NCBI GenBank assembly: GCA_946613195.1
Contig: CAMOFE010000001.1
Span: forward strand, 8,151-72,150
Length of the DNA: 64,000 nt
Direction of reading: 5' to 3'
Origin: an uncultured Alphaproteobacteria bacterium
GTDB lineage: Bacteria > Pseudomonadota > Alphaproteobacteria > Rs-D84
Shown: positions 1 to 64,000 of the stretch, piece after piece
How the letters are laid out: the number at the start of each line of letters is the position of its first letter
Position numbering within the stretch: the first letter of the stretch is position 1
Made by a program: the position numbers and the translations under genes
Notes under the pieces: generated by a model
What the model was told of the DNA's origin: nothing
What the model saw: only the letters and a program-made list of their open reading frames with translations
Databases searched by the model: none

Positions 1-2
1 TA

Positions 3-143
3 ATTGCAATGGTTGATGGTAAAGATGCCAGACAAATTCGTGAAATGGATTTAGATGCCGAATTTGCCAGTCTGAATATACCGTTGGGGGCGGGGCGTAT
101 CAATGGTGTTAATTCTATGATTCGTTTTTTGCAAAATTTATGA
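3..143 (+). CDS. 5'-truncated CDS of unknown function, possibly the dcw-cluster gene upstream of ftsL
   Basis: Open frame runs in from the window edge and stops at TGA 141-143, directly upstream of the ftsL-like gene. The translation (..IAMVDGKDARQIREMDLDAEFASLNIPLGAGRINGVN..) matches no family I recognise. Confidence 0.3.
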   Translation: MAMVDGKDARQIREMDLDAEFASLNIPLGAGRINGVNSMIRFLQNL

Positions 144-184
144 TAAACTATAACAAGTTAAGAAAATAATCAGGTATTGTAGAT

Positions 185-475
185 ATGAGCGAAGACGAAA
201 AAATGTTTCATATTGGATTATGGTCGCTGGGGGCGGTTGTATTGCTGACCATTGCATTACAGGTATGCTATCGTACCCAAGATCGCGCGCGAAATCGTGT
301 GCGTGCCGATATTGTGCGTACACAACAAGAAATTGCTGTGGCGCAGGCAAATTTTGCATCTTTTGTGCGTCCCGAAGTTTTAAGAAATCTGGTCGGCAGC
401 ATCGCGCCAAAAAACGAAATTATCGGTTTTCATAAATCTGTATCCGTTGATGAATTGGAAAACAAAGAACAATAA
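185..475 (+). CDS. ftsL: FtsL-like cell-division protein (single TM, coiled-coil)
   Basis: 96 aa with one N-terminal TM segment (LWSLGAVVLLTIALQV) followed by a charged helical region. Its stop overlaps the ftsI ATG (TAATG), the classic dcw arrangement. Confidence 0.5.
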   Translation: MSEDEKMFHIGLWSLGAVVLLTIALQVCYRTQDRARNRVRADIVRTQQEIAVAQANFASFVRPEVLRNLVGSIAPKNEIIGFHKSVSVDELENKEQ

Positions 476-2100
476 TGTTTGAGATAGGGAGAGATATTTT
501 TAAGCATGGTTTTCGTGGTTGCAATACAAATATTGCTGGCCGTGGTCGCTTGCGCTTTATCTATTCTCTGTTTGTGTTGGCGTTTGTGATATTTGTTGCG
601 CGTACTTTGTTCTTGGCAATCCAGGGCACAGACAGAACGCGTCTGGCGGGTGCGGCGGGTCAATGGACGGTTCAACGCGCAGATATCGTTGATAGAAATG
701 GCGATATATTGGCAAAAAATATTATGTCAGGACACATAATGTTGCGCCCACAACAAATCAAAGACAAAGACAAAGCTGCGCGCGCAATTCACGATGCAAT
801 GCCGTATGAATATTCGTTGACGGATGCGTTGGCATTAGTAAATTCTGGTCGCAGATTTATGTATATTAAAAAGTATGCAAACCCGGCGGTGCGTGAAAAA
901 ATTGAATCTGCACGAATTCCAGGACTGGAAGTAGAAAAAATCCAAACACGTCGTTACCCAAAGCGCAGACTGTTTTCGCATGTGGTGGGTTTCGTTGGTA
1001 ATGATGGCCATGGGTTAGAAGGGGCAGAAAGAATATACGATGATTATTTGCGCGAAAATACATCGCCGTTGGTTCTATCTGTTGATTCGCGAATACAATC
1101 TGTGTTCTATGAACAATTATCAATCGCCATGCAAAAGTATCAAGCCAAAGGTGCCATGGGATTGTTAATAAATTCGCGCACAGGCGAAATGATTGCAATG
1201 GTATCTTTGCCAGATTATGATCCAGAAAATCTGGGAACTGGTTCAACGGCAAACCGTAAATTCCAACCATTACGCGGTTTGTTTGAGATGGGTTCAATAT
1301 TCAAGATATTTAACACAGCCATGGCATTTGAGAATCACATAAAAAAAGAATATTATGTTGCTGCACCATATAAAATCACAGATAAATTCGGTCGTGTGGC
1401 CGCAAAAATCAGCGATGTCAGAACTTTTAAGCCGCCGCGTCCAAATTTGTCTGTTGAAGAAATAATGTTGCATTCTTGCAATGCGGGCAGTGCACAAATT
1501 GCACTGGATTTACCAGATGGTGCACAAAAAGATTTCTTTGAGAGAATACACCTGAATAAACCGCTGGACCTGGAATTTGGCCGTACAGAACGAACATTGA
1601 TGCCGATGAAATGGGGACCGGTGGAACGTGCGACTGTGTCATTTGGACATGGTATATCTGTAACCCCAATGCATTTGTTGTTGGCGGTAAATGCGATGAC
1701 AAATGGCGGAATATATATTTACCCAACATTGCGCAAGCGCAGTATCGGTGCAGTAAATGGTGAACGCGTATTGGCACCAGAAATATCTGCAAAATTACGG
1801 GCAATTATGGTTCGTATCGCCGAAGAAACCAGTGGCAAGCAAGCGCGTGTGTCTGGAATTCAGATTGGCGGAAAAACTGCAACTGCGGAAAAACGTATAA
1901 ATGGGAAAATTGACCGCAAGAAAAATTTAACTGCGTTTGCAGGAATATTTCCTGCATCTGCCCCACAATATACAATATTAGTTATATTGGACGAACCCCA
2001 AGGTACAACAGAAACATGGGGATTGCGGACTGCGGCATGGAATGCGGTGCCGACCACTGGTAAAATATTAGATAGTATCCTGCCGTTGCTATTTGAGTAA
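475..2100 (+). CDS. ftsI: Peptidoglycan D,D-transpeptidase FtsI (PBP3)
   Basis: N-terminal TM anchor. Carries the SXXK (GSIFKIF), SXN (HSCNAG) and KT(G/A) (GGKTATAE) transpeptidase motifs. Position directly after ftsL fits. Confidence 0.85.
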   Translation: MFEIGRDIFKHGFRGCNTNIAGRGRLRFIYSLFVLAFVIFVARTLFLAIQGTDRTRLAGAAGQWTVQRADIVDRNGDILAKNIMSGHIMLRPQQIKDKDKAARAIHDAMPYEYSLTDALALVNSGRRFMYIKKYANPAVREKIESARIPGLEVEKIQTRRYPKRRLFSHVVGFVGNDGHGLEGAERIYDDYLRENTSPLVLSVDSRIQSVFYEQLSIAMQKYQAKGAMGLLINSRTGEMIAMVSLPDYDPENLGTGSTANRKFQPLRGLFEMGSIFKIFNTAMAFENHIKKEYYVAAPYKITDKFGRVAAKISDVRTFKPPRPNLSVEEIMLHSCNAGSAQIALDLPDGAQKDFFERIHLNKPLDLEFGRTERTLMPMKWGPVERATVSFGHGISVTPMHLLLAVNAMTNGGIYIYPTLRKRSIGAVNGERVLAPEISAKLRAIMVRIAEETSGKQARVSGIQIGGKTATAEKRINGKIDRKKNLTAFAGIFPASAPQYTILVILDEPQGTTETWGLRTAAWNAVPTTGKILDSILPLLFE

Positions 2101-2142
2101 ATTTCCTGTATAATAGTATTGATAATAAAAAAAGAGTAAAAG

Positions 2143-3906
2143 TTGAGAAAGATAGTGGAAAAATCCATGCTGGGTAATGCATGGGTTGTGTCGGCGCAGG
2201 GTTTGTCTGATAATCATGCCGGTGCAAATGATTTGGTTGCCAGAATATTGGAATCGCGTGGAATAACAGGTAATACGGCGGTGCAACGGTTTTTGCATCC
2301 CAGTATCAAGGAATATATGCCTGACCCGTTTGTCTTGCGTGATATGGAACGCGCTGTGAAAATAATCGCAGATTCTATACTGGCGGGTGAAAAAATAGCG
2401 ATTTATGGTGATTATGATGTTGATGGTATAACATCAACAGGTGTATTCGTAAAATATTTACGTGCATTGGGTTGTGATGTTGTTTGGCATTTGCCAACCC
2501 GCGAAGGCGAAGGTTATGGATTAAATACATCTGCAATTGATGAAATCGCAGATAGTGGCGTGCAACTGATGATAACCGTTGATTGCGGAATCAGTGGTGT
2601 AGCAGAGGTTGCACACGCACGTGCGCGTGGCATGCGTGTGGTTATAACAGACCATCATTCCCCAGACAGTGTTTTGCCAGATGCAGATGCGGTTGTTAAC
2701 CCAAAACGTGGTGATGATACATCAGAAATGTCTTACCTTGCGGGTGTCGGGGTTGCTTTTTTAACAGTTGTTGCATTAAATCGCGAATTAAAGTCGCGCA
2801 CATTGCCAGATGAGATGCGTCATACAATAGAAAATACAAATTTATTAAATTATATGGATTTTGTCGCACTGGGGACGATATGCGATACGATGCCGTTGAT
2901 TGGATTAAATCGGGCTTTTGTGGCAACAGGATTGAAAGTCTTGGATTTACGTCAGAACCTGGGGCTGCGCGTGTTGATGAATGTTGCAGGTATAAAACAC
3001 GCATCTGTTTATGCCGCAGGATTTGCAATTGGTCCGCGTCTGAATGCGGCGGGTCGCTTGTCTTCGGCGGCACCTGCATTGGAATTGTTGTTGACCGATA
3101 ATCCATTAATTGCAAATGATTTGGCGAATCGCTTGCATAATATGAACCAAGAAAGAATAGATATACAGAACGCAATAATGATACGCGCAGATGAAATTGC
3201 ACGCGAATGTTGCAGTGCAGGTCGGTGCAGTTTATTTGTTTGTGGCGAAAATTGGCATGGTGGCGTTATGGGCATTATTGCCGGACGATTAAAAGATAAA
3301 TATAATTTGCCGACATGTGTTGCGACAATATCAGATGGTGTTATAAATGGTTCTGGACGTTCTGTGCATGGCGTTGATTTGGGCAAAATAATACACCAGG
3401 CATTATCTGCGGGAATTATTACCGAAGGTGGCGGTCATGCGGCGGCGGCGGGTTTTTCATTAGATGCGACCAATCAAGATGAATTTTGCAAATTTTTGGA
3501 ACAGTCTGTATTGGAACAATTAAACGGTGTTCCGCCGTCTGACGAAATTACAGTTGATGCAGAAATAGATTCTGGGGCGGCAAATATGGAATTGGTGCGT
3601 GAATTATCTGCGCTGGCACCGTTTGGCCAGGGTAACCCAGAACCAACACTGGTTCTGCGTGGGGCGGTATTGCGATATGCGATACCTATGGGAAATGGTT
3701 CGCACTTGCGCGGTGTGGTTGCGACCAGCAATGGTTCAGATTTGTCTTTTGTTGGTTTTAATATGGTTGGAACGCCGGTTGGTGATTTTTTACTGGACGA
3801 TGCGAATACAAACACTAAAATAGCAATATTGGGTAAATTAAAAGAAAACGAATACAAAGGACATGTCAGTGCACAGTTCTTTTTAGACGACATCGCGATA
3901 ATATAA
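2143..3906 (+). CDS. recJ: Single-stranded-DNA-specific exonuclease RecJ
   Basis: DHH motifs (IYGDYDVDGITS, ITDHH), a DHHA1 region (GGGHAAAAG) and a C-terminal OB-like domain. 587 aa. Confidence 0.88.
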   Translation: MRKIVEKSMLGNAWVVSAQGLSDNHAGANDLVARILESRGITGNTAVQRFLHPSIKEYMPDPFVLRDMERAVKIIADSILAGEKIAIYGDYDVDGITSTGVFVKYLRALGCDVVWHLPTREGEGYGLNTSAIDEIADSGVQLMITVDCGISGVAEVAHARARGMRVVITDHHSPDSVLPDADAVVNPKRGDDTSEMSYLAGVGVAFLTVVALNRELKSRTLPDEMRHTIENTNLLNYMDFVALGTICDTMPLIGLNRAFVATGLKVLDLRQNLGLRVLMNVAGIKHASVYAAGFAIGPRLNAAGRLSSAAPALELLLTDNPLIANDLANRLHNMNQERIDIQNAIMIRADEIARECCSAGRCSLFVCGENWHGGVMGIIAGRLKDKYNLPTCVATISDGVINGSGRSVHGVDLGKIIHQALSAGIITEGGGHAAAAGFSLDATNQDEFCKFLEQSVLEQLNGVPPSDEITVDAEIDSGAANMELVRELSALAPFGQGNPEPTLVLRGAVLRYAIPMGNGSHLRGVVATSNGSDLSFVGFNMVGTPVGDFLLDDANTNTKIAILGKLKENEYKGHVSAQFFLDDIAII

Positions 3907-3909
3907 AAT

Positions 3910-4863
3910 ATGGAACAACAGAGTCTGAATTTATTTGTAGAAAAAATAAAGGCTGCGGAAAATATCGCAGTTATTGCACATAAAAATCCAGATGGTGATG
4001 CGTTGTGCAGTGTGTTGGCTATGGCACGATTGCTGGAAATAAATTATGACAAACAGTGTACATGTATATATGATGGAAATATTCCTGATAATTTGGATGC
4101 TGTGCCGTTGCGCAAATGGATGCATTACTATGCCAAGGTAGAAGAACCAACCAAATTTGATTTAACGATTTTGCTAGATTATGGGACGATACGTAATATT
4201 GGCGGCACGATTGATTTTATAAAAAATTCTGATTTTGTGATTGAAATTGATCATCATCAAAATGATGCGCCAATCGCACATATGTGCATGAATGATTCTG
4301 ATGCGGCGGCAACCGCGGTTCTGATTTATCGCATAATACAACAATTGGGTTGGGAATATGATTCGTCTGTTACAAATTTGTTAGCGGTTGCAATATTGAC
4401 AGATACGGGAAATTTCCGATTCACCAGAAATGGTGAAGCATTGCGGATAATGGCTGACTTGGTTGATTATGGGGTCAGTATTAGATATCTGCAAGATTTA
4501 ATGAATGATAAACCGCGCCGTGCTGTCCAGACTGAATCTGCGTGTGCCGCAAATGCAAAGTTTTATCATCATGGTCGGCTGGCGGTGGCGATAATTACAC
4601 ACAGTGATTACAAGCATCTGGATGGACGCGGTGAATTGGTGTTGTCTTTATTGCGTCAGATAAAAGGTGTTGAATATGTTGTGTTGTTAAAAGAACAACG
4701 GGAAAATCAAATTGGCGTTTCTTTCCGCGGACGTACATGTCCTGTGGATGGGGTTGCAACCGCATTTGGTGGTGGTGGTCATCGGTTCGCATCTGGGGCG
4801 GTGGTTCAGGATACGCTGGCAAATGTGGAAAAACGTGTCATAGATGCATTCAGGAGGTTATAA
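3910..4863 (+). CDS. DHH/DHHA1-family phosphoesterase (NrnA-like oligoribonuclease / pAp phosphatase)
   Basis: Motifs IAHKNPDGDALCS, DHHQND and GGGGH in a 317-aa protein, the typical NrnA size. There is a 4-nt gap to recJ. Confidence 0.7.
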   Translation: MEQQSLNLFVEKIKAAENIAVIAHKNPDGDALCSVLAMARLLEINYDKQCTCIYDGNIPDNLDAVPLRKWMHYYAKVEEPTKFDLTILLDYGTIRNIGGTIDFIKNSDFVIEIDHHQNDAPIAHMCMNDSDAAATAVLIYRIIQQLGWEYDSSVTNLLAVAILTDTGNFRFTRNGEALRIMADLVDYGVSIRYLQDLMNDKPRRAVQTESACAANAKFYHHGRLAVAIITHSDYKHLDGRGELVLSLLRQIKGVEYVVLLKEQRENQIGVSFRGRTCPVDGVATAFGGGGHRFASGAVVQDTLANVEKRVIDAFRRL

Positions 4864-5482
4864 AATGTTAAAAAAACTAATCATTGCTTGTTTATGTGCA
4901 TTGTTTGTGTATGGTGCAAATGCGGCTGTGGACAAACAGTTGGTTGTAAATGCTGAAAAATACTTGAATGCGATTACTGGTTTAACGGGGGACTTTACAC
5001 AAAAATCTGCAAAAAGAACAGATACAGGAAAGTTTTCAATGTTGCGTCCGGGACGTGTTCGTTTGGACTATAACGAAATGCCAATTCAATTAATCGCAGA
5101 CGGCAAAGATTTATATTTCTTTGATAAATCACTGGACCAGATAACGACTGTGCCATTAACCAGTACGCCTGCGGGTATTTTAATCAGAAAGAAAATAGAC
5201 TTGCGTAACGCCGATATAAATGTTGTTGATACGAATGAAAACAAAACATCTTTTTCGTTAAAGATGAATTTACGCGGTCAAGAAGGCTTGGGTAATATGA
5301 CGGTCGTGTTTGATAAATCGCCGGTTAAATTACAATCGTGGACGGTGGTTGATGCAACAGGTGCCACAACCAGCGTCGTGTTCAGTAATCTGAAAACTAA
5401 AACAAATTTTGACAAGAATTATTTCCAGATTTCCCGTCATAAAACAATCAGTGGTGGCGGTGGCGATGAATTCTATGATTAA
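4844..5482 (+). CDS. LolA-like outer-membrane lipoprotein carrier protein (periplasmic)
   Basis: Signal peptide (MLKKLIIACLCALFVYGANA) on a ~200-aa soluble domain with a LolA-like beta-sandwich pattern (GDFTQKS..). The real start is probably the internal MLKKL. Confidence 0.55.
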   Translation: MHSGGYKMLKKLIIACLCALFVYGANAAVDKQLVVNAEKYLNAITGLTGDFTQKSAKRTDTGKFSMLRPGRVRLDYNEMPIQLIADGKDLYFFDKSLDQITTVPLTSTPAGILIRKKIDLRNADINVVDTNENKTSFSLKMNLRGQEGLGNMTVVFDKSPVKLQSWTVVDATGATTSVVFSNLKTKTNFDKNYFQISRHKTISGGGGDEFYD

Positions 5483-5485
5483 AAA

Positions 5486-5758
5486 ATGTTCGGAATAAGT
5501 TTTGCAGAATTTTTAGTAATATTATTGGTTGCCATTTTGGTGATACCTGCCAAAAATTGGCCAGATGTGGCACGTTTTTTGGCGCGCATAGTTCGCGCTG
5601 TACGCACGATTTTGTGGCGTATAACAGATGCATCTGAAAAAATCAAAGAACAAATTGACTTGGAAAAACCGATTGATGATATAATTAAAACAACCACAGA
5701 CGATATGCTGGATGCGGTGTCTGTACGGCGAACACGGCGGGGCAGGGGCAAAAAATGA
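5486..5758 (+). CDS. Sec-independent translocase component, TatA/TatB family
   Basis: N-terminal MFGISFAEFLVILLVAILVI TM segment with an amphipathic helix and a charged tail. Its end overlaps the tatC start. Confidence 0.75.
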   Translation: MFGISFAEFLVILLVAILVIPAKNWPDVARFLARIVRAVRTILWRITDASEKIKEQIDLEKPIDDIIKTTTDDMLDAVSVRRTRRGRGKK

Positions 5759-6462
5759 AGAAAATGACACTAATGCAACATTTTTCTGAATTGCGACGCC
5801 GAATGATGTGTGTGTTGTTGATTTTTTTAATTTTATTTGGTGTCGGTTGGTATGTATCACCACATGTTCTAGATTTTATATCGCGCCCATTGTTTGATGT
5901 TTGGCCAAACGGTATCCTGTTGTATACAGGGCTGACAGATGGATTTATGATACGGTTATCGTTATCGGCATTGATTGGTTTGTGTGCAACTGTGCCAGCA
6001 ATATTATGGCACATTTGGGCGTTTATAACACCTGGATTAAAAATACGTGAACGTCGGTTTATATGGCCGATAATGATTGCATCGCCTGTACTGTTTGTAT
6101 TGGGTGCGGCATTTGCATTTTATTTATTGTTCCCGGTCGTATTTAGTTTCTTTATAGACATGAATAAATCAACTGCGGTTCCGGCAATGATAATGCCGGT
6201 TGTTCGTGATTATTTGTCTTTTTCATTGCGTTTATTAAAGATGTTTGGTTTGGCATTTCAGTTGCCATTGATAATGATAATGTTAAATCGTTGTGGGGTT
6301 TTGTCGCGTACGCGGGCATCTGGGATGCGGCGATATGCAATTTGTGGAATTGTAATAATTGCGGCTGTGTTAACACCACCAGATATCGTATCCCAGGTTT
6401 TATTAGCCGTGCCAATGTATTTGTTGTTTGAGGCAGGATTATTATTTATGCATCGCGATTAA
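5755..6462 (+). CDS. tatC: Sec-independent protein translocase TatC
   Basis: Six predicted TM segments and the conserved N-terminus (HFSELRRRMM.. / LTPPD..). 235 aa. Confidence 0.9.
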   Translation: MKKMTLMQHFSELRRRMMCVLLIFLILFGVGWYVSPHVLDFISRPLFDVWPNGILLYTGLTDGFMIRLSLSALIGLCATVPAILWHIWAFITPGLKIRERRFIWPIMIASPVLFVLGAAFAFYLLFPVVFSFFIDMNKSTAVPAMIMPVVRDYLSFSLRLLKMFGLAFQLPLIMIMLNRCGVLSRTRASGMRRYAICGIVIIAAVLTPPDIVSQVLLAVPMYLLFEAGLLFMHRD

Positions 6463-6473
6463 ATGTGCGTTAA

Positions 6474-7979
6474 TTGCTTTTTTGTGATATAATTGTTTTT
6501 GTGAAGAATTGGTTATTGGTTTTTGTATTTGGTTTAATGCCGATTTTATCGGCATGTGATTTACACCCAAAAATAACAAATATTCCAGATTCTGTTGGCG
6601 ATTTTATTGAAACAAGGTATCCTGCGTTGCTGGCAGATCCCGATACCCAGCCAGAAATTTATAATTCGGCGGCAACGGACTATGGCGTTTACGCATCGCC
6701 TGAATTATATGGCGGAACAACCCCAGATGATTATGTTTTGTATGCCAGTGTTGATGATTATATTTTGCCGCCTGATGATACATCAGATGATGCAGAATTA
6801 TTATCAGTACCCACAGAACGACCGCAAATTGAATATGTCCCAGACGAATCAGATACAGAAATATCAGACGATTTTTTAAGTGTGCCAAAATATACGCAAC
6901 CCACAGTACAGTCAAAAACTGAACCTGAAAAAAATTCTGGTGAAATAATTGTTGTTCGTGGTGATACATTATATGCGTTGGCGCGCGCAAACAACACAAC
7001 AGTTGATGCATTGGCGCGTGAAAATAATCTGAATCAGCCATATACACTGCGTGTGGGACAAAAACTAAAATTACCATCAGGAAAAGTTTCACAACCAAAA
7101 CCAGAATCAAAAACCGCGCCAAAAATAGAACAAAAACCGATTGTAAAACCGGAACCTAAACCTGTTGTAAAAGAAATACAAAAACCAGCGCCAAAGCCCG
7201 CACCAAAACCAAAAACGACACCCAAAACAACGACACGTGTGAATCTGACGGATATAACAGTTGGGGCAGGCGATACACTGTATTCACTGTCGCGAAAGTA
7301 TGCAGTGCCAGTCAATGATTTGGCGGTTATAAATAATTTATCTGCGCCGTTTACTTTACGCGTGGGCCAGAAAATCAAGGTTCCAAATGTTGCGGCGGCA
7401 AACGCGCGCGCCGCAAATGTATCAACCAAGACAGCATCGCCCAAACCAAAAACGGTAACCAAGCCAAAATCAGAACCTGTGAAGAAAAAAACAGAACCTA
7501 AAAAAGAAAGTGCAAAACCAAAAACGCAACCAGTCCAAACAAAAAGTCAGACCAAGATATCGTCTGACCCAACCCAGAAATTACCAAAGATTGCGGCGCG
7601 TTCGTCGTCCAAGTTTTCGTGGCCTGTGCGTGGTAAAATATTGTCTGCATATGGCACAAAGTCCACAGGTCTGTTTAATGATGGTATTAACATATCTGCA
7701 TCAATGGGCGCAAGCGTGCGTGCCGCAGAAAACGGTGTCGTTGCATATGCCGGGAACGAAGTAAAAGGTATGGGGAATTTAATAATAATTCAGCATAGTG
7801 ATGGTTGGATGACGGTATATGCGCATTTGGATACAATTGGTTTGCGCCACGGTGCGCGTGTTAATGTTGGTGATAAAATAGGAACTGTTGGAAAAACCGG
7901 CAAGGTATCAGAACCCCAGTTACATTTTGAGATTCGGCGTGGCACAAAATCATACAATCCAACAAAATACTTAAAATAA
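6474..7979 (+). CDS. LysM-domain M23 peptidase (NlpD/EnvC-like murein hydrolase activator), probably a lipoprotein
   Basis: Two LysM repeats (VVRGDTLYALA.., VGAGDTLYSLS..), a Pro/Lys-rich linker, and a C-terminal M23 domain (HSDGW..YAHL.., LHFEIRRG). The lipobox start is probably the internal MPILSAC. Confidence 0.85.
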   Translation: MLFCDIIVFVKNWLLVFVFGLMPILSACDLHPKITNIPDSVGDFIETRYPALLADPDTQPEIYNSAATDYGVYASPELYGGTTPDDYVLYASVDDYILPPDDTSDDAELLSVPTERPQIEYVPDESDTEISDDFLSVPKYTQPTVQSKTEPEKNSGEIIVVRGDTLYALARANNTTVDALARENNLNQPYTLRVGQKLKLPSGKVSQPKPESKTAPKIEQKPIVKPEPKPVVKEIQKPAPKPAPKPKTTPKTTTRVNLTDITVGAGDTLYSLSRKYAVPVNDLAVINNLSAPFTLRVGQKIKVPNVAAANARAANVSTKTASPKPKTVTKPKSEPVKKKTEPKKESAKPKTQPVQTKSQTKISSDPTQKLPKIAARSSSKFSWPVRGKILSAYGTKSTGLFNDGINISASMGASVRAAENGVVAYAGNEVKGMGNLIIIQHSDGWMTVYAHLDTIGLRHGARVNVGDKIGTVGKTGKVSEPQLHFEIRRGTKSYNPTKYLK

Positions 7980-7982
7980 CAA

Positions 7983-8007
7983 TCGCCCCATGTGGGGCGA
8001 TTTTTAA
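7983..8007 (+). terminator. Rho-independent terminator (GC hairpin CGCCCCATGTGGGGCG + T-tract)
   Basis: Perfect hairpin followed by TTTTT immediately after the M23 peptidase stop codon. Confidence 0.6.
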
Positions 8008-8060
8008 GTGAATAGTGAAAAGTGAATTAATGTATAAATACCCGCACAAACTGTGCGGGC
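8004..8060. repeat. Partial copy of dispersed palindromic repeat family A (TAAGTGAATAGTGAAAAGT.. with CCCGCAC..GTGCGGG hairpin)
   Basis: Shares the TAAGTGAATAGTGAAAAGTGAAT head and the CCCGCAC-loop-GTGCGGG hairpin with copies at 43.7 kb and 61.15 kb. Confidence 0.6.
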
Positions 8061-8073
8061 TAATAAATTTTTG

Positions 8074-8149
8074 TGGTGGACGCGCAGGGACTCGAACCCT
8101 GGACCCACTGATTAAGAGTCAGTTGCTCTACCAACTGAGCTACGCATCC
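8074..8149 (-). tRNA. tRNA-Lys (anticodon CTT)
   Basis: The reverse complement folds as a cloverleaf: acceptor GGATGCG/CGCGTCC, anticodon loop CTCTTAA, T-arm GGTTCGAGTCC, 3' CCA. 76 nt. Confidence 0.88.
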
Positions 8150-8304
8150 AAAACCGTACGCAACGCGCATTATAATCTTTTTTCTGCCAATTGCAAGTTT
8201 TTATCATATGTGGTTTGGGTATCCATACCTATATAAATCTGCGATTTCATCTGGTAAACTGATTATATGTTGATATCCAATCTTTATAACCAAAAGGAGA
8301 GAAA

Positions 8305-8919
8305 ATGAAGAAAATCTTAATATCAACTTTGGCCGTTATGATGTCTGTGCCGGCATTCGCTGGACACAGTGGTATGGCAGACAGCAGTGATTTACAGTTC
8401 ATGGGACTGGATGTATATATGGGATTGCGCGGGGGATTGGGGTATAACAACCTGAATTACCGTTTGGCAGATTCTAAAAAATCTATGACCGATACAGTAT
8501 GGCAAGGACGCGCGGCATTGGGCTTGGAAATGTGCGATACCGTACGCAGTGAAATTGAATGGTCGCTGTATGGAAAGTCAAAAGATACTGCAACATTTGG
8601 CGATGCCGGCAGAACATCTGTAAAGACAGAATTGCAGACATTGATGTGGAATTCATATTGGGAATACAGCGAATATGAAATCATTCGTCCGTTCATCGGT
8701 GTTGGTGCAGGTCTGGCATTTTCCAAAGTTAAACAAGATTCTGAATTCTATGGTTATGACAGCGATGCCAAAACACGTTTCACAGGTATGGGTTCAGTTG
8801 GTGTAACATTTGACTGGAATCGTTTTGCGGTTGATGTTGCGGCGCGTTATAATTATGTCAATATTGAATCTGGTTTACACAACTTTGGTGGCGATATCGG
8901 TGTCAGATTTATGTTCTAA
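8305..8919 (+). CDS. Small outer-membrane beta-barrel protein (OMP/opacity-porin-like surface antigen)
   Basis: Signal peptide (..SVPAFA), alternating amphipathic beta-strands, and a C-terminal aromatic residue (..RFMF) typical of OMP beta-barrels. Confidence 0.6.
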   Translation: MKKILISTLAVMMSVPAFAGHSGMADSSDLQFMGLDVYMGLRGGLGYNNLNYRLADSKKSMTDTVWQGRAALGLEMCDTVRSEIEWSLYGKSKDTATFGDAGRTSVKTELQTLMWNSYWEYSEYEIIRPFIGVGAGLAFSKVKQDSEFYGYDSDAKTRFTGMGSVGVTFDWNRFAVDVAARYNYVNIESGLHNFGGDIGVRFMF

Positions 8920-8921
8920 TA

Positions 8922-8948
8922 AAAAATCGGCGCAAGCCGATTTTTTTT
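8922..8948 (+). terminator. Rho-independent terminator
   Basis: AAAAAATCGGCGCAAGCCGATTTTTTTT after the OMP stop codon. Confidence 0.6.
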
Positions 8949-8983
8949 GGTTGCAGGTTGTATGTTGTTAGTGTTTTTTTATC

Positions 8984-9034
8984 ACAGGGCAGAGAGTAAC
9001 GAAAGGACCAGCAACCAAAAAATCATAAATCTTT
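8984..9034. repeat. Dispersed repeat family B (..CAGAGAG(T/C)AACGAAAG..ACCAGCAACCAAAAAATCATAAATC..)
   Basis: Near-identical ~50-nt element is also found at 37735-37792 and 45035-45085, each upstream of a gene start. Confidence 0.6.
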
Positions 9035-9043
9035 TTTGCCCCC

Positions 9044-11152
9044 TTGCAAATCGCTATTAAATATTTTACAATGTTACATATTATGAAATTCAAGAAGTTA
9101 GGTCGTGTTTTCCTGCATATTATATTCTGGTGCGTTGTCGCCGTGGTTGCGGCTTTAGCGGGATTGGTGCTGATATATGGAAATGATTTGCCTGATTATA
9201 AAAAATTGGCAACATATGCGCCACCGGTTGCAACACGACTGTATGCATCTGATGGGTCTTTGCTGATTGAATATGCCGAAGAACGGCGTGTGGTTATTGA
9301 TTTTAACGATATGCCGCCACAATTGGTTAATGCATTTGTTGCCGCCGAAGACCAAAATTTCTGGACACACCCGGGTATTGATGTTCAGGGAATTTTGCGC
9401 GCATCCGCCAATAATTTGATGCGTGCAGTTGGTTTTAATACAAAGTTTTCTGGCGCATCAACAATTACCCAACAGGTTGCCAAGAACTTTTTCCTGTCAT
9501 CGGACAGAACACTATCGCGCAAGGTAAAAGAAGCAATTTTGGCGTTGCGCCTGGAACGCACTTTTTCTAAGCAACATATTATGACACTGTATCTGAACCA
9601 GATATTCCTGGGGGCGCGTGCATATGGCGTTGGGTCGGCGGCATTGATGTATTTTAATAAGCCGGTTAAAGAATTGTCTTTGTCAGAATGTGCATTTTTG
9701 GCGTCCTTGCCCAAGGCACCAAATGATAGGGACAGGGCAGTAGAACGGCGAAACTATGTCTTGCATCGTATGGTTGCCGAAGGATTTATCAGTCGTGCAG
9801 ACGCAGATGCCGCCGCCGCCGAAGAATTAAATATTAACAGTGGATTTACCGCGCAAATGGCAGATGATTTTCAATACTTTGCCGAAGATGTGCGGCGGCA
9901 ACTGTTGGGAAAATTGGGACGTGATACATTATATAATGACGGTTTGTATATAAAAACAACCATTGTCCCAGAATTACAACGCGCAGCGGCGGCGGCGCTG
10001 AAAAAAGAACTGGATGCATATAATAACGGACGTGGTGATAAATTACAGGGCGCAATTATCGCAATGAATCCGCATACAGGACGCGTATTGGCAATGACGG
10101 GCGGTTATTCTTTTGCAGATAGTTCTTTTAACCGCGCAACCCAGGCATATCGTCAAATTGGCAGTACGATAAAACCTTTTATTTACTTGGCGGCACTGGA
10201 ACAAGGTATGTCGCCCCAGGCGCTGTTATTAGATGCACCGATTGTTGGTTGGCGCGAAGATGATAGTCTATGGAAACCTGAAAATTATGATAAAAAATTC
10301 TTGGGTGATGTGCCAATGCGTCTGTCGCTGGAAACATCACGCAATGTGCCAACTGTCAGATTAGTTGAACAAATTGGTGTGCGTACATCTATTGACACCG
10401 CCCAGCGATTCGGTGTGTATCCAGAAAATATGCGCAATATGAATTTGTCTTTGGCGTTGGGGTCGGGTGAAACAACACTGGAAAAATTGGTGTTGGGGTA
10501 TTCTGCGTTTGTAAATGGTGGACATAAAATTCAATCCAAACTGGTTGATTACATAGAAGACAGGTATGGTCGCGTTGTTGGTTCTGCGGTTCCTGATATG
10601 ATTGAATGGAATGATGAATTGTTACCGCCAGATATTGCAGATGCAACAGAACCATTGTCGGATGCGCAAAGTTTATATCAAATTGTATCAATTTTACAAG
10701 GGGCGGTTGAACGTGGTACTGGTCGCCAGGCCCAGGTCCCCGGTCATACAATTGCCGGGAAAACAGGTACAACGAACGATGTCAAAGATGTCTGGTTTGT
10801 AGGCTTTTCTAAAAATATTATTGCTGGGGTCTATCTGGGGTATGATACGCCACGTTCGCTGGGCAAGGGCGCAGGCAGTCATATGGCCGCCCGCGTGTTC
10901 GCAGATTTTATGAATGTTGCATTGGCAAACGAAAAGAATCAGCCGTTTTCTGTGCCAGACGGAATGAGTTTTGTGCGTGTTAATCGTCGCAGTGGTGCCG
11001 CCGCATCTGCCGACCCAGATGGCACAATTATTACCGAAGCGTTTAAGCCCGGTCAATCGCCAAATCCCGCACCTGTACAGGCATATTATAATAATGGTGA
11101 TGCTGAAAATCTTGCTCCTGCAAATGCACCTGTGGTTGGTGGCGTATTTTAA
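9044..11152 (+). CDS. mrcA: Penicillin-binding protein 1A (bifunctional transglycosylase/transpeptidase)
   Basis: GT51 motifs (EDQNFWTHPGID, ITQQVAKN), TM anchor, transpeptidase SXXK (GSTIKPF) and KTG (GKTGTT). Confidence 0.9.
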   Translation: MQIAIKYFTMLHIMKFKKLGRVFLHIIFWCVVAVVAALAGLVLIYGNDLPDYKKLATYAPPVATRLYASDGSLLIEYAEERRVVIDFNDMPPQLVNAFVAAEDQNFWTHPGIDVQGILRASANNLMRAVGFNTKFSGASTITQQVAKNFFLSSDRTLSRKVKEAILALRLERTFSKQHIMTLYLNQIFLGARAYGVGSAALMYFNKPVKELSLSECAFLASLPKAPNDRDRAVERRNYVLHRMVAEGFISRADADAAAAEELNINSGFTAQMADDFQYFAEDVRRQLLGKLGRDTLYNDGLYIKTTIVPELQRAAAAALKKELDAYNNGRGDKLQGAIIAMNPHTGRVLAMTGGYSFADSSFNRATQAYRQIGSTIKPFIYLAALEQGMSPQALLLDAPIVGWREDDSLWKPENYDKKFLGDVPMRLSLETSRNVPTVRLVEQIGVRTSIDTAQRFGVYPENMRNMNLSLALGSGETTLEKLVLGYSAFVNGGHKIQSKLVDYIEDRYGRVVGSAVPDMIEWNDELLPPDIADATEPLSDAQSLYQIVSILQGAVERGTGRQAQVPGHTIAGKTGTTNDVKDVWFVGFSKNIIAGVYLGYDTPRSLGKGAGSHMAARVFADFMNVALANEKNQPFSVPDGMSFVRVNRRSGAAASADPDGTIITEAFKPGQSPNPAPVQAYYNNGDAENLAPANAPVVGGVF

Positions 11153-11213
11153 GTGTACTTTTGCATAAAATTATGATAAAATCATAATCGTTAAATAAAT
11201 TGAAGGTGGGGCA

Positions 11214-11504
11214 ATGAAAAAAATACTTTTATGCACGTTGGCAGTATTTACTTTGGTTGCGTGTGAACGCGCGCCAAAAAGTAATATTATATGCGGTGAT
11301 TATAATATTCAGATGAATTTTTCCGAAGATGGTTCAATGTTGCATGCCATTATAAACGGCGATGATTTGGATTTAACATTGGCACCGTCTGCATCGGGCG
11401 CACGTTATGTCGGTGTGCTGAACGATACAAATGTAACCCTGTGGTCCAAGGGGGATGATTGGACAATGTTCTTGAATGACGAAGACCCGATTGAATGTAA
11501 ATAA
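11214..11504 (+). CDS. MliC-like (C-type lysozyme inhibitor) lipoprotein
   Basis: Lipobox LVAC, ~96 aa, conserved SASGARY motif and paired Cys typical of the MliC family. Confidence 0.5.
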   Translation: MKKILLCTLAVFTLVACERAPKSNIICGDYNIQMNFSEDGSMLHAIINGDDLDLTLAPSASGARYVGVLNDTNVTLWSKGDDWTMFLNDEDPIECK

Positions 11505-11574
11505 TTTCTATAATAAAATTTATTTCGTCATAGTTTTGTGATAAAATAGTCAGCATAAAGAAAAGGAGTTTTTT

Positions 11575-12666
11575 ATGCTGACTAATTTTTTTCTGTCGCG
11601 TGGCGTTGGATTTTTTGCCAGTGGTTGGACACAATTCGGTGCCGCGTTTGTGGTTGCGTTTGTAATAATGCTGCTGTGTATGCCTATGTTCATCAGATTG
11701 ATGCATCGCATCCAGGGACATGGACAGCCCATCAGTGAAAATGTGCCACAATCACATCGTAAAAAGTCTGGTACGCCGACAATGGGCGGTTTAATGGTTG
11801 TCTTGGCAATATTTATAGGCAGTATTTTATTTATGCCACTGCATAACCCAACGGGTTGGATTGCGCTGGCTGCATTGTTAATGTTTGGATTTTTAGGCTT
11901 TGTTGATGATTATAAAAAAGTTACATCGCAATCGCGCAAGGCTGCAAACGGATTGTCGCCGATGTTTCGTCTGGTGGCCGAAGCATTATTTGTAATCGTT
12001 CTGGCGTTTTTAATAAATAATACAATGCCGTTGTATGTTCCAGCACTGTCATTGTCTTTACCATTTGGAATGGTTTGGTCTTTGGGAATTTTCTATTATG
12101 TGTTTGCGTACTTTGTAATTTGCGGGTCGGCAAATGCAACAAATATTACAGATGGTTTGGATGGGATGCTGGGGAAATTATATTTGCCGGTGATGGTTGT
12201 GTTAATTGTTGCATTGTATGGTGCAACACGAATCGGTTTTATGGATACGGTATTGTTTTTACCCACAGCCAGCGGTCTGTACGCAGTACTGGGGGCAGTC
12301 GTTGGCGCAGTGTTGGGATTTATGTGGTATAATGTAAAGCCAGCTGCAATATTCATGGGGGACACCGGTTCGTTGGCATTGGGTGGACTGATGGGTACGG
12401 TTGCGATGCTGTTAAAATCAGAAATTGTGATGGCGGTTGCAGCGGGGATGATGGTTTTGATATTACTGTCTTCATTTATACAAACAACAGTTTTCAAGAT
12501 TACACGCAAAATAACAGGTACAGGTCGACGTGTGTTCTTGCGTGCACCACTGCATCATCATTTTGAGGAAAAAGGTTGGGATGAAACCAAGATTGTGGAC
12601 AGATTCTTTATAATCGGAATTTTGTTTGCGACATTGGCAATCGCATTGTTGAAATTCGCAGGATAA
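11575..12666 (+). CDS. mraY: Phospho-N-acetylmuramoyl-pentapeptide transferase MraY
   Basis: Polytopic membrane protein with NATNITDGLDGM and HHHFE motifs. 363 aa. Confidence 0.9.
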   Translation: MLTNFFLSRGVGFFASGWTQFGAAFVVAFVIMLLCMPMFIRLMHRIQGHGQPISENVPQSHRKKSGTPTMGGLMVVLAIFIGSILFMPLHNPTGWIALAALLMFGFLGFVDDYKKVTSQSRKAANGLSPMFRLVAEALFVIVLAFLINNTMPLYVPALSLSLPFGMVWSLGIFYYVFAYFVICGSANATNITDGLDGMLGKLYLPVMVVLIVALYGATRIGFMDTVLFLPTASGLYAVLGAVVGAVLGFMWYNVKPAAIFMGDTGSLALGGLMGTVAMLLKSEIVMAVAAGMMVLILLSSFIQTTVFKITRKITGTGRRVFLRAPLHHHFEEKGWDETKIVDRFFIIGILFATLAIALLKFAG

Positions 12667-12682
12667 ATAGGAAAATAAACCT

Positions 12683-13822
12683 ATGCTGAAACGCACCGAA
12701 GAAAGCAAATTAACCAGTTGGTATTTTGAGGTTGACCGGCGTCTGCTGGGGGCGATGATTGTCCTGATATTCGTGGGTATGCTGTTTATGATATCGGCGG
12801 GTTCGGTCGCTGCGGAACGTATTGGTCAACCATGGCATTTCTTTATTATCAAGGCATTACCGTTTTACTTTATCGGACTTGTTACATTGTTTGTTGCCAG
12901 TATGCTGAATAAAAAGTGGATGTTGCGTATATCGTGGCTGAATGTGGCGATTGGCTTGATGTTGTTGATGGTAACATTGGTGGCACCCCATGTGATAAAG
13001 GGTTCTGCGCGATTCGTGGCGTTGGGGCCGTTTAATGTTATGCCGTCTGATATTATGAAACCGGGCTTTGTTATATTGACCGCGTGGTTTTTGGCGCGGA
13101 TGCATGAAAAGTATGGCGCAGATATATTCAAGATTCGTGATGTATGGCGTATTCGTAATTTCGGTTGGTGGTGGTATTTGGCGGTGTTTATACCGACTGT
13201 TTGTATAATATTAAAGCACCCAGACTTTGGAACATTTATTTTGTATTTTTCTGTGTTTTCGGCGATGCTGTTTATGGCAGGATTGCCATTGATGGTGATA
13301 CCAGCACTGATTGGTACATTGGGGTTGGTTTTTGTGTTTGCGTTTTTCACAATGTCGCATGTTCACAATCGTGTTATATCGTGGGCAACAGGCATGGGTG
13401 ATACATACCAGGTTCAACAATCAATTGATTCTATTCGGCATGGGGGATTACTGGGCAGTGGGGATGATGCATTTATAAAGCAATCATTGCCTGATGCGCA
13501 TACAGACTTTATCTTTGCTGCCATTGTAGAAGACCTGGGCGCAATTTTGGGATGTGCGTTATTGTGTTTATTACTGTATGTATTAAAGCGATTAACAACT
13601 GATGCATTGGCGGCGCGTGATCCGTTTGTGTTCTATGCGACTGGTGGCGCGGCGGCGTTGTTCGGAACCCAGGTGTGTATTAATATGATGTCAACATTGC
13701 ATATCTTTGCGCCAAAAGGGATGACATTACCATTTATATCGTATGGCGGTTCATCGTTTGTCGCATTTTGTTTGTTATTCGGTATGGTAATTGCCGCAGT
13801 GCGCGAAGATAAATGGAAATAA
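12683..13822 (+). CDS. ftsW: Lipid II flippase / peptidoglycan polymerase FtsW (SEDS family)
   Basis: Ten TM helices, SEDS-family conserved C-terminal region (..DFIFAAIVEDLG..), and position between mraY and murG. Confidence 0.85.
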   Translation: MLKRTEESKLTSWYFEVDRRLLGAMIVLIFVGMLFMISAGSVAAERIGQPWHFFIIKALPFYFIGLVTLFVASMLNKKWMLRISWLNVAIGLMLLMVTLVAPHVIKGSARFVALGPFNVMPSDIMKPGFVILTAWFLARMHEKYGADIFKIRDVWRIRNFGWWWYLAVFIPTVCIILKHPDFGTFILYFSVFSAMLFMAGLPLMVIPALIGTLGLVFVFAFFTMSHVHNRVISWATGMGDTYQVQQSIDSIRHGGLLGSGDDAFIKQSLPDAHTDFIFAAIVEDLGAILGCALLCLLLYVLKRLTTDALAARDPFVFYATGGAAALFGTQVCINMMSTLHIFAPKGMTLPFISYGGSSFVAFCLLFGMVIAAVREDKWK

Positions 13823-13828
13823 TAAAAG

Positions 13829-14884
13829 GTGGAACGGATGAAAATATGGATTGCAACAGGTGGAACGGGTGGACATGTTTTTCCAGCCATGGCGGTGGCA
13901 AATGCGTTATCTGCGTGTGGTCATAAAATTACAATTTCGTGTGATGGACGTGTGCGCGATATGGTTAAAAAATCAAAACCAAAATCTGCGCGTATGGTGC
14001 ATATATGGGCATCGGGCGTTGGCGCAAAAAGCCGTATAAAACAAATATATGCTTTGTTCAAGATTGGGGTGTCCGCGATTGCATTAGTGGTGCGTTTTTT
14101 GTTTTCGCGCCCAACGCGCGTGGTGGCATTTGGTGGTTATGCATCTGTGCCAGCGGTTTTTGCGGCGCATCTGTGGCGAATTCCGACATTTTTGCATGAA
14201 CAGAATGCGGCAATCGGACGTGCGAATCGTTTTGCGATGCGCTGGGTTAAAACACTGATGACCAGTTTCCCATCTGTATCTGGAATCCCTGAAAAATCAA
14301 ATGCAAATGTTGTTTATACCGGATTGCCGGTGCGGGATGATTTCTTGCGTTTGGCGGGTGCAGCGGTTGCGGGTAAAAACAAATTGTTTATAACAGGTGG
14401 TTCATTGGGTGCACAGATTTTAGATGATGTTGTGCCGATTGCAGTTGCACAGATGAAGAACAAAAAGATTTTTGTAACGCATCAAACGCGACCAGAAAAT
14501 GTTGCGCGATTGCAACAATTTTATGCAGAAAATAAAATTCGTGCCAATGTTTTATCGTTTGTGCATGATATGGCAGGTACAATCGCAGATGCAGACTTGG
14601 TTATTTCACGTGGTGGTGCCAGCACAGTTATTGAACTGGAAACAATTGGACGTGCAGCGATAATTGTGCCATTGGGAATAAATCCAGACCAGGTTGCAAA
14701 CGCCGCCAGTTTTGCAAAGCGCGGTGGTGGCGTTGCAATAGAGCAGGCAAAATTTACCCCAAAATGGTTATCTGCACAATTAACAGATTTGTTTGATAAT
14801 CCGGCGCGACTGACCAAAATGGCAGAAAAAAGCAGGGTTGAAAATAGGGCTGTTGAATTAATTATAGACACTGTTACGAAATAA
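13829..14884 (+). CDS. murG: UDP-GlcNAc:MurNAc-pentapeptide-lipid GlcNAc transferase MurG
   Basis: G-loop GGTGGHVFPAMAVA, GT28 fold, 351 aa. Confidence 0.9.
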   Translation: MERMKIWIATGGTGGHVFPAMAVANALSACGHKITISCDGRVRDMVKKSKPKSARMVHIWASGVGAKSRIKQIYALFKIGVSAIALVVRFLFSRPTRVVAFGGYASVPAVFAAHLWRIPTFLHEQNAAIGRANRFAMRWVKTLMTSFPSVSGIPEKSNANVVYTGLPVRDDFLRLAGAAVAGKNKLFITGGSLGAQILDDVVPIAVAQMKNKKIFVTHQTRPENVARLQQFYAENKIRANVLSFVHDMAGTIADADLVISRGGASTVIELETIGRAAIIVPLGINPDQVANAASFAKRGGGVAIEQAKFTPKWLSAQLTDLFDNPARLTKMAEKSRVENRAVELIIDTVTK

Positions 14885-14912
14885 AAAAATCCCGCTGTGG
14901 CGGGATTTTTTG
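14885..14912 (+). terminator. Rho-independent terminator
   Basis: AAAAAAATCCCGCTGTGGCGGGATTTTTT directly after murG. Confidence 0.65.
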
Positions 14913-14991
14913 GGAAATCAAACCTGACGATATTTATAAATTTATGCGATAAAATGTTTTTCGTAACCATTAAACCAAAGGAAGGTAAAAA

Positions 14992-15510
14992 ATGAAAAAC
15001 TTTATTCGTGAAACATTTCTGTTTGCATCAATTATGGCTGTTGTCGCTATGTTGTCGGGTTGTATGATGTGTCCCGCCAAGAATCATCATGGTAAGCATC
15101 AGCCAAAACCAGATATGATATCATATCAATATAACCGCGCAGAAAATGATGACAATATGGTCAAGGCAACCATATACACCCGCAGTCGTCATGGTGGTGA
15201 TTGTGATATGGGATATATTAAGTTCAAGAATACTGATAATGGCATGAAAATGTACGCAAATCTGACAGATATGCGTCCGGGCGTTGATTATACAGTGCGT
15301 GTCCATATGTGCAGTCCATGTGGCGATGGTAATATGTGCTGTGATAAAACAGGTACAACAATGAATCTGCCAATGTTGCGTGCCGGCGACAGCAGAAAAC
15401 TGGAAACATCGCAAATGGTTCCAAATATGCGTGCAGAACAGTTGAAAAATGCCCAAATTTATCTGCAACGCGATGGTGGATATAATGCCGCGTGGGGCAC
15501 ATTAAAATAA
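14992..15510 (+). CDS. Cys/Met-rich putative lipoprotein, unknown function
   Basis: Lipobox (MLSGC), 172 aa, multiple CxxC/CC motifs (MCSPCGDGNMCCDKTG). Own terminator at 15531-15568. Confidence 0.5.
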   Translation: MKNFIRETFLFASIMAVVAMLSGCMMCPAKNHHGKHQPKPDMISYQYNRAENDDNMVKATIYTRSRHGGDCDMGYIKFKNTDNGMKMYANLTDMRPGVDYTVRVHMCSPCGDGNMCCDKTGTTMNLPMLRAGDSRKLETSQMVPNMRAEQLKNAQIYLQRDGGYNAAWGTLK

Positions 15511-15614
15511 TGTAAAACAGCATTTGTTAAAAATCCCAAGGTGTGTACTTGGGATTTTTTTGTTTTTTTATTTGTGAAATATTTCCTGGGGTGTTAACCT
15601 GACTTTCGTCAGGT

Positions 15615-17162
15615 ATGAAGTTTTTGCGTTTGTTTTCTTTTGGTTTGTGTCTGGTTGCGAATAGTACTCTCGCATCTGATTTTGTACATATATCATCTGA
15701 TATTTCAGATAGTAATTATAATATGTCGGAATATACTATTATTGATACAGGTGTAAATATAAACAACGTGCATATAACACAATCGTTATATTTACAAAAC
15801 TATGGAAATATAAATGGCAACATTAATGTCAATAATCCATTGCGTTTGTATATGTATAATTCCGGAACGATATCAGGACAAATAATATTAAATGGTAATG
15901 CCCAGTTTTTCCAAATGATAACAAACCCAAGTGATATAACACAATTATCGGTATCTGGGGCGCATACAATAAATGTTATAGATGCAAATATGTTGTCTTT
16001 ATCTGCAATTGCCAGTATCAAGGGTGAAACAGACACAATCATACTGGAAAATTCAACATTGATGTTGGATTGTGATTTTGCGGATTTAGGCACAGTCAGG
16101 TTGGTTGGAAATGTGTTTCTGTATGCGCCAGATGAAAACGGGATTTATAATCAAAGTGTGCCGTTGTCTGTATCGGGCGATGGGCGTGCGTATGTTTATT
16201 CTGGAACCTCAAATCCATTAATGACGTATCAAACAAGCGTGAATGATGGTCAATTATATGTGCGTGCGTTGCGCGAAACAGATTATGTTAAAATCTTGCA
16301 TAATAAAACAGGCGAATTCTTGAACAGGGTGCGCGAATCAAACCCAGATGATAAATTGTTGCGTGCACTTGATTCTGCGACCAGTATGGCAGAACTAAAC
16401 GATATAATGTCGCGCAGTGTTCGTATAAATCCGAAATTGATGATGCGGCCCATTCGCACATTTGATGATATGCTGGTGAATGAATTTGCTGCGCGTTCCG
16501 ATATGCCTGATGGGGCGGTGCGCGCAATGTATGTTATATCAGATGATTTCAGTATTTATTCTGGAAATTTCAATATAGGATTGCACACATCCCCAAATTT
16601 TTATGTTTCTGCATACGGCGCGCTTGGTGTGCTGGATTGGTCTGATGATATAAATGATTTTGGTGCAGTTATGTATGGTGGTGGTATTCGTGCAAATTAT
16701 AATATCAGTTATACAGATATTGTTCGCGCAACATTTGGTGCAACATATGCAGATTTTGATTCAGATTTTGTGTTTGATGGCGAATCGGCAAAATCAGCAA
16801 AATCTGGTACAGATATTTATGGTGCGATGGATTTTGAGCATCGTTTTTATTTTCAGAATAAATTCTTTGTTGCACCAATTATTGGTGTGGCATCACATCG
16901 CAGTGAAATTATCGGAATGTCAGAAACAGATTCCATATTGCGTGGTGGAATAAATGCAGGCTATGGATTTTTGACATATGGTTTGGGATACGGATATGGA
17001 TTTCGTGCGTATATGGACAGCAATCGCACATTAAATGCAGAAGCAAAGATGTCTATTTGGTCTGCCATGGATGCCGCGGGTGGCGATTTAACAATTGGCG
17101 TTGTGCGTGCAGATGATTATACGGCATATAAATTATCAGTTGGCGCGCATTTTATGTTCTAG
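15615..17162 (+). CDS. Autotransporter-like outer-membrane protein (Asn-rich passenger + C-terminal beta-barrel)
   Basis: Signal peptide; Asn/Ile-rich N-terminal half with a beta-helix-like periodicity; C-terminal ~250 aa of alternating aromatic strands ending ..HFMF. Confidence 0.5.
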   Translation: MKFLRLFSFGLCLVANSTLASDFVHISSDISDSNYNMSEYTIIDTGVNINNVHITQSLYLQNYGNINGNINVNNPLRLYMYNSGTISGQIILNGNAQFFQMITNPSDITQLSVSGAHTINVIDANMLSLSAIASIKGETDTIILENSTLMLDCDFADLGTVRLVGNVFLYAPDENGIYNQSVPLSVSGDGRAYVYSGTSNPLMTYQTSVNDGQLYVRALRETDYVKILHNKTGEFLNRVRESNPDDKLLRALDSATSMAELNDIMSRSVRINPKLMMRPIRTFDDMLVNEFAARSDMPDGAVRAMYVISDDFSIYSGNFNIGLHTSPNFYVSAYGALGVLDWSDDINDFGAVMYGGGIRANYNISYTDIVRATFGATYADFDSDFVFDGESAKSAKSGTDIYGAMDFEHRFYFQNKFFVAPIIGVASHRSEIIGMSETDSILRGGINAGYGFLTYGLGYGYGFRAYMDSNRTLNAEAKMSIWSAMDAAGGDLTIGVVRADDYTAYKLSVGAHFMF

Positions 17163-18451
17163 GCAAATTCCCCGCGCAGGGATGCTTTATTTGCATTGGT
17201 AATTTTTATTTTTGCCATTTGCGGTGCGGTATTTGGGTCAATGTTTACAATACATTGTTGCATATATGGCGTGCGGTATATGGTGTGTTTGCCGGTTTTA
17301 TCTGCGCCTTCGCATAAGCATTCCAGTGTTTTACCAACACACGATACATTAAATTCGCGTTGAATTTCAGACAGCATCGCATCCAATTTATACAGACGTT
17401 CCTTTTTTATGTTTTCAGGCACCTGGTCTGGCATAATTGCAGCGGCGGTGTGTGGACGTGGTGAATACTTGAATGTAAAAGAATTGATATATTTAATTCG
17501 TTGTGCGATATCCATTGTTTGCTGAAAATCATCATCCGATTCGCCTGGGAACCCAACAATAAAGTCAGATGATATTTGTATGTCTGGTCGCGCCACGCGC
17601 AGTTTGTTCACAATATCAATATATGAATCCAGTGAATATGGACGATTCATACGTTTCAGAACATCTGGCGAACCACTTTGTATCGGCATATTCAAGAACG
17701 GTAATAATTTTGGTTCAATGGCAAACATTTCAATTAAATCATCGGTCATCTCGGTTGGATAACTGGATGTGAAACGAATGCGTTTTATTTTGGGCAGGGT
17801 GGCGGCTGCACGAATTAAATCCGACAGCCGATAATTTTCATATTTATATCCATTTACATTTTGCCCCAGAAAACAAATTTCTATCGCGCCAGTTTGGGCG
17901 GCATGTTTTGTGTCGCGTACAACATCCGCATATGGACGCGATATTTCACGACCACGCGTAAATGGGACAATACAATATGTACAGACGTGATTACAACCTT
18001 CTTGGATTGGAATATATGCAACCGCCGGCGAAGAATCCATTTGTGGCATTTCGTCAAATTTTTCCAGGCCACCTAGGTCAATGTTTAATAATGGCGAATC
18101 GGGATTATCTAAAATTTGTGGTAATTTATGATAACTTTGCGGCCCCAACACAAAGTTTAATTCAGGTACACGCCGAAATGCGCCAGACCCAACTTCACGT
18201 GCAACGCAACCAACAATTCCCAACAATGCAGATGGTTTTTTGGCAAGTCTGATGCGCCCCAGTGCAGAAAAAACTTTATCCGTCGCCTTTTCGCGTACAG
18301 AACAAGTGTTTAATATGATTATGTCCGCATCACTCAGTTCAGATGTTTCAGTCATCCCGCGTGCGCGCAACATGGCAGCAATACGCATGCCATCATATAC
18401 ATTCATCTGGCAACCAAAAGTGTGAATAAAGAATTTCTGCATATGGTGCAA
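17159..18451 (-). CDS. miaB: tRNA-2-methylthio-N6-dimethylallyladenosine synthase MiaB
   Basis: UPF0004 N-terminal domain (FIHTFGCQMNVYD), radical-SAM CxxxCxxC (CNHVCTYC), TRAM C-terminus. 430 aa. Confidence 0.9.
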   Translation of the reverse strand: MHHMQKFFIHTFGCQMNVYDGMRIAAMLRARGMTETSELSDADIIILNTCSVREKATDKVFSALGRIRLAKKPSALLGIVGCVAREVGSGAFRRVPELNFVLGPQSYHKLPQILDNPDSPLLNIDLGGLEKFDEMPQMDSSPAVAYIPIQEGCNHVCTYCIVPFTRGREISRPYADVVRDTKHAAQTGAIEICFLGQNVNGYKYENYRLSDLIRAAATLPKIKRIRFTSSYPTEMTDDLIEMFAIEPKLLPFLNMPIQSGSPDVLKRMNRPYSLDSYIDIVNKLRVARPDIQISSDFIVGFPGESDDDFQQTMDIAQRIKYINSFTFKYSPRPHTAAAIMPDQVPENIKKERLYKLDAMLSEIQREFNVSCVGKTLECLCEGADKTGKHTIYRTPYMQQCIVNIDPNTAPQMAKIKITNANKASLRGEFA

Positions 18452-18452
18452 T

Positions 18453-18689
18453 TTATTTCTGTTTTGCCGACATCAATAATGCCGCGGTTGCTGCGCGTTC
18501 ACGATTTTTTGCACGATCTGATACGTACACTGTGCGTGTATGCTTTACATTTTTGCCATGCACATTTGATGTGTATTTTAATTTTTGTGTTGATATTTTA
18601 TGTGGCGCATCAAAAGACAATAATTGTACATTTTTCAATGAATATTTGCTGCCTGTGATAATATCATAATCTAATTGTATTATTTGCAT
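18453..18689 (-). CDS. Small basic protein, unknown function (translationally coupled to miaB)
   Basis: 78 aa, pI very basic, 1-nt gap to the miaB start, in-operon position between gatB and miaB. Confidence 0.35.
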   Translation of the reverse strand: MQIIQLDYDIITGSKYSLKNVQLLSFDAPHKISTQKLKYTSNVHGKNVKHTRTVYVSDRAKNRERAATAALLMSAKQK

Positions 18690-18701
18690 ATCTTTATCCT
18701 T

Positions 18702-18920
18702 TTATTTATGCATTGTTCTGTTAAATGATTTTTGTTTATTCTGAATAACTGTGCGTTTGGCATTATATGCATCACGGTATTTTTCATGTGTCGCATCTGG
18801 TTTAATATCTGTACGCAACGCAGATTTATAACCCATTTCCATACGCATTTTTTGTATTTTTTTAATTTGTTGATTTATAAATTTTTCTATAAATTTTGCA
18901 ATTGTTAACATTTTTTTCAT
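18702..18920 (-). CDS. Small Lys-rich protein, unknown function
   Basis: 72 aa. Its start overlaps the gatB stop (ATGA-type coupling). Lys-rich. Confidence 0.35.
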   Translation of the reverse strand: MKKMLTIAKFIEKFINQQIKKIQKMRMEMGYKSALRTDIKPDATHEKYRDAYNAKRTVIQNKQKSFNRTMHK

Positions 18921-20437
18921 CCTAATTTTTTCTTTAATATTTCATTTACAACCGCCGGGTTTGCCTGACCCGCCGTTGCCTTCATCACATTCCCAACAAA
19001 GAAGCCCAGCAAGCCAACTTTGCCCCCGCGATATTGTTCTACTTGTGCTGGATTTGCAGCAATAACCGCATCCACCGCTGATTCGATTGCGGATGTATCG
19101 GTGATTTGTTCCATACCGAATTTTTTCGCAATTTCATGTGGTGTGCCGGTTTCGCCGTCCAACATTTTAATAAAGATTTCTTTGGCTTGTTTACCGTTGA
19201 TTTCAGATGCTGCAATCATATCAACCAATTCTGCTAAATCAGATGGTGTTATTATGCGCATACCGTCAACTGTGCCAGACTTTTGATTTTCTATATCATA
19301 GTTTTCTGGGTGTGCAAACAATTCAGAAATCATCCAGTTTGCAATCGGTTTGGCACGTATCGGTTTATCACCAACCGCCGCATCATACCAATGTGAAACA
19401 TCTGTTGTTTCTGTCAGGCGCGTTGCGTCATATTCCGACAGACCATATTGCCCCATATACCGCGCACGTGTCGCCGCCGGCAATTCTGGTAATGTCTTGC
19501 GAATGCGTTCAATCATATCATCAGTTATAACCAGTGGTAATAAGTCTGGGTCTGGGAAATAGCGATAGTCCAACGCATCTTCTTTACTGCGCATAACGCT
19601 GGTGGTGCCATCATCTGCGTGGAAACGCATAGTATCCTGGGAAACTTCGCCACCATTTTCATATATTTCAATTTGACGGCGTGCCTCATACTCAATGGCG
19701 GTTTTAATAAACTTAAACGACACCATATTTTTGGTTTCTGTACGTGTGCGGAATGTTTTTTCACCAACGCGTCTTACCGAAACATTTACATCGGCACGCA
19801 TAGAACCTTCTTCCATATTTGCGCGTGATACGCCCAGGGCGCGCGCGATTTCGCGAATTTGTCGCAGGTATCTTTCGGCTTCATCTGGGGACGAAATGTA
19901 CGAATTATTTTCTGGATTTTTTGTGTCCAGGAATGTAACGATTTCCAACAATGCAACACCTGTACGATTATAATCGGCAAAAGATTTTGTTGGATGTACA
20001 TCGTGTTTTAATTTTCCTGCATCTTGTTCCAGGTGCGCACGTTCAATTAAAATCTTTTTTGGATTGCCATCATCGCCGATAATTTCAATATGGCCGCGAC
20101 CAACAATTGGTGCGACTTCGGGTGGTTGTGAAATCTGATATCCCTGGGGCAGGTCAGGATAGAAATATTGTTTACGGGCAAAAATGCTGCGTTTTGATAT
20201 TTCTGCATTTATCCCCAGACCAAATTTAATTGCCTGTTCAACGCAATATTTATTTAATACAGGCAACATGCCAGGCATTGCCACATCAACCATTGAAACC
20301 TGGGTATTGGGGGCAACGGTCGGATTATAGTCCGCAGATGCACCACTGAATAACTTGGAATTAGACAGCACTTCTATATGTGTTTCCAACCCAATTACCA
20401 ATTCCCAATCGCCTGTTTTGCCGTGTATAGTGAACAT
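18917..20437 (-). CDS. gatB: Asp/Glu-tRNA(Asn/Gln) amidotransferase subunit B
   Basis: Full-length GatB (506 aa) with the conserved N-terminus (WE.VIGLE.H..L) and C-terminal YqeY-like tail. Confidence 0.95.
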   Translation of the reverse strand: MFTIHGKTGDWELVIGLETHIEVLSNSKLFSGASADYNPTVAPNTQVSMVDVAMPGMLPVLNKYCVEQAIKFGLGINAEISKRSIFARKQYFYPDLPQGYQISQPPEVAPIVGRGHIEIIGDDGNPKKILIERAHLEQDAGKLKHDVHPTKSFADYNRTGVALLEIVTFLDTKNPENNSYISSPDEAERYLRQIREIARALGVSRANMEEGSMRADVNVSVRRVGEKTFRTRTETKNMVSFKFIKTAIEYEARRQIEIYENGGEVSQDTMRFHADDGTTSVMRSKEDALDYRYFPDPDLLPLVITDDMIERIRKTLPELPAATRARYMGQYGLSEYDATRLTETTDVSHWYDAAVGDKPIRAKPIANWMISELFAHPENYDIENQKSGTVDGMRIITPSDLAELVDMIAASEINGKQAKEIFIKMLDGETGTPHEIAKKFGMEQITDTSAIESAVDAVIAANPAQVEQYRGGKVGLLGFFVGNVMKATAGQANPAVVNEILKKKLG

Positions 20438-20489
20438 TTTTTATTTTTCCTTGCTTTTTTGTTTTTTGTGCCTTATTATTTGCCCCGTT

Positions 20490-20565
20490 GGCTAGGTAGC
20501 TCAGTTGGTAGAGCAAGGGACTGAAAATCCCTGTGTCAGCGGTTCGATTCCGTTCCTAGCCACCA
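20490..20565 (+). tRNA. tRNA-Phe (anticodon GAA)
   Basis: Cloverleaf: acceptor GGCTAGG/CCTAGCC, D-arm AGCTCAGTTGGTAGAGC, anticodon loop CTGAAAA, T-arm GGTTCGATTCC, CCA end. Confidence 0.9.
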
Positions 20566-20577
20566 TTTTTTTTACCT

Positions 20578-20763
20578 TTATCTTATTCTTGCTATTGAAT
20601 CATTGATTGCAGATTGTTTCATTGCTTGTTCATATTTGGTTTTGTCTTGGTTTAATCGCATTTGCGAACGTTTGCATTCATTAATCGCAATTCCGCATAA
20701 TGCAGATAATAAAACAATATATAAACATCCATCCAGTCTAAAAGTAATCTTTTTTTCTTCCAT
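20578..20763 (-). CDS. Possible small single-TM membrane protein downstream of gatA
   Basis: 61 aa; its start lies 4 nt after the gatA stop and it has one hydrophobic helix. Could be spurious. Confidence 0.25.
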   Translation of the reverse strand: MEEKKITFRLDGCLYIVLLSALCGIAINECKRSQMRLNQDKTKYEQAMKQSAINDSIARIR

Positions 20764-20766
20764 TTT

Positions 20767-22233
20767 TTATTCACCCATAATGATTGTTGGACGATTATCA
20801 ATATTTGCAAATTGTTCAATATGGCGTGCCATACGCATCATGTCCATATCATGAAACATTGGTGCAACAACCTGAACCCCCAACGGCAGACCATTTTCTG
20901 CCAATCCTGCGGGTACAGATACCGCCGGGATGCCCGCCAGATTCATTGCCACAGTAAATAAATCCAATGCATAGTATTCCAATGGTGTTAAATCTGAATC
21001 CAATGGTAATGCGGTGTTTGCCCCCGATGGACATATGATAAAATCGCAATTTTGGAATGCAGAATTAAATGCGTTTGCAATTAAACGACGCACACGTGCG
21101 GCCTGCATAAAATATACATCGTATGATTCACTGGACAACACTGCTGTACCGATAATCAATCGGCGTTGTACTTCATCACCAAAACCGGCGGCGCGCGTCT
21201 TTTTGTATGTATCAACCAAATCAGAACCTTCTACACGCAGACCATAACGCATACCGTCATATCGTGCCAGGTTTGATGAAGCCTCGGCTGGGGCGATGAT
21301 ATAATACGCCGCCAATGCATCCAATATGTTTGGAATTGAAACCTCTACTATTTCGGCACCGTTTGATTTCAAGTCGGCGATTCGCGCATCCATCACGCGT
21401 TTCATATCTGGCGAAACATCAACATTTGCAAATTCCTTTACAACACCAACGCGAATTTTTTTGCCAGTATTCAGTATCGGTTTTAATTCGCCATCAAAAT
21501 CAAAAGAATGATAAGACGATGTTGAATCTTTATCATCGTGTCCTGTCATAACAGATAACATTAACGCCGCATCATTTACTGTGCGTGCAATGGGCCCTGG
21601 GGTATCTAAACTGGATGCAAACGCAACACAACCCCAACGCGAACACAAACCGTATGTTGGCTTTACCCCAACCAACCCCGTAATAGATGCCGGAAAACGA
21701 ATTGATCCCCCGGTGTCTGTGCCGGTTGCGCCCATGGCCAGACCCGATGCCACCGCCGATGTAGAACCACCCGATGATCCGCCAGCCGTTAATTTACGTG
21801 TTCTTTGCCATGGGTTAATTGGTGCACCGAAATATGATGTTTTACTGAAAGTGCCCATCGCAAATTCGTCCAGGTTTGTTTTACCCAACAATACAGAACC
21901 CGAATCGATAAACTTTTGTGAAACAGTTGATTCATATTCCGGGACAAAATTTTCCAGCATTTTTGATGCCGCAGTTGTGCGAATACCGCGGGTCGCAAAC
22001 AAATCTTTCATTCCAATTGGTATCCCATCCAATGCGCGCGCAGTGCCGTCTGCATAGTGTTTGTCGGCATTTGCCGCATCGCTTAGTGCGCGTTCGGGTG
22101 TGGTTGTAATATAGCAATTTAATTCCGTACCATATTTTTCAATACGCGCAATATGTGCACGCGCCAATTCGGTCGCAGATATTTCGCGCGATTTTAATTT
22201 CTTTAATGCCTCTGTTATGGTCAGGTTTATCAT
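20767..22233 (-). CDS. gatA: Glutamyl-tRNA(Gln) amidotransferase subunit A
   Basis: Amidase signature (GGSSGGS), 488 aa. Confidence 0.95.
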   Translation of the reverse strand: MINLTITEALKKLKSREISATELARAHIARIEKYGTELNCYITTTPERALSDAANADKHYADGTARALDGIPIGMKDLFATRGIRTTAASKMLENFVPEYESTVSQKFIDSGSVLLGKTNLDEFAMGTFSKTSYFGAPINPWQRTRKLTAGGSSGGSTSAVASGLAMGATGTDTGGSIRFPASITGLVGVKPTYGLCSRWGCVAFASSLDTPGPIARTVNDAALMLSVMTGHDDKDSTSSYHSFDFDGELKPILNTGKKIRVGVVKEFANVDVSPDMKRVMDARIADLKSNGAEIVEVSIPNILDALAAYYIIAPAEASSNLARYDGMRYGLRVEGSDLVDTYKKTRAAGFGDEVQRRLIIGTAVLSSESYDVYFMQAARVRRLIANAFNSAFQNCDFIICPSGANTALPLDSDLTPLEYYALDLFTVAMNLAGIPAVSVPAGLAENGLPLGVQVVAPMFHDMDMMRMARHIEQFANIDNRPTIIMGE

Positions 22234-22235
22234 AT

Positions 22236-22703
22236 TTATTTACCTTTGGTGTTTTTCATAATTAAATTTGTCAAAAATTGTAATTGGGCATTGCAATTGA
22301 TTTTCTGTTTTTCCAGTTCCTGTATTGCTTGGGTATGTTCTGCAATTTTCCGTTTGTGTTCGGCGATTTTTAATTGAATATCGCGGGATTGTTGTTGCAG
22401 CGTTTGACTGGCTGTCTGCATTTCAGATACAGTTTTATATTTCATATTTTCATTAAAATACATGGCCAGTTTCATATTTATTTCACCCAAGGTGATTTTA
22501 CCCATATTGCGTATATGGTGTAAATTATCTTGATGTTTTAACAATTCACCAATGGTGCGTATATCCCCATAACCTTTTAAGGTATTAGATGCACGTGTTG
22601 ATAAATTCAACACATCAATAGAAACATCAAATTCATCGTTTTTCATATTATTCTCCATCCATAACTTTTGGTACAGCAAAGTATCCACGTGATACGCCGG
22701 CAT
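22236..22703 (-). CDS. RNA polymerase alpha-subunit C-terminal-domain (alpha-CTD)-like protein with C-terminal coiled coil
   Basis: Segment DVLNLSTRASNTLKGYGDIRTIGELL resembles the alpha-CTD helix-hairpin-helix, followed by a heptad-rich tail (IAEHKRKIAEHTQAIQELEKQK). The likely start is an internal Met just after the gatC stop. Lies between gatC and gatA. Confidence 0.45.
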   Translation of the reverse strand: MPAYHVDTLLYQKLWMENNMKNDEFDVSIDVLNLSTRASNTLKGYGDIRTIGELLKHQDNLHHIRNMGKITLGEINMKLAMYFNENMKYKTVSEMQTASQTLQQQSRDIQLKIAEHKRKIAEHTQAIQELEKQKINCNAQLQFLTNLIMKNTKGK

Positions 22704-22944
22704 TATCAGGTGCGTTTTTTAACACACTGTCGCGAATACCGCCGTCTGTTACCACATCATCGCGCCATGGTAATTCATGTTCTGCGGGGTTTAACATTGC
22801 ATCAACCCCGGTTGTATCAATTCTTTGTAATTTATCCAGCCATTCAATCACAGAATCAATATTCATTTTTTCCAGTTTGTCATCCGTGATATCAATTCGT
22901 ATCAGGTCTGCAAATTTATGTAATTGTTGCTTGCTAAATGCCAT
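22648..22944 (-). CDS. gatC: Glutamyl-tRNA(Gln) amidotransferase subunit C
   Basis: 98 aa with the typical GatC helices (..LARIDI.D..LE....L..IL.W...L). Confidence 0.85.
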   Translation of the reverse strand: MAFSKQQLHKFADLIRIDITDDKLEKMNIDSVIEWLDKLQRIDTTGVDAMLNPAEHELPWRDDVVTDGGIRDSVLKNAPDNAGVSRGYFAVPKVMDGE

Positions 22945-23434
22945 TTCTAATCCTATATTAAAAAGTAAAAGGAATTATACAATGATTTTGCCAGATTTCA
23001 AGGACTTTCCGCGCGTGGGGCGCATAATTGGAATTGATTGGGGGGCGGCGCGCGTTGGGGTTGCGGTGTCTGGTCCAGACCGTGTATTTATTTTTACGCG
23101 TCCTGCGGTGCGTGGGGGAATAGACGCCACACAGCGTATTGCTGATTTGGCAAAATCCGAAAGGTGTGTTGGTATTGTAATTGGGTTGCCTTTGCGGATG
23201 GATGGGGGTGAATCTGATACAACATTGCGCGTGCGCGAATTTGCAAATGATTTGGCGAAAATTACAGATTTACCGATATGCTTTATTGATGAAACATTGT
23301 CGTCTGCATTTGCCCAAGAATCAATGGGACGCGTGCACGTTCGTGATATCAAAGAAAAATTGGATTCAGAATCTGCCCGTGTAATTTTGGAAAATGCAAT
23401 CAGTGTTATGAACAGGTTAAACAATATTAACTAA
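22877..23434 (+). CDS. ruvX: Putative pre-16S rRNA nuclease / Holliday-junction resolvase-like RuvX (YqgF)
   Basis: RNase H-like motifs GIDWGAARVGVAVS and DETLSS. The true start is probably the internal MILPDF (~150 aa). Confidence 0.8.
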   Translation: MSSVISIRIRSANLCNCCLLNAISNPILKSKRNYTMILPDFKDFPRVGRIIGIDWGAARVGVAVSGPDRVFIFTRPAVRGGIDATQRIADLAKSERCVGIVIGLPLRMDGGESDTTLRVREFANDLAKITDLPICFIDETLSSAFAQESMGRVHVRDIKEKLDSESARVILENAISVMNRLNNIN

Positions 23435-23452
23435 TAACACAAAACAAGATTA

Positions 23453-24496
23453 TCAATCTTCTTTTTTATCTGGAATGTTTCCATCGGCCGACAACAACAC
23501 AGCAATCCAACGTGTTGAATCAAATTGTGCGGTGATAATAAATGTTGCCACCAATAATGGTACACTGAAAAACATACCTGCCACACCCCAAATCATACCC
23601 CAGAACACCAGGTTTATTAAAATTGCCAGTGTTGATAGGTTTAATGTTTTTCCTGTTAACTTTGGTTCCAAAATATTTCCAAATAAAATCTGTAATCCAA
23701 TCAAACCCGCAGCAGTTAAAATTGGTAAATGCAGTGTTGTTGATACAGTCATCGCAAACAATATCGGCATTGCGCACGCAATAATAGAACCGATTGTTGG
23801 TATGTAATTCATCATAAATATTATGAATGCCCACACGCCTGGAAATTCCAGTCCGATTGTTCGTAACCATAAATACGACATTATTCCTGTTGCCGCAGAA
23901 ATCATAGTCTTCATAAACAAGTATTTTTTCATATTGTCATCAATACTGTCCAAGATATAACGCATCTTTTTAGATTGTGTTTTGTTTGTAACCAAATGCG
24001 CAAACTTTTTATTAAATGTACTCTGTTCAACAAACATAAACAGTATGTATATCAACACCAAACCAATAGATGTTGCGAAACCAGCCGCCGCCGTTCCCAA
24101 CTTGGACGCGATTTCTGATATATTCGGCACCAACGACATATCAAACGCGATTCCGATTTCGTCAGATATATATTCCCCCATGTCTGCGATTTTATCTTGA
24201 ATCTGGGGCAGGGCATACATCAGTTCTGTAAACATTGGTTGAATTTGTGTAACAAATACATAAATTATTCCACCCAATGTCAAAATAGATAAAACAATCG
24301 CCAGCCAATTAGAAAATATACATAACCAATTACGCGAATGTACTTCACAGTAATAGGGTGGCATTACCTTGCGATAATATGCGGCAACAGCATTTATTAA
24401 ATACCATAAAAACGCCGCCACCATCAGCGGAATTATAATAGACCGCCCCAGCCACAGAAAAAATACCAGACCAGAAAATATCAGAAATCCGCGCAT
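23453..24496 (-). CDS. AI-2E family transporter (PerM/YdiK-like permease)
   Basis: 347 aa, 8 TM, AI-2E family pattern (GLEFP..W..IIF..NYIP.IGS). Confidence 0.8.
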   Translation of the reverse strand: MRGFLIFSGLVFFLWLGRSIIIPLMVAAFLWYLINAVAAYYRKVMPPYYCEVHSRNWLCIFSNWLAIVLSILTLGGIIYVFVTQIQPMFTELMYALPQIQDKIADMGEYISDEIGIAFDMSLVPNISEIASKLGTAAAGFATSIGLVLIYILFMFVEQSTFNKKFAHLVTNKTQSKKMRYILDSIDDNMKKYLFMKTMISAATGIMSYLWLRTIGLEFPGVWAFIIFMMNYIPTIGSIIACAMPILFAMTVSTTLHLPILTAAGLIGLQILFGNILEPKLTGKTLNLSTLAILINLVFWGMIWGVAGMFFSVPLLVATFIITAQFDSTRWIAVLLSADGNIPDKKED

Positions 24497-24510
24497 ATTG
24501 CTACCTTTGT

Positions 24511-25479
24511 TTATTCTGTGATTGGTTGGATGGTGTCTGTTATATCAATAACATCCATATTTGGTTGTGTTGGTTGTACTGTTGTTGCCGTTCCCAACAT
24601 ATATGCCAATATCATAATATTTATAATAACCGCGATTGTCGCGAATGTTTTGTTTATTGTTTTTTGTAAATGTTCTTTCCCAACAATTCCACGCCAGATA
24701 AAGAACAGAACAACAGGCGTTAATACAACGGTCAAATTCCACAGCACACCGCCACCCCACAGACACAATAATTCTGTGATACACAGTAATGCCAATGCAA
24801 TATATGAATTGCGTGGGTGGGCAACAATCCAATCTGTTAATGTGGTAAATGTGCGACTGCGAATTTCAACACGTGAATCTAATTTTTTTGCATCGTTCAT
24901 AATATAGCCCGGCACCCACATTACGCAAAATGGTAATGTTAATAATGCTTTGATTCGCGACATACCCAGACCAATCCCACGCAAGTAACACGCATACATA
25001 ATTACAACGCCCAGTCCCATTATATATGTTGCAATTAATGCAATCATCAACACGCCAATTAAACCAAAGATTAATTTTGTGTTTGATACAGCATAAGTAT
25101 TCCATAACACAGGTGCAACAAGCATAAATATTGCTGCAAATAATGCCATTGCAAAACACGCGGCAATCGCGGAACTGGTTAAAACTGCGACAGAACTGCG
25201 TCTGTCAAACAAATCTGTTCGTAACCATTTAACCAGTTTATATATTCCAAACAGATTTATTATTGTCGCCAATATCGCGACAGTTTTGCCGGACATTGAC
25301 CAATCTAATGCAGTTGCCAATGCGCCATAAATCAAACTGATAAATATAGATAAACACAAAACTAATGTGGCAAATTTAATTGGTGTCCGCCAAATCCATG
25401 ATGCCAAAGTGCGTGTGGCAACATTTGATTTTTTTTGTGTTGCTTGTGATGTTTTTTTTGCTGTTTTTTTCTTTAACAT
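24511..25479 (-). CDS. Polytopic inner-membrane protein, unknown function
   Basis: 322 aa, Lys-rich N-terminus then ~8 hydrophobic helices. No motif I recognise. Confidence 0.5.
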   Translation of the reverse strand: MLKKKTAKKTSQATQKKSNVATRTLASWIWRTPIKFATLVLCLSIFISLIYGALATALDWSMSGKTVAILATIINLFGIYKLVKWLRTDLFDRRSSVAVLTSSAIAACFAMALFAAIFMLVAPVLWNTYAVSNTKLIFGLIGVLMIALIATYIMGLGVVIMYACYLRGIGLGMSRIKALLTLPFCVMWVPGYIMNDAKKLDSRVEIRSRTFTTLTDWIVAHPRNSYIALALLCITELLCLWGGGVLWNLTVVLTPVVLFFIWRGIVGKEHLQKTINKTFATIAVIINIMILAYMLGTATTVQPTQPNMDVIDITDTIQPITE

Positions 25480-25508
25480 CTTTCTTTCCTTTTTTATTAA
25501 CGATGTGT

Positions 25509-26186
25509 TTATTTTATCACAATTTGCCCGTTTGACAAAGTGCTTATATCTGTGATTTTTATCATATCTGCAAATTGTTTTTGATGACTGATTATTAAAA
25601 ATGTGGTGTTGTGTTGTTGTGAAATTGTATCTGCAATTAACCCCAGTGTGTCAGCATCTGCACCAGAATCTGGTTCGTCCAGTATTGCAAATTTTGGTTC
25701 TGTCATACGTAATTGTAATAACATCAGTCTTTTGCGTTCGCCACCAGAAAAACCAACATTTACACTGCGGTTCAACCATTCGCGTGGAATGTTTAACGAT
25801 TCGCGCAACCGTTCCAATTTTTCCAAAAATTCAGCCATTGATAAATCGCGACCTGTATTAAAATGTGTGTGCGCCGCCGCAGAATGTTTTAATAAACTGA
25901 TAACTGTCAGTCCTGGAATTTCTGGTACATGTTGTGCGCCCAAAAATATTCCCATCAGTGCACGCGTGGTTGCGTTTTCATCTGTTATATCGTGTCCATC
26001 AAAAATAATTTTCCCAGAATCTATTTTATATTCTGGATTGCCTGAAATTGCGTGCGCCAATGTGGATTTACCACTGCCGTTATGTCCGCGCAAAAGCACG
26101 CGTGCCCCACGTTTTATGTTCAGGTTTATATCTTGTAATAATTGTTTGTCGCCCATTGATACGGACAAGTTTTTTATTTCTAACAT
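25509..26186 (-). CDS. sufC: Fe-S cluster assembly ATPase SufC
   Basis: ABC ATPase with Walker A GHNGSGKST, signature LSGGERKR and Walker B ILDEPDSG. 225 aa. Confidence 0.9.
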   Translation of the reverse strand: MLEIKNLSVSMGDKQLLQDINLNIKRGARVLLRGHNGSGKSTLAHAISGNPEYKIDSGKIIFDGHDITDENATTRALMGIFLGAQHVPEIPGLTVISLLKHSAAAHTHFNTGRDLSMAEFLEKLERLRESLNIPREWLNRSVNVGFSGGERKRLMLLQLRMTEPKFAILDEPDSGADADTLGLIADTISQQHNTTFLIISHQKQFADMIKITDISTLSNGQIVIK

Positions 26187-26189
26187 TTT

Positions 26190-27509
26190 TTAGTCTTTTG
26201 ATATTGCCATTTGTATTAATTGTTTTGATTCTACCAAAAATTCCATTGGCAGTCGTGATAAAATCGGTGCCGCCGTTGCGCCAATTATCAGTGCAGTGGC
26301 GGTATCTGTATCCAGACCGCATTGTTCCAGGTACAATAATTGCTTTGCATCAATTGCGCCTGTGGATGCCTCGTGGCTTTGCACGTTTTCACCATTGTTG
26401 TGAACAATTGTCGGAATTGTGTTTGCTGTGGCGGTGTTGCCAATTATGCGCGTATCGCATTTTGATGCGTTCCTGGATTCGTATCCGTTAAAAGACACTA
26501 AACTGCGAAATGTTTGGACAGATTTATCCATTGCAACGCCATACGATATAATATTAGAAACAGTGTTATTTCCAATATGAATCATTTTTGTGCCTGTATC
26601 AGATTGTTGCATATCGCGCGTAATTGTTAATGAATAAAAATCTGATTTTGCATTGTCGCCAGATAATACAGTTGATGGATATTTCCAAGTCATAGCAGAG
26701 CCAATCTCTACCTGGGTCCAATCCAGTCGTGCATTTGTATCACACCGACCGCGTTTAGTTACAAAATTTAATATCCCCCCATCACCATTTTTATCGCCAC
26801 GATACCAATTTTGCACAGTTGCATATTTTACATATGCATTATCGTGTACAACGATTTCAACAACACCACTGTGTAATTGGTGGTTTGGGCGACGTGGGGC
26901 ACTGCAACCTTCCATATAAGATAATTCAGCACCAGAATCGGCGATAATAAGCGTTCGCTCAAACTGACCGATTTTGGCGGTTTCAATTCTGAAATAACTG
27001 GCCAAATCAATGGGGCATTTGGTGTTTGGCGGAACATATACAAATGTACCATCTGAAAATACCGCTGCATTCAGTGCCGCATAAAAATTATCTGTATTTG
27101 ATACAACAGTCCCCAGGTATTTTTTTACTAAATCTGGATAGTCGCGCACAGCATCAGAAAAAGGCAAAAATATTATCCCCAGTCTTTTTAATTCATCTGT
27201 GAATGATGTGTGAACAGATTTGCTGTCAATTACCGTATCTGTTGCCATTCCCATCAACGCACGTTGTTCTGATTCTGGCAACCCCATTTTTTCATAGGTT
27301 TGTTTTAATTCGCTGTTATCAATTTGTGGATGTTCATTAAAGTAATTTAATGAATTATAATCAATCGGCGCATAATTAATTTCGCCCCAGTGTGGCTCGT
27401 GCATTTTTTTCCATGCATCCAATGCCGCCAGTCGCCATTGCAACAACCAATCTGGTTCATTGCGTATCGCGGATATTTTATGCACAAGATTTTCAGATAT
27501 TTTTGCCAT
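26190..27509 (-). CDS. sufB: Fe-S cluster assembly protein SufB (SufB/SufD family)
   Basis: 439 aa, beta-helix SufBD domain, lies directly upstream of sufC. Confidence 0.8.
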   Translation of the reverse strand: MAKISENLVHKISAIRNEPDWLLQWRLAALDAWKKMHEPHWGEINYAPIDYNSLNYFNEHPQIDNSELKQTYEKMGLPESEQRALMGMATDTVIDSKSVHTSFTDELKRLGIIFLPFSDAVRDYPDLVKKYLGTVVSNTDNFYAALNAAVFSDGTFVYVPPNTKCPIDLASYFRIETAKIGQFERTLIIADSGAELSYMEGCSAPRRPNHQLHSGVVEIVVHDNAYVKYATVQNWYRGDKNGDGGILNFVTKRGRCDTNARLDWTQVEIGSAMTWKYPSTVLSGDNAKSDFYSLTITRDMQQSDTGTKMIHIGNNTVSNIISYGVAMDKSVQTFRSLVSFNGYESRNASKCDTRIIGNTATANTIPTIVHNNGENVQSHEASTGAIDAKQLLYLEQCGLDTDTATALIIGATAAPILSRLPMEFLVESKQLIQMAISKD

Positions 27510-27559
27510 AGCAATTGTTAATATAAATCAGAAATTTGCAATCGGCAATCAGAATTATA

Positions 27560-28180
27560 TTAATTTTCTTGGGTTGCCAATGCTTTTGCCTGGGCAAACA
27601 GGGTCAGTGATTGTCCCAACAATCCATTTGTAAATGTTTGCGCCAAAATACCGTCTGGTTCTGTATTGCCCAAGTGTTGCAACAATCTGTCTGCGTGCGA
27701 CATATAATTATCCAGGTTGCGTGCAACCTCGGTATCTAATTTAATTGCGCGTCGCAACTTTTCCAATGCAAACGGATTTTTTGCATATTCATCCATAATG
27801 CCGCCAATCGCCCGCCATAACGGGTGTTCAGATGTCTGGCGGGGCATTATATCAATCGCCGCCATAATCGGAATCAAACATTGTAACAAGTCTTGATAAA
27901 TAATTTCTGCGTGTTCTGCAACCGCATTGGTGGCATATTTGCTTTTTAATACAGATTGCATTTTTACAATCAAATTATACTGATATTCCAGAGTTTTGTT
28001 TATTTGCTTGTTTTGTACAGATATACGATAAATTGACCATGCAATTATGCCACATATAACGGCAATAATGCCCAATATTATAAAAACAAAAGTGTCTTGC
28101 ATTTCTTTTCCCTGGTTTTGGACATACCCAAGTATATCATGTTTTTCCGATTCGCGCGATTTTATCTTTTGGTAAATCAC
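27560..28180 (-). CDS. Membrane-anchored hypothetical protein
   Basis: One TM (FVFIILGIIAVICGIIAWSI) then a ~150-aa helical domain. Diverges from the secretin operon. Confidence 0.45.
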   Translation of the reverse strand: MIYQKIKSRESEKHDILGYVQNQGKEMQDTFVFIILGIIAVICGIIAWSIYRISVQNKQINKTLEYQYNLIVKMQSVLKSKYATNAVAEHAEIIYQDLLQCLIPIMAAIDIMPRQTSEHPLWRAIGGIMDEYAKNPFALEKLRRAIKLDTEVARNLDNYMSHADRLLQHLGNTEPDGILAQTFTNGLLGQSLTLFAQAKALATQEN

Positions 28181-28285
28181 ACAAAATCATTTTTTAGAGT
28201 GTTTTTTAGGTCTTGCACAGATTCGGTCAAGTTGATATAATAAGCAAGAAAGAAGGTATAAAAAATATTAGGAAAGGATAATCTT

Positions 28286-29233
28286 ATGTTTCGTAAGATA
28301 TTGATAATAGCGATGTTTGCAACTGCGGCGGGTTATTGTTTCGCCGAAGATAATGTTCACCAAGTTGTAACGAGTGAGGTTTTTTATGACGAAGAATATC
28401 GTCGGATTGATGATAATGTGTATGAAGATATCGTTGAAGAAACCGAAGTGCCTGCGTGGCCATTAGTTGGTTCTGATGCAGACGTAGAAGTTACATGTGA
28501 TCGTGGTGCGTGCAGTAATGTGCGTACACCTGTGGTCGCGCAAACGCCTGTGCCACGACGCGCAGATAATATTCGTATTGTTTCCAAAATTGGTGATGAT
28601 ATGGTTGTTGAAAATAATATAAATATGAGCGGTGCCGGTAACCAATGGTCGGGTGGTGCAGATATGGTGCATGGTATGCAAATCCCGGCGGGGTTTGATA
28701 ACGAATGTTATAATGGCGCAGAAATGCCGTTGTTGCATCGTGAAATTCTGGAAGATGACGGTGGCAGTGTATTGGCTGTATCACGTGGACCATACAATCG
28801 TTGTGGTGGATATGTAAACGATTACGATACATATGTTGCGAAAAGTAAATTAAGCGAAACAGAAAAATTGCGTTGGTTGGCGATGGATGATGCAACAACA
28901 GAATCAACAAAATCTGTTCGCGGTGATATTGTTGTTGATGTAACAACAGATGCGGATGCGGCCCCAGAATTACCAGACCAGGTGCGGTCTTGGGTTGTTG
29001 CAAATGGACAAACATTACGCGAAGTTTTGCAAAGTTGGTGTGATAAAGATGGTTGGGATTTAGTATGGGCAACATCGCGCGAATACCCGATAGAGGCCAG
29101 TGCGGTGTTCAAGGGACGTTTCGTTGATGTTGCATCTGCGCTGGTGCGGAACTTTGGTCGTGCAACACCAATCCCATATGCAAAATTTTACAAGGGAAAT
29201 CGTGTTTTAGTCGTATCCACCACCGAGGAGTAA
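28286..29233 (+). CDS. Secreted TcpQ-domain protein (type IVb pilus secretin partner, TcpQ/PilM-like)
   Basis: Signal peptide (..AAGYCFA|ED). C-terminal ~90 aa (..WVVANGQTLREVLQSWCDKDGWDLVWATSREYPIEASAVFKGRFVDVASALV..FYKGNRVLVV) matches the TcpQ family pattern. Located immediately upstream of a lipoprotein secretin, as tcpQ is to tcpC. Confidence 0.5.
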   Translation: MFRKILIIAMFATAAGYCFAEDNVHQVVTSEVFYDEEYRRIDDNVYEDIVEETEVPAWPLVGSDADVEVTCDRGACSNVRTPVVAQTPVPRRADNIRIVSKIGDDMVVENNINMSGAGNQWSGGADMVHGMQIPAGFDNECYNGAEMPLLHREILEDDGGSVLAVSRGPYNRCGGYVNDYDTYVAKSKLSETEKLRWLAMDDATTESTKSVRGDIVVDVTTDADAAPELPDQVRSWVVANGQTLREVLQSWCDKDGWDLVWATSREYPIEASAVFKGRFVDVASALVRNFGRATPIPYAKFYKGNRVLVVSTTEE

Positions 29234-29274
29234 TAATCCATTAACAGGATGACACATTTGGGAGAGCATAGGAA

Positions 29275-30903
29275 ATGAAAAAAGTATTAAAACTTTTTGT
29301 GTTATGTTTGGCTGTCGGCACGATGGTGGCAGGTTGTGCAAAAAAAGAATCTGCCAAGGTTGCGGCCGCAGTTGATCAAAACTTTATCAATGCGTATGAC
29401 GCGTTTGAGATGGCAAAAAATCCACGCGCCAAGGTCGCCAGTGGCGATACTGTTTCTATGTCCGAAGGTGTTTGGTTGGGTAATAAATCAACCGTGTTGG
29501 AACACAAAAATAATCTGCCATCCCAGTTTGAGACGGATACAGGTGTAACAATTTTGTTAAACGAACCTGTTACACTGCAAGTGTTTGCAAATAATATAAA
29601 TTCCATTACAGGTATCCAGGTAAAAATAGACAGCCAAATTAATTCTGAAAAATTAAAAAGGACAATGAATATTGCCTACACTGGGAAACTGTCGGATTTG
29701 TTGTCCCAGGTCGCAACAGATTTAGATTTGCTGTGGTACTATGACAAAAGTTCTATTGTGTTTTACGAAACAGAAACAAAAACATTTACATTATATGCGC
29801 TGGGGACAGATGTGTCGTATCAATCATCTGTTCAGACAGATGAAGGAACGCAGGTGTCTTTGGAATCAACATTGCGCGAATGGGAAGAGGTTGAAAAGAC
29901 AATCGCATCTATTATTGGTAATACTGATAACGCGGAATTTACCGTTTCGCGCAGTTTAGGAACAATAACAGTTACCGCGCCACCGTCTGTGCAGACGCGT
30001 GTTGGTGAATATATTGCGCGTCAAAACCGCAGATTGTCGCAACTGGTAACGATTGATGTAAAAGTATTACAGGTATCAATTACTAATAATTCGGCATTTG
30101 GCCTGAATTTGGCGGCGGCGATTAACGCGGCATCAGGATTGAATATCGTTGCAAATCCCAAGAATAATTTAGCCGCGACCGAGGCCAGTTCAATGAATAT
30201 TGCTGTATTATCTAATACATTGTCGGCAATGACAGGTGCAACGCATTTGGTTAATGGTGTTGAAACAGCCGGCGCATATACATCTGATGATATAAACAAT
30301 GGTTCGTTGTCTGGTGTTGCAGGTTCCAGTGCGCTGATAGAGGCATTGGCCAAGCAGGGTAAAGTGTCTTTAGTTACAAATGTTGGTGTTACAACGCGTA
30401 ATAATCGTGTTGCCCCGGTAAATAATACGCGTACCACAGGTTATATTAAACGATTTGAATCGCGTACATTTACATCTGTGGAATCATCAACTGTGGATCA
30501 AGATAACTTGGAAACAGGTTTTGCTATGCAGTTGTTGCCAAATGTGCTGGAAAACGGGAAAATATTGTTGCTGTTCAGAATGTCTGTGCGTGAATTAATC
30601 AAAATGTCCAGCCAAACGATTGGCGAGGTTACCTTGCAATTACCCGAAGTTGAAGAACGCAGTTTTATGCAAGAAGTTATTATGGAATCAGGTCAAATGT
30701 TGGTCGTGTCCGGGTTTGAGAAGCAAACAAATAACGATACGCGTTATGGTTTGGGCGATCCTGATTTTATGGCGTTATCTGGTTCGCGTGAATCTGCTGC
30801 GCAACGCGATGTTTTGGTTGTTATATTAACACCACAAGTTTTGGTCAGTCCAATGGATGCCGAACGTAGTATTCAGCAACATTGGGGTGCACCATTAAAT
30901 TAA
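29275..30903 (+). CDS. Lipoprotein secretin of the type IVb pilus class (TcpC/BfpB/PilN-like)
   Basis: Lipobox (MVAGC). C-terminal secretin domain (..GQMLVVSGFEKQTNNDTRYGLGDPDFMALSGSRESAAQRDVLVVILTPQVL). 542 aa, the size of T4b secretins. Confidence 0.7.
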   Translation: MKKVLKLFVLCLAVGTMVAGCAKKESAKVAAAVDQNFINAYDAFEMAKNPRAKVASGDTVSMSEGVWLGNKSTVLEHKNNLPSQFETDTGVTILLNEPVTLQVFANNINSITGIQVKIDSQINSEKLKRTMNIAYTGKLSDLLSQVATDLDLLWYYDKSSIVFYETETKTFTLYALGTDVSYQSSVQTDEGTQVSLESTLREWEEVEKTIASIIGNTDNAEFTVSRSLGTITVTAPPSVQTRVGEYIARQNRRLSQLVTIDVKVLQVSITNNSAFGLNLAAAINAASGLNIVANPKNNLAATEASSMNIAVLSNTLSAMTGATHLVNGVETAGAYTSDDINNGSLSGVAGSSALIEALAKQGKVSLVTNVGVTTRNNRVAPVNNTRTTGYIKRFESRTFTSVESSTVDQDNLETGFAMQLLPNVLENGKILLLFRMSVRELIKMSSQTIGEVTLQLPEVEERSFMQEVIMESGQMLVVSGFEKQTNNDTRYGLGDPDFMALSGSRESAAQRDVLVVILTPQVLVSPMDAERSIQQHWGAPLN

Positions 30904-30955
30904 AAAAGTAAAAAAACATGTTGTGTTACATAGTGATTTTGTGATATAAATCATT

Positions 30956-31387
30956 ATGAAAAAAAGAGAGGGACCGCAAGCGCGGATATTAAGGGACTTA
31001 GAGATGCGTTTGTTAAAGTTATGTTTAGGATGTTCTGTGATTATTGCAACATTTAATTGTTGTATATTCAATGCGGATGCTGAAATTGCCAGTGTTGGTT
31101 ATGTTACCAGCAAGATATCAAATACTGTTTCAGATCAATCAACAAATGACCAGGCAGCCAGTGCGGCCGCAACATATACATTCAGTTCTAATGCCAATAA
31201 TTTAACATCTGGTACTGTTGCGCCTGCGCGTTTACCAGATGCAACCACATCCGCCAAAGGTGCGGTTATGATTGGCACAACGGCCAGCACGGTTGCTGTT
31301 GGAAATGATCAACGGTTTGATACGGTCGCAACAACTGCACCATCGGGCAGTCCAGATACAGGTCGTGCATTTATTTGGTTTCAATAA
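30956..31387 (+). CDS. Small secreted Ser/Thr/Ala-rich protein with phage-tail-fibre-like repeat
   Basis: Hydrophobic/Cys N-terminal segment (LLKLCLGCSVIIATFNCC), then ..NLTSGTVAPARLPDATTSAKGAVMIGTTASTVAVGNDQR.., which resembles the phage tail-fibre repeat (ATT..KG.V.LAT....AGTD..KAVTP..L). Confidence 0.4.
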   Translation: MKKREGPQARILRDLEMRLLKLCLGCSVIIATFNCCIFNADAEIASVGYVTSKISNTVSDQSTNDQAASAAATYTFSSNANNLTSGTVAPARLPDATTSAKGAVMIGTTASTVAVGNDQRFDTVATTAPSGSPDTGRAFIWFQ

Positions 31388-31413
31388 AAAATCCCGCAAA
31401 GTGGGATTTTTTA
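31386..31413. terminator. Bidirectional Rho-independent terminator
   Basis: AAAAAATCCCGCAAAGTGGGATTTTTTA between two convergent genes. Confidence 0.6.
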
Positions 31414-31899
31414 TTTTTGTTTAGTATTTATTTGATTTATAAATTTATTTCGTATTTGTATTTGATGATTCATATCTTGTCTGGATGCGTGATTCATTCG
31501 TTCCAGCGGATTAACAACGCACGCCATAACAATATTTGTTGGATACAGTTGTAATACAGGTTCGCCTGTTTCTTTGTCCAGATATTCAACAATTGTGCTG
31601 GCCAATTTTTCGCCCATAACAGGTTTCAGTGTATCAAATGCATTGACCATATTGTTTGCACCGGGATTTGGAAATTGTGTGGTGTGCAACCAATCAGAAG
31701 TATTTTGCACTGTTTCGCCGTTTAACACAATAACCGCCAAAGGCGTCATTTGACATAATTCCCATGCAGATAGATTTGCCATAACATCAGATATTTTTAC
31801 AATATATGTATTTTTTTTCTTGCGTGTTGGACCAAAAGTTTTATTTTTTTCGCTTTGTACTGGTGTTTTATTATTATCGCGTTTGCCGAAAAGTTTCAT
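31411..31899 (-). CDS. Hypothetical protein with Lys-rich N-terminus
   Basis: 162-aa ORF with good coding periodicity. No motif recognised. Confidence 0.45.
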   Translation of the reverse strand: MKLFGKRDNNKTPVQSEKNKTFGPTRKKKNTYIVKISDVMANLSAWELCQMTPLAVIVLNGETVQNTSDWLHTTQFPNPGANNMVNAFDTLKPVMGEKLASTIVEYLDKETGEPVLQLYPTNIVMACVVNPLERMNHASRQDMNHQIQIRNKFINQINTKQK

Positions 31900-32010
31900 G
31901 GTAATATCCTTTGGTTATATTGAATATATAACACAGTTGCACAATTTGTCAATATTGGTTCATAAAAAAATACCCCATTTTGGGGTACAAAAATATTAAA
32001 TTATAAAAAT

Positions 32011-32271
32011 CTATGCCATTTTGGACAATTTTTGCGCCAAACGTGAAACCTTGCGTTGTGCACGACCGCGTGGGGTAACCTTGCCAACGGATTTCATAAT
32101 TTTGCTTTCTGCGTTACGTACCGCAGCCGTTGCCGCAGCCTTGTCCCCAGATTCAATGGCGACCAATGCTTTCTTGGTTGCTGTCTTAACAGCACTGCGA
32201 CGTGCGTTGTTAATTGCGTTCTTTTTGGCCGAAACCAAAATTCTTTTATCAGATGACTTGTGATTTGCCAC
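32011..32271 (-). CDS. rpsT: 30S ribosomal protein S20
   Basis: 86 aa (MANHKSSDKRILVSAKKNAINNARRSAVKTATKK..), a canonical S20. Confidence 0.92.
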   Translation of the reverse strand: MANHKSSDKRILVSAKKNAINNARRSAVKTATKKALVAIESGDKAAATAAVRNAESKIMKSVGKVTPRGRAQRKVSRLAQKLSKMA

Positions 32272-32344
32272 TTTATTTTCCTTTTATTTTTAACAAGTTT
32301 TTGATATTTTATAAAAAACAAACAGAAAATCAAGGAAAAATAAT

Positions 32345-32932
32345 ATGGTATATGTTTTATGTGTTTTATTATCTTATTTATTGGGCAGTATTCCCATGGG
32401 ATTGTTACTGACGCGTATCACAGGGCGGGGCGATTTGCGCCGCGTCGGCAGCGGGAATATCGGCGCAACAAATGTTATGCGTGTTGGCGGATTGCGATTG
32501 GCGGGCTTGACATGGATTTTAGATATGGCCAAGGCGGCAATCGCAGTTATTCTGGGTGGCGCATTTGGGGATATTACATTTGCTGCGATTTGTGGACTGG
32601 GGGCTATTATTGGGCATTGTTATCCTGTTTGGTTGCGTTTTCGTGGTGGCAAGGGTATTTCCGCAATGTTTGGTGTGATTTTGGCAATCAATCCAGTGTT
32701 GTTTATTATATGTGGCATTGAATGGTTGATTGTTGCATTGTCCAGTGGTTTTTCATCACTGGGGGCAATTATTGTATTATGTTTACTGCCATTTTTAGGT
32801 TTTGCGATTGGTTGTGGTGTTGGTTTTGTGTTTTTAGCAATATCTATATTATGCCTGTGGCGACACCGTGAAAATATTGGGCGTTTGGTCGGTGGAACAG
32901 AATCCAAAGTTCAATGGAAATGGAAAAAATAA
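32345..32932 (+). CDS. plsY: Glycerol-3-phosphate acyltransferase PlsY
   Basis: GSIPMG..R..GSGNIGATNV and GGKG motifs, 195 aa. Confidence 0.9.
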   Translation: MVYVLCVLLSYLLGSIPMGLLLTRITGRGDLRRVGSGNIGATNVMRVGGLRLAGLTWILDMAKAAIAVILGGAFGDITFAAICGLGAIIGHCYPVWLRFRGGKGISAMFGVILAINPVLFIICGIEWLIVALSSGFSSLGAIIVLCLLPFLGFAIGCGVGFVFLAISILCLWRHRENIGRLVGGTESKVQWKWKK

Positions 32933-32938
32933 TTTTTT

Positions 32939-32965
32939 ATCCGCGAAAATTCGCGGATTTTTTAT
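32939..32965 (+). terminator. Rho-independent terminator
   Basis: TTATCCGCGAAAATTCGCGGATTTTTTAT after plsY. Confidence 0.6.
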
Positions 32966-33026
32966 TTGTATATTGTTTTTTATGTAAATTTGTGATATAA
33001 TATGGTCGTTATTATGGGGAAAGAGA

Positions 33027-33836
33027 ATGAAAAAAACAGTTATCTTTTTAATATCTGCTTTGCTTTTAATGCCGGCATTTGCGGCGCCTGGGGATTCTGC
33101 ACGGCGCAGTATGTCTGATCAAATGGTTGCCGCACCACGTGCAACGGCATCGGTGGGTCAGTTAAATGCGACATCGGCGGCCAAAAAGTCCAGTATCAAG
33201 GTTGAAACAGATATGATTGCGGCACCGGTTGCAGATGAACAAAATCGCCGTGATAAAGAAAAAGAAGCGTGCCAGGGTAATAATATCGGTATTGGAAATA
33301 CTTTTGTTTGGGCGTCGCGTTACAGTAATTCATCCAGTTATGCATCTATGGTAGAAGATGTCAACAACCCTGAAAATAACGTTTGTTTTGTCAAGGTTGA
33401 TATGAAATCCAGCGATTCGCGTATAAATTTATCTGATATCCCCAGTAAATATTTTGTTATGGGTAATACAATTAATTGTGGTTCTTGGGTTGACGAAGAC
33501 GCATTACAAAAACGTATCTTGGATGCCAAGAAAACAGGACGCGCGTTGGCAACCGTTGGCGGTGTTGTTGGTGGTGCGGGCTTGGGCGTTGGCGCAATGG
33601 AATTGTTTGGTAACAAATTAATTGGTGGCAAGGTTATGGGTCAAAAAGATGAAAAACTGACAGAAACCGAAGTGTTTGTATCCCAGATGTTGGTTCTGAA
33701 ACAAGAAAATCGCGCAGAATATGATAAAATAATTAAAGAGTTGGAAAGCATACAATCGGAATGCAAGAATAATAACATTAAAGAATGTGCTGAATTGGAT
33801 TATGCCGCTTTGCTGAAAACACAGGATAACCAATAA
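33027..33836 (+). CDS. Secreted hypothetical protein with Gly-zipper segment
   Basis: Signal peptide (..LLMPAFA). 269 aa. Gly-zipper GGVVGGAGLGVGAMELFG near the C-terminal third, then a charged helical tail with 2 Cys. Confidence 0.5.
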   Translation: MKKTVIFLISALLLMPAFAAPGDSARRSMSDQMVAAPRATASVGQLNATSAAKKSSIKVETDMIAAPVADEQNRRDKEKEACQGNNIGIGNTFVWASRYSNSSSYASMVEDVNNPENNVCFVKVDMKSSDSRINLSDIPSKYFVMGNTINCGSWVDEDALQKRILDAKKTGRALATVGGVVGGAGLGVGAMELFGNKLIGGKVMGQKDEKLTETEVFVSQMLVLKQENRAEYDKIIKELESIQSECKNNNIKECAELDYAALLKTQDNQ

Positions 33837-33843
33837 TTTAATA

Positions 33844-33868
33844 AAATCCCGCATTGCGGGATTTTTTG
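33844..33868 (+). terminator. Rho-independent terminator
   Basis: AAAATCCCGCATTGCGGGATTTTTTG. Confidence 0.6.
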
Positions 33869-33899
33869 TTGTACTTTTTTTATATAAATTCCGTATAGT

Positions 33900-34928
33900 A
33901 TGCATATGTCTGAATTATTTGCGCGTTTGTTGATTTTGCGTACACCTGGAATTGGCCCGGCGAAATATAGTGCACTGATTCGTAAATTTGGCGATGTTCG
34001 TACCGCCGCAGATAGTTTACAATCAAACACCGCGCATTGTGATATGGTGCGCCGTGAAATGGATTTGGCGGCACAATTAAATATACATTATATATGTGAT
34101 GACGATTCGGTATATCCTGCAAATTTGCGGATGGTTAAAAATCATCCACCTGTAATCAGTGTGCGCGGAAATATTGAAACATTATCGCGACCGATTGTGT
34201 CAATTGTTGGTACACGTCATGCAACAGGTGTTGGTATGCGATTCGTTGCAGATTTATCACGTGAATTTGCATCGCGTGGTTTTGCTGTTGCATCTGGGAT
34301 GGCGATTGGATGTGATACCGCCGCGCATCGTGGTGCATTAAATGTGGTTGGCACGAATCAGACTATTGCAGTTTTGGCGGGTGGTGTGGATTATATCTGG
34401 CCGGCTGAAAACGAATCGCTGTATTGGGAAATTGTCGCGCGCGGTGCGGTTATCAGTGAAATGCCTGTGGGTTTTGTCCCCATCGCAACTAATTTTATTC
34501 AACGTAATCGTTGGGTTGCAGGATTGTGTGATAAATTAATACTGGGCGAGGCGGATATAAATTCAGGCAGTATGGCAACAGCCCGATTCGCAATAGAATA
34601 CGGTCGCGAAATTTGGGCGATACCGTCGCATCCCGCAGATTCGCGCAGCACGGGCCCAAATTCGTTGATTGCGTCCCACGCGGCGAAATTATGTTCGGGG
34701 GTATCGGACTTTTTTGGCGATGACAAAACATCTGCCAAATCAGAAAAAAATGAAAAAAATTTAGATTCGGAAAATTCTGTTTTAGATGCGTTGGGAACAA
34801 TTCCTGTGTCTGAATCTGTATTGGCACAAATTGTCAAAAAATCTGTTTCGGAAATAAAACGCGAATTGGTCGTGTTAGAATTACAAGGTTTGGCGCGCAA
34901 AACAGATACAGGTTATGTCCGTATATGA
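33900..34928 (+). CDS. dprA: DNA-processing protein A (DprA/Smf)
   Basis: Rossmann-like DprA core (IVGTRHAT..G......LA..G..VASGMA.G.D..AH.GAL) and a C-terminal winged-helix tail. 342 aa. Confidence 0.85.
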   Translation: MHMSELFARLLILRTPGIGPAKYSALIRKFGDVRTAADSLQSNTAHCDMVRREMDLAAQLNIHYICDDDSVYPANLRMVKNHPPVISVRGNIETLSRPIVSIVGTRHATGVGMRFVADLSREFASRGFAVASGMAIGCDTAAHRGALNVVGTNQTIAVLAGGVDYIWPAENESLYWEIVARGAVISEMPVGFVPIATNFIQRNRWVAGLCDKLILGEADINSGSMATARFAIEYGREIWAIPSHPADSRSTGPNSLIASHAAKLCSGVSDFFGDDKTSAKSEKNEKNLDSENSVLDALGTIPVSESVLAQIVKKSVSEIKRELVVLELQGLARKTDTGYVRI

Positions 34929-35195
34929 AAGATTTCTTGTATATACAGTGTATATACAAAGCGCAGAAATCAGGCATAAAACCGAATCGTTGTCAAAAAA
35001 TAAATCGTAAAAAAACATTTAACATTTGGTTGCAAACGAATATTTATATTCTACATTATCAAACGTAATCAGAACGATAAAAAATCTTTTTTGTGATTAC
35101 ACAACAAACTTACGCGGAGAGGGATGAAACACAGTAGGGGCACAAACATAAATACTAAATTTTTTTCGTAAATTACGGATAAATTTGGCGTTTAT

Positions 35196-36539
35196 GTGCG
35201 GGTGGTTTTTACACTCTTGCGCGGGCAGGAAACTCTTTTAAGGAAGGAAAGGAGAAACGGCATGCAGGCAGCGGCAACAAAACAAATAATAAACTTGGAA
35301 AACATCCGGGGTGCGATTGCCGCCAAAATTGATTCTGCCGCGTTTACTTCTTGGATTGAACCACTGAAATTTAGTATTTGTGATGGCGTGCTGGTATTGG
35401 GTGCACAAAATCAATTCTCGGCTGATTATATAGCCAGTGTTTATAATGGTGTGTTATCTGCTGTTGCGGCTGAATTTGGTTTGACATTGTCAATATATGT
35501 TGCGTCTGTGCCTGTTGCGACAACAAAAATCGCGAACGACAACAACACACAAAATTATGCGCCGGCGACACCAGATGTTACGGCGCATATTGCATTTGAT
35601 GATTTTGTATCGTCTGATGAAAATGCATTTGTATTATCTGCGGCGCGCAGGGTCGCGACAGGCGCAGTATCTTTTTCACCACTGTTTATATATGGGCCGG
35701 CGGGTTGTGGTAAAACATTATTGGCAAATTGTATAAATTCATCTGCCACGGGTCGTGTTGTTATGATGTCTGGGGCACAATTTGTTGCAGAATTTACACG
35801 CAGTTTGGCGACACACACAATTTTCGCATTCAAGGATTTTTGTCGCAATTGTGATACATTTATTCTGGACGATATTCAGGTCTTGGCGGGCAAGCGCGCA
35901 ACAATGGACGAATTTATGCAACTGGTTATTGATTTACGCGAAGCGGGCAAAAACGTTGTGTTAACATCTGCGCAATCCCCAAACAATTTATCTGGGTTTG
36001 ACAGACGCGCACAATCATTATTGGCATCGGGCTTGGTTGCGGATATGGTGGCACCTGATAAAAACGCGCGTCGTACAATTTTGATTCGTTCTGGCGTTGC
36101 AAATGATGTTGCAGAATATATTGCCGCGCATACAACTGCAAATGGTCATACAATTGCCGGCGTTGCAAATAAAATCAAAACATACAGTGAATTAATGGGT
36201 CAATCGGTTGATATTGATACTGCATCGCGCCTGTTGGCAGATACACTGGAAAAATCCAAGACACCGATTGCGATGGTACGCGATATGTGTGAAAAACTGG
36301 GCGTGTCGTATGATTCTGTGTGCGGGGCAGGGCGTGGTCGTCGTTTGGTCTTGGCACGCCAGATAATGATGGTTGTATTAAAAGATGTTACAAATTTATC
36401 ATTGGCGGAAATTGGGAATATGGTTGGTGGTCGCGATCATGCAACGGTTTTGTATGCGATTCGCCAGATAGAAAAATTAAAACAGTCAGACTTGGTTTTG
36501 TCTGCGCAAATTAATCAGTTTATTTCAGATTGCAGATAG
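35196..36539 (+). CDS. dnaA: Chromosomal replication initiator DnaA (divergent)
   Basis: AAA+ P-loop (GPAGCGKTLL), sensor motifs, and C-terminal domain IV with HTH (..GGRDHATVLYAIRQIEKL..). The likely true start is the internal MQAAATK, preceded by a GGAAAGGAGA RBS. Confidence 0.8.
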   Translation: MRVVFTLLRGQETLLRKERRNGMQAAATKQIINLENIRGAIAAKIDSAAFTSWIEPLKFSICDGVLVLGAQNQFSADYIASVYNGVLSAVAAEFGLTLSIYVASVPVATTKIANDNNTQNYAPATPDVTAHIAFDDFVSSDENAFVLSAARRVATGAVSFSPLFIYGPAGCGKTLLANCINSSATGRVVMMSGAQFVAEFTRSLATHTIFAFKDFCRNCDTFILDDIQVLAGKRATMDEFMQLVIDLREAGKNVVLTSAQSPNNLSGFDRRAQSLLASGLVADMVAPDKNARRTILIRSGVANDVAEYIAAHTTANGHTIAGVANKIKTYSELMGQSVDIDTASRLLADTLEKSKTPIAMVRDMCEKLGVSYDSVCGAGRGRRLVLARQIMMVVLKDVTNLSLAEIGNMVGGRDHATVLYAIRQIEKLKQSDLVLSAQINQFISDCR

Positions 36540-36592
36540 GTTGGATTTAGTGCTGAATAACTTTTTGTTAAATTGTTTTTGTTTGTTGTTGT

Positions 36593-36620
36593 AAAAAATC
36601 CGGCGATGCCGGATTTTTTA
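36593..36620 (+). terminator. Rho-independent terminator
   Basis: AAAAAATCCGGCGATGCCGGATTTTTTAT after dnaA. Confidence 0.65.
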
Positions 36621-36651
36621 TTATGAATAATGTGAATTTTGTGATAAAATA

Positions 36652-37701
36652 ATGCGTGAATGTAATGCGATGGGGGAAATTCCAATGTTATTAAAACGTT
36701 TTGCAATATTTACAATTCTGGCGGGTGTGTTTGCAACATATGCTGCCACCGCCGCGGTTGACCCAAGAACAGAGTGTGTAAGAGAGGGTTGGTATACTAC
36801 TTATTATTATAATACTTCTGAAATAATTCAGGCAGATTATGCCATTTATTTTGATAATAATGTATCAACTATACCTGAAGATTGTAAAACAGAAGTGCAA
36901 AGTGTAATTAATGAATTGAAAAAGAAAAACAACGATATTGAAACAATATTATTGTTTGGTTCGGCAGATGCAACAGCGGGTGCAAATAGGGATGCAGAAT
37001 TAGGTATGAAACGTGCAAATACTGTTGCTAATTTATTAAAATATGCTGGTTTGGATTTTTGTTATTCTGAAAAATGTGATAATAGAACAGCAAAAGTATC
37101 CATGGGTGACGCAATGAATCGGGCGCAAGGATATATGGATTCTGATTTTTTTGCACGTGCTGTTTATATGTTCGTGATTTACAAGGGTGATGTTTGCAAT
37201 AAATCTACTATGGGCAGTATAGATGGTTTGTTAAGTCGCGTTAATAAACTATTAACAGAAAAACCAAATGATACGACATTAACAAAGGTAAAATCACAGT
37301 TAGAAACGGCAAAACAAACTTGTGGCGAAGTGAATAAAGTATTATTCCGTTCAGAACGTGAAAGTATTATGACGGCAATCAAATATGCAATTGATAATTT
37401 CCCTGAATTAAAATCTGTGGTAACTGTTGATGTCAGTTTATCTGCGCGAATAATGGCAATCAGGGCACGGTTGTCGGGAATGAAACGTTCTGCATGGAAA
37501 ACGACAGACGGTAAATTTAACACTGCGCGTCTGGCATCGGATTCAGTTGCGGGTGTTGTGCTGGGAACCGCCGGCGGTTTAATCACCAGTCATCTGGTTA
37601 AAAAGAGCCAATTAAAGAAAGGTATGGAAGATATTAAATGTGCAATCGGTGGACAAGAGGTTGCATCATACGGTGATGACTTTACTGTTGGGGTACGCTA
37701 A
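36652..37701 (+). CDS. Secreted protein with OmpA/MotB-like peptidoglycan-binding domain in its N-terminal half
   Basis: Signal peptide. ..ILLFGSADATAGANRDAELGMKRANTVANLL..FFARAVYMFVI resembles the OmpA_C-like core (G.TD..G....N..LS..RA..V...L, NRRVE.). The C-terminal 170 aa are unknown. Confidence 0.5.
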   Translation: MRECNAMGEIPMLLKRFAIFTILAGVFATYAATAAVDPRTECVREGWYTTYYYNTSEIIQADYAIYFDNNVSTIPEDCKTEVQSVINELKKKNNDIETILLFGSADATAGANRDAELGMKRANTVANLLKYAGLDFCYSEKCDNRTAKVSMGDAMNRAQGYMDSDFFARAVYMFVIYKGDVCNKSTMGSIDGLLSRVNKLLTEKPNDTTLTKVKSQLETAKQTCGEVNKVLFRSERESIMTAIKYAIDNFPELKSVVTVDVSLSARIMAIRARLSGMKRSAWKTTDGKFNTARLASDSVAGVVLGTAGGLITSHLVKKSQLKKGMEDIKCAIGGQEVASYGDDFTVGVR

Positions 37702-37728
37702 AAAAATCCGGCAACGCCGGATTTTTTA
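37702..37728 (+). terminator. Rho-independent terminator
   Basis: AAAAAATCCGGCAACGCCGGATTTTTTAT. Confidence 0.65.
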
Positions 37729-37734
37729 TTAAAA

Positions 37735-37792
37735 CGCAGAGAGCAAAGAGCAACGAAAGTACCAGCAACCAAAAAATCATAAATCATAAATC
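37735..37792. repeat. Dispersed repeat family B copy
   Basis: CAGAGAGCAAAGAGCAACGAAAGTACCAGCAACCAAAAAATCATAAATCATAAATC, matching 8984-9034 and 45035-45085. Confidence 0.6.
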
Positions 37793-39715
37793 TTGAACAG
37801 TGTCTTGTTTTATGATAAAATTGCATTCAGAGAGAATATGAAATCAATTACGCGTTTTTTTGCGTTTGTTTTATGCGCGGTGCCACTGTGCGCGGCGGCT
37901 GCGCCTGTTGCAACCACCGCCGGCAGTAATTTAACCGCATATAATCCAACCACAGGTGCAACAAATAATAATATGTGGAATACACTGATGAATGGACGCG
38001 GTGCGGCGGGCGGAAATAACGCGGCACCGGCAGATTTTGGAAACTGTAATGCACTGATAATTCGTTGCGCATCACCAAAGTGTGCTAATGGTGGATGCAC
38101 AGATATGGATGTCGCATCATCTATTGTGCGCGGATGTGTTAATTCCAATGAAAATTGTAAAAAATATGGCGATGATTTGGTTGAATACATATCTGCACAG
38201 TTGGTCGCATCTTCTAATGCAAAAATAAATGCTGCCAATGTTGCGGCGCAAAATGCCACTGCTGCGGCTGTGGCACAACAAAATGCCCAGCAAATGGCAG
38301 AAATGCAACAACAGATGCAACAGATGCAGGCAGAAATGGCGCAACAAAATGCGGCAACTGTTCAGGCAATGCAGGCGGCACTGGATGAACAGAAACAATT
38401 AACCGCAGATGCAATCGCAAATGCAAACGCAACACAACAAAGTGCGCCGTCTTATACTGCGCCGGTGCCAACAAATTCAGAATATGATAATGGGTTAACC
38501 AACGCCCAGATTATTGCGGCGCAAAATGGTGTGTCTGCGGATGTTTTGGCGCGTGAACAAATTGTTGGTGAAATAATGTCAAAACTGGAAAATGCAGAAA
38601 CCGCATTAAAGACATTAAAGACCACAATGCAAGATGCATTTGATTATGCGGGTTGTGATTCATTTGGTAATAATTGCAGTGGGCCAAAACGCGTGTCTGC
38701 GTTCAAGTCGCGTGCGATAAAATTCTTTGATCCATATAATACGGTGTTGGACGAATTATATGATGCGTTAATCACTGCCCAGGCCGCCGGTGTTGATATA
38801 ACAGATATCTATATGATGCTGGAAGGGTCATGTAATGTCTGGGGACAATATTTGTGTTCACAGACAGAACTTGGTGCGTATGCCGATGGGAGTAGTTTGC
38901 CAAAAAGTTGTGATAAGAATACTGGTAAAAGTATAAAATCTGGCAGTACCAAAGGGGGGCGTGATTGTGTAATTGGGCAACCAATTCCCCCCGAAGACAG
39001 TCCATTGTGCACACTGCAAAAAACATACGCCGATGGCGAAAGTGTGCGTCGCGCATGGTTGTACCCCGAAGAAGGTGATGATGAAACCCAGGGTGGTGCA
39101 ATACGCGTTGGGTGTGCGTCGTCTGCGCTGGATAATTCTAAATTCTTTCGCAGTCGCAAAAAACAGGCACAAATTGATATTGAAATACTGGAACGTATAA
39201 TTGAACAAGATGCATCTGCGTCCAGTGGTTTTACCATGTTTGGTGCGCGCCGGGACGATGGCGCACGTCGTGAACAAACATACGGTGCATGTGCGATTGG
39301 CGAAACAATGTATGCAGATTTGCAGAAAATAACCGCAACAAAAAAATTGCCAGACAAAATATGTATGAAACAACGCGATGCGATTGAAAAAGTCCGCAAT
39401 GATGCCCCATTGGCACTTGCAACAGGTGGCATGTCCAAGACAATCTTGAAATATCACGAACAATGTGAAAAAGAAGATAGAGAGAGTGTTACGGATTATT
39501 GGGAATGTTTGTGTCCAAAAATAGGTAATGGTTACACAAAATCTAGTGAAGGTGAATATTGTTCTTGCGGAACGGATTCTAATAAATATTGGGGCAAGGA
39601 TAATTATTACGAATGTTTGACCGATGACCAAATATGCACACGTAAACAGTTTTGTACAGGTACACAAAAATCACAATGGAATCAGACTGAAAAAACATGT
39701 GGTGATTGCAAATAA
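37793..39715 (+). CDS. Large secreted Cys-rich protein with Ala/Gln-rich coiled-coil segment, unknown function
   Basis: Signal peptide at the internal MKSITRFFAFVLCAVPLCAAAAP. ~30 Cys in CxxC/CxnC patterns in the N- and C-terminal regions. Central region QQNAQQMAEMQQQMQQMQAEMAQQNAATVQAMQAAL. 640 aa. Confidence 0.5.
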   Translation: MNSVLFYDKIAFRENMKSITRFFAFVLCAVPLCAAAAPVATTAGSNLTAYNPTTGATNNNMWNTLMNGRGAAGGNNAAPADFGNCNALIIRCASPKCANGGCTDMDVASSIVRGCVNSNENCKKYGDDLVEYISAQLVASSNAKINAANVAAQNATAAAVAQQNAQQMAEMQQQMQQMQAEMAQQNAATVQAMQAALDEQKQLTADAIANANATQQSAPSYTAPVPTNSEYDNGLTNAQIIAAQNGVSADVLAREQIVGEIMSKLENAETALKTLKTTMQDAFDYAGCDSFGNNCSGPKRVSAFKSRAIKFFDPYNTVLDELYDALITAQAAGVDITDIYMMLEGSCNVWGQYLCSQTELGAYADGSSLPKSCDKNTGKSIKSGSTKGGRDCVIGQPIPPEDSPLCTLQKTYADGESVRRAWLYPEEGDDETQGGAIRVGCASSALDNSKFFRSRKKQAQIDIEILERIIEQDASASSGFTMFGARRDDGARREQTYGACAIGETMYADLQKITATKKLPDKICMKQRDAIEKVRNDAPLALATGGMSKTILKYHEQCEKEDRESVTDYWECLCPKIGNGYTKSSEGEYCSCGTDSNKYWGKDNYYECLTDDQICTRKQFCTGTQKSQWNQTEKTCGDCK

Positions 39716-40437
39716 TGAATAATAGACAGAATATCTTTTATAGGTTTTTATATGGCGCGGTGGCGTGTGTGTTTGCGTGCGTTGTTTCGTCTGGCGCGTT
39801 TGCCGCGGGTGATGGCGGGTGCGATAATGAAGAAAATGATTACATAAATCCTGAACTGGCGCTGTGTTCGGTGCATGCATATAATATGGGACTGGATGAA
39901 AACCCCAGCAGTGATATGCGCCCGGTTATGCGTGGAGTGGTGGGACTGAAAACCACGGTTATCACGCAACAGATGAAAAAACAGTATGATTATATGGACG
40001 CGATGATTCGTCGTTTTCGTGTACAATTACAAAAGGCGACATTACAAACAAAATTACAGGCTGCCGGTGCTGCTGCATCTGATTCATCGGGTGGTTCTGA
40101 ACGATTCGTTTCCAACGACCGTAATATATTTATCGCCGGCGTTAATAATTGTAACAATGAAATAACATCATTAAAAAAATATGAATGTTTATATAATAAT
40201 CTGAATACTATTACTAATTCGTCGGCAAACGGGTCAAATGTTACAGTTGAGTTAAAGAAACAATTGGCAAATGATTATAGCCTTACCAAAGGCAGCAAGT
40301 CTGAATGCAGGAAATACACAGATATAAAAACTAGAAAAATATTTCAGACTTGTTTAGATGATTTAAGGGACGTAGTTCGCACAGAGTATGAAAAAGAACA
40401 ACGCGAAGATATGAAAGCTCGAAATAGCAGATATTAA
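39706..40437 (+). CDS. Secreted hypothetical protein, co-transcribed with the preceding gene
   Basis: 10-nt overlap with the upstream gene. Signal peptide (..SSGAFAAGDGGC). 243 aa with a helical, charged C-terminus. Confidence 0.45.
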   Translation: MQIMNNRQNIFYRFLYGAVACVFACVVSSGAFAAGDGGCDNEENDYINPELALCSVHAYNMGLDENPSSDMRPVMRGVVGLKTTVITQQMKKQYDYMDAMIRRFRVQLQKATLQTKLQAAGAAASDSSGGSERFVSNDRNIFIAGVNNCNNEITSLKKYECLYNNLNTITNSSANGSNVTVELKKQLANDYSLTKGSKSECRKYTDIKTRKIFQTCLDDLRDVVRTEYEKEQREDMKARNSRY

Positions 40438-40463
40438 AATCCGCGCAATGCGCGGATTTTTTA
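40436..40463. terminator. Bidirectional Rho-independent terminator
   Basis: AAAATCCGCGCAATGCGCGGATTTTTTAT between convergent genes. Confidence 0.65.
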
Positions 40464-42440
40464 TACAAACAAATCTTTAACAAACTGGGCGTGTTCAGTG
40501 ATGAACTTGAAACGAAACTCTGGTTTCTTGCCCATCAATTCCGATACAATCGTGCGTGTTTTTTCTGTATCTTCGGCACCGTCATCTGTACGTGGGGGTA
40601 ATTCAACGCGTATCAATCGGCGTGTTTTCGGCGACATAGTAGTTTCTTTTAATTGATTCGGCATCATTTCACCCAACCCCTTGAATCGCGATATTTCAAC
40701 CTTTTTACCACGATACTTGCCGTTCTTTAATTCTTCCAGTTCTTCATCTGTATCAATATAAATTGATTCTGTTCCGTGTGTTAATTTATACAACGGCGGA
40801 CAAGACAAGTATAAATGTCCACCATAAATTAATTGGGGCATCATCTGATAAAAGAACGCCATCAACAACGATGCAATATGCGAACCATCAACATCCGCAT
40901 CAGTCATCACAATAATTTTTTCATATCGCAGTTTTGATTCGTCCCAATCTTTGACAGTTCCTGCACCGATAATATCAATTAATTCGTTCAGTTCTTTGTT
41001 ATTACCGAATCGTTCATCAGAATTAGATACAACATTTAACACCTTGCCACGCAATGGCATAATCGCCTGGGTCGCGCGGTCGCGCGCCTGTTTGGCGGTG
41101 CCACCGGCGGATTCCCCCTCTACTATAAACAATTCTGTGCCGTCAATTCCGTGTTTAGAACAATCAGCCAATTTCGCCGGCATACGTGCGCGTTTAGTCG
41201 GGGTCTTGCGCGCAATTTCTTTGACTTGTTTTGTTTTAATTCGTGCATTTGCCAGATTGATTACAAAATCCAAAACCGCGTTCGCTGTTTTTGGATCAGA
41301 TGCCAAGAACATATCCCACGGATCACGCAGTGCATTTTCTGTATATCGTGCAATTTCCGGATTTGATAATTTTTCTTTGGTTTGACCCAAGAATTGTGGC
41401 GTTTTGTAAAATACAGATACAATTGCCGCAACCGAATCAAAAACATCTTCGCCGATAATTGTTTGTGCGGCCTTGTTATTAATTTTTTCACCGTACGCCT
41501 TTAATCCACGGGTTATCGCAGACTTGAACCCGGTTTCATGTGTGCCGCCGTCCACGGTTGCAATTGTATTACAGTATGATGCAAAGAACCCATCGTCGGA
41601 CGCCGCGCCATTTTCATCTGTTAAAAATGTCAACGCCCATTCCACACGCCCCATGTCATCTGGAAAATCAACCGTGCCACTGAAAATTCGGGGCAATATG
41701 CGTGGTTTAGAATCAGTCTTTTCTGCCAAGAAATCAGCAACACCATTTGGGTAATAGAATGTTGTGGTGTTTGGAATATTCATATCTTCGGTAAGTAACG
41801 CCGGATTACAATTCCAATCAATTTTTACCCCACGCGACAGAAATGCCTTGGCACGCGCCATACGAAAGATTTTAACAGACTTGAACACAGCGTTCGCGCC
41901 AAATATTTCATCATCAATAGTAAAACGGATTTTTGTTCCATGTGCGCGCGTTGCATCCCCGCGTGTAATTGGCGATGTTGTAACCCCGCGTGAAAAAGTC
42001 TGGTGCCAGACATATCCATCGCGCGATATATCAACAATCATTTCTTTTGATAATGCATTTACGACCGCCGACCCCACACCATGCAGACCGCCACTGGTTT
42101 TATAAACATTGTTATTAAATTTGCCCCCTGAATGCAGGGTTGTCAAAATAACTTCTAATGCAGATTTACCCGGATATTTTGGATGTTCATCAACTGGGAT
42201 TCCGCGTCCGTCATCCGCAATTTCAATTGTTTTGGCATCAATCAGGTTTACAGTAATTTTCTTGGCGAATCCGGCGACCGCTTCATCAATAGAATTATCC
42301 ATAATTTCCACAGGCAAATGGTGCCACGCCTTTTCATCTGTGCCACCAATGTACATCCCCGGGCGCAAACGCACAGGTTCCAAGCCTTCCAGTACCTGGA
42401 TATCAGATGCATCATATGAATGTGTATTATTTTCAGCCAT
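40461..42440 (-). CDS. parE: DNA topoisomerase IV subunit B (ParE)
   Basis: GHKL ATPase (..GLHHLV.EI.DNS.DE), Toprim (EGDSA), 659 aa and no GyrB-specific insert, so ParE rather than GyrB. Confidence 0.85.
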   Translation of the reverse strand: MAENNTHSYDASDIQVLEGLEPVRLRPGMYIGGTDEKAWHHLPVEIMDNSIDEAVAGFAKKITVNLIDAKTIEIADDGRGIPVDEHPKYPGKSALEVILTTLHSGGKFNNNVYKTSGGLHGVGSAVVNALSKEMIVDISRDGYVWHQTFSRGVTTSPITRGDATRAHGTKIRFTIDDEIFGANAVFKSVKIFRMARAKAFLSRGVKIDWNCNPALLTEDMNIPNTTTFYYPNGVADFLAEKTDSKPRILPRIFSGTVDFPDDMGRVEWALTFLTDENGAASDDGFFASYCNTIATVDGGTHETGFKSAITRGLKAYGEKINNKAAQTIIGEDVFDSVAAIVSVFYKTPQFLGQTKEKLSNPEIARYTENALRDPWDMFLASDPKTANAVLDFVINLANARIKTKQVKEIARKTPTKRARMPAKLADCSKHGIDGTELFIVEGESAGGTAKQARDRATQAIMPLRGKVLNVVSNSDERFGNNKELNELIDIIGAGTVKDWDESKLRYEKIIVMTDADVDGSHIASLLMAFFYQMMPQLIYGGHLYLSCPPLYKLTHGTESIYIDTDEELEELKNGKYRGKKVEISRFKGLGEMMPNQLKETTMSPKTRRLIRVELPPRTDDGAEDTEKTRTIVSELMGKKPEFRFKFITEHAQFVKDLFV

Positions 42441-42564
42441 AGCAGGTCTATTATTATAACAAATTTACAATTTTCGCAAGTGAAACAATTTGCATTGCTG
42501 GTACTTGATTTTTTGTTTTTGGGGTCTATATATTTATGGACATAAATTTATGGAATGATAAAAA

Positions 42565-43689
42565 ATGAATAAAAATCCGTATGAAGTGTTAGGTGTGGCG
42601 CGTGATGCGTCAGATACTGATATTAAAAAGGCGTATCATAAACTGGTTATGAAATACCACCCTGATAAAAATCCAGGGGACAAGGGTGCCGAAGAAAAAT
42701 TCAAGGAAGTAAATAACGCGTTTGATATTCTAAAAGACCCACAAAAACGTGCAGCGTATGACCGATTCGGTGATGCGGCGTTTGCCGGTGGTAACGGCGC
42801 ATCTGCGGGTGCGGGTGGTTTTGGCGGTAATCCATTTGGTGGTGGTTTTCACTTTGATATGGGTGGCGCAGGCATGGATGATATTTTACGCCAGGCGATG
42901 CGTGGCTTCGGTTTTGATATGGGCGATGGTCCGCGTGGTGCGTCCGTGGCGCGTTCGGGTCGCGATTTATTGGACGAAGTACAAATATCACTGCGTGATG
43001 CGTATTTTGGCAAAACGCATACTGTTAAATTTTCAACAAATGTTGCGTGTGATAAATGTAATGGTTATGGCACGGCGGATGGTAAACCGGCGCTGGTATG
43101 TCCGCGTTGTAATGGACGTGGAACAGTTGCGGCACGCCAAGGATTCTTTGCGGTTGAAATGCCATGTCCAGAATGTAATGGTTTGGGACACAAAATTGAC
43201 AAGAAATGCACAAAATGCGGTGGGGATGGCACGGTAAATAAACAACGCACATTGGATGTTAAAATCCCAGCCGGCATTATGGATGGTGCGCGATTGCGCC
43301 TGGCAGGCCAGGGCGAGGCGGGACAAAACGGTGCGCCAGCGGGGGATTTTTACCTGGATGTGCGTGTGATGCCAGATGACAAGTTTACGCGTGATGGCGA
43401 TGATTTGATTCAACGGGTTGAAGTGCCATTTACAACATTGGCGTTGGGTGGCGATATAGATGTTGAAACAATTGATGATAAAAAATTGTCTGTATCTATT
43501 TCATCTGGTACCCAGGTTGGCGCAAAATTGCGTGTACGTGGGCATGGTATGCCGCGTGCGCGTGGTGGCGGTATGGGTGATATGTATATTGATGTTGCGA
43601 TTCGGATTCCAACAAAATTAAATGATAAGCAAAAGAAAGCATTATCTGAATTTGCCGGAATCAAAAATGATAAAAAAGGTTGGTTCTGA
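42565..43689 (+). CDS. dnaJ: Chaperone DnaJ
   Basis: J-domain with HPD, Gly/Phe region, four CxxCxGxG zinc-finger repeats. 374 aa. Confidence 0.92.
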   Translation: MNKNPYEVLGVARDASDTDIKKAYHKLVMKYHPDKNPGDKGAEEKFKEVNNAFDILKDPQKRAAYDRFGDAAFAGGNGASAGAGGFGGNPFGGGFHFDMGGAGMDDILRQAMRGFGFDMGDGPRGASVARSGRDLLDEVQISLRDAYFGKTHTVKFSTNVACDKCNGYGTADGKPALVCPRCNGRGTVAARQGFFAVEMPCPECNGLGHKIDKKCTKCGGDGTVNKQRTLDVKIPAGIMDGARLRLAGQGEAGQNGAPAGDFYLDVRVMPDDKFTRDGDDLIQRVEVPFTTLALGGDIDVETIDDKKLSVSISSGTQVGAKLRVRGHGMPRARGGGMGDMYIDVAIRIPTKLNDKQKKALSEFAGIKNDKKGWF

Positions 43690-43715
43690 TAAACAATCGC
43701 GCCATGTGCACAATT

Positions 43716-43848
43716 GTTTAAGTGAATAGTGAAAAGTTAATAGTGAATAATGTATGAACGCCCGCACGATTTATCGTGCGGGTGCATTAATTAATGTTGA
43801 GCCGACAAAATGTCGGCGCACAAACACTGTTCACTTAAAAAAACTATT
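43716..43848. repeat. Full copy of dispersed palindromic repeat family A (MITE-like, ~130 bp)
   Basis: TAAGTGAATAGTGAAAAGTTAATAGTGAATAATG..CCCGCACGATTTATCGTGCGGG..GCCGACAAAATGTCGGCG..CACTGTTCACTTA. Inverted termini and two internal hairpins. Nearly identical to 61153-61272. Confidence 0.7.
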
Positions 43849-44018
43849 GCATGTTTTTTTTTCTTGCGTTTGTTCTGATAGTTTTTATACACTGGCAAAT
43901 GAAAAATGCGGGGGAACAGAAATGAGCAAGGCATATGGCATAGGGCATAAAGCATATATAAGCAATAGAACAAAGCAATTAAATCATAAATCAGCAATCC
44001 GAAATCATAAATTAATGA

Positions 44019-44759
44019 TTGTTTTTTGCATTATGCACTATGCCCGTTGCCATTTGCATTAGTCCAGTCAATGCAGAAGAATACTGTGTTCCGACAAATT
44101 ATACAATAACATATCAATTGGGCGGTGGTTGTAATGGTACCGCGCCATCATCTGTAACGGTTGCCCGTGGTGCGAATTTTACGACACCAAATGCCGCAAC
44201 GGCGTGTGGCGACAATACCGTTACAAAATGGAAAATAGACGGCACAAATGATTACATAACATCAAACACAACATTGCCATACGTGTGGACGAATGATATA
44301 ACATTGGTTGCAGGCGCCACCGTTGTCAGCCTATCTGCGCCGTATTCTGTAAATACCAGCATACACGGTTATCAGAACGACAGTCGTAGTGCATACGGTG
44401 CAGAGTCATTCAATTGCACCGGATGCAACGATAATGAATGGCATGCGGACTTCAGTTATGGCACGGTAACTGGCATTGCCAGTTGTAACAGCACCCCTGG
44501 CGATAATCAGGATATGAAATGGACAAATCCGACAACAGCCAGTTCAGACAGTATGAGCAGCAGCAGTACCGGTCAATATTGCTGGTGTAAAATGACAGGC
44601 TTTGCCGGGCAGTCATTGTCGGTTGCGCCGTGGGGGTTCTTCTACGACTACGACAGTGCGGACAGTTGCGCGGCCGGCTGTGCGTCCCACGTTGCCGCTC
44701 ATCCCGGATTCCGCGGGGCGGTGTATAACGCATCGGGCGTGATTAATTCCGAAGAATAA
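44019..44759 (+). CDS. Secreted Cys-rich hypothetical protein
   Basis: Probable signal peptide (..ICISPVNA|EEYC). 246 aa with ~14 Cys and Thr/Asn-rich beta-like segments. Start is uncertain (TTG/ATG). Confidence 0.45.
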   Translation: MFFALCTMPVAICISPVNAEEYCVPTNYTITYQLGGGCNGTAPSSVTVARGANFTTPNAATACGDNTVTKWKIDGTNDYITSNTTLPYVWTNDITLVAGATVVSLSAPYSVNTSIHGYQNDSRSAYGAESFNCTGCNDNEWHADFSYGTVTGIASCNSTPGDNQDMKWTNPTTASSDSMSSSSTGQYCWCKMTGFAGQSLSVAPWGFFYDYDSADSCAAGCASHVAAHPGFRGAVYNASGVINSEE

Positions 44760-45120
44760 AGTTAAATATCCATCTGTGCATCGGTATAGCAGCGATTAAG
44801 GCACAGGGCAAAAGTTCCCCTCTGGCTAGAGGGGTGCCGCGAAAGCGGCGGGGTGTCGTGAAAAAAAAAGAGCACAGAGCAGAGAGTACAGAGCACAGTG
44901 TTCTACCGCCACTGTCATACTCGGGCTTGACCCGAGTACCCAGGTAAATAATGCAGCGCGCAATGCGCGCACAAATAAACCTGGATTCCACGGTCAAGCC
45001 GTGGAATGACAGGAAAAGAGAGTAATGACAAAAATAGAGCACAGAGAGCAACCAACAACCAGCAACCTAAAAATCATAAATTCAGTAATTGCTGGATTTT
45101 ATTCTTGCTTTTTAATCATT
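44760..45120. repeat. Composite intergenic repeat region (multiple perfect palindromes plus family B repeat)
   Basis: Palindromes CCCCTCTGGCTAGAGGGG, ACTCGGGCTTGACCCGAGT, TTCCACGGTCAAGCCGTGGAA and CAGCGCGCAATGCGCGC; AGAGCACAGAGCAGAGAGTACAGAGCACAG reiterations; family B copy at 45035-45085. Confidence 0.65.
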
Positions 45121-45170
45121 AAAAAGTATAATAATTGCCAGTCTTAATGAAATAAACCAAGGTTTCTGAT

Positions 45171-45623
45171 ATGAAACGCAAAGAATATGTTCGTTTGATG
45201 GGACGTGCGCTGATTATGTTTGACAGATTGGCGGATGGATTAAAGTTACGTCCAGAAAAACTGGACGGTTTTACGCGCCAACAAATGACTGTGCTGGTAC
45301 GATTGCTGTTGGATGGCCGTGCCAAGTTAAAAGATATTGCGCGTCGCGAAATGGTATCTGCGCCGAATCTGTGCGCAACATTTCGGAAACTGGAACACGA
45401 TGGTTTGGTGTTGCGTACGGTTGATGAATCAGACAGACGAAACACGTGGTATTCTGTTACGCGTTCTGGGGAACGGGTTGCGCGTCGCGCCATTGAACAA
45501 TTTTATGATATGATGGAAAAAATGTTCGCAGATTTGGATTCAGATGATGAACAAGAATTAACAGGCGCATTGGAATCAATGAACGAAATTTTAACAAAGG
45601 TGGTAAAAAATCATGTTGGGTAA
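45171..45623 (+). CDS. MarR-family transcriptional regulator
   Basis: Winged HTH (..QMTVLVRLLLDGRAKLKDIARREMVSAPNLCATFRKLEHDGLVLRTVDESDRRNTWYSVTRSGE). 150 aa, first gene of the efflux operon. Confidence 0.8.
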   Translation: MKRKEYVRLMGRALIMFDRLADGLKLRPEKLDGFTRQQMTVLVRLLLDGRAKLKDIARREMVSAPNLCATFRKLEHDGLVLRTVDESDRRNTWYSVTRSGERVARRAIEQFYDMMEKMFADLDSDDEQELTGALESMNEILTKVVKNHVG

Positions 45624-46950
45624 AAAGTATTATTTGATTGGTGGTATTATTTGTGCGCTGGTTTCGGCGCCGTCTTTTGGTATGGATTTATCACTGGAAT
45701 CGGCGGTGGAAAAAATTATCGCAGAATCCCAAGATATTAAGAAAGCAGATGCAAATGTTAAACAGGCCCAAGCGCAATTGGATGCGGTAAACGCGAATCG
45801 TTGGTTTAATATTTCTGCAAATGCATCGTATATGAATCTGATAAATGTTAAAAAGCCATTTGATTCCACGGGAATGGAATTGCCTGATAATCTGAACATG
45901 GTAAAACATTTCTTGAATAATGCCGAAGATTTGGATTTGTCTAATCTTGCAATCCCAGATAATATATTTATGGCAGGTGTGAAAATAACCCAACCGATAT
46001 ATACATTTGGTAAAATCGGTCATGCCGTGGACAGTGTGCGTGACGCAATTTCTATGTCCGAATCGGGACGTGAATTGACTATGCGCGAAGTTCGGTACAG
46101 TGCCACTGATTTATATTGGACCGCCAAAATGACAGATGAAATTGTGAAACTGGCGGAAAAAGATTTGCAATCTGCGCGCCAGGCTAAAAATAATGTGGCG
46201 GCGGTTGGTCGTGCGAATCGCAGTAACTTGGTTAAAATTGAATCTGATATTGCAGCAAAACAAATAAACCTGTCGGATGCAGAATTTAATCGTGATACCG
46301 CGTACAGAATGTTGAAAATTTTGGCGGGCATTGATATAAATGAAGATATTGTTTTAACAGATGAATTTCCATCTGAATTTGCAGACCTGGATGCAGGCGA
46401 ATTTACCACCACACCAAAATTGGATATGTTAAGCAAGCAGGCAAAAATGTATGAATCCCAGGCAAAATCAAAACGCGCAGATGCGTACCCAACACTGGCG
46501 GCAATGGGGTCATACAGTTATATGACAATGGACGAATCGTTCCGTGATATGTTTAATCGCAATAATTCGCAATCTGCGTATTGGGGATTGGCGCTGGAAG
46601 TGCCGATATTTACAGGTGGCTTGAACCGTGCAAATGCAACAGTCAGCGCAATGAATGCCGAAGCCGCCCGTCAAGACCTGGACAAGGCAAAGAAATTAAC
46701 CGCCGAAGAATATAATCGTGCAATTGCACAATATAATCATTTGCGTGGTAATTTGGAAAACTTGCAAAACGCACGCGATTTGGCAGCCAAGGCATATCAA
46801 TTTTCCGAAGAAAGATTTGCCGCCGGCCAAACATCTGCGGTGGAATTATCTGATGTCGCCGCAGGGTTGTATCAACTGGATATGGCACTGTTAAATTCTA
46901 AATATAAAATTTTAATGTCAGCAGAATCTGTTAAAAAATTGGGGAATTAA
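45613..46950 (+). CDS. TolC-like outer-membrane efflux protein (OMF family)
   Basis: Signal peptide. Two OEP repeats with coiled-coil and beta-strand pattern. 445 aa. Confidence 0.8.
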   Translation: MLGKKYYLIGGIICALVSAPSFGMDLSLESAVEKIIAESQDIKKADANVKQAQAQLDAVNANRWFNISANASYMNLINVKKPFDSTGMELPDNLNMVKHFLNNAEDLDLSNLAIPDNIFMAGVKITQPIYTFGKIGHAVDSVRDAISMSESGRELTMREVRYSATDLYWTAKMTDEIVKLAEKDLQSARQAKNNVAAVGRANRSNLVKIESDIAAKQINLSDAEFNRDTAYRMLKILAGIDINEDIVLTDEFPSEFADLDAGEFTTTPKLDMLSKQAKMYESQAKSKRADAYPTLAAMGSYSYMTMDESFRDMFNRNNSQSAYWGLALEVPIFTGGLNRANATVSAMNAEAARQDLDKAKKLTAEEYNRAIAQYNHLRGNLENLQNARDLAAKAYQFSEERFAAGQTSAVELSDVAAGLYQLDMALLNSKYKILMSAESVKKLGN

Positions 46951-46954
46951 AAAG

Positions 46955-47581
46955 ATGAAAACACTAGATAAAATTCGCAAGTGGTTTGCGGGGCTGAATA
47001 TTGCGCGCATAAAAAAAGTTTTTTATATCGCGTGTATGGCGATAATGGTGCTGTGGGTTATATACAGATTTGTGTCTGTCGCACTGGAAAGTCGGCGTGA
47101 TGTGTTTAATACTGCGCGTGATGCGGCGGTAAATGGTGTGCCAGTGCATGTTATTGAAATGCATAAAACAAATGGCGTATTGCGTGAACCTGTGTTTGTA
47201 ACACATAATCGTATTTATGTATCTGGGGCGCGTATAAACTTGTTCCGTACTGGTATGCGTGTGGGCGAAGGTGAAGTTGTATCTGTATCGCATAATATTG
47301 ATTATGATACAGGTATGCATATTGTAACAACACGTGGTGTGGGGGACGGTGCGAACTTTGCCGAATATTCTGCAAACGGATTTTTTGTGCCAGTTTATGC
47401 AATATCAGATGGTGCTGTGTTTGTTGTTAGTGGTGAACACGCATCGCGTCGTGATATATCTGTATCGCGTATGGATTCTGAAAACGCACTGGTATCCCAG
47501 GGGTTGTCGGATGGCGATATGGTGATTTTATCACATATCACAGACGGCGAAAAAGTCAGTATTAAAATTACAGAAAAATAA
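46955..47581 (+). CDS. Short membrane-anchored periplasmic adaptor-like protein (truncated MFP/HlyD-like?)
   Basis: 208 aa with an N-terminal TM then beta-rich domains, in the adaptor position between OMF and RND genes. About 150 aa shorter than canonical MFPs. Confidence 0.4.
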   Translation: MKTLDKIRKWFAGLNIARIKKVFYIACMAIMVLWVIYRFVSVALESRRDVFNTARDAAVNGVPVHVIEMHKTNGVLREPVFVTHNRIYVSGARINLFRTGMRVGEGEVVSVSHNIDYDTGMHIVTTRGVGDGANFAEYSANGFFVPVYAISDGAVFVVSGEHASRRDISVSRMDSENALVSQGLSDGDMVILSHITDGEKVSIKITEK

Positions 47582-47582
47582 T

Positions 47583-50500
47583 TTGTGGGGGGATTTTGTT
47601 ATGTTAAAGTTTTTTGTTCGCAGACCTGTTACAACAATAATGTTTGTTTTGGTATGGGTTGTGTTGGGCTTGGTGTCCATTCCAAAAATGAATATTGAAC
47701 GCACACCGTCCTTGGATTTTCCAATGGTAACTGTTCGGTTTATATATCCCGGCGCATCCAGTGAAGAAATAGAATCCCAGGTTATTAAAAAAGCCGAAGA
47801 TGCCGTATCCGAAGTCCCAGAATTAAAACACATAACATCCCGTATTTTTGAGAATGGCGGATATATTATGACTGAATTCAACCTGGGGGTTGATGCAAAT
47901 GATAAAGCATCCGAAGTCAAATCAAAAATAGATGCATTAGCATCTGAATTCCCAGATGAATTAAAGCAGCCTGTGGTTGAAAAATTAAACCCATTGCAAG
48001 AATCTGTGGTAGATATTGTTTTGCGCGGTGCAGATGCACGCGATTTGGAAAAATATGTTGATGATGTATTGTCTAATAAAATTACTGCAATTCCAGGTGT
48101 AGCCAAGGTATCAACATTTGGTGGACGCAATCGTGCAATTCGTGTTGCGATGAATCCTGACTTAATGGCGGCACGTGGTGTTACGATAATGGATGTTGTA
48201 TCGGCATTGGGTAATAAAAATCTGAATGTGCCAGGTGGTAAATTGGAATATGGAACAACATCTGAAAACGTGCGATTTATTGGTGAATTTGCATCTGTGG
48301 ACGAAATAAGTCAATTACGAATCACAACAGCCGAAGGGCAAAATTTTAGATTGTCAGATATCGCATCTGTATCTGATGGTGCGCGTGATATTGAAACAGG
48401 CGCATTGTACAGTGGCGAATCGGTTGTTATCGCATCTGTGGAAAAAGCATCAGATGGCAACGCAATTAAAATTTCGCGTGAATTGCGTAAACACCTGGGG
48501 GAATATCAATCAGATATGCAATCGCGATTCCCAGATGCAACAATGACAATCGCAACAGATTCATCGGTTACCGTTATGGACGAAACACTGGATACCATGT
48601 GGGGTATTATACTGGGGATTGTGTTCACAGTATTGGTCTTGTTGGCGTTTACGCGTAATTGGCGTTCAACAATTATCGCAGGTGTTGTGATTCCTGCATC
48701 ATTATTGGCTGGATTTACATTTATGTCCGCCAGTGGATTTACCATAAATGTTATGACACTGTTGGCATATTCATCTGCATTGGGGACATTGGTTGCGAAT
48801 GCTATTATTTTGATAGAGGCCGCCCTGCAAGAATTGCGTGCAGGTAAATCACCCGAAGATGCTGCAATTGATGGAACTAAAAAAGTCGCTGTATCTGTAT
48901 TGGCGGGCGTTGGAACAAATGTTGTGGTGTTCTTGCCACTGGCGTTTATGGGCGGAATCGTCGGTATGTTTATGGTGCAATTTGGTCTGACGGTTGTGTA
49001 TTTAACATTGTTATCATTGGTATTCTCGTTCACTTTAACGCCAATGATGATTGCAAAAATATTGCGTTTGACCCCAGGTGATAAAAAAGCCGCAAAACCG
49101 TCTGTTCAGAAAAAACGCAGTACAGGTTGGATGCGAAAAATATTCGTATCCCAGGTGCGACATCCAGGTCGCTTTGCGATTACGGCGGTGGTTGCGCTGG
49201 TTGCATCAACAATGTTGATGCGGTTTGTTGGAAATGAATTCTCGCCATCAACAGATGCAAATGAAATAAATATTACTGCGCGTGCACCAGTTGGCGCAAC
49301 ATATGAAAAATCTGAATCTATTGCGCGACAAATAGAAAAAAATATTTCTGATATACCCGAAGTTTTGGCAACCACAGTCAAAATCGGCGACCAAGGATTA
49401 CAGAATATATCGGTCAAAGTAACATTGGTTGATAATTCTGAACGCGGTAAATCTGATAAACGTTTGGCCCAGGAAATGTTGCCACGTCTGGCGGTGATTC
49501 CAGATGCAGAAATTCAGATTCGTGCAGGTCAAGCAATGGGTTCTGTATCATCTGATATGGTTCTGAATATATATGGTCCAGATGATGCAGTGCGTGAAAA
49601 GTACGCAAATGATATTATCGCAATGGCAAATCAAATAACCGCAGTGCAAAGTGCTGTTCTGGCGCAACAGGTGGCTGGTAATGAAATTAAATTTATCCCA
49701 GATGCGGAAAAAATGAATTTCTGGGGTATAAAAAATTCGTATGCTGGGGCAACTTTGCGTGCAGCGTTGTACGGGAACGATGATTACAAATATAAAGAAA
49801 ATGGCGATGAATATCCGATTATATTGGAATATGACAGCGCATTCCAAAACCATGCAATGTTTGATATGGTTTATGTAAATTCACCAAAAGGGATGGTGCC
49901 ACTGTCCAGCCTGGGTGAAATACAGACTGCGCGTGCAACCCCTGATATTCGCCGTTTGGACAAAAGTCGTATTACAGAAATTGATATCAATATTGGTAAG
50001 TCAACATTGGGACCGGTGCAAGCAAAAATAGAATCTGGTCTGAAAAAAATGGATTGGCAACCTGGGTATCATTATGAATTTGGTGGAATGTCAGAAACAC
50101 AATCAGAATCCACAGGCGAAATCGGCAGCGCATTCTTGTTGGCGACAATATTGACATTTATGTTGTTGGCGGCAATTCTGAATTCGTTTACCCATCCATT
50201 AACAATCGCAACATCAATTATAACCAGTTTCTTTGGTGTGTTTATAATGCTGTTCTTGTCAGGTGCATCAATGAATGTTGGTGCGATGGTGGCGTTTGTT
50301 ATGTTGGTGGGCTTGGTTGTGAATAACAGTATTCTGGTACTGGAACCTGCGTTGGCGCGTGTTCGCCGTGGCGAAGATAAAACAGACGCGATATGGGCAG
50401 AATTAACATCGCGTCGTTCAATGGTAATGATGACATCTATCGCCATTGTAACAGGTATGTTGCCCCAGTTGTGGAGTACCAATGGTATGAAAGCCGCCAT

Positions 50501-50612
50501 GGCGGCGGTAATGATTGGCGGTATGTTGGCCAGTATGCTGTTCACATTTATGTTGACCCCGGCTTTGTTCTTTTTGATGGAAAGTTTGCGGGGCAGGGTA
50601 AAGAAAAAGTGA
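47583..50612 (+). CDS. RND-family efflux transporter (AcrB/HAE1-like)
   Basis: ~1000 aa, 12 TM in a 1+5/1+5 topology with two large periplasmic loops. Typical AcrB N-terminus (MLKFFVRRPVTT..). The true start is probably the internal MLKFF. Confidence 0.9.
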   Translation: MWGDFVMLKFFVRRPVTTIMFVLVWVVLGLVSIPKMNIERTPSLDFPMVTVRFIYPGASSEEIESQVIKKAEDAVSEVPELKHITSRIFENGGYIMTEFNLGVDANDKASEVKSKIDALASEFPDELKQPVVEKLNPLQESVVDIVLRGADARDLEKYVDDVLSNKITAIPGVAKVSTFGGRNRAIRVAMNPDLMAARGVTIMDVVSALGNKNLNVPGGKLEYGTTSENVRFIGEFASVDEISQLRITTAEGQNFRLSDIASVSDGARDIETGALYSGESVVIASVEKASDGNAIKISRELRKHLGEYQSDMQSRFPDATMTIATDSSVTVMDETLDTMWGIILGIVFTVLVLLAFTRNWRSTIIAGVVIPASLLAGFTFMSASGFTINVMTLLAYSSALGTLVANAIILIEAALQELRAGKSPEDAAIDGTKKVAVSVLAGVGTNVVVFLPLAFMGGIVGMFMVQFGLTVVYLTLLSLVFSFTLTPMMIAKILRLTPGDKKAAKPSVQKKRSTGWMRKIFVSQVRHPGRFAITAVVALVASTMLMRFVGNEFSPSTDANEINITARAPVGATYEKSESIARQIEKNISDIPEVLATTVKIGDQGLQNISVKVTLVDNSERGKSDKRLAQEMLPRLAVIPDAEIQIRAGQAMGSVSSDMVLNIYGPDDAVREKYANDIIAMANQITAVQSAVLAQQVAGNEIKFIPDAEKMNFWGIKNSYAGATLRAALYGNDDYKYKENGDEYPIILEYDSAFQNHAMFDMVYVNSPKGMVPLSSLGEIQTARATPDIRRLDKSRITEIDINIGKSTLGPVQAKIESGLKKMDWQPGYHYEFGGMSETQSESTGEIGSAFLLATILTFMLLAAILNSFTHPLTIATSIITSFFGVFIMLFLSGASMNVGAMVAFVMLVGLVVNNSILVLEPALARVRRGEDKTDAIWAELTSRRSMVMMTSIAIVTGMLPQLWSTNGMKAAMAAVMIGGMLASMLFTFMLTPALFFLMESLRGRVKKK

Positions 50613-50701
50613 ATAGTGAACAGTGAATAGTGTTTGTGCGCCGACATTTTATCGGCGCAACATTCATTTATTATTCACTATTAACTGTTCACTATTCACT
50701 A
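50608..50701. repeat. Family A repeat variant with perfect terminal inverted repeats
   Basis: GTGAATAGTGAACAGTGAATAGTG..GCGCCGACATTTTATCGGCGC..CACTATTAACTGTTCACTATTCAC. The element begins inside/at the RND stop codon (AAGTGAATAG). Confidence 0.65.
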
Positions 50702-50703
50702 AA

Positions 50704-50732
50704 TAAAAATCGCCCAAATGGGCGATTTTTTA
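50704..50732. terminator. Bidirectional Rho-independent terminator
   Basis: AAAAATCGCCCAAATGGGCGATTTTTTAT between the RND gene and convergent pgsA. Confidence 0.6.
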
Positions 50733-51329
50733 TTTTATCTTTTTTATTTTTTCTGCAAATGTTCGTGTGTATTGGGTGGCAGACCATAAACTGAATACCA
50801 ATGATGCCCAGATACCAATAATTCCAATTTGGGATAATGAATTCATTATCAACAAATATGTACGCGAAATATTTGCAGGTGTGATAAATGTGCTGAATGC
50901 AAATAATCCCAGGAATGCGACTATTGTTAACATTTGACACGCGGTCTTAATCTTGCCCAGTGAAAAACGTGCATGTGGTACGGGCATCTCAATCTTTTGT
51001 GTGCCCAAGAATTCACGCAGACCGCTGACATACAATTCGCGTGAAATCATAATTATTGTTGGGACAATAATAAACCATGTCGGCATCATAATGCACAACA
51101 TAATCAATGTATTCGCGACCAAGAATTTATCGCCAATATGATCAATCACACCACCGATTTTTGTGCATACATTATATTTGCGTGCCAAGAATCCATCCAG
51201 CCAATCAGAAATTGCCGCCAATATAAATACAATAAACGCACACCAATACCAACGATACATCAATAATGGTATAATCGCAAACGATGCGAAAATGCGAAAA
51301 GCAGATAAAAAGTTTACAAAAAATTTCAT
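50730..51329 (-). CDS. pgsA: CDP-diacylglycerol--glycerol-3-phosphate 3-phosphatidyltransferase
   Basis: CDP-alcohol phosphatidyltransferase motif D(W)LDG..AR......G...D...DK. 199 aa. Adjacent to uvrC as in many proteobacteria. Confidence 0.85.
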   Translation of the reverse strand: MKFFVNFLSAFRIFASFAIIPLLMYRWYWCAFIVFILAAISDWLDGFLARKYNVCTKIGGVIDHIGDKFLVANTLIMLCIMMPTWFIIVPTIIMISRELYVSGLREFLGTQKIEMPVPHARFSLGKIKTACQMLTIVAFLGLFAFSTFITPANISRTYLLIMNSLSQIGIIGIWASLVFSLWSATQYTRTFAEKIKKIK

Positions 51330-51365
51330 AGTTAATACTCCTTTTTATATTATTTTTACGCCTAA

Positions 51366-52811
51366 TTATACCACGTCTGAATGGAAATATGCATATATTT
51401 TTTCTGCGGCGGCTTTACCCAGATTTGGAACCTGAATCAAACTGGCCAGGGGCGCATCCATAATTGCACGGACACTGCCATAATGATTTAACAGGGCGCG
51501 TTTGCGAACAGCACCGATGCCGTCAATTTCGTCCAATACAGATGCAGTCATTTGTTTTGCGCGCACTGTTCTGTGATATGTAATGACGAAACGGTGTGCT
51601 TCGTCACGGACGGCGCGCAACATTAAAAACAAAGGTGAATCTTTTGGCATATCGCGATATTCAGAACCATCTGGCATAATAAAGTGTTCATCGCCATTTC
51701 TGACTTCGCCCTTGGTAACACCAAATATTGGAATATGGGGTGCGGTTTCATGTGCGATATTCCATTGTGCCGGACCACCATCAACAATTATTAAATCCAG
51801 TTTTGGACCGCGTGAAATTGCACGTGATACAAATTCATTCATCATCGCAATATCATTCCCAGCGCGCGCCGAATCATTTAACTTGAAATGTCGGTACCCT
51901 GATTTATCAAATCCATTATGACCAAATGTTATCATGGCACCCACAGGACTGCGACCGAACAGGTGAGAATTATCAAACACGCCTGCTAAATTTATTTTAA
52001 TGCCTAATAATTTTTCTAAATCTGATACATTTTTATCCCAATCAAAATTCGTGCTATACAGCGGTTTTGCCTGTATACCGCGATTTGATGTGTGTGTTAA
52101 TGCCGCAATTTTATCACGGTAAATTGCAGCCATCTCAAAATCCATTTTGTCGGATGCGCGTTTCATTGCATCAGATAAATCTGTAATAATTGGTTCGCTG
52201 TCGCCACGCAATATACGTCGTGCCAAATGTACATTTTCAGAATAGTGTTTCTGGGGCAGTGTACATGGCGCACTGCATCGGCCGATTTGATATAATAAAC
52301 ACGGGCGCGTACGATTGTTCATAAATGTGTCTGTACAGGTCCGAATCTGGCATACCTTTTGTATTGTTTTAATTGTTTCATTTAATGCGGTAACAGATGG
52401 ATATGGACCGAATACATCGCGTCGTTGGGAAATCTTTCCGCGAAATTTTAATAATCGTGGAAATTCATGATTAGTCAGTGCAATCATCGGATACATTTTC
52501 CCATCGGTCAGCATTATGTTGTATTTTGGCTTTAATGTTTTTATCAGTTCTTGTTCGCGAACCAATGCATCCGATTCGGTTGGGGTAACTTCCCATTCAA
52601 CGCGGGTAACCAGCGTGCGCATAACCTGTTTATGTGTTTCCAGTTTTGACACATCTGTATATTGTTTCAGACGATTAAACAGATTCTTGGCCTTGCCCAC
52701 GTACAGCAACGCACCACCCGCATCATACATCTTGTAAATGCCGGGTGCTTTGGGACTATTTTCAATCAAATCAGAAAATTGAATATTCATAACCTTTATG
52801 ATAGAATACAA
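51366..52811 (-). CDS. uvrC: Excinuclease ABC subunit C (compact form)
   Basis: N-terminal GIY-YIG (PGIYKMYDAGGALLYVGKAKNL..R), C-terminal RNase H-like domain and (HhH)2 (GIGAVRKRALLNHYGS). Only 481 aa. Confidence 0.8.
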   Translation of the reverse strand: MYSIIKVMNIQFSDLIENSPKAPGIYKMYDAGGALLYVGKAKNLFNRLKQYTDVSKLETHKQVMRTLVTRVEWEVTPTESDALVREQELIKTLKPKYNIMLTDGKMYPMIALTNHEFPRLLKFRGKISQRRDVFGPYPSVTALNETIKTIQKVCQIRTCTDTFMNNRTRPCLLYQIGRCSAPCTLPQKHYSENVHLARRILRGDSEPIITDLSDAMKRASDKMDFEMAAIYRDKIAALTHTSNRGIQAKPLYSTNFDWDKNVSDLEKLLGIKINLAGVFDNSHLFGRSPVGAMITFGHNGFDKSGYRHFKLNDSARAGNDIAMMNEFVSRAISRGPKLDLIIVDGGPAQWNIAHETAPHIPIFGVTKGEVRNGDEHFIMPDGSEYRDMPKDSPLFLMLRAVRDEAHRFVITYHRTVRAKQMTASVLDEIDGIGAVRKRALLNHYGSVRAIMDAPLASLIQVPNLGKAAAEKIYAYFHSDVV

Positions 52812-52832
52812 TTATGTAAATAGCAAATAAAG

Positions 52833-53306
52833 GTGTGTGCAATGAAACAAGAATCTGGACGCTCTATGATTGAAATGATGGGCGTGTTGGCAATTATGGG
52901 GGTTATCACGGTTGGGGCGACATTGTTGATATCAACAGCAATGCGCACACAAAAACGCAGCCAAGTTAACGATGAAATTATTCAACTGGTTGTCGGTGTG
53001 CGCCAATTATTGGGCGAATATGACGATTATTCGCATATTAACAACAGCACTATATTTGGTGCGATTGGTATGTCGGATAAAAACCCATATGGCGGAACGT
53101 ATGAAATTTCTGTAAATCCGTCAAATACGCGCCAGTTCGTGATTTCTATCAATGGTTTGCCAAAATCTGATTGCGAATATTTAATCACACGCGCATGGTC
53201 TGATTCTGTGGGATATACTGTGTCTGGCGGACGTGAAGGCGGTGCAACCGGCAATTGTGGTGATACAGACGCACGAAATTCTGTTCAGATAATATATGGT
53301 GAATAA
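52833..53306 (+). CDS. Type IV pilin (class III signal peptide; prepilin)
   Basis: ..KQESG|RSMIEMMGVLAIMGVITVGATLLI. Gly at -1, Glu at +5, ~20-residue hydrophobic helix, and a C-terminal Cys pair (SDCEYL...GNCGD) for the D-region disulfide. 157 aa. Confidence 0.65.
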   Translation: MCAMKQESGRSMIEMMGVLAIMGVITVGATLLISTAMRTQKRSQVNDEIIQLVVGVRQLLGEYDDYSHINNSTIFGAIGMSDKNPYGGTYEISVNPSNTRQFVISINGLPKSDCEYLITRAWSDSVGYTVSGGREGGATGNCGDTDARNSVQIIYGE

Positions 53307-53324
53307 TGCTATGGGTGGTGCAAT

Positions 53325-54296
53325 ATGGCCGCACAAATAATAGAAGTTCCAAAAACCGAAGACGGAACACGATTGTTGCGTTGGTTCTTGCGACGTTTTC
53401 CATCAATGCCCCAGCGTGAATTTTATAAACTGTGTCGTGGTGGACAAATTCGCGTAAATTCGTCGCGTTGCGCAGGAATGGAAATTTTACGTGCTGGCGA
53501 TCATGTACGCATTCCACCAACAATTGCCAGTTATGCAGTACCAGCCGTAAAAAAAACAGAATCTGGGGATGCATATTCACTGACGGATTTAGAAATATTG
53601 CGTAAATGTATTATTCATAATGATGATGACATTGTTGTATTTAATAAACCTGCTGGTATGGCGGTCCAAGGTGGCAGCGGAATTCGTAAATCAATTGATA
53701 AAATGGCATCTGCATTGTTCCCGTATGCCAAGGTGTCGTTGGTTCATCGTCTGGACAAGGATACCAGTGGTATATTGGTTGTTGCTAAAACACAACATTC
53801 TGCCCAGGTTTTATCATCTGCATTTCAGACCAAATCTGCACATAAAGAATATTTAGCGTTGTTAAAAGGTAATGTTCAATCGGCCAGTGGCACTATTGAT
53901 AATTATATGGTCAAGGGTATGATAACAGACAGTCCGATGCGTGCAAATGGTGGCGTTGGACAACGACCACAACGCGCAATTACAGATTATCGTGTTTTGG
54001 CGCATGCGGGTGGTTTAAGTTGGGTTTTGTTTTCGCCAAAAACTGGTCGTACGCACCAGTTACGCCTGCATAGCGCGTTTTCATTGAATGCGCCAATTGT
54101 TGGTGATACATTATATGGTGGTGAAATAAAAATGGATCCGATGATGGGGTCAATGCTGTCAACAAATAACTTGTATTTATTTGCATACAAGATAACATTT
54201 CGGCATCCGACAAGTGGAAAGTTGGTAACTTTTCGTGCAGATTTGCCAGATTTTATGCAGTCTGTGATAAAGTTTTTAGAATTTCCATTGCCATAA
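53325..54296 (+). CDS. 23S rRNA pseudouridine synthase, RluA/RluC-RluD family
   Basis: S4-like N-terminus, catalytic HRLDKDTSG motif. 323 aa. Confidence 0.85.
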   Translation: MAAQIIEVPKTEDGTRLLRWFLRRFPSMPQREFYKLCRGGQIRVNSSRCAGMEILRAGDHVRIPPTIASYAVPAVKKTESGDAYSLTDLEILRKCIIHNDDDIVVFNKPAGMAVQGGSGIRKSIDKMASALFPYAKVSLVHRLDKDTSGILVVAKTQHSAQVLSSAFQTKSAHKEYLALLKGNVQSASGTIDNYMVKGMITDSPMRANGGVGQRPQRAITDYRVLAHAGGLSWVLFSPKTGRTHQLRLHSAFSLNAPIVGDTLYGGEIKMDPMMGSMLSTNNLYLFAYKITFRHPTSGKLVTFRADLPDFMQSVIKFLEFPLP

Positions 54297-54305
54297 AGTT
54301 ATTAA

Positions 54306-56393
54306 ATGAAAAAACAAAAGAAAAAGTTTTTTACAGTATTTCGCATCGCCAGCATATTTTTGTTGGGGTTGTTGGTTGCAATAATTATTGCGTTTTGTCG
54401 GGTAAATCTTGAAACATTGCGTGGCAATGTTATAAAAATGATTCAGGATGCAACGAACACCCCAGTAGAAGTTGCAGGCGCTGTATCGTGGAAATTTTCA
54501 TTGCGTCCACAAATAGAGTTAAATGATGTGCGTGTGCCAAATTATGATTGGGCAAAATGCAAATATGCATTAACCGCAAAAAAAATAGATGTCAGATTAA
54601 ATTTAATTTCATTATTTCACAGCAGTCCGACAATACAAAATATTCGTGTATACGGCGCAAATGCCTGTATAGAACGAAATTCAGATGGCGTGTTGTCTGT
54701 AAAAAGAATATCACAAAACGATTCGGAAACGAATCAAGAATCGCGTTCTGAAACCCCGGATAAATATCTGTTTTCTGACCCTGGATTTGGCGGGTTAGAA
54801 ATTAAAAAGTTAACCGCAAAAATTTTCGGCGAATCGTATAGTCTGGCAGGTTTCCAAATACGTCATGCATCGCATACAGATGCGAATGAATATTCTGGGT
54901 GGATTAAGTTTAATACGGATGTTTTCCCGTTCATATTTTCTTATTCAGAATATGATGCAGAACGCAATGTGTATCCGATTCGTTTGGCGGTGTCTATGGG
55001 TGGGGATGCGTTAATTGCTGATTTGTTTGTTCATAATACAGATACACCGATTGTTGATTTTAATGCATCTGGTGATGTTTCTGATATAACAACATTGGGG
55101 CGCGTATTTGGTGTTGATATGCCGACAATGCAAAAAATAAGTATTAATCTGAATGGTACATTAAGTCGTGATAGGGTTGTGTTTAATAAATCTGTTATAA
55201 ATGCACGTGGAACAGAATTAAACTTTTCTTGTAATTATAATTGGGCAAAAAACAAAATTAAATTACAATTAAACGCCCAAAAAATTACATTATACGAATT
55301 GTTGCCAGAATTATTTGTGCCGTCTGGGCCTGTACAAAATCGTGAATTAAATGTGTTTCATGATATGCCATTGTATGGTGATGTGTTGCGCAATATGAAT
55401 GTGGATGTTGATGCACAAATAAAACGACTGGTTATGTATCGCAATTTGCGGTTAGATAATACAAATCTGAAATTAAAGTTATCAGATGCACACGGGCGTT
55501 TAGATTTGCGTTCTGGAATTGCAGATGGTGATATTCGTATTGCTGCCGATATTGATATTGATGCAGATGGTGTTTTACATATAGTCGCAGGTGGTGTAGG
55601 GCAAAGAATAACGGTTGGTACAATTTTAAGTCAAATAAACATTCGTGATTTTATATCTGGGTTACCTGTGAATTTGGAATTTTATTTACGCGGTTCAGGA
55701 CGTGATATACGCGAATTGATGCATACGGTAAATGGTCCTGTACAGATGTTTTCGGTTGATTCGGGTTATGCACATTCGCAACTGGTTGCAAATATATATG
55801 GCACAGATTTTTTAACATCACTGCGACATGGAATCCAAGATTTGTTCCGTTCAGAAAAGAAACATAATCAAATGAAGATATCTTGTGTGGCTGTAAACAC
55901 TAAATTGCGTGATGGATTTTTAGATACAGACAACGGTATTGCCGCAGAAACAGCAGCGATAAATGTTGGTCTGTCCGGCGATTTAGATTTAGGCGCAGAA
56001 AAAATTAACATGGCATTAAATACAGTGCCTGTACGCGGAATAAAATTGTCTTTGACAGGTAATGTTGTAAATTCTATCAGTATCAGTGGCAATCTGGCAG
56101 AACCAGATGTTAAAATCAGTGGTGCTGCCGTTGCGGGCAAGGTTGCATCGGCCACAGGGTTTGGTTTATTATTGGCACCATTAACTGGTGGACTGGGGTT
56201 GGTTGCGGGCGCAGGTGTCGGTTTGTTGGCGGGGGATTTGCTGGAAAATTGGTTGGCGGATGGCAAACCGTGTGAAACAGCTATGCGTCGTGGTGCGCCA
56301 CATCGCCGGCACGATCCAGAATGGTTTGATACGCCAATAGAAGAATTAATAGGCGCGATTTTTAATCCCGAAACAAATGAAGTAAAGGAGTAA
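54306..56393 (+). CDS. AsmA-family envelope protein
   Basis: N-terminal TM anchor, ~700-aa periplasmic beta-rich body, AsmA-like C-terminal region. Annotation by architecture only. Confidence 0.55.
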   Translation: MKKQKKKFFTVFRIASIFLLGLLVAIIIAFCRVNLETLRGNVIKMIQDATNTPVEVAGAVSWKFSLRPQIELNDVRVPNYDWAKCKYALTAKKIDVRLNLISLFHSSPTIQNIRVYGANACIERNSDGVLSVKRISQNDSETNQESRSETPDKYLFSDPGFGGLEIKKLTAKIFGESYSLAGFQIRHASHTDANEYSGWIKFNTDVFPFIFSYSEYDAERNVYPIRLAVSMGGDALIADLFVHNTDTPIVDFNASGDVSDITTLGRVFGVDMPTMQKISINLNGTLSRDRVVFNKSVINARGTELNFSCNYNWAKNKIKLQLNAQKITLYELLPELFVPSGPVQNRELNVFHDMPLYGDVLRNMNVDVDAQIKRLVMYRNLRLDNTNLKLKLSDAHGRLDLRSGIADGDIRIAADIDIDADGVLHIVAGGVGQRITVGTILSQINIRDFISGLPVNLEFYLRGSGRDIRELMHTVNGPVQMFSVDSGYAHSQLVANIYGTDFLTSLRHGIQDLFRSEKKHNQMKISCVAVNTKLRDGFLDTDNGIAAETAAINVGLSGDLDLGAEKINMALNTVPVRGIKLSLTGNVVNSISISGNLAEPDVKISGAAVAGKVASATGFGLLLAPLTGGLGLVAGAGVGLLAGDLLENWLADGKPCETAMRRGAPHRRHDPEWFDTPIEELIGAIFNPETNEVKE

Positions 56394-56396
56394 AAA

Positions 56397-57155
56397 ATGT
56401 TTAGTTGGTTGGTTTTAATCCAAGTTATTATTATTGCCGCGATAATACTGTTTGTGTATCGCACATTTGTAGAGAATACATCATCTGAAAAAATGGTGCG
56501 TGGATTATTTGGATTGGCATTACTGTGGATTCTCAGTTTTGCACTGTATTGGGCGCATTTGGATTTGTTGGGGCGGTTCTTTCATTGGACAGCATTATTT
56601 TTATCGTTATCACTGGTTGTTGTGTTTCAACCAGAATTGCGTAAATTTATGGCACTGTTGGGAAATGTCCAAGGTTGGCGGCGCATTTTTATGCGCGGTG
56701 GCGTATCAACCAAGAACACATCCGCGCTGGATGCGATTTGTACTGCAACTGAATATATGTCATCAAAACATACGGGTGCATTAATTGTGTTCCCCAGTAC
56801 ATTGGATGAAAGTGCAATTGAAAAAAAAGGTGTTAAAATTGATGCCGAAATTACCAGTGAATTATTGCTGACGATATTCTTTAATAAAACGCCATTACAT
56901 GATGGTGCAGTTATTATTGAAAACAATCGTATAGCGTATGCAGGTGGTATTTTGCCACTGTCGCAAAATAATCTGAATTGGAAATATGGTACGCGTCATC
57001 GTGCGGCACTGGGGTTGTCCGAGGTTTCCAGTGCAACAATCTTGGTTGTATCCGAAGAAAGCGGTGATATATCAATCGCAGAAAAGGGCAAGTTTACTAA
57101 ATATGACGATATGAAAAAATTACGCGCAAAATTAGAAAAAGTATTGAATAAGTAA
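56397..57155 (+). CDS. cdaA: Membrane-anchored diadenylate cyclase CdaA (DacA; c-di-AMP synthase)
   Basis: Three N-terminal TM helices plus a DAC (DisA_N) domain with catalytic signatures ..TPLHDGAVII.. and ..GTRHRAALG.SE..DA.ILVVSEESGDIS. 252 aa. Confidence 0.8.
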   Translation: MFSWLVLIQVIIIAAIILFVYRTFVENTSSEKMVRGLFGLALLWILSFALYWAHLDLLGRFFHWTALFLSLSLVVVFQPELRKFMALLGNVQGWRRIFMRGGVSTKNTSALDAICTATEYMSSKHTGALIVFPSTLDESAIEKKGVKIDAEITSELLLTIFFNKTPLHDGAVIIENNRIAYAGGILPLSQNNLNWKYGTRHRAALGLSEVSSATILVVSEESGDISIAEKGKFTKYDDMKKLRAKLEKVLNK

Positions 57156-57181
57156 AAAAAAACGGCATACGCCGTTTTTTT
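57154..57181 (+). terminator. Rho-independent terminator
   Basis: AAAAAAAAACGGCATACGCCGTTTTTTT after cdaA. Confidence 0.6.
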
Positions 57182-57321
57182 ACGGACAGGAAATTTTAGA
57201 AAATTGGTTAACTGTTTACTTTATTATTTACCCCTTGCGCCGAATCGGCATTTTTTGCTAAAATCGGTATAGCGAAAAACAGAATGTAGGCGCATAATTA
57301 AATTAAACAGGAGCAAACATT

Positions 57322-58440
57322 ATGGAATTTTCAGTTTATCGTCAGGTACTGATTCGTGCGCTGGGGCACATGCAATCAATCGTTGAAAAACGTGCAACTT
57401 TGCCGATTCTAATGAATGTAAAGTTAGAAGTGTCGGATACATTGATATTATCTGCAACAAATGTTGACTTGGAATTGGTTGAACATGTGGCGGCTGATAT
57501 CACACTGGGGGGCAAGACGACTGTGCCGGTTCAGATGTTATATGACATTGTGCGTAAGTTGCCAGATGATGCAGAAATTAGTTTCAAGCAATCGGGGGAT
57601 CAACTGGTTGTGTCGGCGGCACGTGCAGTATTCCATTTGCCAACATTGCCGGCGGAAAATTTCCCAGCCATGGCGGGCAGTAATCTGACCACTAAATTCC
57701 AGATGACGACTGGGGATTTGGCGCATTTGATTAACCAGACAAAATTTGCAATTCCAACAGATGATGTGCGTTATCATCTGGGGGGGATTTATTTCCATAT
57801 TGCAGACGAGGGCAAAGATAAAAAATTAACTGCGGTTGCCACCGATGCCCAGCGTTTGGCGTTGTGTGCAATGACCGCCCCAGATGGCGCAACAGAAATG
57901 CCATCGGTTATTTTACCACGTCGCGTGATTGGTGAATTGTCTAAATTATTAGAAGATGCAAATGTTGATGATGTAACGGTTGAATTATCTGATACCAAGG
58001 CGCGCTTTACGGTTGGTGCCGCCACATTGACCAGTAAACTGGTTGATGCGCAATATCCAAATTATCGCGTTGTTATACCAAAAGGGAACGACAAAATTGC
58101 GATTCTGGACAGGAAACAGTTTATAAACGCAGTGGACTTGGTGTCTGTTGCGTCCCAAGACAAGACAAAATCTGTTCAGTTGACATTTACAATGAATAAA
58201 TTGGTTGTAAACGCATCCAGTCCAGATGCTGGTACTGCAACCCAGGAACTAGATGTTGAATACAATGGCGACAGTTCGTTTACAGTTGTATTTAATGTAA
58301 AATTCTTGTTGGATGTTGCCGGTCAAGTAGAAGGGGAAAAATTCCAGATGGAAATGCAAGACCCGTTATCGCCAACCAAGATAAATTCTACAGATAAAAA
58401 TACAGATGCATTGTTTGTATTAATGCCAATGCGGATGTAA
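57322..58440 (+). CDS. dnaN: DNA polymerase III beta sliding clamp
   Basis: Three-domain clamp, 372 aa, conserved N-terminus (..L...L..V...V.KR.T.PIL.NV.LE). Confidence 0.9.
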   Translation: MEFSVYRQVLIRALGHMQSIVEKRATLPILMNVKLEVSDTLILSATNVDLELVEHVAADITLGGKTTVPVQMLYDIVRKLPDDAEISFKQSGDQLVVSAARAVFHLPTLPAENFPAMAGSNLTTKFQMTTGDLAHLINQTKFAIPTDDVRYHLGGIYFHIADEGKDKKLTAVATDAQRLALCAMTAPDGATEMPSVILPRRVIGELSKLLEDANVDDVTVELSDTKARFTVGAATLTSKLVDAQYPNYRVVIPKGNDKIAILDRKQFINAVDLVSVASQDKTKSVQLTFTMNKLVVNASSPDAGTATQELDVEYNGDSSFTVVFNVKFLLDVAGQVEGEKFQMEMQDPLSPTKINSTDKNTDALFVLMPMRM

Positions 58441-58468
58441 AAAAACGCGCCATTGGCGCGTTTTTTTT
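58441..58468. terminator. Bidirectional Rho-independent terminator
   Basis: AAAAAACGCGCCATTGGCGCGTTTTTTTT. Confidence 0.6.
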
Positions 58469-58703
58469 AGTGAATCAACGCTTTTAATGGACGATGTGTA
58501 AAGTCAATAAAGCAAATTAATTGAAACACCGTTGGTGTAATTTTTCCATTAATTAATTTATAATAATCAGGTTCATCTATGCCCAACGTGTTGCACATAA
58601 TATATACCGGAATATTCAATTCTTGGCGAATTAGTTCTATTTCGCGTCCGATTGCGTGGCGGTGGCGAAATAAATCATATGTTTCATTTTTGTTAGACAT
58701 CAT
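58467..58703 (-). CDS. Small XRE-type HTH protein (putative)
   Basis: 78 aa. ..IRQELNIPVYIMCNTLGIDEPDYYKLINGKITPTVFQL.. fits the XRE HTH pattern. Confidence 0.35.
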   Translation of the reverse strand: MMSNKNETYDLFRHRHAIGREIELIRQELNIPVYIMCNTLGIDEPDYYKLINGKITPTVFQLICFIDFTHRPLKALIH

Positions 58704-59008
58704 TAACCCCCGACTGTTTTAACAAACAAAAAACCATCGGAATAAATTCAGATGGTTGGAGTCACACAGCAATCTTATAGAAAATTGCGCGCCTTATTCA
58801 ATATACTCGGCGCACTCCAACCAAGTGGTTGGAGGATTTAACGCAATCCTTTGCGTCTACAAGATGGACTGTGTGGTCCAACAACGACAACTGTCGCTGC
58901 AAATACATTATATAACAGGTGTGTTATGAAATACAATAAAAAAAACTTGCGAAAATATAACAAGATATTTATAATCTGTCCGGTATTTTCAATAAAAGAG
59001 GTATTAAA

Positions 59009-59578
59009 ATGGCATCATACATTGCAAATGATATGCGTGTTGGTTGGGTTATTTCCCACAATGGTAAACGTTATTCTGTCACATCTATTACCAAGGTTAA
59101 ACCAGGCAAGGGCGGCGCATTCGTCCAGGCAGACCTGCGCGATATTGATTCTGGTAACAAAGGTGGCGATCGTTGGCGCGCCGAAGACAAGGTTGAAAAG
59201 TTAATGGTAGAAGATGTTGAATGTCAATATCTGTATTCAGACGGCACAGATGCGTATTTTATGAATTTGTCTGATTATGAACAATTTACGATGCCAAATG
59301 ATTCTTTGGGTGAACAAATGAAATTCTTGGCACCAGAAATGAATGTAAAGGCAAATATGGTAGAAGGCAATCCTGTATCAATTACATTGCCAAAAACAGT
59401 TATCGCAACTGTGGAAGAAACAGAACCTGCATTAAAGGGTCAAACCGCAACCAGCAGTGGTGGCAAACCGGCGATATTGGACAACGGTGTTCGGGTTCAG
59501 GTGCCTGTATTTATTGAACAAGGCGAACGCATTGTGGTAAATACAGAAACACTGGAATATGTAGAACGCGCCAAATAA
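59009..59578 (+). CDS. efp: Elongation factor P
   Basis: 189 aa with KOW-like N-domain (..KPGKGGAFVQADLRD..) and two OB domains. Confidence 0.95.
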   Translation: MASYIANDMRVGWVISHNGKRYSVTSITKVKPGKGGAFVQADLRDIDSGNKGGDRWRAEDKVEKLMVEDVECQYLYSDGTDAYFMNLSDYEQFTMPNDSLGEQMKFLAPEMNVKANMVEGNPVSITLPKTVIATVEETEPALKGQTATSSGGKPAILDNGVRVQVPVFIEQGERIVVNTETLEYVERAK

Positions 59579-59616
59579 ATTATAACGGCGCATCTGCACC
59601 ATTCTAATTCATTTAC

Positions 59617-59645
59617 AAAAATCCGCAATTTGCGGATTTTTTTTA
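59617..59645. terminator. Bidirectional Rho-independent terminator
   Basis: AAAAATCCGCAATTTGCGGATTTTTTTT between efp and convergent fba. Confidence 0.6.
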
Positions 59646-59652
59646 CCAACAA

Positions 59653-60702
59653 TTAACAACCAACAACCTTATCATTGCTGGCCATAATATTTTTTATCTC
59701 GTCCATGCAGTTTTCGGTTATGTTTTGCATCGCCAACCCCATCCAATCGCGCGGATTAAAGTTTTCAGGGTGTGCGGTCAAAAATTCACGCACACCCGCG
59801 GTGAACGCCAGACGTGAATCACTGTCCACATTTATTTTGCAGATGTTCATTTGTGTGGCGCGCCTTAGTTGTGCGGTGTCAATTCCGCGGGCATCACCCA
59901 GTTTCCCACCGTGCGCATTTATTGATTTAACCAAGTGTGCTGGCACAGATGATGCACCATGCAGCACCAGTGGAAATTTTGGTAATTTTTTTGCTATTTT
60001 TTCCAAGATATCAAATCGTAACGATTCATCATCGGATTTTCGCTTATATGCGCCATGACTGGTGCCGATGGCGATTGCCAATGAATCAACATTTGTGTCT
60101 TTTACAAATTTCACAACATCGTCTGGGTTTGTGTATTGTGAATATTCTGATTTTGTGTTTTCGTCTTCTATGCCAGACAGTGTGCCCAGTTCTGCCTCTA
60201 CACAAACATCGTATTTATGTGCGTATTCGGCAACGCGTCGCGACAGTTTTGTATTTTCATCATATGGCATTGCAGATGCATCAATCATAACAGATGAAAA
60301 GCCCAAGTCTATCGCGTGCTGGCATAAATCATACGAATGACCATGATCCAGGTGCAGTGCCACACATTCTGAATCTGATAATTTTAATCCGCCAATCATT
60401 GACATCAGCATATCGTCCCCCATATATTTTAGCGCACTTTCTGATACCGCCAATATAACAGGACTGTGTGTTTTGCGTGCCGCCGCCATAATCGCGGTCA
60501 GTGTTTCCATATTATAAAAATTAAATGCCGGTACTGCATAATTGCGCGTAATTGCATCACTGAACATATCACGGGTGTTAACCAGACCGAATTTGGAATA
60601 TTTTCTCATTTGTGTTCCTTTGTTTTTGTTTATTATATCACAGTGCAAGGGGCTGTGTAAGTGGTTAGTTAGTCCTTGACAACAGGCTGATTTGTGCAAC
60701 AA
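59653..60702 (-). CDS. fba: Class II fructose-bisphosphate aldolase
   Basis: ..AVPAFNFYNMETLTAIM..PVIL.., HLDHG zinc-binding motif and ..HGASS... The likely start is the internal MRKYSK. Confidence 0.9.
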   Translation of the reverse strand: MLHKSACCQGLTNHLHSPLHCDIINKNKGTQMRKYSKFGLVNTRDMFSDAITRNYAVPAFNFYNMETLTAIMAAARKTHSPVILAVSESALKYMGDDMLMSMIGGLKLSDSECVALHLDHGHSYDLCQHAIDLGFSSVMIDASAMPYDENTKLSRRVAEYAHKYDVCVEAELGTLSGIEDENTKSEYSQYTNPDDVVKFVKDTNVDSLAIAIGTSHGAYKRKSDDESLRFDILEKIAKKLPKFPLVLHGASSVPAHLVKSINAHGGKLGDARGIDTAQLRRATQMNICKINVDSDSRLAFTAGVREFLTAHPENFNPRDWMGLAMQNITENCMDEIKNIMASNDKVVGC

Positions 60703-61125
60703 TTATCTACGAATCGGGGGAGATGCAAGAGACCAACCATACAAAAGGAAAAACATATGAAGAATTTAATTGCTTGTTTGTTTGCGGTTGCCACATTGGC
60801 AGGTTGCACATATTACGATTATTACAAAGGCGGCGTTCGCTATACCCAGGATGGCGATGATTGTATTTATTATGCAGACGAAGCAGGTCGTCGTTTTTCT
60901 GACAATGTAAATTCAATGAATCAAGATAAAAAGATTGTTTATCGCAACACACGTTGTGCAGACTTGTTTAATCGCGATACAGAAAAATTGGACAAGCCAG
61001 CAATCACACGTTCTGTAATTGCGCCGGCATATGTTGCGCCATCGGCACCTGTTATGCCAACATGCGGTTGCAACACATGTGGTCAACCACAGCCGATTGT
61101 TCGTCGTACATATGTGATGTATTAA
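60694..61125 (+). CDS. Small lipoprotein, unknown function
   Basis: The internal start MKNLIACLFAVATLAGC gives a lipobox. ~120-aa mature protein with 6 Cys. Confidence 0.5.
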   Translation: MQQLSTNRGRCKRPTIQKEKHMKNLIACLFAVATLAGCTYYDYYKGGVRYTQDGDDCIYYADEAGRRFSDNVNSMNQDKKIVYRNTRCADLFNRDTEKLDKPAITRSVIAPAYVAPSAPVMPTCGCNTCGQPQPIVRRTYVMY

Positions 61126-61152
61126 AAAAAACGCCCCACGGGGCGTTTTTTT

Positions 61153-61272
61153 TTAAGTGAATAGTGAAAAGTTAAAAGTGAATAATGGACGAATGCCCAC
61201 ACGATGAATCATGTGGGCGCATCAATTAATGTTGCACCAACAAAATGTCGGCGCACAAACACTATTCACTAT
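61153..61272. repeat. Full copy of dispersed palindromic repeat family A
   Basis: TAAGTGAATAGTGAAAAGTTAAAAGTGAATAATG..GCCCACACGATGAATCATGTGGGC..ATGTCGGCGCACAAACACTATTCACTA, ~85% identical to 43716-43848. Confidence 0.7.
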
Positions 61273-61333
61273 AATTAGTTTGTATTCCCTTAAAAAATGT
61301 GATAAAATATTATAAAACAAAAGGGGATTTATT

Positions 61334-61687
61334 ATGAGAAAATTGAAAAAAATACAAACAAAATTAAGTTTCGCGATTTTGGCGATAATGACATCTGTGC
61401 CTGCATTTGCAGATCCGTTATGTGATTTAATTAAAGAAATGTCGGGTGTTTTTAAGATTTTGCGTACGCTTGCATTTGTTGGTGCTGCGTTTATTATCGC
61501 TGGTTGGGCATGGGGCTTTATAAAAGATGCCAAGGTAGATATGGATGATTTACGCAAAAAGGGTACGGGTATGTTGGTTGGTTTTATTCTGTTATTTACC
61601 ATTGGTATAGTATTAAGTTTCTTTTTATCTCAGGCTGGTGGTGATTTGCTTGGATGTAAAGATGAAATATTAAATTGGGGTAAATAG
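61334..61687 (+). CDS. VirB2/TrbC-like type IV secretion pilin-like small membrane protein (putative)
   Basis: 26-residue signal peptide (..SVPAFA), then two hydrophobic helices separated by a charged loop (..LRTLAFVGAAFIIAGWAWGFI..KDAKVD..GMLVGFILLFTIGIVLSFFL..) with flanking Cys. 117 aa. The topology and size are those of T-pilin. Confidence 0.45.
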   Translation: MRKLKKIQTKLSFAILAIMTSVPAFADPLCDLIKEMSGVFKILRTLAFVGAAFIIAGWAWGFIKDAKVDMDDLRKKGTGMLVGFILLFTIGIVLSFFLSQAGGDLLGCKDEILNWGK

Positions 61688-61697
61688 ACCCAAGTAT

Positions 61698-61726
61698 AAA
61701 AATCGCCCCATTGGGGCGATTTTTAT
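61698..61726. terminator. Bidirectional Rho-independent terminator
   Basis: AAAAATCGCCCCATTGGGGCGATTTTTAT. Confidence 0.6.
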
Positions 61727-61962
61727 TTGTCTTCTATATTTGCCAGGGAAAATAGAACTGATGATATCAATGATTGATAGGGGACATGTTGCTGTTCCGC
61801 CAGTTCTTTTATCTTGTCTAAAATGGGGCGCGGAATACGCATATTTATAACACAGTCTGATTTATTAAATGTACGATACGCCGCATATTCCCGCAGCAGC
61901 GTTTCAATATTCATTATAAACAATTGTTGCATAACATTTGGCATGGGCAATCTCCTATACAC
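61723..61962 (-). CDS. Ribbon-helix-helix (CopG/BrnA-like) antitoxin-like protein
   Basis: 79 aa. C-terminal ..MRIPRPILDKIKELAEQQHVPYQSLISSVLF.. fits an RHH DNA-binding fold. No cognate toxin ORF is adjacent. Confidence 0.4.
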   Translation of the reverse strand: MYRRLPMPNVMQQLFIMNIETLLREYAAYRTFNKSDCVINMRIPRPILDKIKELAEQQHVPYQSLISSVLFSLANIEDK

Positions 61963-62154
61963 TGGACAATACCAGCGTGATTACAATTGACTATATCATC
62001 GTATATACGATTGTCAATACAAATATGTTTACAACTGTAATTACTGTTGTAATCACGGTTGTGATGGCAGGTGTGTTGGGGTTGTGCAAGCCGTGCGGGG
62101 TTTTGTCCTGTGTTTTCACTTTTCATTATTCTTTATTTCCCCTTGGCTTGATTT

Positions 62155-63522
62155 TTGTTTTGTGTATGTATAAAATTTGTTCATCGTATTAATAAAAAGG
62201 AAAGGGATATGTTGAAAAAAATATTGTACGCGTTTGCTGCGTTATTGTTTATATTGCCGGCACGCGCCGAATTACGCGTTGATATTGTTGCGGGTGGCGC
62301 AGATCCGATTTCAATCGCGGTGCAAAAAATAGAAACCGCCGATGGTGTATCCAGCAAAGATGCCGCAACTGTACGCGCAGTGGTTGAAAATGACCTGAAA
62401 TCCACAGGCTTGTTTCGGATTGTGTCGCATGACGCGTTCCCAGAATATGTTAAAATGAACGATATGCCAAAATTCAAGTCGTGGGCGGCAATAAAAACGC
62501 AAGTCCTGGTCCAGGGTAAAATGACGGTAGAAAAAGGTAAATATAAACTGGAATTCTATGTTTGGGATGTTAATGGTTCTGAACAGATAGAGGCGCAATC
62601 ATTGGTTGCATCAAAAAAGTCAGTTCGCCGTCTGGGACATATTATGGCGGATGCAATATATGAACGATTGACTGGGGAAACAGGCTATTTTGATACACAA
62701 ATTGTCTTTATCGCCGAATCAGGTCCGGTTGGCAACCGTACAAAACGTATGGCGATTATGGACCAAGACGGATTTGGAATGCGTTATTTGTCTGATAAAA
62801 ATACTTTTGTAATGTCGCCACATTTTTCGCCAAATATGCAAACTATTGTATTCTTGTCTTATTATAATAATGACCCGATGGTTTGGTCGTTGGACTTAAA
62901 TACCGGGGAACAGCGCAGGCTGGGACAATTCGGTGGAATGAATTTTGCACCACGATTTTCACCTGATGGTCGGCGCATCGCGTTATCTTTGGTCAAAGAC
63001 GGTATTACACATATATATGAATACGATATTGAATCCAAAGCATTACGCCAGTTAACATTTGGTAATTCTATTAATACCAGTCCGTCTTATTCCCCAGATG
63101 GTAAAAAAATGGCGTTTAATTCTGACCGTTCGGGACGTCAACAGATTCATGTGCTGGATTTACAGAGTCTGGATGAAGAACGTATCACATATGGTGATGG
63201 TCGCTATGCGACACCGGCATGGTCGCCAGATGGGCAATTTATCGCGTTTACAAAAATTGCAGATGATACTTTTTATATTGGCATAATGTCCCCAAATGGT
63301 CGGAACGAGAAAATATTAGCAGGTGGCTGGTTTATGGAGGCACCATCCTGGGCACCAGGTTCACGCCGCTTGGTTTATTATGAAACAGAACGTGCGCTGG
63401 ACGATATAGAACGCATCAGTCATATTCGCAGTGTTGATATAACTGGGCAAAATCTGTACGATATTGAATTGCCTGATGATATAAATGGAACGGAACCAAC
63501 ATGGTCGCCACGCTTGCCATAG
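62155..63522 (+). CDS. tolB: Tol-Pal system periplasmic protein TolB
   Basis: Signal peptide at the internal MLKKILYAFAALLFILPARA; N-terminal alpha/beta domain plus six-bladed beta-propeller with repeated ..SP(D/N)G.. blades. Confidence 0.9.
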   Translation: MFCVCIKFVHRINKKERDMLKKILYAFAALLFILPARAELRVDIVAGGADPISIAVQKIETADGVSSKDAATVRAVVENDLKSTGLFRIVSHDAFPEYVKMNDMPKFKSWAAIKTQVLVQGKMTVEKGKYKLEFYVWDVNGSEQIEAQSLVASKKSVRRLGHIMADAIYERLTGETGYFDTQIVFIAESGPVGNRTKRMAIMDQDGFGMRYLSDKNTFVMSPHFSPNMQTIVFLSYYNNDPMVWSLDLNTGEQRRLGQFGGMNFAPRFSPDGRRIALSLVKDGITHIYEYDIESKALRQLTFGNSINTSPSYSPDGKKMAFNSDRSGRQQIHVLDLQSLDEERITYGDGRYATPAWSPDGQFIAFTKIADDTFYIGIMSPNGRNEKILAGGWFMEAPSWAPGSRRLVYYETERALDDIERISHIRSVDITGQNLYDIELPDDINGTEPTWSPRLP

Positions 63523-63543
63523 TTAGTTGTTAGTTGTTGGTGG

Positions 63544-63972
63544 TTGGTGTTTAGGATTATATCATTTTTTATAATGTTAATATGCGGTGTTGGTGTGGCA
63601 AATGCCACACCCGCCACGGTTAGTTATATTATAGATGGTGATACTTTTGCGGCATATGTAAAATTAGAAGATGGTATTAAAATATCTGTGCGTGTGCGTA
63701 TTCGCAATGTTGATACACCTGAAATTCATGGGGAATGCGAATCGGAAATAAGACGGGCATACCTGGCCAAGGAACATTTATCAAAACTGATTCCGGTGGG
63801 GACGGATGTTGAATTAACAAATATCAAAGATGATAAATATTTAGGGCGAATTGATGCAAATGTTCTGGATGGTGCGGGACGCGATGTGGGTGCTGTTATG
63901 ATTAAATCTGGGTTTGGGCGACCGTATAATGGTGGGCGGCGTGTTGGTTGGTGTGAAAATTCCCAAAAATAA
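63544..63972 (+). CDS. Secreted thermonuclease (staphylococcal-nuclease-like, SNase fold)
   Basis: Signal peptide; ..VSYIIDGDTFAAYVKLEDG..VRVRIRNVDTPE.., ..YLGRIDANVLDG...DVGAVMIKSG. matches SNase catalytic Arg/Glu and Ca-binding Asp positions. Confidence 0.75.
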   Translation: MVFRIISFFIMLICGVGVANATPATVSYIIDGDTFAAYVKLEDGIKISVRVRIRNVDTPEIHGECESEIRRAYLAKEHLSKLIPVGTDVELTNIKDDKYLGRIDANVLDGAGRDVGAVMIKSGFGRPYNGGRRVGWCENSQK

Positions 63973-64000
63973 TTGTTGCAAATCATATTTTTATAAATAC

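Follow-up and report, generated by a model that had tools for sequence, protein, structure and literature searches.

An orphan protein with a predicted alpha-CTD-type domain is encoded in a strain-variable slot between gatC and gatA of uncultured Alphaproteobacteria

The stretch of DNA considered here, 64,000 nt from an uncultured alphaproteobacterium and hereafter called the window, carries a small gene between gatC and gatA, and raises the question of what such an orphan is and why it should lie within an essential operon. The gene, hereafter X, occupies positions 22236-22646 of the minus strand and encodes 136 amino acids, with an alpha-CTD-like domain at the N-terminus and a long helix at the C-terminus. 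Its two neighbors are readily assigned from their Pfam matches: gatC lies upstream (22648-22944, minus strand; GatC, E=9.4e-13) and gatA downstream (20767-22233, minus strand; Amidase, E=7e-136). Beyond gatA follow a tRNA-Phe(GAA) gene on the plus strand (20490-20565; ARAGORN and Rfam), situated between a 61-amino acid open reading frame (ORF) and gatB, then gatB itself (18917-20437, minus strand; Pfam GatB_N E=2e-101 and GatB_Yqey E=2e-42) and miaB (17159-18451, minus strand). Upstream of gatC are the divergent ruvX, an AI-2E transporter gene and sufCB. The GatC of the window is 72-78% identical to that of its relatives, and the tRNA-Phe is kept at the same place in one of them (L004).

The initial annotation had drawn the ORF from 22236 to 22703, with a product of about 140 amino acids. 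The ORF exists, but its start probably lies further downstream. The longest-ORF start at 22703 would give 155 amino acids, of which the first 19 codons overlap gatC, and the ATG at 22646 (MKNDEF...), 1 nt past the gatC TAA, is preferred. The starts of homologues, the gene call in L001 and the ribosome-binding site (RBS) all agree on this position, and 22646 is therefore most likely the true start as read from the sequence. A 99%-identical metagenome copy of X (P0001/L001) is called with the same start and the same length of 136 amino acids, and a Shine-Dalgarno-like GGAG (GGATGGAGAATAATATG; 22653-22656, minus strand) falls within the last gatC codons, 7-10 nt 5' of the X ATG. At the other end of the gene, the stop codon occupies 22236-22238 and 2 nt separate X from the gatA ATG (22233). 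Spacers of 1 and 2 nt are compatible with the translational coupling that had been proposed for the ORF. Consensus scans for promoters and terminators inside the operon gave matches only at background level. No RNA element was found in the gatC-gatA gap; Rfam found only two tRNAs across the window, and the 64,000 nt contain no rRNA. Matches of the DipM/ActS type agree with a placement in the Alphaproteobacteria.

Substitution patterns indicate that X is a real gene under purifying selection. In a pair of relatives with 86% amino acid identity (L002-L006), its dN/dS is 0.079 at a dS of approximately 1.0, indistinguishable from the values for gatA (0.077) and gatC (0.070) in the same pair, and a second pair (L044-L045) gives 0.16. 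On deeper branches, the dN of X is 0.55-0.64, against approximately 0.15 for GatA and GatC, a difference of about 4-fold. The G+C content of X (0.324) is the lowest among the 50 window genes examined (mean 0.414, sd 0.030), which is attributed to a K/N/I/Q-rich amino acid composition because the GC3 of 0.307 is within the genomic range. A recent horizontal acquisition was also considered from composition and set aside, the combination of lowest G+C with ordinary GC3 not being decisive. The claim that a genuine ORF sits between gatC and gatA is borne out by the dN/dS value, the Pfam match described below and the gene call in the 99% copy.

By profile and fold criteria, the N-terminal part of X (residues 3-63; 22458-22640, minus strand) is an alpha-CTD-type domain built on a predicted helix-hairpin-helix (HhH). 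Residues 3-61 match the Pfam family PF03118 (RNA_pol_A_CTD) with E=5.2e-12, covering profile positions 8-66 of 67, and the score of 45.7 bits compares with a gathering score of 23.8. The profile thus supports the domain that had been read by eye from the motif NLSTRASNTLKGYGDIRTIGELL, which is present in X. Searches with phmmer against PDB sequences likewise returned for this region only matches to RNA polymerase (RNAP) alpha chains. An AlphaFold2 (AF2) model built from the 9-sequence family alignment has a mean pLDDT of 84.8 and places N-terminal helices at residues 3-6, 10-13, 17-27, 32-37, 39-44 and 50-67. Foldseek comparison of the model to the PDB yielded alpha-CTDs as the only high-probability matches, including those of E. 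coli, M. tuberculosis, S. coelicolor and others, with an rmsd of 1.2-1.4 Å over 54-57 residues and a TM(target) of 0.75-0.85 on the solved domains. The NCBIfam equivalog models of RpoA align to X only via their last ~60 positions and far below their cutoffs, and Pfam detected neither an RpoA NTD nor a GatC or Gta3 domain in X. Because it is devoid of an alpha-NTD, X cannot, from its predicted architecture, be an RNAP subunit.

The remainder of X is modeled as a single, uninterrupted helix of 62 residues (73-134; 22245-22430, minus strand) with pLDDT values of 90-96. Its heptad pattern places hydrophobic residues at 12 of 21 a/d positions (57%), and profile and PDB searches with the tail gave weak coiled-coil matches only, such as Rad50. 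Of the C-terminal coiled coil that the initial annotation described, the long heptad-patterned helix is retained in the model, while the coiled coil itself is plausible.

The family of X was aligned to residues 249-329 of E. coli alpha. We take the E. coli “265 determinant” for DNA to comprise R265, N268, C269, G296, K298 and S299, with R265 as the minor-groove arginine and K298 as an UP-element contact, and the “261 determinant” for contact with sigma-70 region 4 to comprise D259 and E261. The equivalent of R265, which is R18 in X, is invariant in all nine core members and kept in nearly all of the 14 canonical X proteins, being lost only in the two alpha-CTD-like segments of a fusion protein (L012). 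G296 shows no variation among the nine and is retained by the 14 canonical proteins. The other positions of the 265 determinant vary more freely, with N/H at 268, T/C/S/A at 269 and S/T at 299, and I or T stands in place of K298. The positions of the sigma contact are not conserved (V/D/N/K at 259; N/G at 261, with E in one member). Taken across the family, the invariant residues are those of the structural core together with the DNA-contact residues R265 and G296, and not those of known protein-contact patches. A Cys in the helix, which is invariant in the first nine sequences, was entertained as a redox or metal site and rejected, as it is not invariant in L019, L088, L044 and L045. The loss of K297 in some divergent members, along with the replacement of K298 and a domain pI that spans 4.4 to 9.5 among its members, speaks against DNA binding by the domain.

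Proteins with the full architecture of X are few. Word-indexed searching across 5.8 billion proteins recovered the 99% copy and nothing else, and an exhaustive single-sequence phmmer search of 1.84 billion representatives returned 191 clusters at E<=1e-3, of which only two (P0054 and P0093) share the whole architecture, the remaining matches being confined to the ~60-residue domain. A profile search extended the X family to approximately nine clusters of 119-136 amino acids, across which the architecture is conserved at 35-45% identity between lineages. One GTDB species representative, a MAG, carries X. The domain alone is far more widespread, and the view in the initial annotation of stand-alone alpha-CTD-like proteins as rare is contradicted by the 191 clusters and by small phage proteins of 98-149 amino acids annotated as alpha-CTD in a viral structure library (BFVD). 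No RpoA N-terminal domain was found in the best 150 of the 191 phmmer matches, and only two of 164 fetched proteins with a match to the domain HMM have one. Tandem arrays of 2-10 alpha-CTD-like repeats are instead present in 135 of these 164, and the arrangement of one domain with a coiled coil is seen again in P0143, P0148 and P0112. Judged by such searches, free alpha-CTD modules are common in sequence space. The literature yielded no paper about alpha-CTD proteins that stand alone or about genes inserted between gatC and gatA; the free, non-RpoA proteins appear to be uncharacterized, and the gatC-gatA setting of X is apparently undescribed.

All members of the X family whose loci were inspected map to the interval from gatC to gatA, in the order sufBC…AI-2E…ruvX|gatC…gatA…gatB…miaB, and usually in the company of one to three more orphan ORFs. 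X is present and under purifying selection in these relatives, rather than absent or degraded, and the idea that the ORF decays in related genomes is therefore not borne out. To avoid the bias of a search based on X, 80 metagenomic loci were fetched by means of the window GatA (73-85% identity), 72 of which show both gatC and gatA and provide the counts given here. The two genes are contiguous in 23/72 loci, with a gap of 4-63 nt. In the other 49, a gap of 325-2505 nt holds one to four tightly packed ORFs on the same strand, hereafter the cargo. Alpha-CTD cargo is found in seven of the 72 loci and canonical X in five, and in three of those five (L019, L088 and L044) X is the sole cargo, as it is in the window. 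The insertion between gatC and gatA described for the window is thus present without being a one-off, since X is one of several alternative cargo genes.

Clustering of the gap ORFs reduced them to a few families, designated “a”, “s”, “b” and X, plus fusions. The commonest is “a” (124-176 amino acids; 51 ORFs in 38 loci), which features four conserved Cys residues and a C-terminal …C-x7-C-x3-I-x2-G-K-C-x-D-x-F…LFxxKY signature. The “s” family (78-126 amino acids) occurs in 16 loci, “b” (195-269 amino acids) in 13 and X in nine, the window included. Each family also occurs alone. Among the fusions, one ORF (L012:4132-5022), whose Pfam alpha-CTD match is under threshold at E=3e-4, joins a divergent alpha-CTD-like domain to an “a” domain and to another segment resembling HhH, a further ORF (L055:5474-5983) carries two alpha-CTD-like domains and a coiled coil, and cluster 5 unites a and s. 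The dN/dS values of a, s and b (0.09-0.30) are indicative of purifying selection. None of the three matched Pfam or PADLOC, and an AF2 model of “a” (pLDDT 71) had no significant PDB match, the best being beta-grasp-like at a TM of approximately 0.25. The slot is thus shared by at least four interchangeable orphan families, among which X is a minority occupant.

The restriction of these families to the slot is pronounced. When HMMs of all four were run over the six-frame ORFs of 804 kb, comprising the window together with all loci, their matches were confined to the gatC-gatA gap, except for two “s” copies just upstream of gatC, and three “a” proteins drawn from the global collection all map to gatC|gatA. 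The slot is also rapidly changing and strain-variable within this clade of uncultured Alphaproteobacteria. Loci whose GatA proteins are 96.5-98% identical carry different cargo (none versus s plus two alpha-CTD genes; s-a5 versus b), and X is scattered over the GatA clustering. Spacers between cassettes measure 1-20 nt, too short to accommodate attC-like sites, and the junctions show only stop, RBS and start, with the last cassette typically ending in …TAGGAAG…, which supplies its own stop codon and the RBS for gatA. No mobility genes, integrase or repeats were found at the slot junctions. An integron cassette was rejected as a description of X, given neither attC sites nor an integrase and flanks consisting of ruvX, gatC and gatA.

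Searches for an origin in mobile elements or defense were similarly spare. Among 50,697 phage records and 72,556 plasmid records, tblastn detected no homologue of X, IMG/VR contributed only two matches, both at the level of the domain, and PHROG matches were to the coiled coil only; a phage or plasmid origin was set aside on these results. Against PADLOC-DB 2.0, X matched only PbeC (E=0.0028) over its coiled-coil residues, and nothing was returned for eight other orphan ORFs, comprising a- and b-family members, other orphans of the relatives and the 61-amino acid ORF of the window. Assignment to a known defense system is thus without PADLOC support. X was also rejected as a GatCAB subunit or GatC-like accessory, there being no GatC homology and no constant co-occurrence (alpha-CTD cargo in 7/72 loci).

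As a tentative explanation, which we regard as possible while short of probable, X may be co-expressed with GatCA and bind nucleic acid through several alpha-CTD-type modules at once. Its ~60-residue helix would oligomerize as a coiled coil, and the oligomer would present two or more alpha-CTD modules, as the RNAP alpha dimer does. Riding the gatC-gatA message for its expression by way of the near-zero spacers, X would bind nucleic acid multivalently and largely without sequence specificity, the most probable target being the minor groove of A/T-rich DNA as contacted through the R265-equivalent arginine. It could then act as a small nucleoid-associated or UP-element-competing regulator; any effect on transcription, like oligomerization and DNA binding, is something we infer. 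The suggestion in the initial annotation that X might modulate RNAP or UP-element recognition is reasonable as a hypothesis, R265 and G296 being kept and K298 and D259/E261 not. DNA binding is favored because the strongest constraint falls on the structural core and DNA contacts, and multivalency because tandem repeats and coiled coils recur among non-RpoA alpha-CTD proteins. A generic role in DNA binding or regulation would not lead one to expect X, a, s and b to be confined to the gatC|gatA junction, and this confinement hints at a link to GatCA. The alpha-CTD is also a platform for protein-protein interaction, and a role for X away from DNA would suit the fold equally well.

Because four unrelated families are tied to gatC|gatA, two further explanations stay alive. 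X and the other slot families may be accessory factors of the GatCAB amidotransferase or the transamidosome, an unlikely though coherent proposal in which a co-translated product meets the nascent complex and might bind tRNA via its HhH, or shield or modulate GatCA. The occurrence of the four families only at gatC-gatA, over 804 kb and the global look-ups and bar the two “s” copies, would be explained in this way, as would the operon coupling maintained by spacers of 1-20 nt and the TAGGAAG stop/RBS. The fusions of alpha-CTD with a (L012) and of a with s (cluster 5) suggest a shared functional context, and the neighboring genes are all related to tRNA (gatCAB, tRNA-Phe, miaB). It would be a still more doubtful step to suppose that a, s, b and X tune or protect Asn/Gln-tRNA synthesis by acting on the transamidosome or its tRNA substrates. 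However, cargo is absent from 23/72 loci and of the alpha-CTD type in only 7/72, and X is therefore not needed for GatCAB function; cargo also differs between loci with 96.5-98% identical GatA, and on deep branches the dN of X exceeds those of GatA and GatC about 4-fold. The loci were sampled around gatC-gatA, so that copies elsewhere in the genomes are possible, and to our knowledge there is no precedent for an alpha-CTD domain that binds tRNA or GatCAB. Turnover in near-identical backgrounds, by presence or absence as well as by family, speaks for a second proposal, in which the slot serves conflict or “contingency” and its cargo comprises single-gene defense, anti-defense or immunity-like factors, with exchange proceeding by recombination between strains in the conserved gatC and gatA flanks. 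X could, for example, be a decoy alpha-CTD, titrating away some phage or toxin protein by which the alpha-CTD of the host is hijacked. That the slot serves conflict is an explanation we also judge improbable. X is patchy over the GatA clustering, each family is found alone and the families therefore behave as autonomous modules, all of them are lineage-specific orphans, and small phage proteins with the alpha-CTD fold exist. The alpha-CTD is a known docking site for regulators, as in the Spx-alpha-CTD structure 1z3e, which is among the PDB sequence matches of X. Against a role in conflict stand the coiled-coil-level nature of the sole PADLOC match (E=0.003) and of the PHROG matches, the lack of a homologue in the 50,697 phage and 72,556 plasmid records beside two domain-level IMG/VR matches, and cargo free of enzymatic domains, mobile-element genes and junction repeats. 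The average dN/dS of 0.08-0.3 provides no sequence-level sign of an arms race.

Two remaining explanations concern X alone. It may bind RNAP or its regulators directly and not DNA, serving as a decoy or adaptor toward activators, sigma region 4 or NusA. The fold of X is that of an alpha-CTD, a domain whose surface determinants mediate many protein contacts; yet the family does not maintain the 261 determinant, with no fixed residue at D259 and N/G in place of E261, and the residues invariant in the family are the core, R265 and G296 rather than known protein-contact patches. Since the family does not preserve the known protein-contact patch, a pure decoy of RNAP or regulators is less likely, and we consider direct RNAP binding rather improbable. 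Finally, the ORF could be a non-functional remnant or an annotation artefact, as might be suspected from its G+C, the lowest of the 50 window genes examined, and from its representation by only ~9 protein clusters among 5.8 billion. The dN/dS of 0.079, Pfam match at E=5e-12, confident AF2 model, architecture held at 35-45% identity and GC3 within range make this exceedingly improbable, and a spurious ORF in particular is ruled out by the first three of these.

The multivalent nucleic-acid binder proposed here would have several partial counterparts. With the RNAP alpha-CTD (PF03118), X shares the profile, fold, R265 and G296, and if its helix dimerizes it would also present two copies of the domain, as the RNAP alpha dimer does. 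It differs from RpoA in being without the alpha-NTD, so that any dimerization would be by the C-terminal helix and not an N-terminal domain, in not keeping K298 or D259/E261 and in its genomic context, the gat operon instead of rpsD-rpoA-rplQ. The non-RpoA proteins with alpha-CTD repeats and the small phage alpha-CTD proteins are free modules like X and often multivalent, although the non-RpoA proteins are 30-50% identical to X only over the ~60-residue domain. As for the slot, defense or accessory hotspots and integron arrays likewise have conserved flanks around small, variable cargo in tandem on the same strand. Unlike them, the gatC|gatA slot is found inside an essential, translationally coupled operon, is free of mobility genes and known defense domains and holds cargo specific to it.

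The alpha-CTD is among the best-studied modules of transcription, yet for the hundreds of free alpha-CTD-like clusters no described function was found. X is compact, is under purifying selection and keeps the DNA-contact arginine, and therefore provides a tractable entry point. The hosting of rapidly exchanging orphan genes by the essential gatC-gatA operon in two-thirds of lineages bears on the birth and fixation of new genes inside operons, and prompts one to ask whether the partners of GatCAB differ from strain to strain. Should X do no more than bind A/T-rich DNA, the list of nucleoid-associated proteins would gain a modest entry. Action of the slot proteins on GatCAB or tRNA, if real, would be new biology and a new use of the alpha-CTD fold, and would amount to a previously unknown layer of strain-specific modulation on an essential translation enzyme.

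Small orphan ORFs are also encountered downstream of gatA. The 61-amino acid ORF (20578-20763, minus strand), which starts 3 nt past the gatA stop, is without a family match, and relatives have different ORFs or none at this position. The gatB-miaB interval of the window holds two tightly packed orphan ORFs (18453-18920, minus strand) of 72 (18702-18920) and 78 (18453-18689) amino acids, in place of which relatives have other, non-homologous small ORFs.

The variable junction between gatC and gatA is filled in related metagenomic loci chiefly by the 'a' family, the dominant cargo of this slot and often present as tandem paralogues (L002:10379-11178, L016:2502-3286, L028:1731-3003 and 35 other loci). 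Its members are 124-176 aa long and share four conserved Cys residues, a tail of basic character and, towards the C terminus, the motif GKC-x-D-x-F…LFxxKY, with no match in Pfam, PADLOC or PDB folds. Families that occupy the slot are also found as fusion proteins. These include a 296-aa protein that joins an alpha-CTD-like domain, an 'a' domain and a second HhH-like segment (L012:4132-5022), a 169-aa protein with two alpha-CTD-like domains and a coiled coil (L055:5474-5983), and an 'a'+'s' fusion of 224-230 aa (L011:5303-5977). In the manner of Rosetta-stone proteins, the fusions hint at one shared context of action for the families.

Orphan ORFs are likewise tightly packed on the minus strand at other junctions of the window's gat operon, with one of 61 aa at gatA|tRNA-Phe (20578-20763) and two of 72 and 78 aa at gatB|miaB (18702-18920 and 18453-18689). 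The ORFs of relatives at these positions differ from, and are non-homologous to, those of the window; they comprise ORFs of 132+58 aa, 257 aa and 72+56 aa, as well as one encoding a protein of 426-450 aa that weakly matches R2K ATP-grasp (E=0.025). The tRNA-Phe(GAA) gene itself (window 20490-20565, plus strand), which is oriented opposite to the gat genes, lies between gatA and gatB and separates gatCA from gatB. It holds the same position in L004, and the gatA-gatB gap of most relatives (~140-250 nt) leaves enough room for it.

The gat locus probably belongs to the origin-proximal region of its chromosome, given that dnaA (window 35196-36539, plus strand) and gyrB (40461-42440, minus strand) lie 13-20 kb from X, the alpha-CTD-like gene in the slot, and that cumulative GC skew increases over most of the window.

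Clade-specific proteins seem abundant in this lineage. Many sizeable window ORFs (143-640 aa) have no match in Pfam or NCBIfam, among them 15615-17162, 30956-31387, 33027-33836, 37793-40437, 44019-44759 and 46955-47581 on the plus strand, and 24511-25479, 27560-28180 and 31411-31899 on the minus strand. Three were compared with orphans of the relatives: 27560-28180 is well conserved (59-65% identity), and 15615-17162 and 24511-25479 gave weak matches (24-26%). Genes for a TcpQ-domain protein and a secretin (window 28286-30903, plus strand) adjoin the suf genes, an arrangement kept in the related loci L002, L004 and L006.

Follow-up and report, generated by a model that had tools for sequence, protein, structure and literature searches.

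The TcpQ-domain protein and the lipoprotein secretin encoded side by side in this DNA constitute a type IVb-pilus outer-membrane module. Very probably they are the outer-membrane half of a type IVb pilus that has dispersed genes but is otherwise of the conventional kind. The machine is conventional, and its main notable feature is the unusual conservation of its pore protein. The window, meaning the whole 64-kb stretch of DNA that was analysed, belongs to the genome (~0.95 Mb) of "Candidatus Enterousia", a member of the alphaproteobacterial order Rs-D84, and a secretin alignment scan of the genome collection matches Enterousia loci only; one homologue, P0001, is 100% identical to the window secretin. 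Enterousia and its order Rs-D84 occur widely in gut and rumen and have not been cultured; they have genomes below 1 Mb and no respiration, and are thought to depend on partner cells. The features of the window, in its own coordinates, are the following.

28214..28241, + strand: promoter-like site (TGCACA, 16-nt spacer, TATAAT, TG extended -10; consensus scan 10/12)
28286..29233, + strand: secreted 315-aa TcpQ/BfpG-domain protein (Pfam PF10671, PDB 9u5s chain R, hhalign)
29275..30903, + strand: type IVb lipoprotein secretin, PilN/BfpB class, 542 aa (PF00263, TIGR02520, 9u5s_A, Foldseek)
30956..31387, co-directional with the pair: third gene, 143 aa, no Pfam match
31383..31415, no strand assigned: hairpin with a 15-pair stem and T-run (terminator scan, sequence reading)
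52842..53306, + strand: predicted type IVb major prepilin, 154 aa from ATG, in an ORF that opens at GTG 52833 (HMM of complete-operon pilins)

The TcpQ-secretin pair and its neighbours

The three genes are co-directional, as the sequence-only reading described them, and are flanked by sufC/sufB on one side and rpsT/plsY on the other, with dprA (33900-34928) located 3 kb downstream of the secretin gene in the conserved core synteny rpsT-plsY-orf-dprA-dnaA; the positions given for these genes and for a pilin-like ORF at 52.8 kb all hold. The region proposed as a promoter, 28181-28285, contains an extended -10 site 45 nt ahead of the start codon of the tcpQ-like gene; it is a consensus match only, the regional count of such sites being not above shuffled expectation. 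Two conserved neighbours of the pair, up206 (27560-28180) and orf269 (33027-33836), were considered as diverged remnants of PilL, PilO, PilP, platform or pilin genes and were rejected at hhalign probabilities of <=3.5%.

The first protein begins with a Sec signal peptide and a poorly conserved, Cys-containing N-terminal region of ~210 aa, and its C-terminus is formed by a TcpQ/BfpG (N0-like) domain at ~230-315, in agreement with the secreted, TcpQ-ending protein originally described. Pfam TcpQ matches residues 234-311 (E 3.5e-17, 62.7 bits against a cut-off of 27), the BfpG chain 9u5s_R matches residues 229-313 (E 8e-15), and hhalign aligns the protein with the TcpQ proteins of complete pilus operons at a probability of 100% (E 2e-44). 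It is not of the small single-domain type, as it has 315 aa compared with 114 in the BfpG chain and 223-247 in the relatives. The gene lies directly upstream of the secretin gene, with 41 nt between its end and the secretin start, so that the tcpQ-tcpC order pointed out earlier is preserved, as it is in bfpG-bfpB.

The second gene encodes the expected 542-aa lipoprotein with a C-terminal secretin domain, PF00263 matching at residues 357-523 (E ~3e-13, ~50 bits against a cut-off of 27.5). Its lipobox GTMVAG/C21 includes a cysteine that is invariant in homologue alignments of 9 and 32 sequences, and the protein is predicted to be a self-piloting lipoprotein acylated at Cys21. The lipobox is followed by a long helix and LG-like partner-binding segment (~22-80), N0, N3, a genus-specific insert (~315-345) and the barrel. 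The AF2 model, of moderate confidence (pLDDT 64) and unreliable at residues 51-77 and 272-362, places a helix at 2-48, disorder at 51-77, N0 at ~85-175, N3 at ~200-260 and the barrel at ~360-525.

Some source annotations of the homologues read "Flp pilus assembly secretin CpaC" or "GspD/PulD", yet the chance that the protein is the secretin of a T2SS, T3SS, Tad or T4a system is minute. Its best NCBIfam family is TIGR02520 PilN with 235 bits, whereas MshL scores 93.8 against a cut-off of 250 and SctC 26.7 against 238; because the PilN score is under its own cut-off of 287.65, the protein is classed as a divergent type IVb secretin rather than as a PilN equivalog. BfpB (9u5s_A) is the only PDB sequence match (E 1.3e-42) and also ranks first in a Foldseek search with the predicted fold (E 7e-31, TM 0.60), with a gap of 14 orders of magnitude to the next class, T3SS, T2SS and T4aP secretins reaching E 7e-17 or worse (about 1e-17 to 1e-14). 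The partners in complete operons, PilO (PF06864) and PilS/Bundlin pilins, likewise argue against another class. The sequence-only reading had allowed for a T2SS or T3SS secretin with its operon elsewhere; this is borne out in part, as the remaining operon genes do lie elsewhere, yet they form the matching type IVb inner-membrane module and the secretin itself is of the type IVb class.

The third gene had been counted as a fibre-repeat member of the module, but is instead strain-variable cargo in a hypervariable slot and not part of the machine. A Pfam scan of its protein returns no family at E<=1 and no Phage_fiber_2 (PF03406), the only match is a weak one to the phage family phrog_5207 (E 2e-5), which has no assigned function, and the sequence contains one A-T-T-S-A-K-G-A-V-like motif. 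The protein occurs at >70% coverage in 7 of 80 Enterousia species loci (~31% identity), and the gap between the secretin gene and rpsT varies from 66 to 4619 bp across loci. The conserved unit therefore comprises two genes rather than three, and the failed Phage_fiber_2 match, the absence from most relatives and the hypervariable slot lead to the rejection of the third as a conserved fibre-repeat component. The terminator scan detects no terminator-like site between the secretin gene and gene 3, and the strong hairpin at 31383-31415 is the likely terminator, active in both directions, at which the transcription unit of this strain ends.

The pilin and the inner-membrane genes

The claim that no assembly ATPase, platform or prepilin peptidase is found nearby is borne out for the 64-kb window. 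Across its 792 stop-to-stop segments, tblastn and HMMs built from complete operons detect no homologue of PilO, PilP, the ATPase, the platform or PilT, and PilO, PilP, ATPase and platform thus do not share an operon with the secretin here. Peptidase_A24 is absent from the window ORFs scanned and from every locus examined; in relatives, too, the complete operons have no prepilin peptidase gene linked to them. In the window and loci searched, no minor pilin, PilL-like protein, retraction ATPase or prepilin peptidase was located for Enterousia.

In related reduced gut alphaproteobacteria, the pair (tcpQ, then the secretin gene) heads a canonical operon that runs on through pilO and pilP to the ATPase, the platform and the pilins; in terms of domains, PilO (PF06864) is followed by an unknown gene, T2SSE, T2SSF and then PilS/Bundlin pilins. 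Such complete operons are present in L084 and L089-L096, those of L089-L092 belonging to a lineage other than Enterousia, and further complete type IVb operons are found in L110 and L124; the operon-heading secretins are 32-43% identical to that of the window. On the 223,596-bp congeneric contig Ga0310690_10000071, sufB is located next to a TcpQ-secretin pair at 46.5-52.1 kb, its secretin P0094 being 84% identical to that of the window. It is on this congeneric contig, and not in the 64 kb of this strain that the window covers, that the genes lpxK-lpxC-orf-PilO-PilP-ATPase-platform were found, at 167-189 kb and ~127 kb from the pair. A contig of the sister lineage, Ga0265298_10000005, shows the same split with ~170 kb between the parts, and 15 further metagenome loci carry the inner-membrane module without a secretin. 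The Enterousia ATPase recovered in the metagenome scan is 54-55% identical to the query ATPase.

The ORF at 52842-53306 is, judging from its sequence, the cognate major pilin of the pair. An HMM of the PilS/Bundlin major pilins from the complete operons L093-L096, which carry precomputed Pfam PF05307/PF08805 matches, matches this ORF with an E of 3e-17, and the leader MKQESG/RSMIEMMGVLAIMGV, with Gly at -1, Glu at +5 and a hydrophobic helix, is near-identical to the complete-operon leader EQSG/RSMVEMLGVLAIIGV. A direct Pfam scan finds N_methyl only, at E 0.0024 and under the cut-off. The ORF thus combines the class III signal and the PilS/Bundlin similarity that define a type IVb major pilin; the earlier reading was correct in placing a pilin there, but the description as "orphan" does not stand.

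A further possibility, which corresponds to the minimal or novel secretion apparatus first offered, is that the pair is an orphan outer-membrane module with no pilus machine, for example a stand-alone export or uptake pore. The unusual conservation of the secretin and the lack of ATPase, platform, PilO or PilP in the 64-kb window could be taken in its favour, but this explanation is largely refuted, and very improbable, given the intact cognate prepilin and the presence of an Enterousia ATPase together with pilO, pilP and platform genes on the same contig as the secretin. Among the options first offered, the dispersed type IVb pilus is the correct one; the machine is neither minimal nor a novel secretion apparatus. 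With the pilin 22 kb and the inner-membrane module more than 100 kb away, the genes of an ancestral single operon have evidently come to lie in three or more separate parts of the chromosome.

In this dispersed type IVb pilus, the BfpB-BfpG structure suggests that the secretin would be anchored in the outer membrane by acylated Cys21, with its N-terminal helix and linker extending down to the N0 ring, and that the N0-like TcpQ domain would clamp the linker and thereby stabilise a large multimeric ring. As homology and co-location on the congeneric contig indicate, the fibre is built from the PilS/bundlin-type pilin of 52842-53306, and its assembly is carried out by the PilO-PilP-ATPase-platform module.

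Conservation and proposed role

Across 80 Enterousia species, the secretin has a median identity of 83.8%, compared with 76.6 for SufB, 80.1 for GatA and 65.0 for DnaA, and this greater conservation suggests that the pilus is central to the partner-dependent lifestyle of Enterousia. Secretin residues 41-100, the proposed interface, are conserved at 84-93%, and in the TcpQ-domain protein residues 241-315 are conserved at 89-97% compared with 22-60% in much of the N-terminal part. This matched conservation indirectly supports the prediction that the TcpQ domain binds the LG linker of the secretin. The high conservation of both segments also fits the binding mode described for BfpB-BfpG (PMC12531336).

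The pair occupies the same core position between sufBC and rpsT in ~80 Enterousia species and the sister lineage, and its GC content equals that of its surroundings. Both observations run counter to the proposal that the pilus assists conjugation in the manner of the R64 thin pilus, by stabilising mating pairs, and is left over from or forms part of an integrated conjugative element. The proposal draws on the 2475 of 2918 matching plasmid records that are conjugative, with genes annotated as PilN family, and on the T4SS genes (TrbC/VirB2-like, VirD4 coupling protein) that adjoin the complete operons in L084 and L093-L096. However, the 64-kb window contains no integrase, relaxase or T4SS genes, and the conservation of the secretin, which exceeds that of most neighbouring housekeeping genes, is not what accessory mobile DNA would show; a conjugative role is improbable.

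Somewhat less improbable, though still unlikely, is a dispersed type IVb machine that functions mainly as a DNA-uptake (competence-type) pilus, with DNA passing through the secretin for nucleotide scavenging or DprA recombination. The nearness of dprA, which the earlier reading grouped with the pilus, would fit this role, but the tie is positional only; dprA is near-universal in bacteria and stands in conserved core synteny, and its position is no evidence of linkage. A comEC gene (PF03772) is located two genes past the complete operon in L084, whereas the 64-kb window has no ComEC homologue, and no retraction ATPase was found for Enterousia. The competence pili described so far are of the T4a or Com type. 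Of the type IVb pili, those that have been characterised (BFP, TCP, R64 thin pilus) have functions in aggregation, adhesion or mating. BFP is documented among the pili with such functions (PMC12531336). In favour of uptake, Rs-D84 genomes are described in a genomic survey as lacking nucleotide biosynthesis and standard transporters (PMC12306168).

For the dispersed type IVb pilus preferred here, we infer, less firmly than for the make-up of the machine, that its most likely function is to bring about contact with the surface of a partner or host, by adhesion or aggregation. It may additionally take up DNA, in an organism without nucleotide synthesis. A more far-reaching and tentative possibility is that the pilus is an essential organelle of an obligate partner-dependent lifestyle, either as a tether between the cell and its host or partner microbe or as a means of reeling in DNA as a nucleotide source, which would account for a secretin and interface conserved above most housekeeping proteins and for the survival of the genes after operon break-up. 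If this is true, a type IVb pilus would here have a core and near-essential role in a bacterium that is not a pathogen, comparable with the role of type IV pili in Saccharibacteria or Bdellovibrio.

The full-looking type IVb pilus retained here, with a secretin complex among the most conserved Enterousia proteins, offers a concrete candidate for how Enterousia and Rs-D84 attach to or feed from partners. No description of contact or uptake machinery is known for these bacteria. The genomic survey consulted reports type IV pili for another lineage only and none in Rs-D84 (PMC12306168), a point against the pilus proposed here. As the genes are scattered, operon-based or KEGG-module annotation can miss such a pilus, and an "orphan" secretin in a reduced genome needs a whole-chromosome check before it is labelled minimal or novel.

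Comparison with known type IVb systems

The closest structural counterpart is BfpB-BfpG of EPEC (PDB 9u5s; PMC12531336), in which the lipoprotein secretin likewise has an N-terminal helix and a partner-binding segment ahead of N0, N3 and the barrel, and a small N0-like TcpQ-family partner is encoded directly upstream. The window proteins are only ~22-26% identical to these chains, however, the partner carries a ~210-aa N-terminal extension that the BfpG chain lacks, and the genus-specific insert of ~25-30 aa before the barrel has no equivalent in BfpB. The bfp genes form a single plasmid operon, whereas the window genes are chromosomal and apart from the remainder of their operon.

The PilN family, known from IncI-type plasmids and the R64 thin pilus, is the nearest by protein family, and the E. 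coli plasmid cluster CP091397.1 has the same order as the relatives' operons (TcpQ-family gene, secretin, PilO, unknown gene, ATPase, T2SSF, pilins). In contrast to the plasmid systems, the window secretin has 25-28% identity to its PilN-family counterparts and a score below the equivalog cut-off, and the genes lie off mobile elements at no fewer than three loci with no peptidase or transglycosylase linked.

TcpC-TcpQ of Vibrio cholerae similarly pairs a TcpQ domain with a lipoprotein secretin, a likeness drawn from the Pfam name and the gene order, in which tcpQ precedes tcpC; unlike the window pair, the tcp operon lies on a pathogenicity island and includes accessory genes of its own. The type IVb operons of the relatives (L084, L089-L096, L110, L124) contain true orthologues: the secretin is 32-43%, the TcpQ-domain protein 35-53% and the pilin 31-34% identical to its window counterpart, and the pilin leader is near-identical. 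In those lineages the genes form one contiguous operon, often beside T4SS genes, whereas in Enterousia the inner-membrane module is detached.

A gene pair beside a variable slot

The locus consists of three co-directional genes, listed here with the signals that accompany them:

28214-28241, extended -10 promoter-like site, rated a good, consensus-type candidate
28286-29233, gene 1, TcpQ-domain protein of 315 aa, co-directional with genes 2 and 3
29275-30903, gene 2, secretin of 542 aa, co-directional with genes 1 and 3
30956-31387, gene 3, ORF of 143 aa, co-directional with genes 1 and 2
31383-31415, the sole strong terminator, 3′ of gene 3

A Sec-type signal peptide opens protein 1, which closes with a TcpQ domain (PF10671, residues 234-311, E 3.5e-17). 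Protein 2 carries a lipoprotein signal (..MVAG↓C21) at its start and a C-terminal secretin domain (PF00263, E 3e-13); both domain matches lie over the Pfam cut-off. Among NCBIfam models, the secretin scores far best against TIGR02520, the PilN type IVb secretin family, at 235 bits, which falls under the equivalog cut-off of 287.65 and compares with 94 bits for MshL and 27 bits for SctC. The first two members of the three-gene module proposed in the sequence-only reading are thus as described, but the third, to which fibre repeats had been assigned, has no Pfam match and matches weakly (E 2e-5) to phrog_5207, a large phage family with unassigned function.

About 80 species-level MAGs from rumen and gut, labelled "Candidatus Enterousia" or Alphaproteobacteria, encode secretins 81-91% identical to that of the window; one of them, OZ007020.1, is a closed chromosome of 958,618 bp. 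The synteny sufC-sufB-orf(-) / tcpQ-like-secretin / variable slot / rpsT(-)-plsY-orf-dprA-dnaA is shared by the 80 species loci, a sister lineage and human-gut relatives, and the window as a whole is ordinary origin-proximal chromosome (ftsI, recJ, mraY, ftsW, murG, gatCAB, sufBC, rpsT, plsY, dprA, dnaA, gyrB, dnaJ, an RND pump, uvrC, dnaN, efp, tolB). Conservation of the secretin is exceptional, with a median identity to the window protein over the 80 loci of 83.8% (minimum 81%), compared with 89.8% for GyrB, 80.1% for GatA, 76.6% for SufB, 74% for RpsT, 69% for SufC, 65% for both DprA and DnaA, and 60% for the whole TcpQ-domain protein. In protein 1, the TcpQ domain itself (residues 241-315) is conserved at 89-97%, and in the secretin residues 41-100 are conserved at 84-93%. 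As only 7/80 loci have a well-covered match to gene 3, at about 31% identity, and the gap from secretin to rpsT varies from 66 to 4619 bp (65 species loci), the conserved unit is two genes, and gene 3 is an occupant of a hypervariable slot.

In the window, this slot (30904-32010) also contains a minus-strand ORF at 31411-31899, and in human-gut relatives (L001:11685-13463; L002:12060-13364) it contains Cys-rich proteins of 434-592 aa. The C-terminal TM-plus-tail of these relatives' proteins, "FNTARLASDS...GGQ.V..GD.F.VG", is also the end of an OmpA-domain protein at 36652-37701 in the window, which points to a putative family of surface proteins that vary but share a C-terminal anchor. Cys-rich secreted proteins of 349, 640, 243 and 246 aa are encoded in a run (36652-40437 and 44019-44759); essentially empty in Pfam save for one OmpA domain, they may be lineage-specific surface or adhesion proteins.

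Two conserved neighbours were compared by profile with pilus components and ruled out as diverged versions of these. The ORF up206 (27560-28180, minus strand), divergent from the tcpQ promoter region, encodes a protein of 206 aa with one transmembrane pass and a helical domain; it is present in 74/80 species at about 64% identity, belongs to no Pfam family and has no profile similarity to PilL, PilO, PilP, platform or pilins. The ORF orf269 (33027-33836), between plsY and dprA, encodes a 269-aa secreted or membrane protein present in 59/80 loci at about 50% identity, with no family match. Elsewhere in the window, gatC (22651-22944) and gatA are separated by an inserted small minus-strand gene (22239-22646), whose product combines a coiled coil with a domain resembling the RNA-polymerase alpha-CTD (PF03118, E 2e-12); by tblastn this gene is absent from all 80 Enterousia species loci, though 65 have gatC.

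Pilin and inner-membrane genes

Secretins at 32-43% identity to that of the window head complete T4b operons in other reduced gut alphaproteobacteria (L084, L089-L096), in the order TcpQ protein, secretin, PilO (PF06864), an unknown protein in the PilP position, T2SSE ATPase and T2SSF platform. In two lineages (L093-L096) the platform is followed by a PilS-like protein and one to three PilS/Bundlin pilins, and the L095/L096 lineage adds a PilT-like ATPase. The genes of an annotated E. coli plasmid follow the same order and are joined by a peptidase and a transglycosylase.

HMMs from these operons, run on all stop-to-stop segments of the window alongside tblastn, find three items only: the TcpQ protein (E 4e-52), the secretin (E 8e-156) and an ORF at 52824-53303. 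This ORF matches the major-pilin HMM (E 3e-17), and its leader QESG↓RSMIEMMGVLAIMGV differs little from the EQSG↓RSMVEMLGVLAIIGV of the complete-operon pilins; together these features identify what had been read as an orphan pilin as the cognate pilin of the T4b pilus. PilO, the PilP-position protein, the ATPase and the platform have no match in the 64-kb window by either method, in agreement with the earlier observation that partner genes are lacking nearby. No prepilin peptidase was located for Enterousia among the window ORFs and retrieved loci, and the peptidase is unlinked in the relatives' complete operons examined too; likewise no minor pilin, PilL-like protein or retraction ATPase was located in the Enterousia sequence searched.

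Searching metagenomes with aligned ATPases recovered the congeneric JGI contig Ga0310690_10000071 (L125; 223,596 bp, GC 41.8%). It has sufB / TcpQ (308 aa)-secretin (P0094, 542 aa, 84% identity to that of the window) at 46.5-52.1 kb and lpxK-lpxC-orf-PilO-PilP-ATPase (548 aa)-platform (356 aa) at 167-189 kb, two loci on one strand with about 127 kb between them. The same split, with about 170 kb between loci, is found on the sister-lineage contig Ga0265298_10000005. The secretin adjoins the ATPase in 36/80 ATPase loci, and a further 15 have pilO-P-ATPase-platform with no secretin in the 6.6-9.9 kb upstream; the ATPases of these 15 are 71-83% identical to the Enterousia ATPase, so the split is a trait of a whole clade. 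In L087, the lineage with the secretin nearest to the window's (43% identity), an inverted T2SSF platform gene stands about 1 kb upstream of tcpQ-secretin (L087:7402-11554), a PhdYeFM antitoxin gene lies 3′ of the secretin and no ATPase occurs within 10 kb; this arrangement is an intermediate state in operon break-up.

The pilus genes constitute a divergent T4b pilus with a fragmented gene organisation. The suggestion of a dispersed T4b pilus is upheld by the distant inner-membrane module and the pilin in the window, whereas "minimal" and "novel secretion apparatus" do not fit the presence of a cognate pilin and of PilO-PilP-ATPase-platform.

Candidate roles of the pilus

Enterousia belongs to the order Rs-D84, whose genomes, below 1 Mb, lack the TCA cycle, respiration and standard transporters, and for which dependence on partner cells has been proposed (PMC12306168). 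A T4b pilus was previously unreported for this order, the same genomic survey having reported type IV pili only for another lineage (PMC12306168). From ecology and conservation alone, we infer a role in partner or host contact.

T4SS genes (TrbC/VirB2-like, VirD4 coupling protein) lie directly upstream of the relatives' complete operons, and comEC lies two genes 3′ of that in L084 (T4SS and comEC sites at L084:6612-9215 and 17496-19133, L093:2366-2713 and L095:1613-2786). These neighbours hint at an ancestral tie of the T4b pilus to conjugation or DNA transfer. DNA uptake is the main functional alternative to partner or host contact, favoured by this comEC, by dprA near the secretin in the window and by the nucleotide auxotrophy of the organism. 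The adjoining T4SS genes make an R64-like role in mating a further, lesser alternative.

Likeness to the bundle-forming pilus

The secretin and the TcpQ domain match the BfpB (E 1.3e-42) and BfpG (E 8e-15) chains, respectively, of the EPEC bundle-forming pilus BfpB-BfpG complex (PDB 9u5s). As modelled by AlphaFold2 (pLDDT 64), the secretin begins with a long helix (residues 2-48) and a disordered linker (51-77), followed by an N0-like domain (~85-175), an N3-like domain (~200-260), a low-confidence stretch (272-362) and a β-barrel (360-525). Foldseek ranks 9u5s_A first for this model (E 7e-31), above T3SS InvG (7e-17), T2SS PulD/GspD (~1e-14) and T4a PilQ (5e-14). Directly before the barrel, residues ~315-345 (30217-30309) hold a genus-specific insertion of about 25-30 aa, of lower conservation (~63%) and low model confidence, which is missing from the 515-521-aa sister-lineage secretins (71-82% identical).

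Homology shows a set of components: a lipoprotein secretin with its N0-like partner, a cognate pilin and, as seen on the congeneric contig, an inner-membrane module in the same genome. By analogy with the BfpB-BfpG structure, acylated Cys21 would anchor the secretin in the outer membrane, its helix and linker would descend to N0, the TcpQ domain would clamp the linkers around the N3 ring, and the ATPase and platform would polymerise a pilus that threads the secretin ring. In the bundle-forming pilus, the LG domain of BfpB precedes N0 and bears the lipid anchor and the partner-binding region; BfpG, an N0-like homologue of TcpQ, CofC and LngC, binds this domain at 17:17 stoichiometry and is needed for assembly (PMC12531336). 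The window secretin, as modelled, shares this exact BfpB architecture (PMC12531336).

Follow-up and report, generated by a model that had tools for sequence, protein, structure and literature searches.

Results

Gene layout between dnaA and parE

The window analysed here is the whole stretch of 64,000 nucleotides from an uncultured Alphaproteobacteria bacterium, in which the interval 36652-40437 lies between dnaA (35196-36539) and a convergent parE/gyrB-type gene on the minus strand (40461-42440). Three consecutive open reading frames fill it, as an earlier note on this DNA had described. All are on the plus strand, and they constitute two unrelated units: gene A, which stands alone, and an operon of genes B and C.

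36685-37701, plus strand: gene A, 338-aa OmpA-family envelope protein
37838-39715, plus strand: gene B, 625-aa Cys-rich protein of an orphan family, predicted to be exported
39715-40437, plus strand: gene C, 240-aa protein of an orphan family, predicted to be exported; its ATG overlaps the stop codon of B

Start codons were set by homologue alignments together with gene calls. Gene A starts at ATG 36685, with GGGGGAA 6 nt on its 5' side and homologues that begin MLKK; an alternative upstream ATG at 36652 would make the protein 349 aa long. With the starts of B and C re-placed at ATG 37838 and ATG 39715, the protein previously given as 640 aa is one of 625 aa, Cys-rich as described (28 Cys overall, 26 in the mature part), that given as 243 aa is one of 240 aa, and the supposed 10-nt overlap between the two genes is reduced to a single nucleotide within TAATG (39713-39717). 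On the minus strand, B contains long antisense reading frames (38858-39667 and 38809-39438) that we take for non-coding by-products of the frame of B; one of them produced a misleading tblastn match ('cl9'). Comparison of A, B, C and a 269-aa protein by blastp with all open reading frames of the window returned only self-matches.

36596-36616, plus strand: intrinsic terminator of dnaA, a hairpin (AAATCCGGCGATGCCGGATTT) with a T run behind it
37704-37724, plus strand: terminator hairpin of gene A
37793-37821, plus strand: promoter-like site just 5' of B (TTGAAC, 17 nt, TAAAAT, with TG; consensus match only)
about 40436-40463, not strand-specific: bidirectional terminator hairpin AAAATCCGCGCAATGCGCGGATTTTTT, serving the B-C operon and, from the other side, parE

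The sequence AAATCCGGCnnnGCCGGATTT occurs three times in the window (33844, 36596 and 37704; 0 copies expected by chance), each time at a gene 3' end. To judge from its position, the hairpin at 37704-37724 appears to be what had been called a 'Family B repeat' in front of the longest of the three genes. The proposal that the first two genes have their own terminators is correct for A but not for B: none was found between B and C, the next one being the hairpin after C. With terminators before B and after C and the TAATG overlap in between, B and C form one transcription unit and, on this arrangement, are to be regarded as translationally coupled. A three-gene operon tied to dnaA is rejected on account of the terminators together with synteny.

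Export signals and cysteine patterns

By inspection, all three proteins begin with what the earlier note had recognised as signal peptides, in which basic residues are followed by a hydrophobic stretch and then by an A-x-A site, and the pattern is conserved in homologues though the sequence differs. Up to the A-x-A site, the N-termini read MLLKRFAIFTILAGVFATYA in A, MKSITRFFAFVLCAVPLCAAA in B and, after preceding residues, FYRFLYGAVACVFACVVSSGAFA in C, each followed by Ala; Kyte-Doolittle maxima over 19 residues are 1.87, 2.26 and 1.97, respectively. Gene A shows no lipobox L-x-x-C, its first Cys coming after DPRTE, and in B and C the lipobox [LVI][ASTVI][GAS]C was not found, the signal-peptide Cys being unconserved and without lipobox context. 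A, B and C are thus predicted to be substrates of Sec and signal peptidase I.

An even number of Cys is present in 120 of 123 mature B-like proteins, 106 of 113 C-like proteins and all 26 variable tails of B. Sixteen Cys are invariant in the core of B; C has six conserved Cys, four of them invariant and one nearly so. This even and conserved pattern is what extracytoplasmic disulfides would be expected to leave. We have also considered that B and C are a periplasmic redox or metal-handling system (metal sequestration, thiol buffer), in which the Cys serve as ligands or redox centres. The very high Cys content and the invariant C-x4-C, C-x6-C and C-x-C spacings are in keeping with such a function, as is the physiology of the lineage, whose members ferment anaerobically, so that oxidative folding is in doubt. 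Rs-D84 bacteria live strictly by fermentation and have no respiratory chains (PMC12306168), and therefore the usual DsbA/DsbB-quinone route to periplasmic disulfides may be missing; the conserved Cys could bind metals instead. However, the Cys counts, though even, are often not multiples of 4 (6, 10, 14, 22, 26), and pairing hence fits them better than tetrahedral metal sites. Moreover, His/Cys metal motifs, a thioredoxin-like CxxC fold or a Pfam metal-binding family are not present, and the long coiled-coil-like architecture would be unusual for proteins of this kind. We consider the redox or metal function quite improbable.

Gene A encodes an OmpA-family protein predicted to bind peptidoglycan

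Two segments of A carry its assignment.

36847-37053, plus strand: OmpA-like peptidoglycan-binding domain (Pfam PF00691, E 2.6e-9)
37495-37698, plus strand: C-terminal module, SVWK..GKFNTARLASDSIAGVVLGTAGG.ITS..VKKNQLK.GFED..C..GGQ.V..YGD.F.VG

The OmpA-like character seen by the earlier note is borne out by the Pfam match (37.8 bits against a cut-off of 27.2, covering model positions 1-69 of 98), and the family profile of A matches the structurally solved peptidoglycan-binding domains of Omp38, Pal and OmpA with E values of 1.5e-7 to 1e-5. The pattern D..G....N..L..RA is the peptidoglycan-contacting motif of the OmpA-like domain family, with its diaminopimelate-binding Asp and Arg. In the A family it takes the form GSAD..G....N..L...RA, represented in A itself by GSADATAGANRDAELGMKRANTV; across 30 homologues R110 never varies, conservation of D95, N103 and L106 is 90% or more, and the four residues align with the same motif in 3td3. 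Gene A is thus predicted to bind peptidoglycan through a canonical OmpA-like domain. Its inclusion among the novel proteins fails on this account: A is an ordinary member of the OmpA family and a predicted peptidoglycan binder, an outcome that the earlier note had itself named as speaking against its proposal. Against the NCBIfam equivalogs, A scores far below the cut-off for Pal (22.8/125), YiaD (26.9/175) and YfiB (27.3/128).

The best-conserved part of the A family is the C-terminal module, nearly invariant across 30 diverse homologues and composed of a glycine-zipper hydrophobic helix (aa 287-305), an adjoining basic stretch (KKSQLKK) and a tail of ~30 aa. A local HMM of the module found one match in the window and one in a 670-aa protein of the related locus L039; a weak link also leads to the C-terminus of ~1040-aa Cys-rich proteins (hhalign 68%, E 4.7e-5). 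With other PF00691 proteins (Pal, the OmpA C-domain, A. baumannii Omp38, YiaD, YfiB), A shares the domain, the motif and export, and with YiaD also the pairing of a glycine zipper with the OmpA-like domain. It differs from these relatives in having neither an N-terminal beta-barrel nor a lipobox, in the C-terminal placement of its zipper ahead of the basic stretch and the conserved tail, and in an extra helical region of ~150 aa between the OmpA domain and the zipper. We therefore picture A as a Sec-exported, peptidoglycan-binding protein that would be held in the membrane by its lineage-specific glycine-zipper module, as opposed to an N-terminal beta-barrel or a lipid anchor, and that would act as an envelope tether.

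B and C are orphan proteins with modular architecture

38036-38212, plus strand: B aa 67-125, conserved domain of helices; six Cys are invariant
38213-38497, plus strand: B aa 126-220, long Q/A/M-rich, coiled-coil-like helices and a low-complexity linker
38498-39373, plus strand: B aa 221-512, conserved core, helical apart from a small beta region; 10 Cys are invariant
39374-39712, plus strand: B aa 513-625, hypervariable Cys-rich tail
39910-40062, plus strand: C aa 66-116, long, highly conserved helix
40117-40434, plus strand: C aa 135-240, helical bundle (modelled pLDDT 90-96) holding four conserved Cys

The structural model of B, mostly long helices, is of low confidence overall (pLDDT 58.6, pTM 0.26); its N-terminal domain, with the Cys spacing C-x6-C-x4-C-x4-C ... 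C-x6-C, reaches pLDDT 76-87. The core of B ends at an LK.LP...C motif, the junction at which C is attached in natural fusions. In the long helix of C, residues K79, Q85, Q86, Q90, Y91, R100 and Q104 are invariant, making it a candidate interface with B.

That B and C belong to no recognised family, as the earlier note had stated, was confirmed: Pfam, NCBIfam and PHROGs gave nothing beyond low-complexity noise. Searches of Pfam and NCBIfam returned only matches with E >= 0.02 in the low-complexity coil, profile comparison with the PDB gave E >= 0.097, and Foldseek gave E >= 0.44, the fold searches yielding generic helical matches only. Matches of B to TFIIA, Mediator, sestrin, RNase E and portal proteins are compositional and come from the Q/A/M-rich helix; a phage or defence origin was likewise rejected, the PHROGs matches being confined to the Q/A-rich coil. 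A profile search of 1.84 billion protein representatives matched only 180 clusters, the ten most divergent of which are unnamed or 'hypothetical protein' entries from Alphaproteobacteria or Rickettsiales metagenome-assembled genomes; homologues of B make up at least 1340 clusters at 90% identity. By hhalign, no relationship was found between B and C, nor between either of them and conserved neighbours elsewhere (clusters 1-4, 6, 8, 12, 14, 18, 21), the sole link among these comparisons being that of the A module with the ~1040-aa proteins. A literature search returned no paper connecting Enterousia or Rs-D84 with B and C proteins. The two are best described as a clearly bounded 'dark' family rather than as a demonstrated new mechanism.

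Linkage and genomic context of B and C

Of 80 related loci, taken from different species genomes, 78 have C next after B, and the remaining two are cut short by a contig edge. In 11 loci the two are fused in a single open reading frame (P0110 is among the fused proteins), with the core of B, to about aa 512, joined in frame to mature C from Cys36; these fused forms lack the signal peptide of C and the tail of B. Conserved adjacency and natural in-frame fusions identify B and C as a probable co-functioning (Rosetta-stone) pair. Conserved linkage is restricted to B and C, and the three genes do not hold together as the cluster proposed earlier. B is encoded in 216 genomes at species level; to judge from the naming of the 80 loci kept, all of these appear to belong to the gut order Rs-D84 (Ca. 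Enterousia and relatives).

The genes flanking B and C vary by locus, with at least four types of context, and only in the source genome does the pair occupy the slot between dnaA and parE. Neighbours elsewhere include large exported proteins rich in Cys, an LRR protein of the BspA type and series of exported coiled-coil paralogues; no consistent secretion-system neighbour was found in the 80 loci. In the window, a secretin and a TcpQ-domain gene are located 7-9 kb upstream.

The adjacency of three same-strand genes in the window could mean that A, B and C are one envelope module, in which A anchors a B-C complex to peptidoglycan and membrane, and locus L039 has a protein with the C-terminal module of A directly upstream of B and C. 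However, A has its own terminator, and an A-type gene adjoins B and C in only one of the 80 other loci. The A family is found downstream of dnaA in at least one related genome (ParE 90% identical), where the order is dnaA, A homologue, parE, with an unrelated 142-aa gene in the place that B and C have in the window. Already disfavoured by synteny, a joint module of all three is in our view very improbable.

Conserved core and hypervariable tail

Strong purifying selection is evident in the core of B, with dN/dS of 0.03-0.17 in 20 of 21 pairs; for C, dN/dS is 0.02-0.36 in 9 of 10 pairs. The best matches of B are 52-59% identical, compared with 61% for DnaA and 63% for PlsY between this genome and one relative. 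The tail of B evolves differently from the core: the majority-residue frequency is 0.26 against 0.79, homologous tails range from 90 to 249 aa, and dN in the tail exceeds that in the core by a factor of up to 40 (e.g., 0.889 where the core has 0.022). Between close relatives the tail is sometimes wholly replaced.

These data bear on the proposal, made in the earlier note, that the proteins are effector or surface-remodelling candidates. B and C are novel and predicted to be exported, and the hypervariable tail is compatible with surface exposure; the effector pattern was not recovered. Occurrence in 216 species with a core under such constraint is not a strain-variable pattern, and of the features typical of secreted effectors (a patchy, strain-variable distribution, a protein that evolves fast over its full length, a secretion system nearby), none was found, only the tail being fast. 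More broadly, B and C, with or without A, could be secreted or surface-displayed factors, adhesins or effectors, for interaction with a host or partner. The reduced genome of a lineage proposed to be symbiotic or parasitic, the replaceable tail, the exported Cys-rich, LRR and coiled-coil neighbours and the upstream secretin and TcpQ-domain gene all lend themselves to this reading. Yet the cores of B and C rank with the better-conserved proteins in the lineage, B can do without its tail (missing from the 11 fused forms), there is no consistent linkage to any secretion system, no effector-like or adhesin domain was found, and a Sec signal peptide by itself takes a protein no further than the periplasm. 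We judge interaction factors of this kind unlikely, if plausible.

Discussion

Based on the collective evidence, B and C most likely make up a core helical complex that is stabilised by disulfides, lies outside the cytoplasm and exposes a variable tip, and not a classical effector; export, disulfides, complex formation, location and role are all deduced from sequence features, and the structural role is a default assignment. To proceed from gene to complex, B and C would be exported by Sec, cut by signal peptidase I and given many intramolecular disulfides on folding, and would then act jointly as a roughly 1:1, coiled-coil-like helical assembly. The conserved cores of B (aa 23-512) and of C may represent a widely conserved envelope component of Rs-D84, most likely serving as structure or scaffold in the periplasm or on the cell surface, and the Cys-knotted tail of B would be a dispensable, fast-evolving tip facing something variable, e.g. 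a phage, a host factor or a partner cell. The full explanation, with A as envelope tether and B-C as structural envelope complex with variable tip, we regard as evenly poised between right and wrong. An extension of it, speculative and rather improbable at present, is that B and C form the conserved core of an unrecognised Rs-D84 surface apparatus: a disulfide-locked coiled-coil stalk with a swappable Cys-knotted tip, used for attachment to or exchange with a partner cell or host, the tip diversifying under pressure from partners, phages or immunity.

For the structural complex thus favoured, analogies exist with several known systems. The chlamydial OmcA and OmcB are beta-rich proteins of a Cys-rich outer membrane complex in a reduced-genome bacterium, and B and C would resemble them as exported, very Cys-rich, lineage-restricted proteins of a reduced genome with a presumed disulfide-stabilised structural role; there is no similarity in sequence or profile, however, and B and C are helical or coiled-coil-like. 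In architecture, B may be compared with coiled-coil spacers and fibres such as Lpp, TolA domain II and the helical hairpins of membrane-fusion proteins, from which it differs by lacking homology and a lipid or transmembrane anchor, by its several globular modules rich in putative disulfides and by its dependence on a partner protein. Helicobacter Hcp proteins consist of disulfide-bridged helical repeats. The N-terminal domain of B may be analogous as an exported helical module with regularly spaced Cys pairs, but Pfam detects no Sel1/SLR repeat in it, and Cys spacing and architecture differ.

Lastly, the findings are to be seen in the context of the lineage. The genome had been taken for that of a reduced symbiont, which agrees with its placement in a reduced-genome, probably partner-dependent gut lineage, the order Rs-D84 with the relatives of Ca. 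Enterousia. These bacteria are widespread in the guts of humans, ruminants, birds and termites, have genomes of <1 Mb and lack respiration, complete glycolysis and most biosynthesis; their published analysis invokes unknown membrane proteins, maybe for transport or cell contact (PMC12306168). Current ideas are not overturned by what we describe for A or for B and C. For OmpA-like proteins, the C-terminal module of A, nearly invariant as it is, may amount to a new mode of anchoring. B and C, two proteins that also occur naturally as a single chain, offer a small and concrete target: their structure could be determined, metaproteomics could look for them, and antibodies against them could serve to localise or enrich these uncultured cells. 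Retained in >200 species and conserved to a degree similar to DnaA in a genome so small, the pair is likely to be essential for the envelope or the lifestyle of these bacteria.

Gene organization between dnaA and parE

Between dnaA and parE lie three open reading frames, all on the + strand and referred to here as A, B and C, the starts of which were set by homologue alignments together with gene calls made independently on this contig (a metagenome scaffold, ENA ERZ28612945).

Genes and terminator hairpins around A, B and C
33844-33864, AAATCCGGCnnnGCCGGATTT-type hairpin, 3' of the 269-aa gene at 33027-33836
35196-36539, dnaA (domains DnaA_N, Bac_DnaA and Bac_DnaA_C)
36596-36616, AAATCCGGCnnnGCCGGATTT-type hairpin, 3' of dnaA
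36685-37701 (start ATG at 36685), +, gene A, 338 aa
37704-37724, AAATCCGGCnnnGCCGGATTT-type hairpin, 3' of gene A
37838 (start ATG), +, gene B, 625 aa
39715 (start ATG), +, gene C, 240 aa
40436-40463, related bidirectional hairpin, a variant of the AAATCCGGCnnnGCCGGATTT family, between C and parE
40461-42440, minus, parE/gyrB-type topoisomerase gene, convergent with A, B and C

Gene A has a Shine-Dalgarno sequence, GGGGGAA, 6 nt 5' of its ATG. One base is common to the B stop and C start codons (TAATG), so that translation of B and C is coupled; the overlap of 10 nt described in the earlier note was an artefact of an upstream TTG start. Near-identical intrinsic terminator hairpins, each comprising AAATCCGGCnnnGCCGGATTT and then a T run, are placed at gene 3' ends (three matches, none expected by chance), and the B-C junction has no terminator. 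The transcription units are dnaA, A and B-C. Given the hairpin positions and the uninterrupted B-C junction, the 'Family B repeat' that the note had set before a 640-aa gene is most likely the intrinsic terminator of gene A, an identification made from position; we infer that the AAATCCGGCnnnGCCGGATTT terminator hairpins are, most likely, one of its 'repeat families'. The original observation was largely right overall, with gene boundaries and terminators in need of correction. Two antisense ORFs within gene B (38809-39438 and 38858-39667, both minus, 209 and 269 aa) are most likely non-coding; a similar antisense ORF in L038, a locus of a related genome, gave a spurious tblastn match.

Genomic context of B and C

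When one genome of each GTDB species was scanned, 216 were found to encode B, and 80 loci were kept for the analysis of context. C is located directly 3' of B in 78 of these, the remaining two stopping at contig edges. The flanks show at least four unrelated arrangements, exemplified by rluD with a 1040-aa Cys-rich protein, by secDF with ftsK, by murG, leuS and a thioesterase, and by runs of coiled-coil exported paralogues; with flanks so varied, the B-C pair is the sole constant. B and C are one ORF in 11 loci, and the homologue P0110 and an 857-aa ORF of locus L038 are natural fusions of this type. In each, B residues 1 to ~512, ending LK.LP...C, are followed without a break by mature C from the first of its conserved Cys residues onward, with the C signal peptide and the B tail absent. 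Gene fusions are classical evidence for two proteins acting together, in the same compartment and at about 1:1.

An A-type gene, by comparison, is found beside B-C in just one other locus of the 80. A related genome, whose ParE, DnaJ and DnaA are 90%, 76% and 61% identical to those of the window, retains the matching backbone (secretin ... plsY - 269-aa homologue - dprA - dnaA - A homologue - parE - dnaJ - pgsA - uvrC), and an unrelated 142-aa gene occupies its slot between A and parE; B-C thus fills the slot in the window's genome and not in that relative. This synteny disfavours the idea that A, B and C act as one module, which we regard as highly improbable. On the evidence of gene order, B and C form a pair, and A stands apart from it.

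Further uncharacterised exported proteins are encoded upstream of B in the related loci L004-L006 and around B-C in L022 (2881-5991; 6096-7889, minus; 12916-14265, minus). These are paralogous coiled-coil proteins (365-670 aa) in runs of three to four, a Cys-rich protein of ~1040 aa in which C-x6-C-x4-6-C modules recur, an LRR protein of BspA type and a further Cys-rich protein of 450 aa. Pfam matched none of the exported and Cys-rich neighbours, and exported proteins rich in Cys seem to make up an extensive, uncharacterised repertoire in this lineage.

Gene A as an OmpA-like protein

A belongs to the OmpA-like domain family and has all the features tested. It matches Pfam OmpA above threshold, and its family profile matches the peptidoglycan-binding domains whose structures are solved in Omp38, Pal and OmpA (best E 1.5e-7); in the homologue alignment, D95, N103 and L106 of the peptidoglycan-binding motif are conserved at 90% or more and R110 is invariant. 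Assignment as an orthologue of Pal, YiaD or YfiB was rejected, all three scores lying far under the cut-offs and a lipobox being absent. Conservation within the family is highest over the last ~70 residues, in which a glycine-zipper hydrophobic helix (AGVVLGTAGG.ITS) is followed by VKKNQLK and a tail ending C..GGQ.V..YGD.F.VG. A local HMM of this module has one match in the window and one in a 670-aa protein adjoining B-C in the related locus L039, and profile comparison gives the module a weak link (68%, E 4.7e-5) to the C-terminal ends of exported, Cys-rich proteins of ~1040 aa in related genomes. We read A as a probable envelope tether with an unusual C-terminal anchor, a familiar type of protein carrying a putatively novel C-terminal module.

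In the slot after dnaA at locus L085 (6001-7020), flanked by ParE, DnaJ and DnaA at 90%, 76% and 61% identity, is a gene whose product is 31% identical to A; a closer homologue (47%) lies elsewhere in another genome, 3' of a LysM-M23 peptidase gene. Either the A family evolves very fast or paralogues replace one another.

Relatives and structure models of B and C

For B and C, Pfam, NCBIfam and PHROGs gave sub-threshold matches only, all to the Q/A/M-rich helix of B, and the best match of either protein in profile searches of all PDB sequences had an E of 0.097; a relationship between B and C themselves was not found. When 1.84 billion representative proteins were searched in full by HMMER profile, 180 clusters were returned, 169 of them with E <= 1e-10, and ten of the most divergent members inspected were unnamed or annotated 'hypothetical protein'. 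Judged by these searches, the orphan family is sharply bounded, and B-C has no existing family to join. For B, AlphaFold gave a weak model (pLDDT 58.6, pTM 0.26) that consists mainly of long helices with a small beta region, the blocks around aa 70-130, 250-310 and 340-410 reaching pLDDT 70-87; that of C is good in the C-terminal helical bundle only (aa 135-240, pLDDT >90).

Titles of the MAGs with B homologues include 'Candidatus Enterousia sp.', 'uncultured Rickettsiales bacterium UMGS...' and 'Alphaproteobacteria bacterium', from rumen, colon, faeces and human gut, and the most distant family members are likewise from Alphaproteobacteria or Rickettsiales MAGs. This lineage is the GTDB order Rs-D84.

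Export, cysteines and selection

B and C have conserved N-termini of signal-peptide type, with no lipobox. Invariant Cys residues number 16 in the B core (residues up to ~512) and four, plus one nearly invariant, in C (alignment of 115 sequences). Counting Cys in the mature proteins gives an even number for 120 of 123 B-like sequences, for 106 of the 113 C-like ones and for all 26 variable B tails examined (4-16 Cys each). Such parity is what intramolecular disulfides predict. Tetrahedral metal sites fit less well, since many of the counts are not multiples of four, and we consider it very unlikely that B-C is a thiol- or metal-handling system. A weak point of the disulfide reading is oxidative folding in fermenters that have no respiratory chain.

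The B core and C are under strong purifying selection: pairwise Nei-Gojobori estimates of dN/dS are 0.03-0.17 in 20 of 21 pairs for the B core (one pair at 0.44) and 0.02-0.36 in nine of ten pairs for C (one at 0.75). The best matches of B among 5.8 billion proteins are 52-59% identical, a divergence similar to that of DnaA, DprA or PlsY between the window's genome and a relative. The B tail (aa 513-625) differs from the core, with a majority-residue frequency of 0.26 compared to 0.79, a length range of 90-249 aa and dN as much as 40-fold higher than in the core (0.889 compared to 0.022 in the pair L033/L040); these dN values suggest replacement of the whole tail, not point substitution alone.

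Lineage and genomic setting

Rs-D84 genomes are reduced to about 0.7-1 Mb and lack respiration, complete glycolysis, most biosynthesis and flagella, with genes for rod shape and peptidoglycan present (PMC12306168, 2025). The window encodes PBPs, MraY, FtsW, MurG, LolA, TatC, a LysM-M23 peptidase, a small beta-barrel OMP and AsmA, in addition to a TolC-AcrB efflux system and a secretin with a TcpQ-domain partner, a content that fits a diderm having peptidoglycan. The TcpQ-domain gene (28286-29233) and the secretin gene (PF00263, 29275-30903), both + and ~7-9 kb upstream of A-B-C, are predicted to specify an outer-membrane channel resembling those of type IV pili, competence systems or T2SS, in a genome of <1 Mb; a related genome has the same secretin ahead of plsY-dprA-dnaA. 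An apparently complete efflux operon has been kept in this highly reduced genome at 45171-50612 (+); its products are a regulator of the MarR family, a TolC-like outer-membrane factor, a 208-aa protein that has no match in Pfam and may be the periplasmic adaptor, and an RND pump of AcrB type (E 2e-185). A class II fructose-bisphosphate aldolase gene is present at 59653-60702 (minus, E 4.5e-92), whereas Rs-D84 genomes were reported to be without this enzyme (PMC12306168); either the window's lineage differs or the published analysis missed the gene.

A 269-aa predicted exported protein, lineage-specific and with no Pfam or NCBIfam match (33027-33836, +), has a signal peptide and a glycine-zipper hydrophobic segment (aa 173-191). 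Its homologue in a related genome (60% identity) is syntenic with plsY-dprA-dnaA, a homologue in another genome lies directly 3' of an A homologue, and a segment akin to it occurs within the ~1040-aa Cys-rich proteins upstream of B-C in 33 other genomes. A lone 155-aa ORF upstream of gatA and gatB (22236-22703, minus) has the RNA polymerase alpha subunit C-terminal domain as its sole Pfam match (E 2.3e-12). The neighbours of dnaA are dprA and gene A, not dnaN, which lies ~21 kb downstream (57322-58440), and GC skew is positive across the dnaA region without a sign change; the replication origin may therefore not be adjacent to dnaA.

Proposed role of the B-C pair

B and C are envisaged as Sec-exported, disulfide-stabilised and largely helical proteins that would assemble into a complex outside the cytoplasm, and this complex would be an envelope component widely conserved among Rs-D84 bacteria. 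The Cys-knotted tip of B would be dispensable and fast-diversifying, probably facing the outside world, and a structural or scaffolding role would be the default reading for such an architecture. We regard this picture, taken as a whole, as about evenly balanced between right and wrong. In the spirit of the earlier note, B-C could instead be a true surface adhesin or partner-contact device, a reading favoured by the variable B tail and the kinds of genes adjoining B-C in other genomes; conservation of the core and the missing tie to a secretion system speak against this, and we think it rather unlikely. The three-gene effector cluster of that note is upheld only in part: A is probably an ordinary OmpA-type tether outside the pair, and B-C an orphan pair that is probably envelope-related.

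The nearest analogies for B-C, functional or architectural and with no homology detected, are the chlamydial Cys-rich envelope proteins OmcA/OmcB, coiled-coil envelope spacers (Lpp, TolA domain II) and the Cys-rich helical-repeat proteins of Helicobacter. Conserved hypothetical exported proteins are common in uncultured lineages, and B-C is an orphan family, not a demonstrated new mechanism. As a well-delimited, order-wide orphan gene pair whose function is probably envelope-related, it is a worthwhile target for specialists in gut symbionts or bacterial envelopes.
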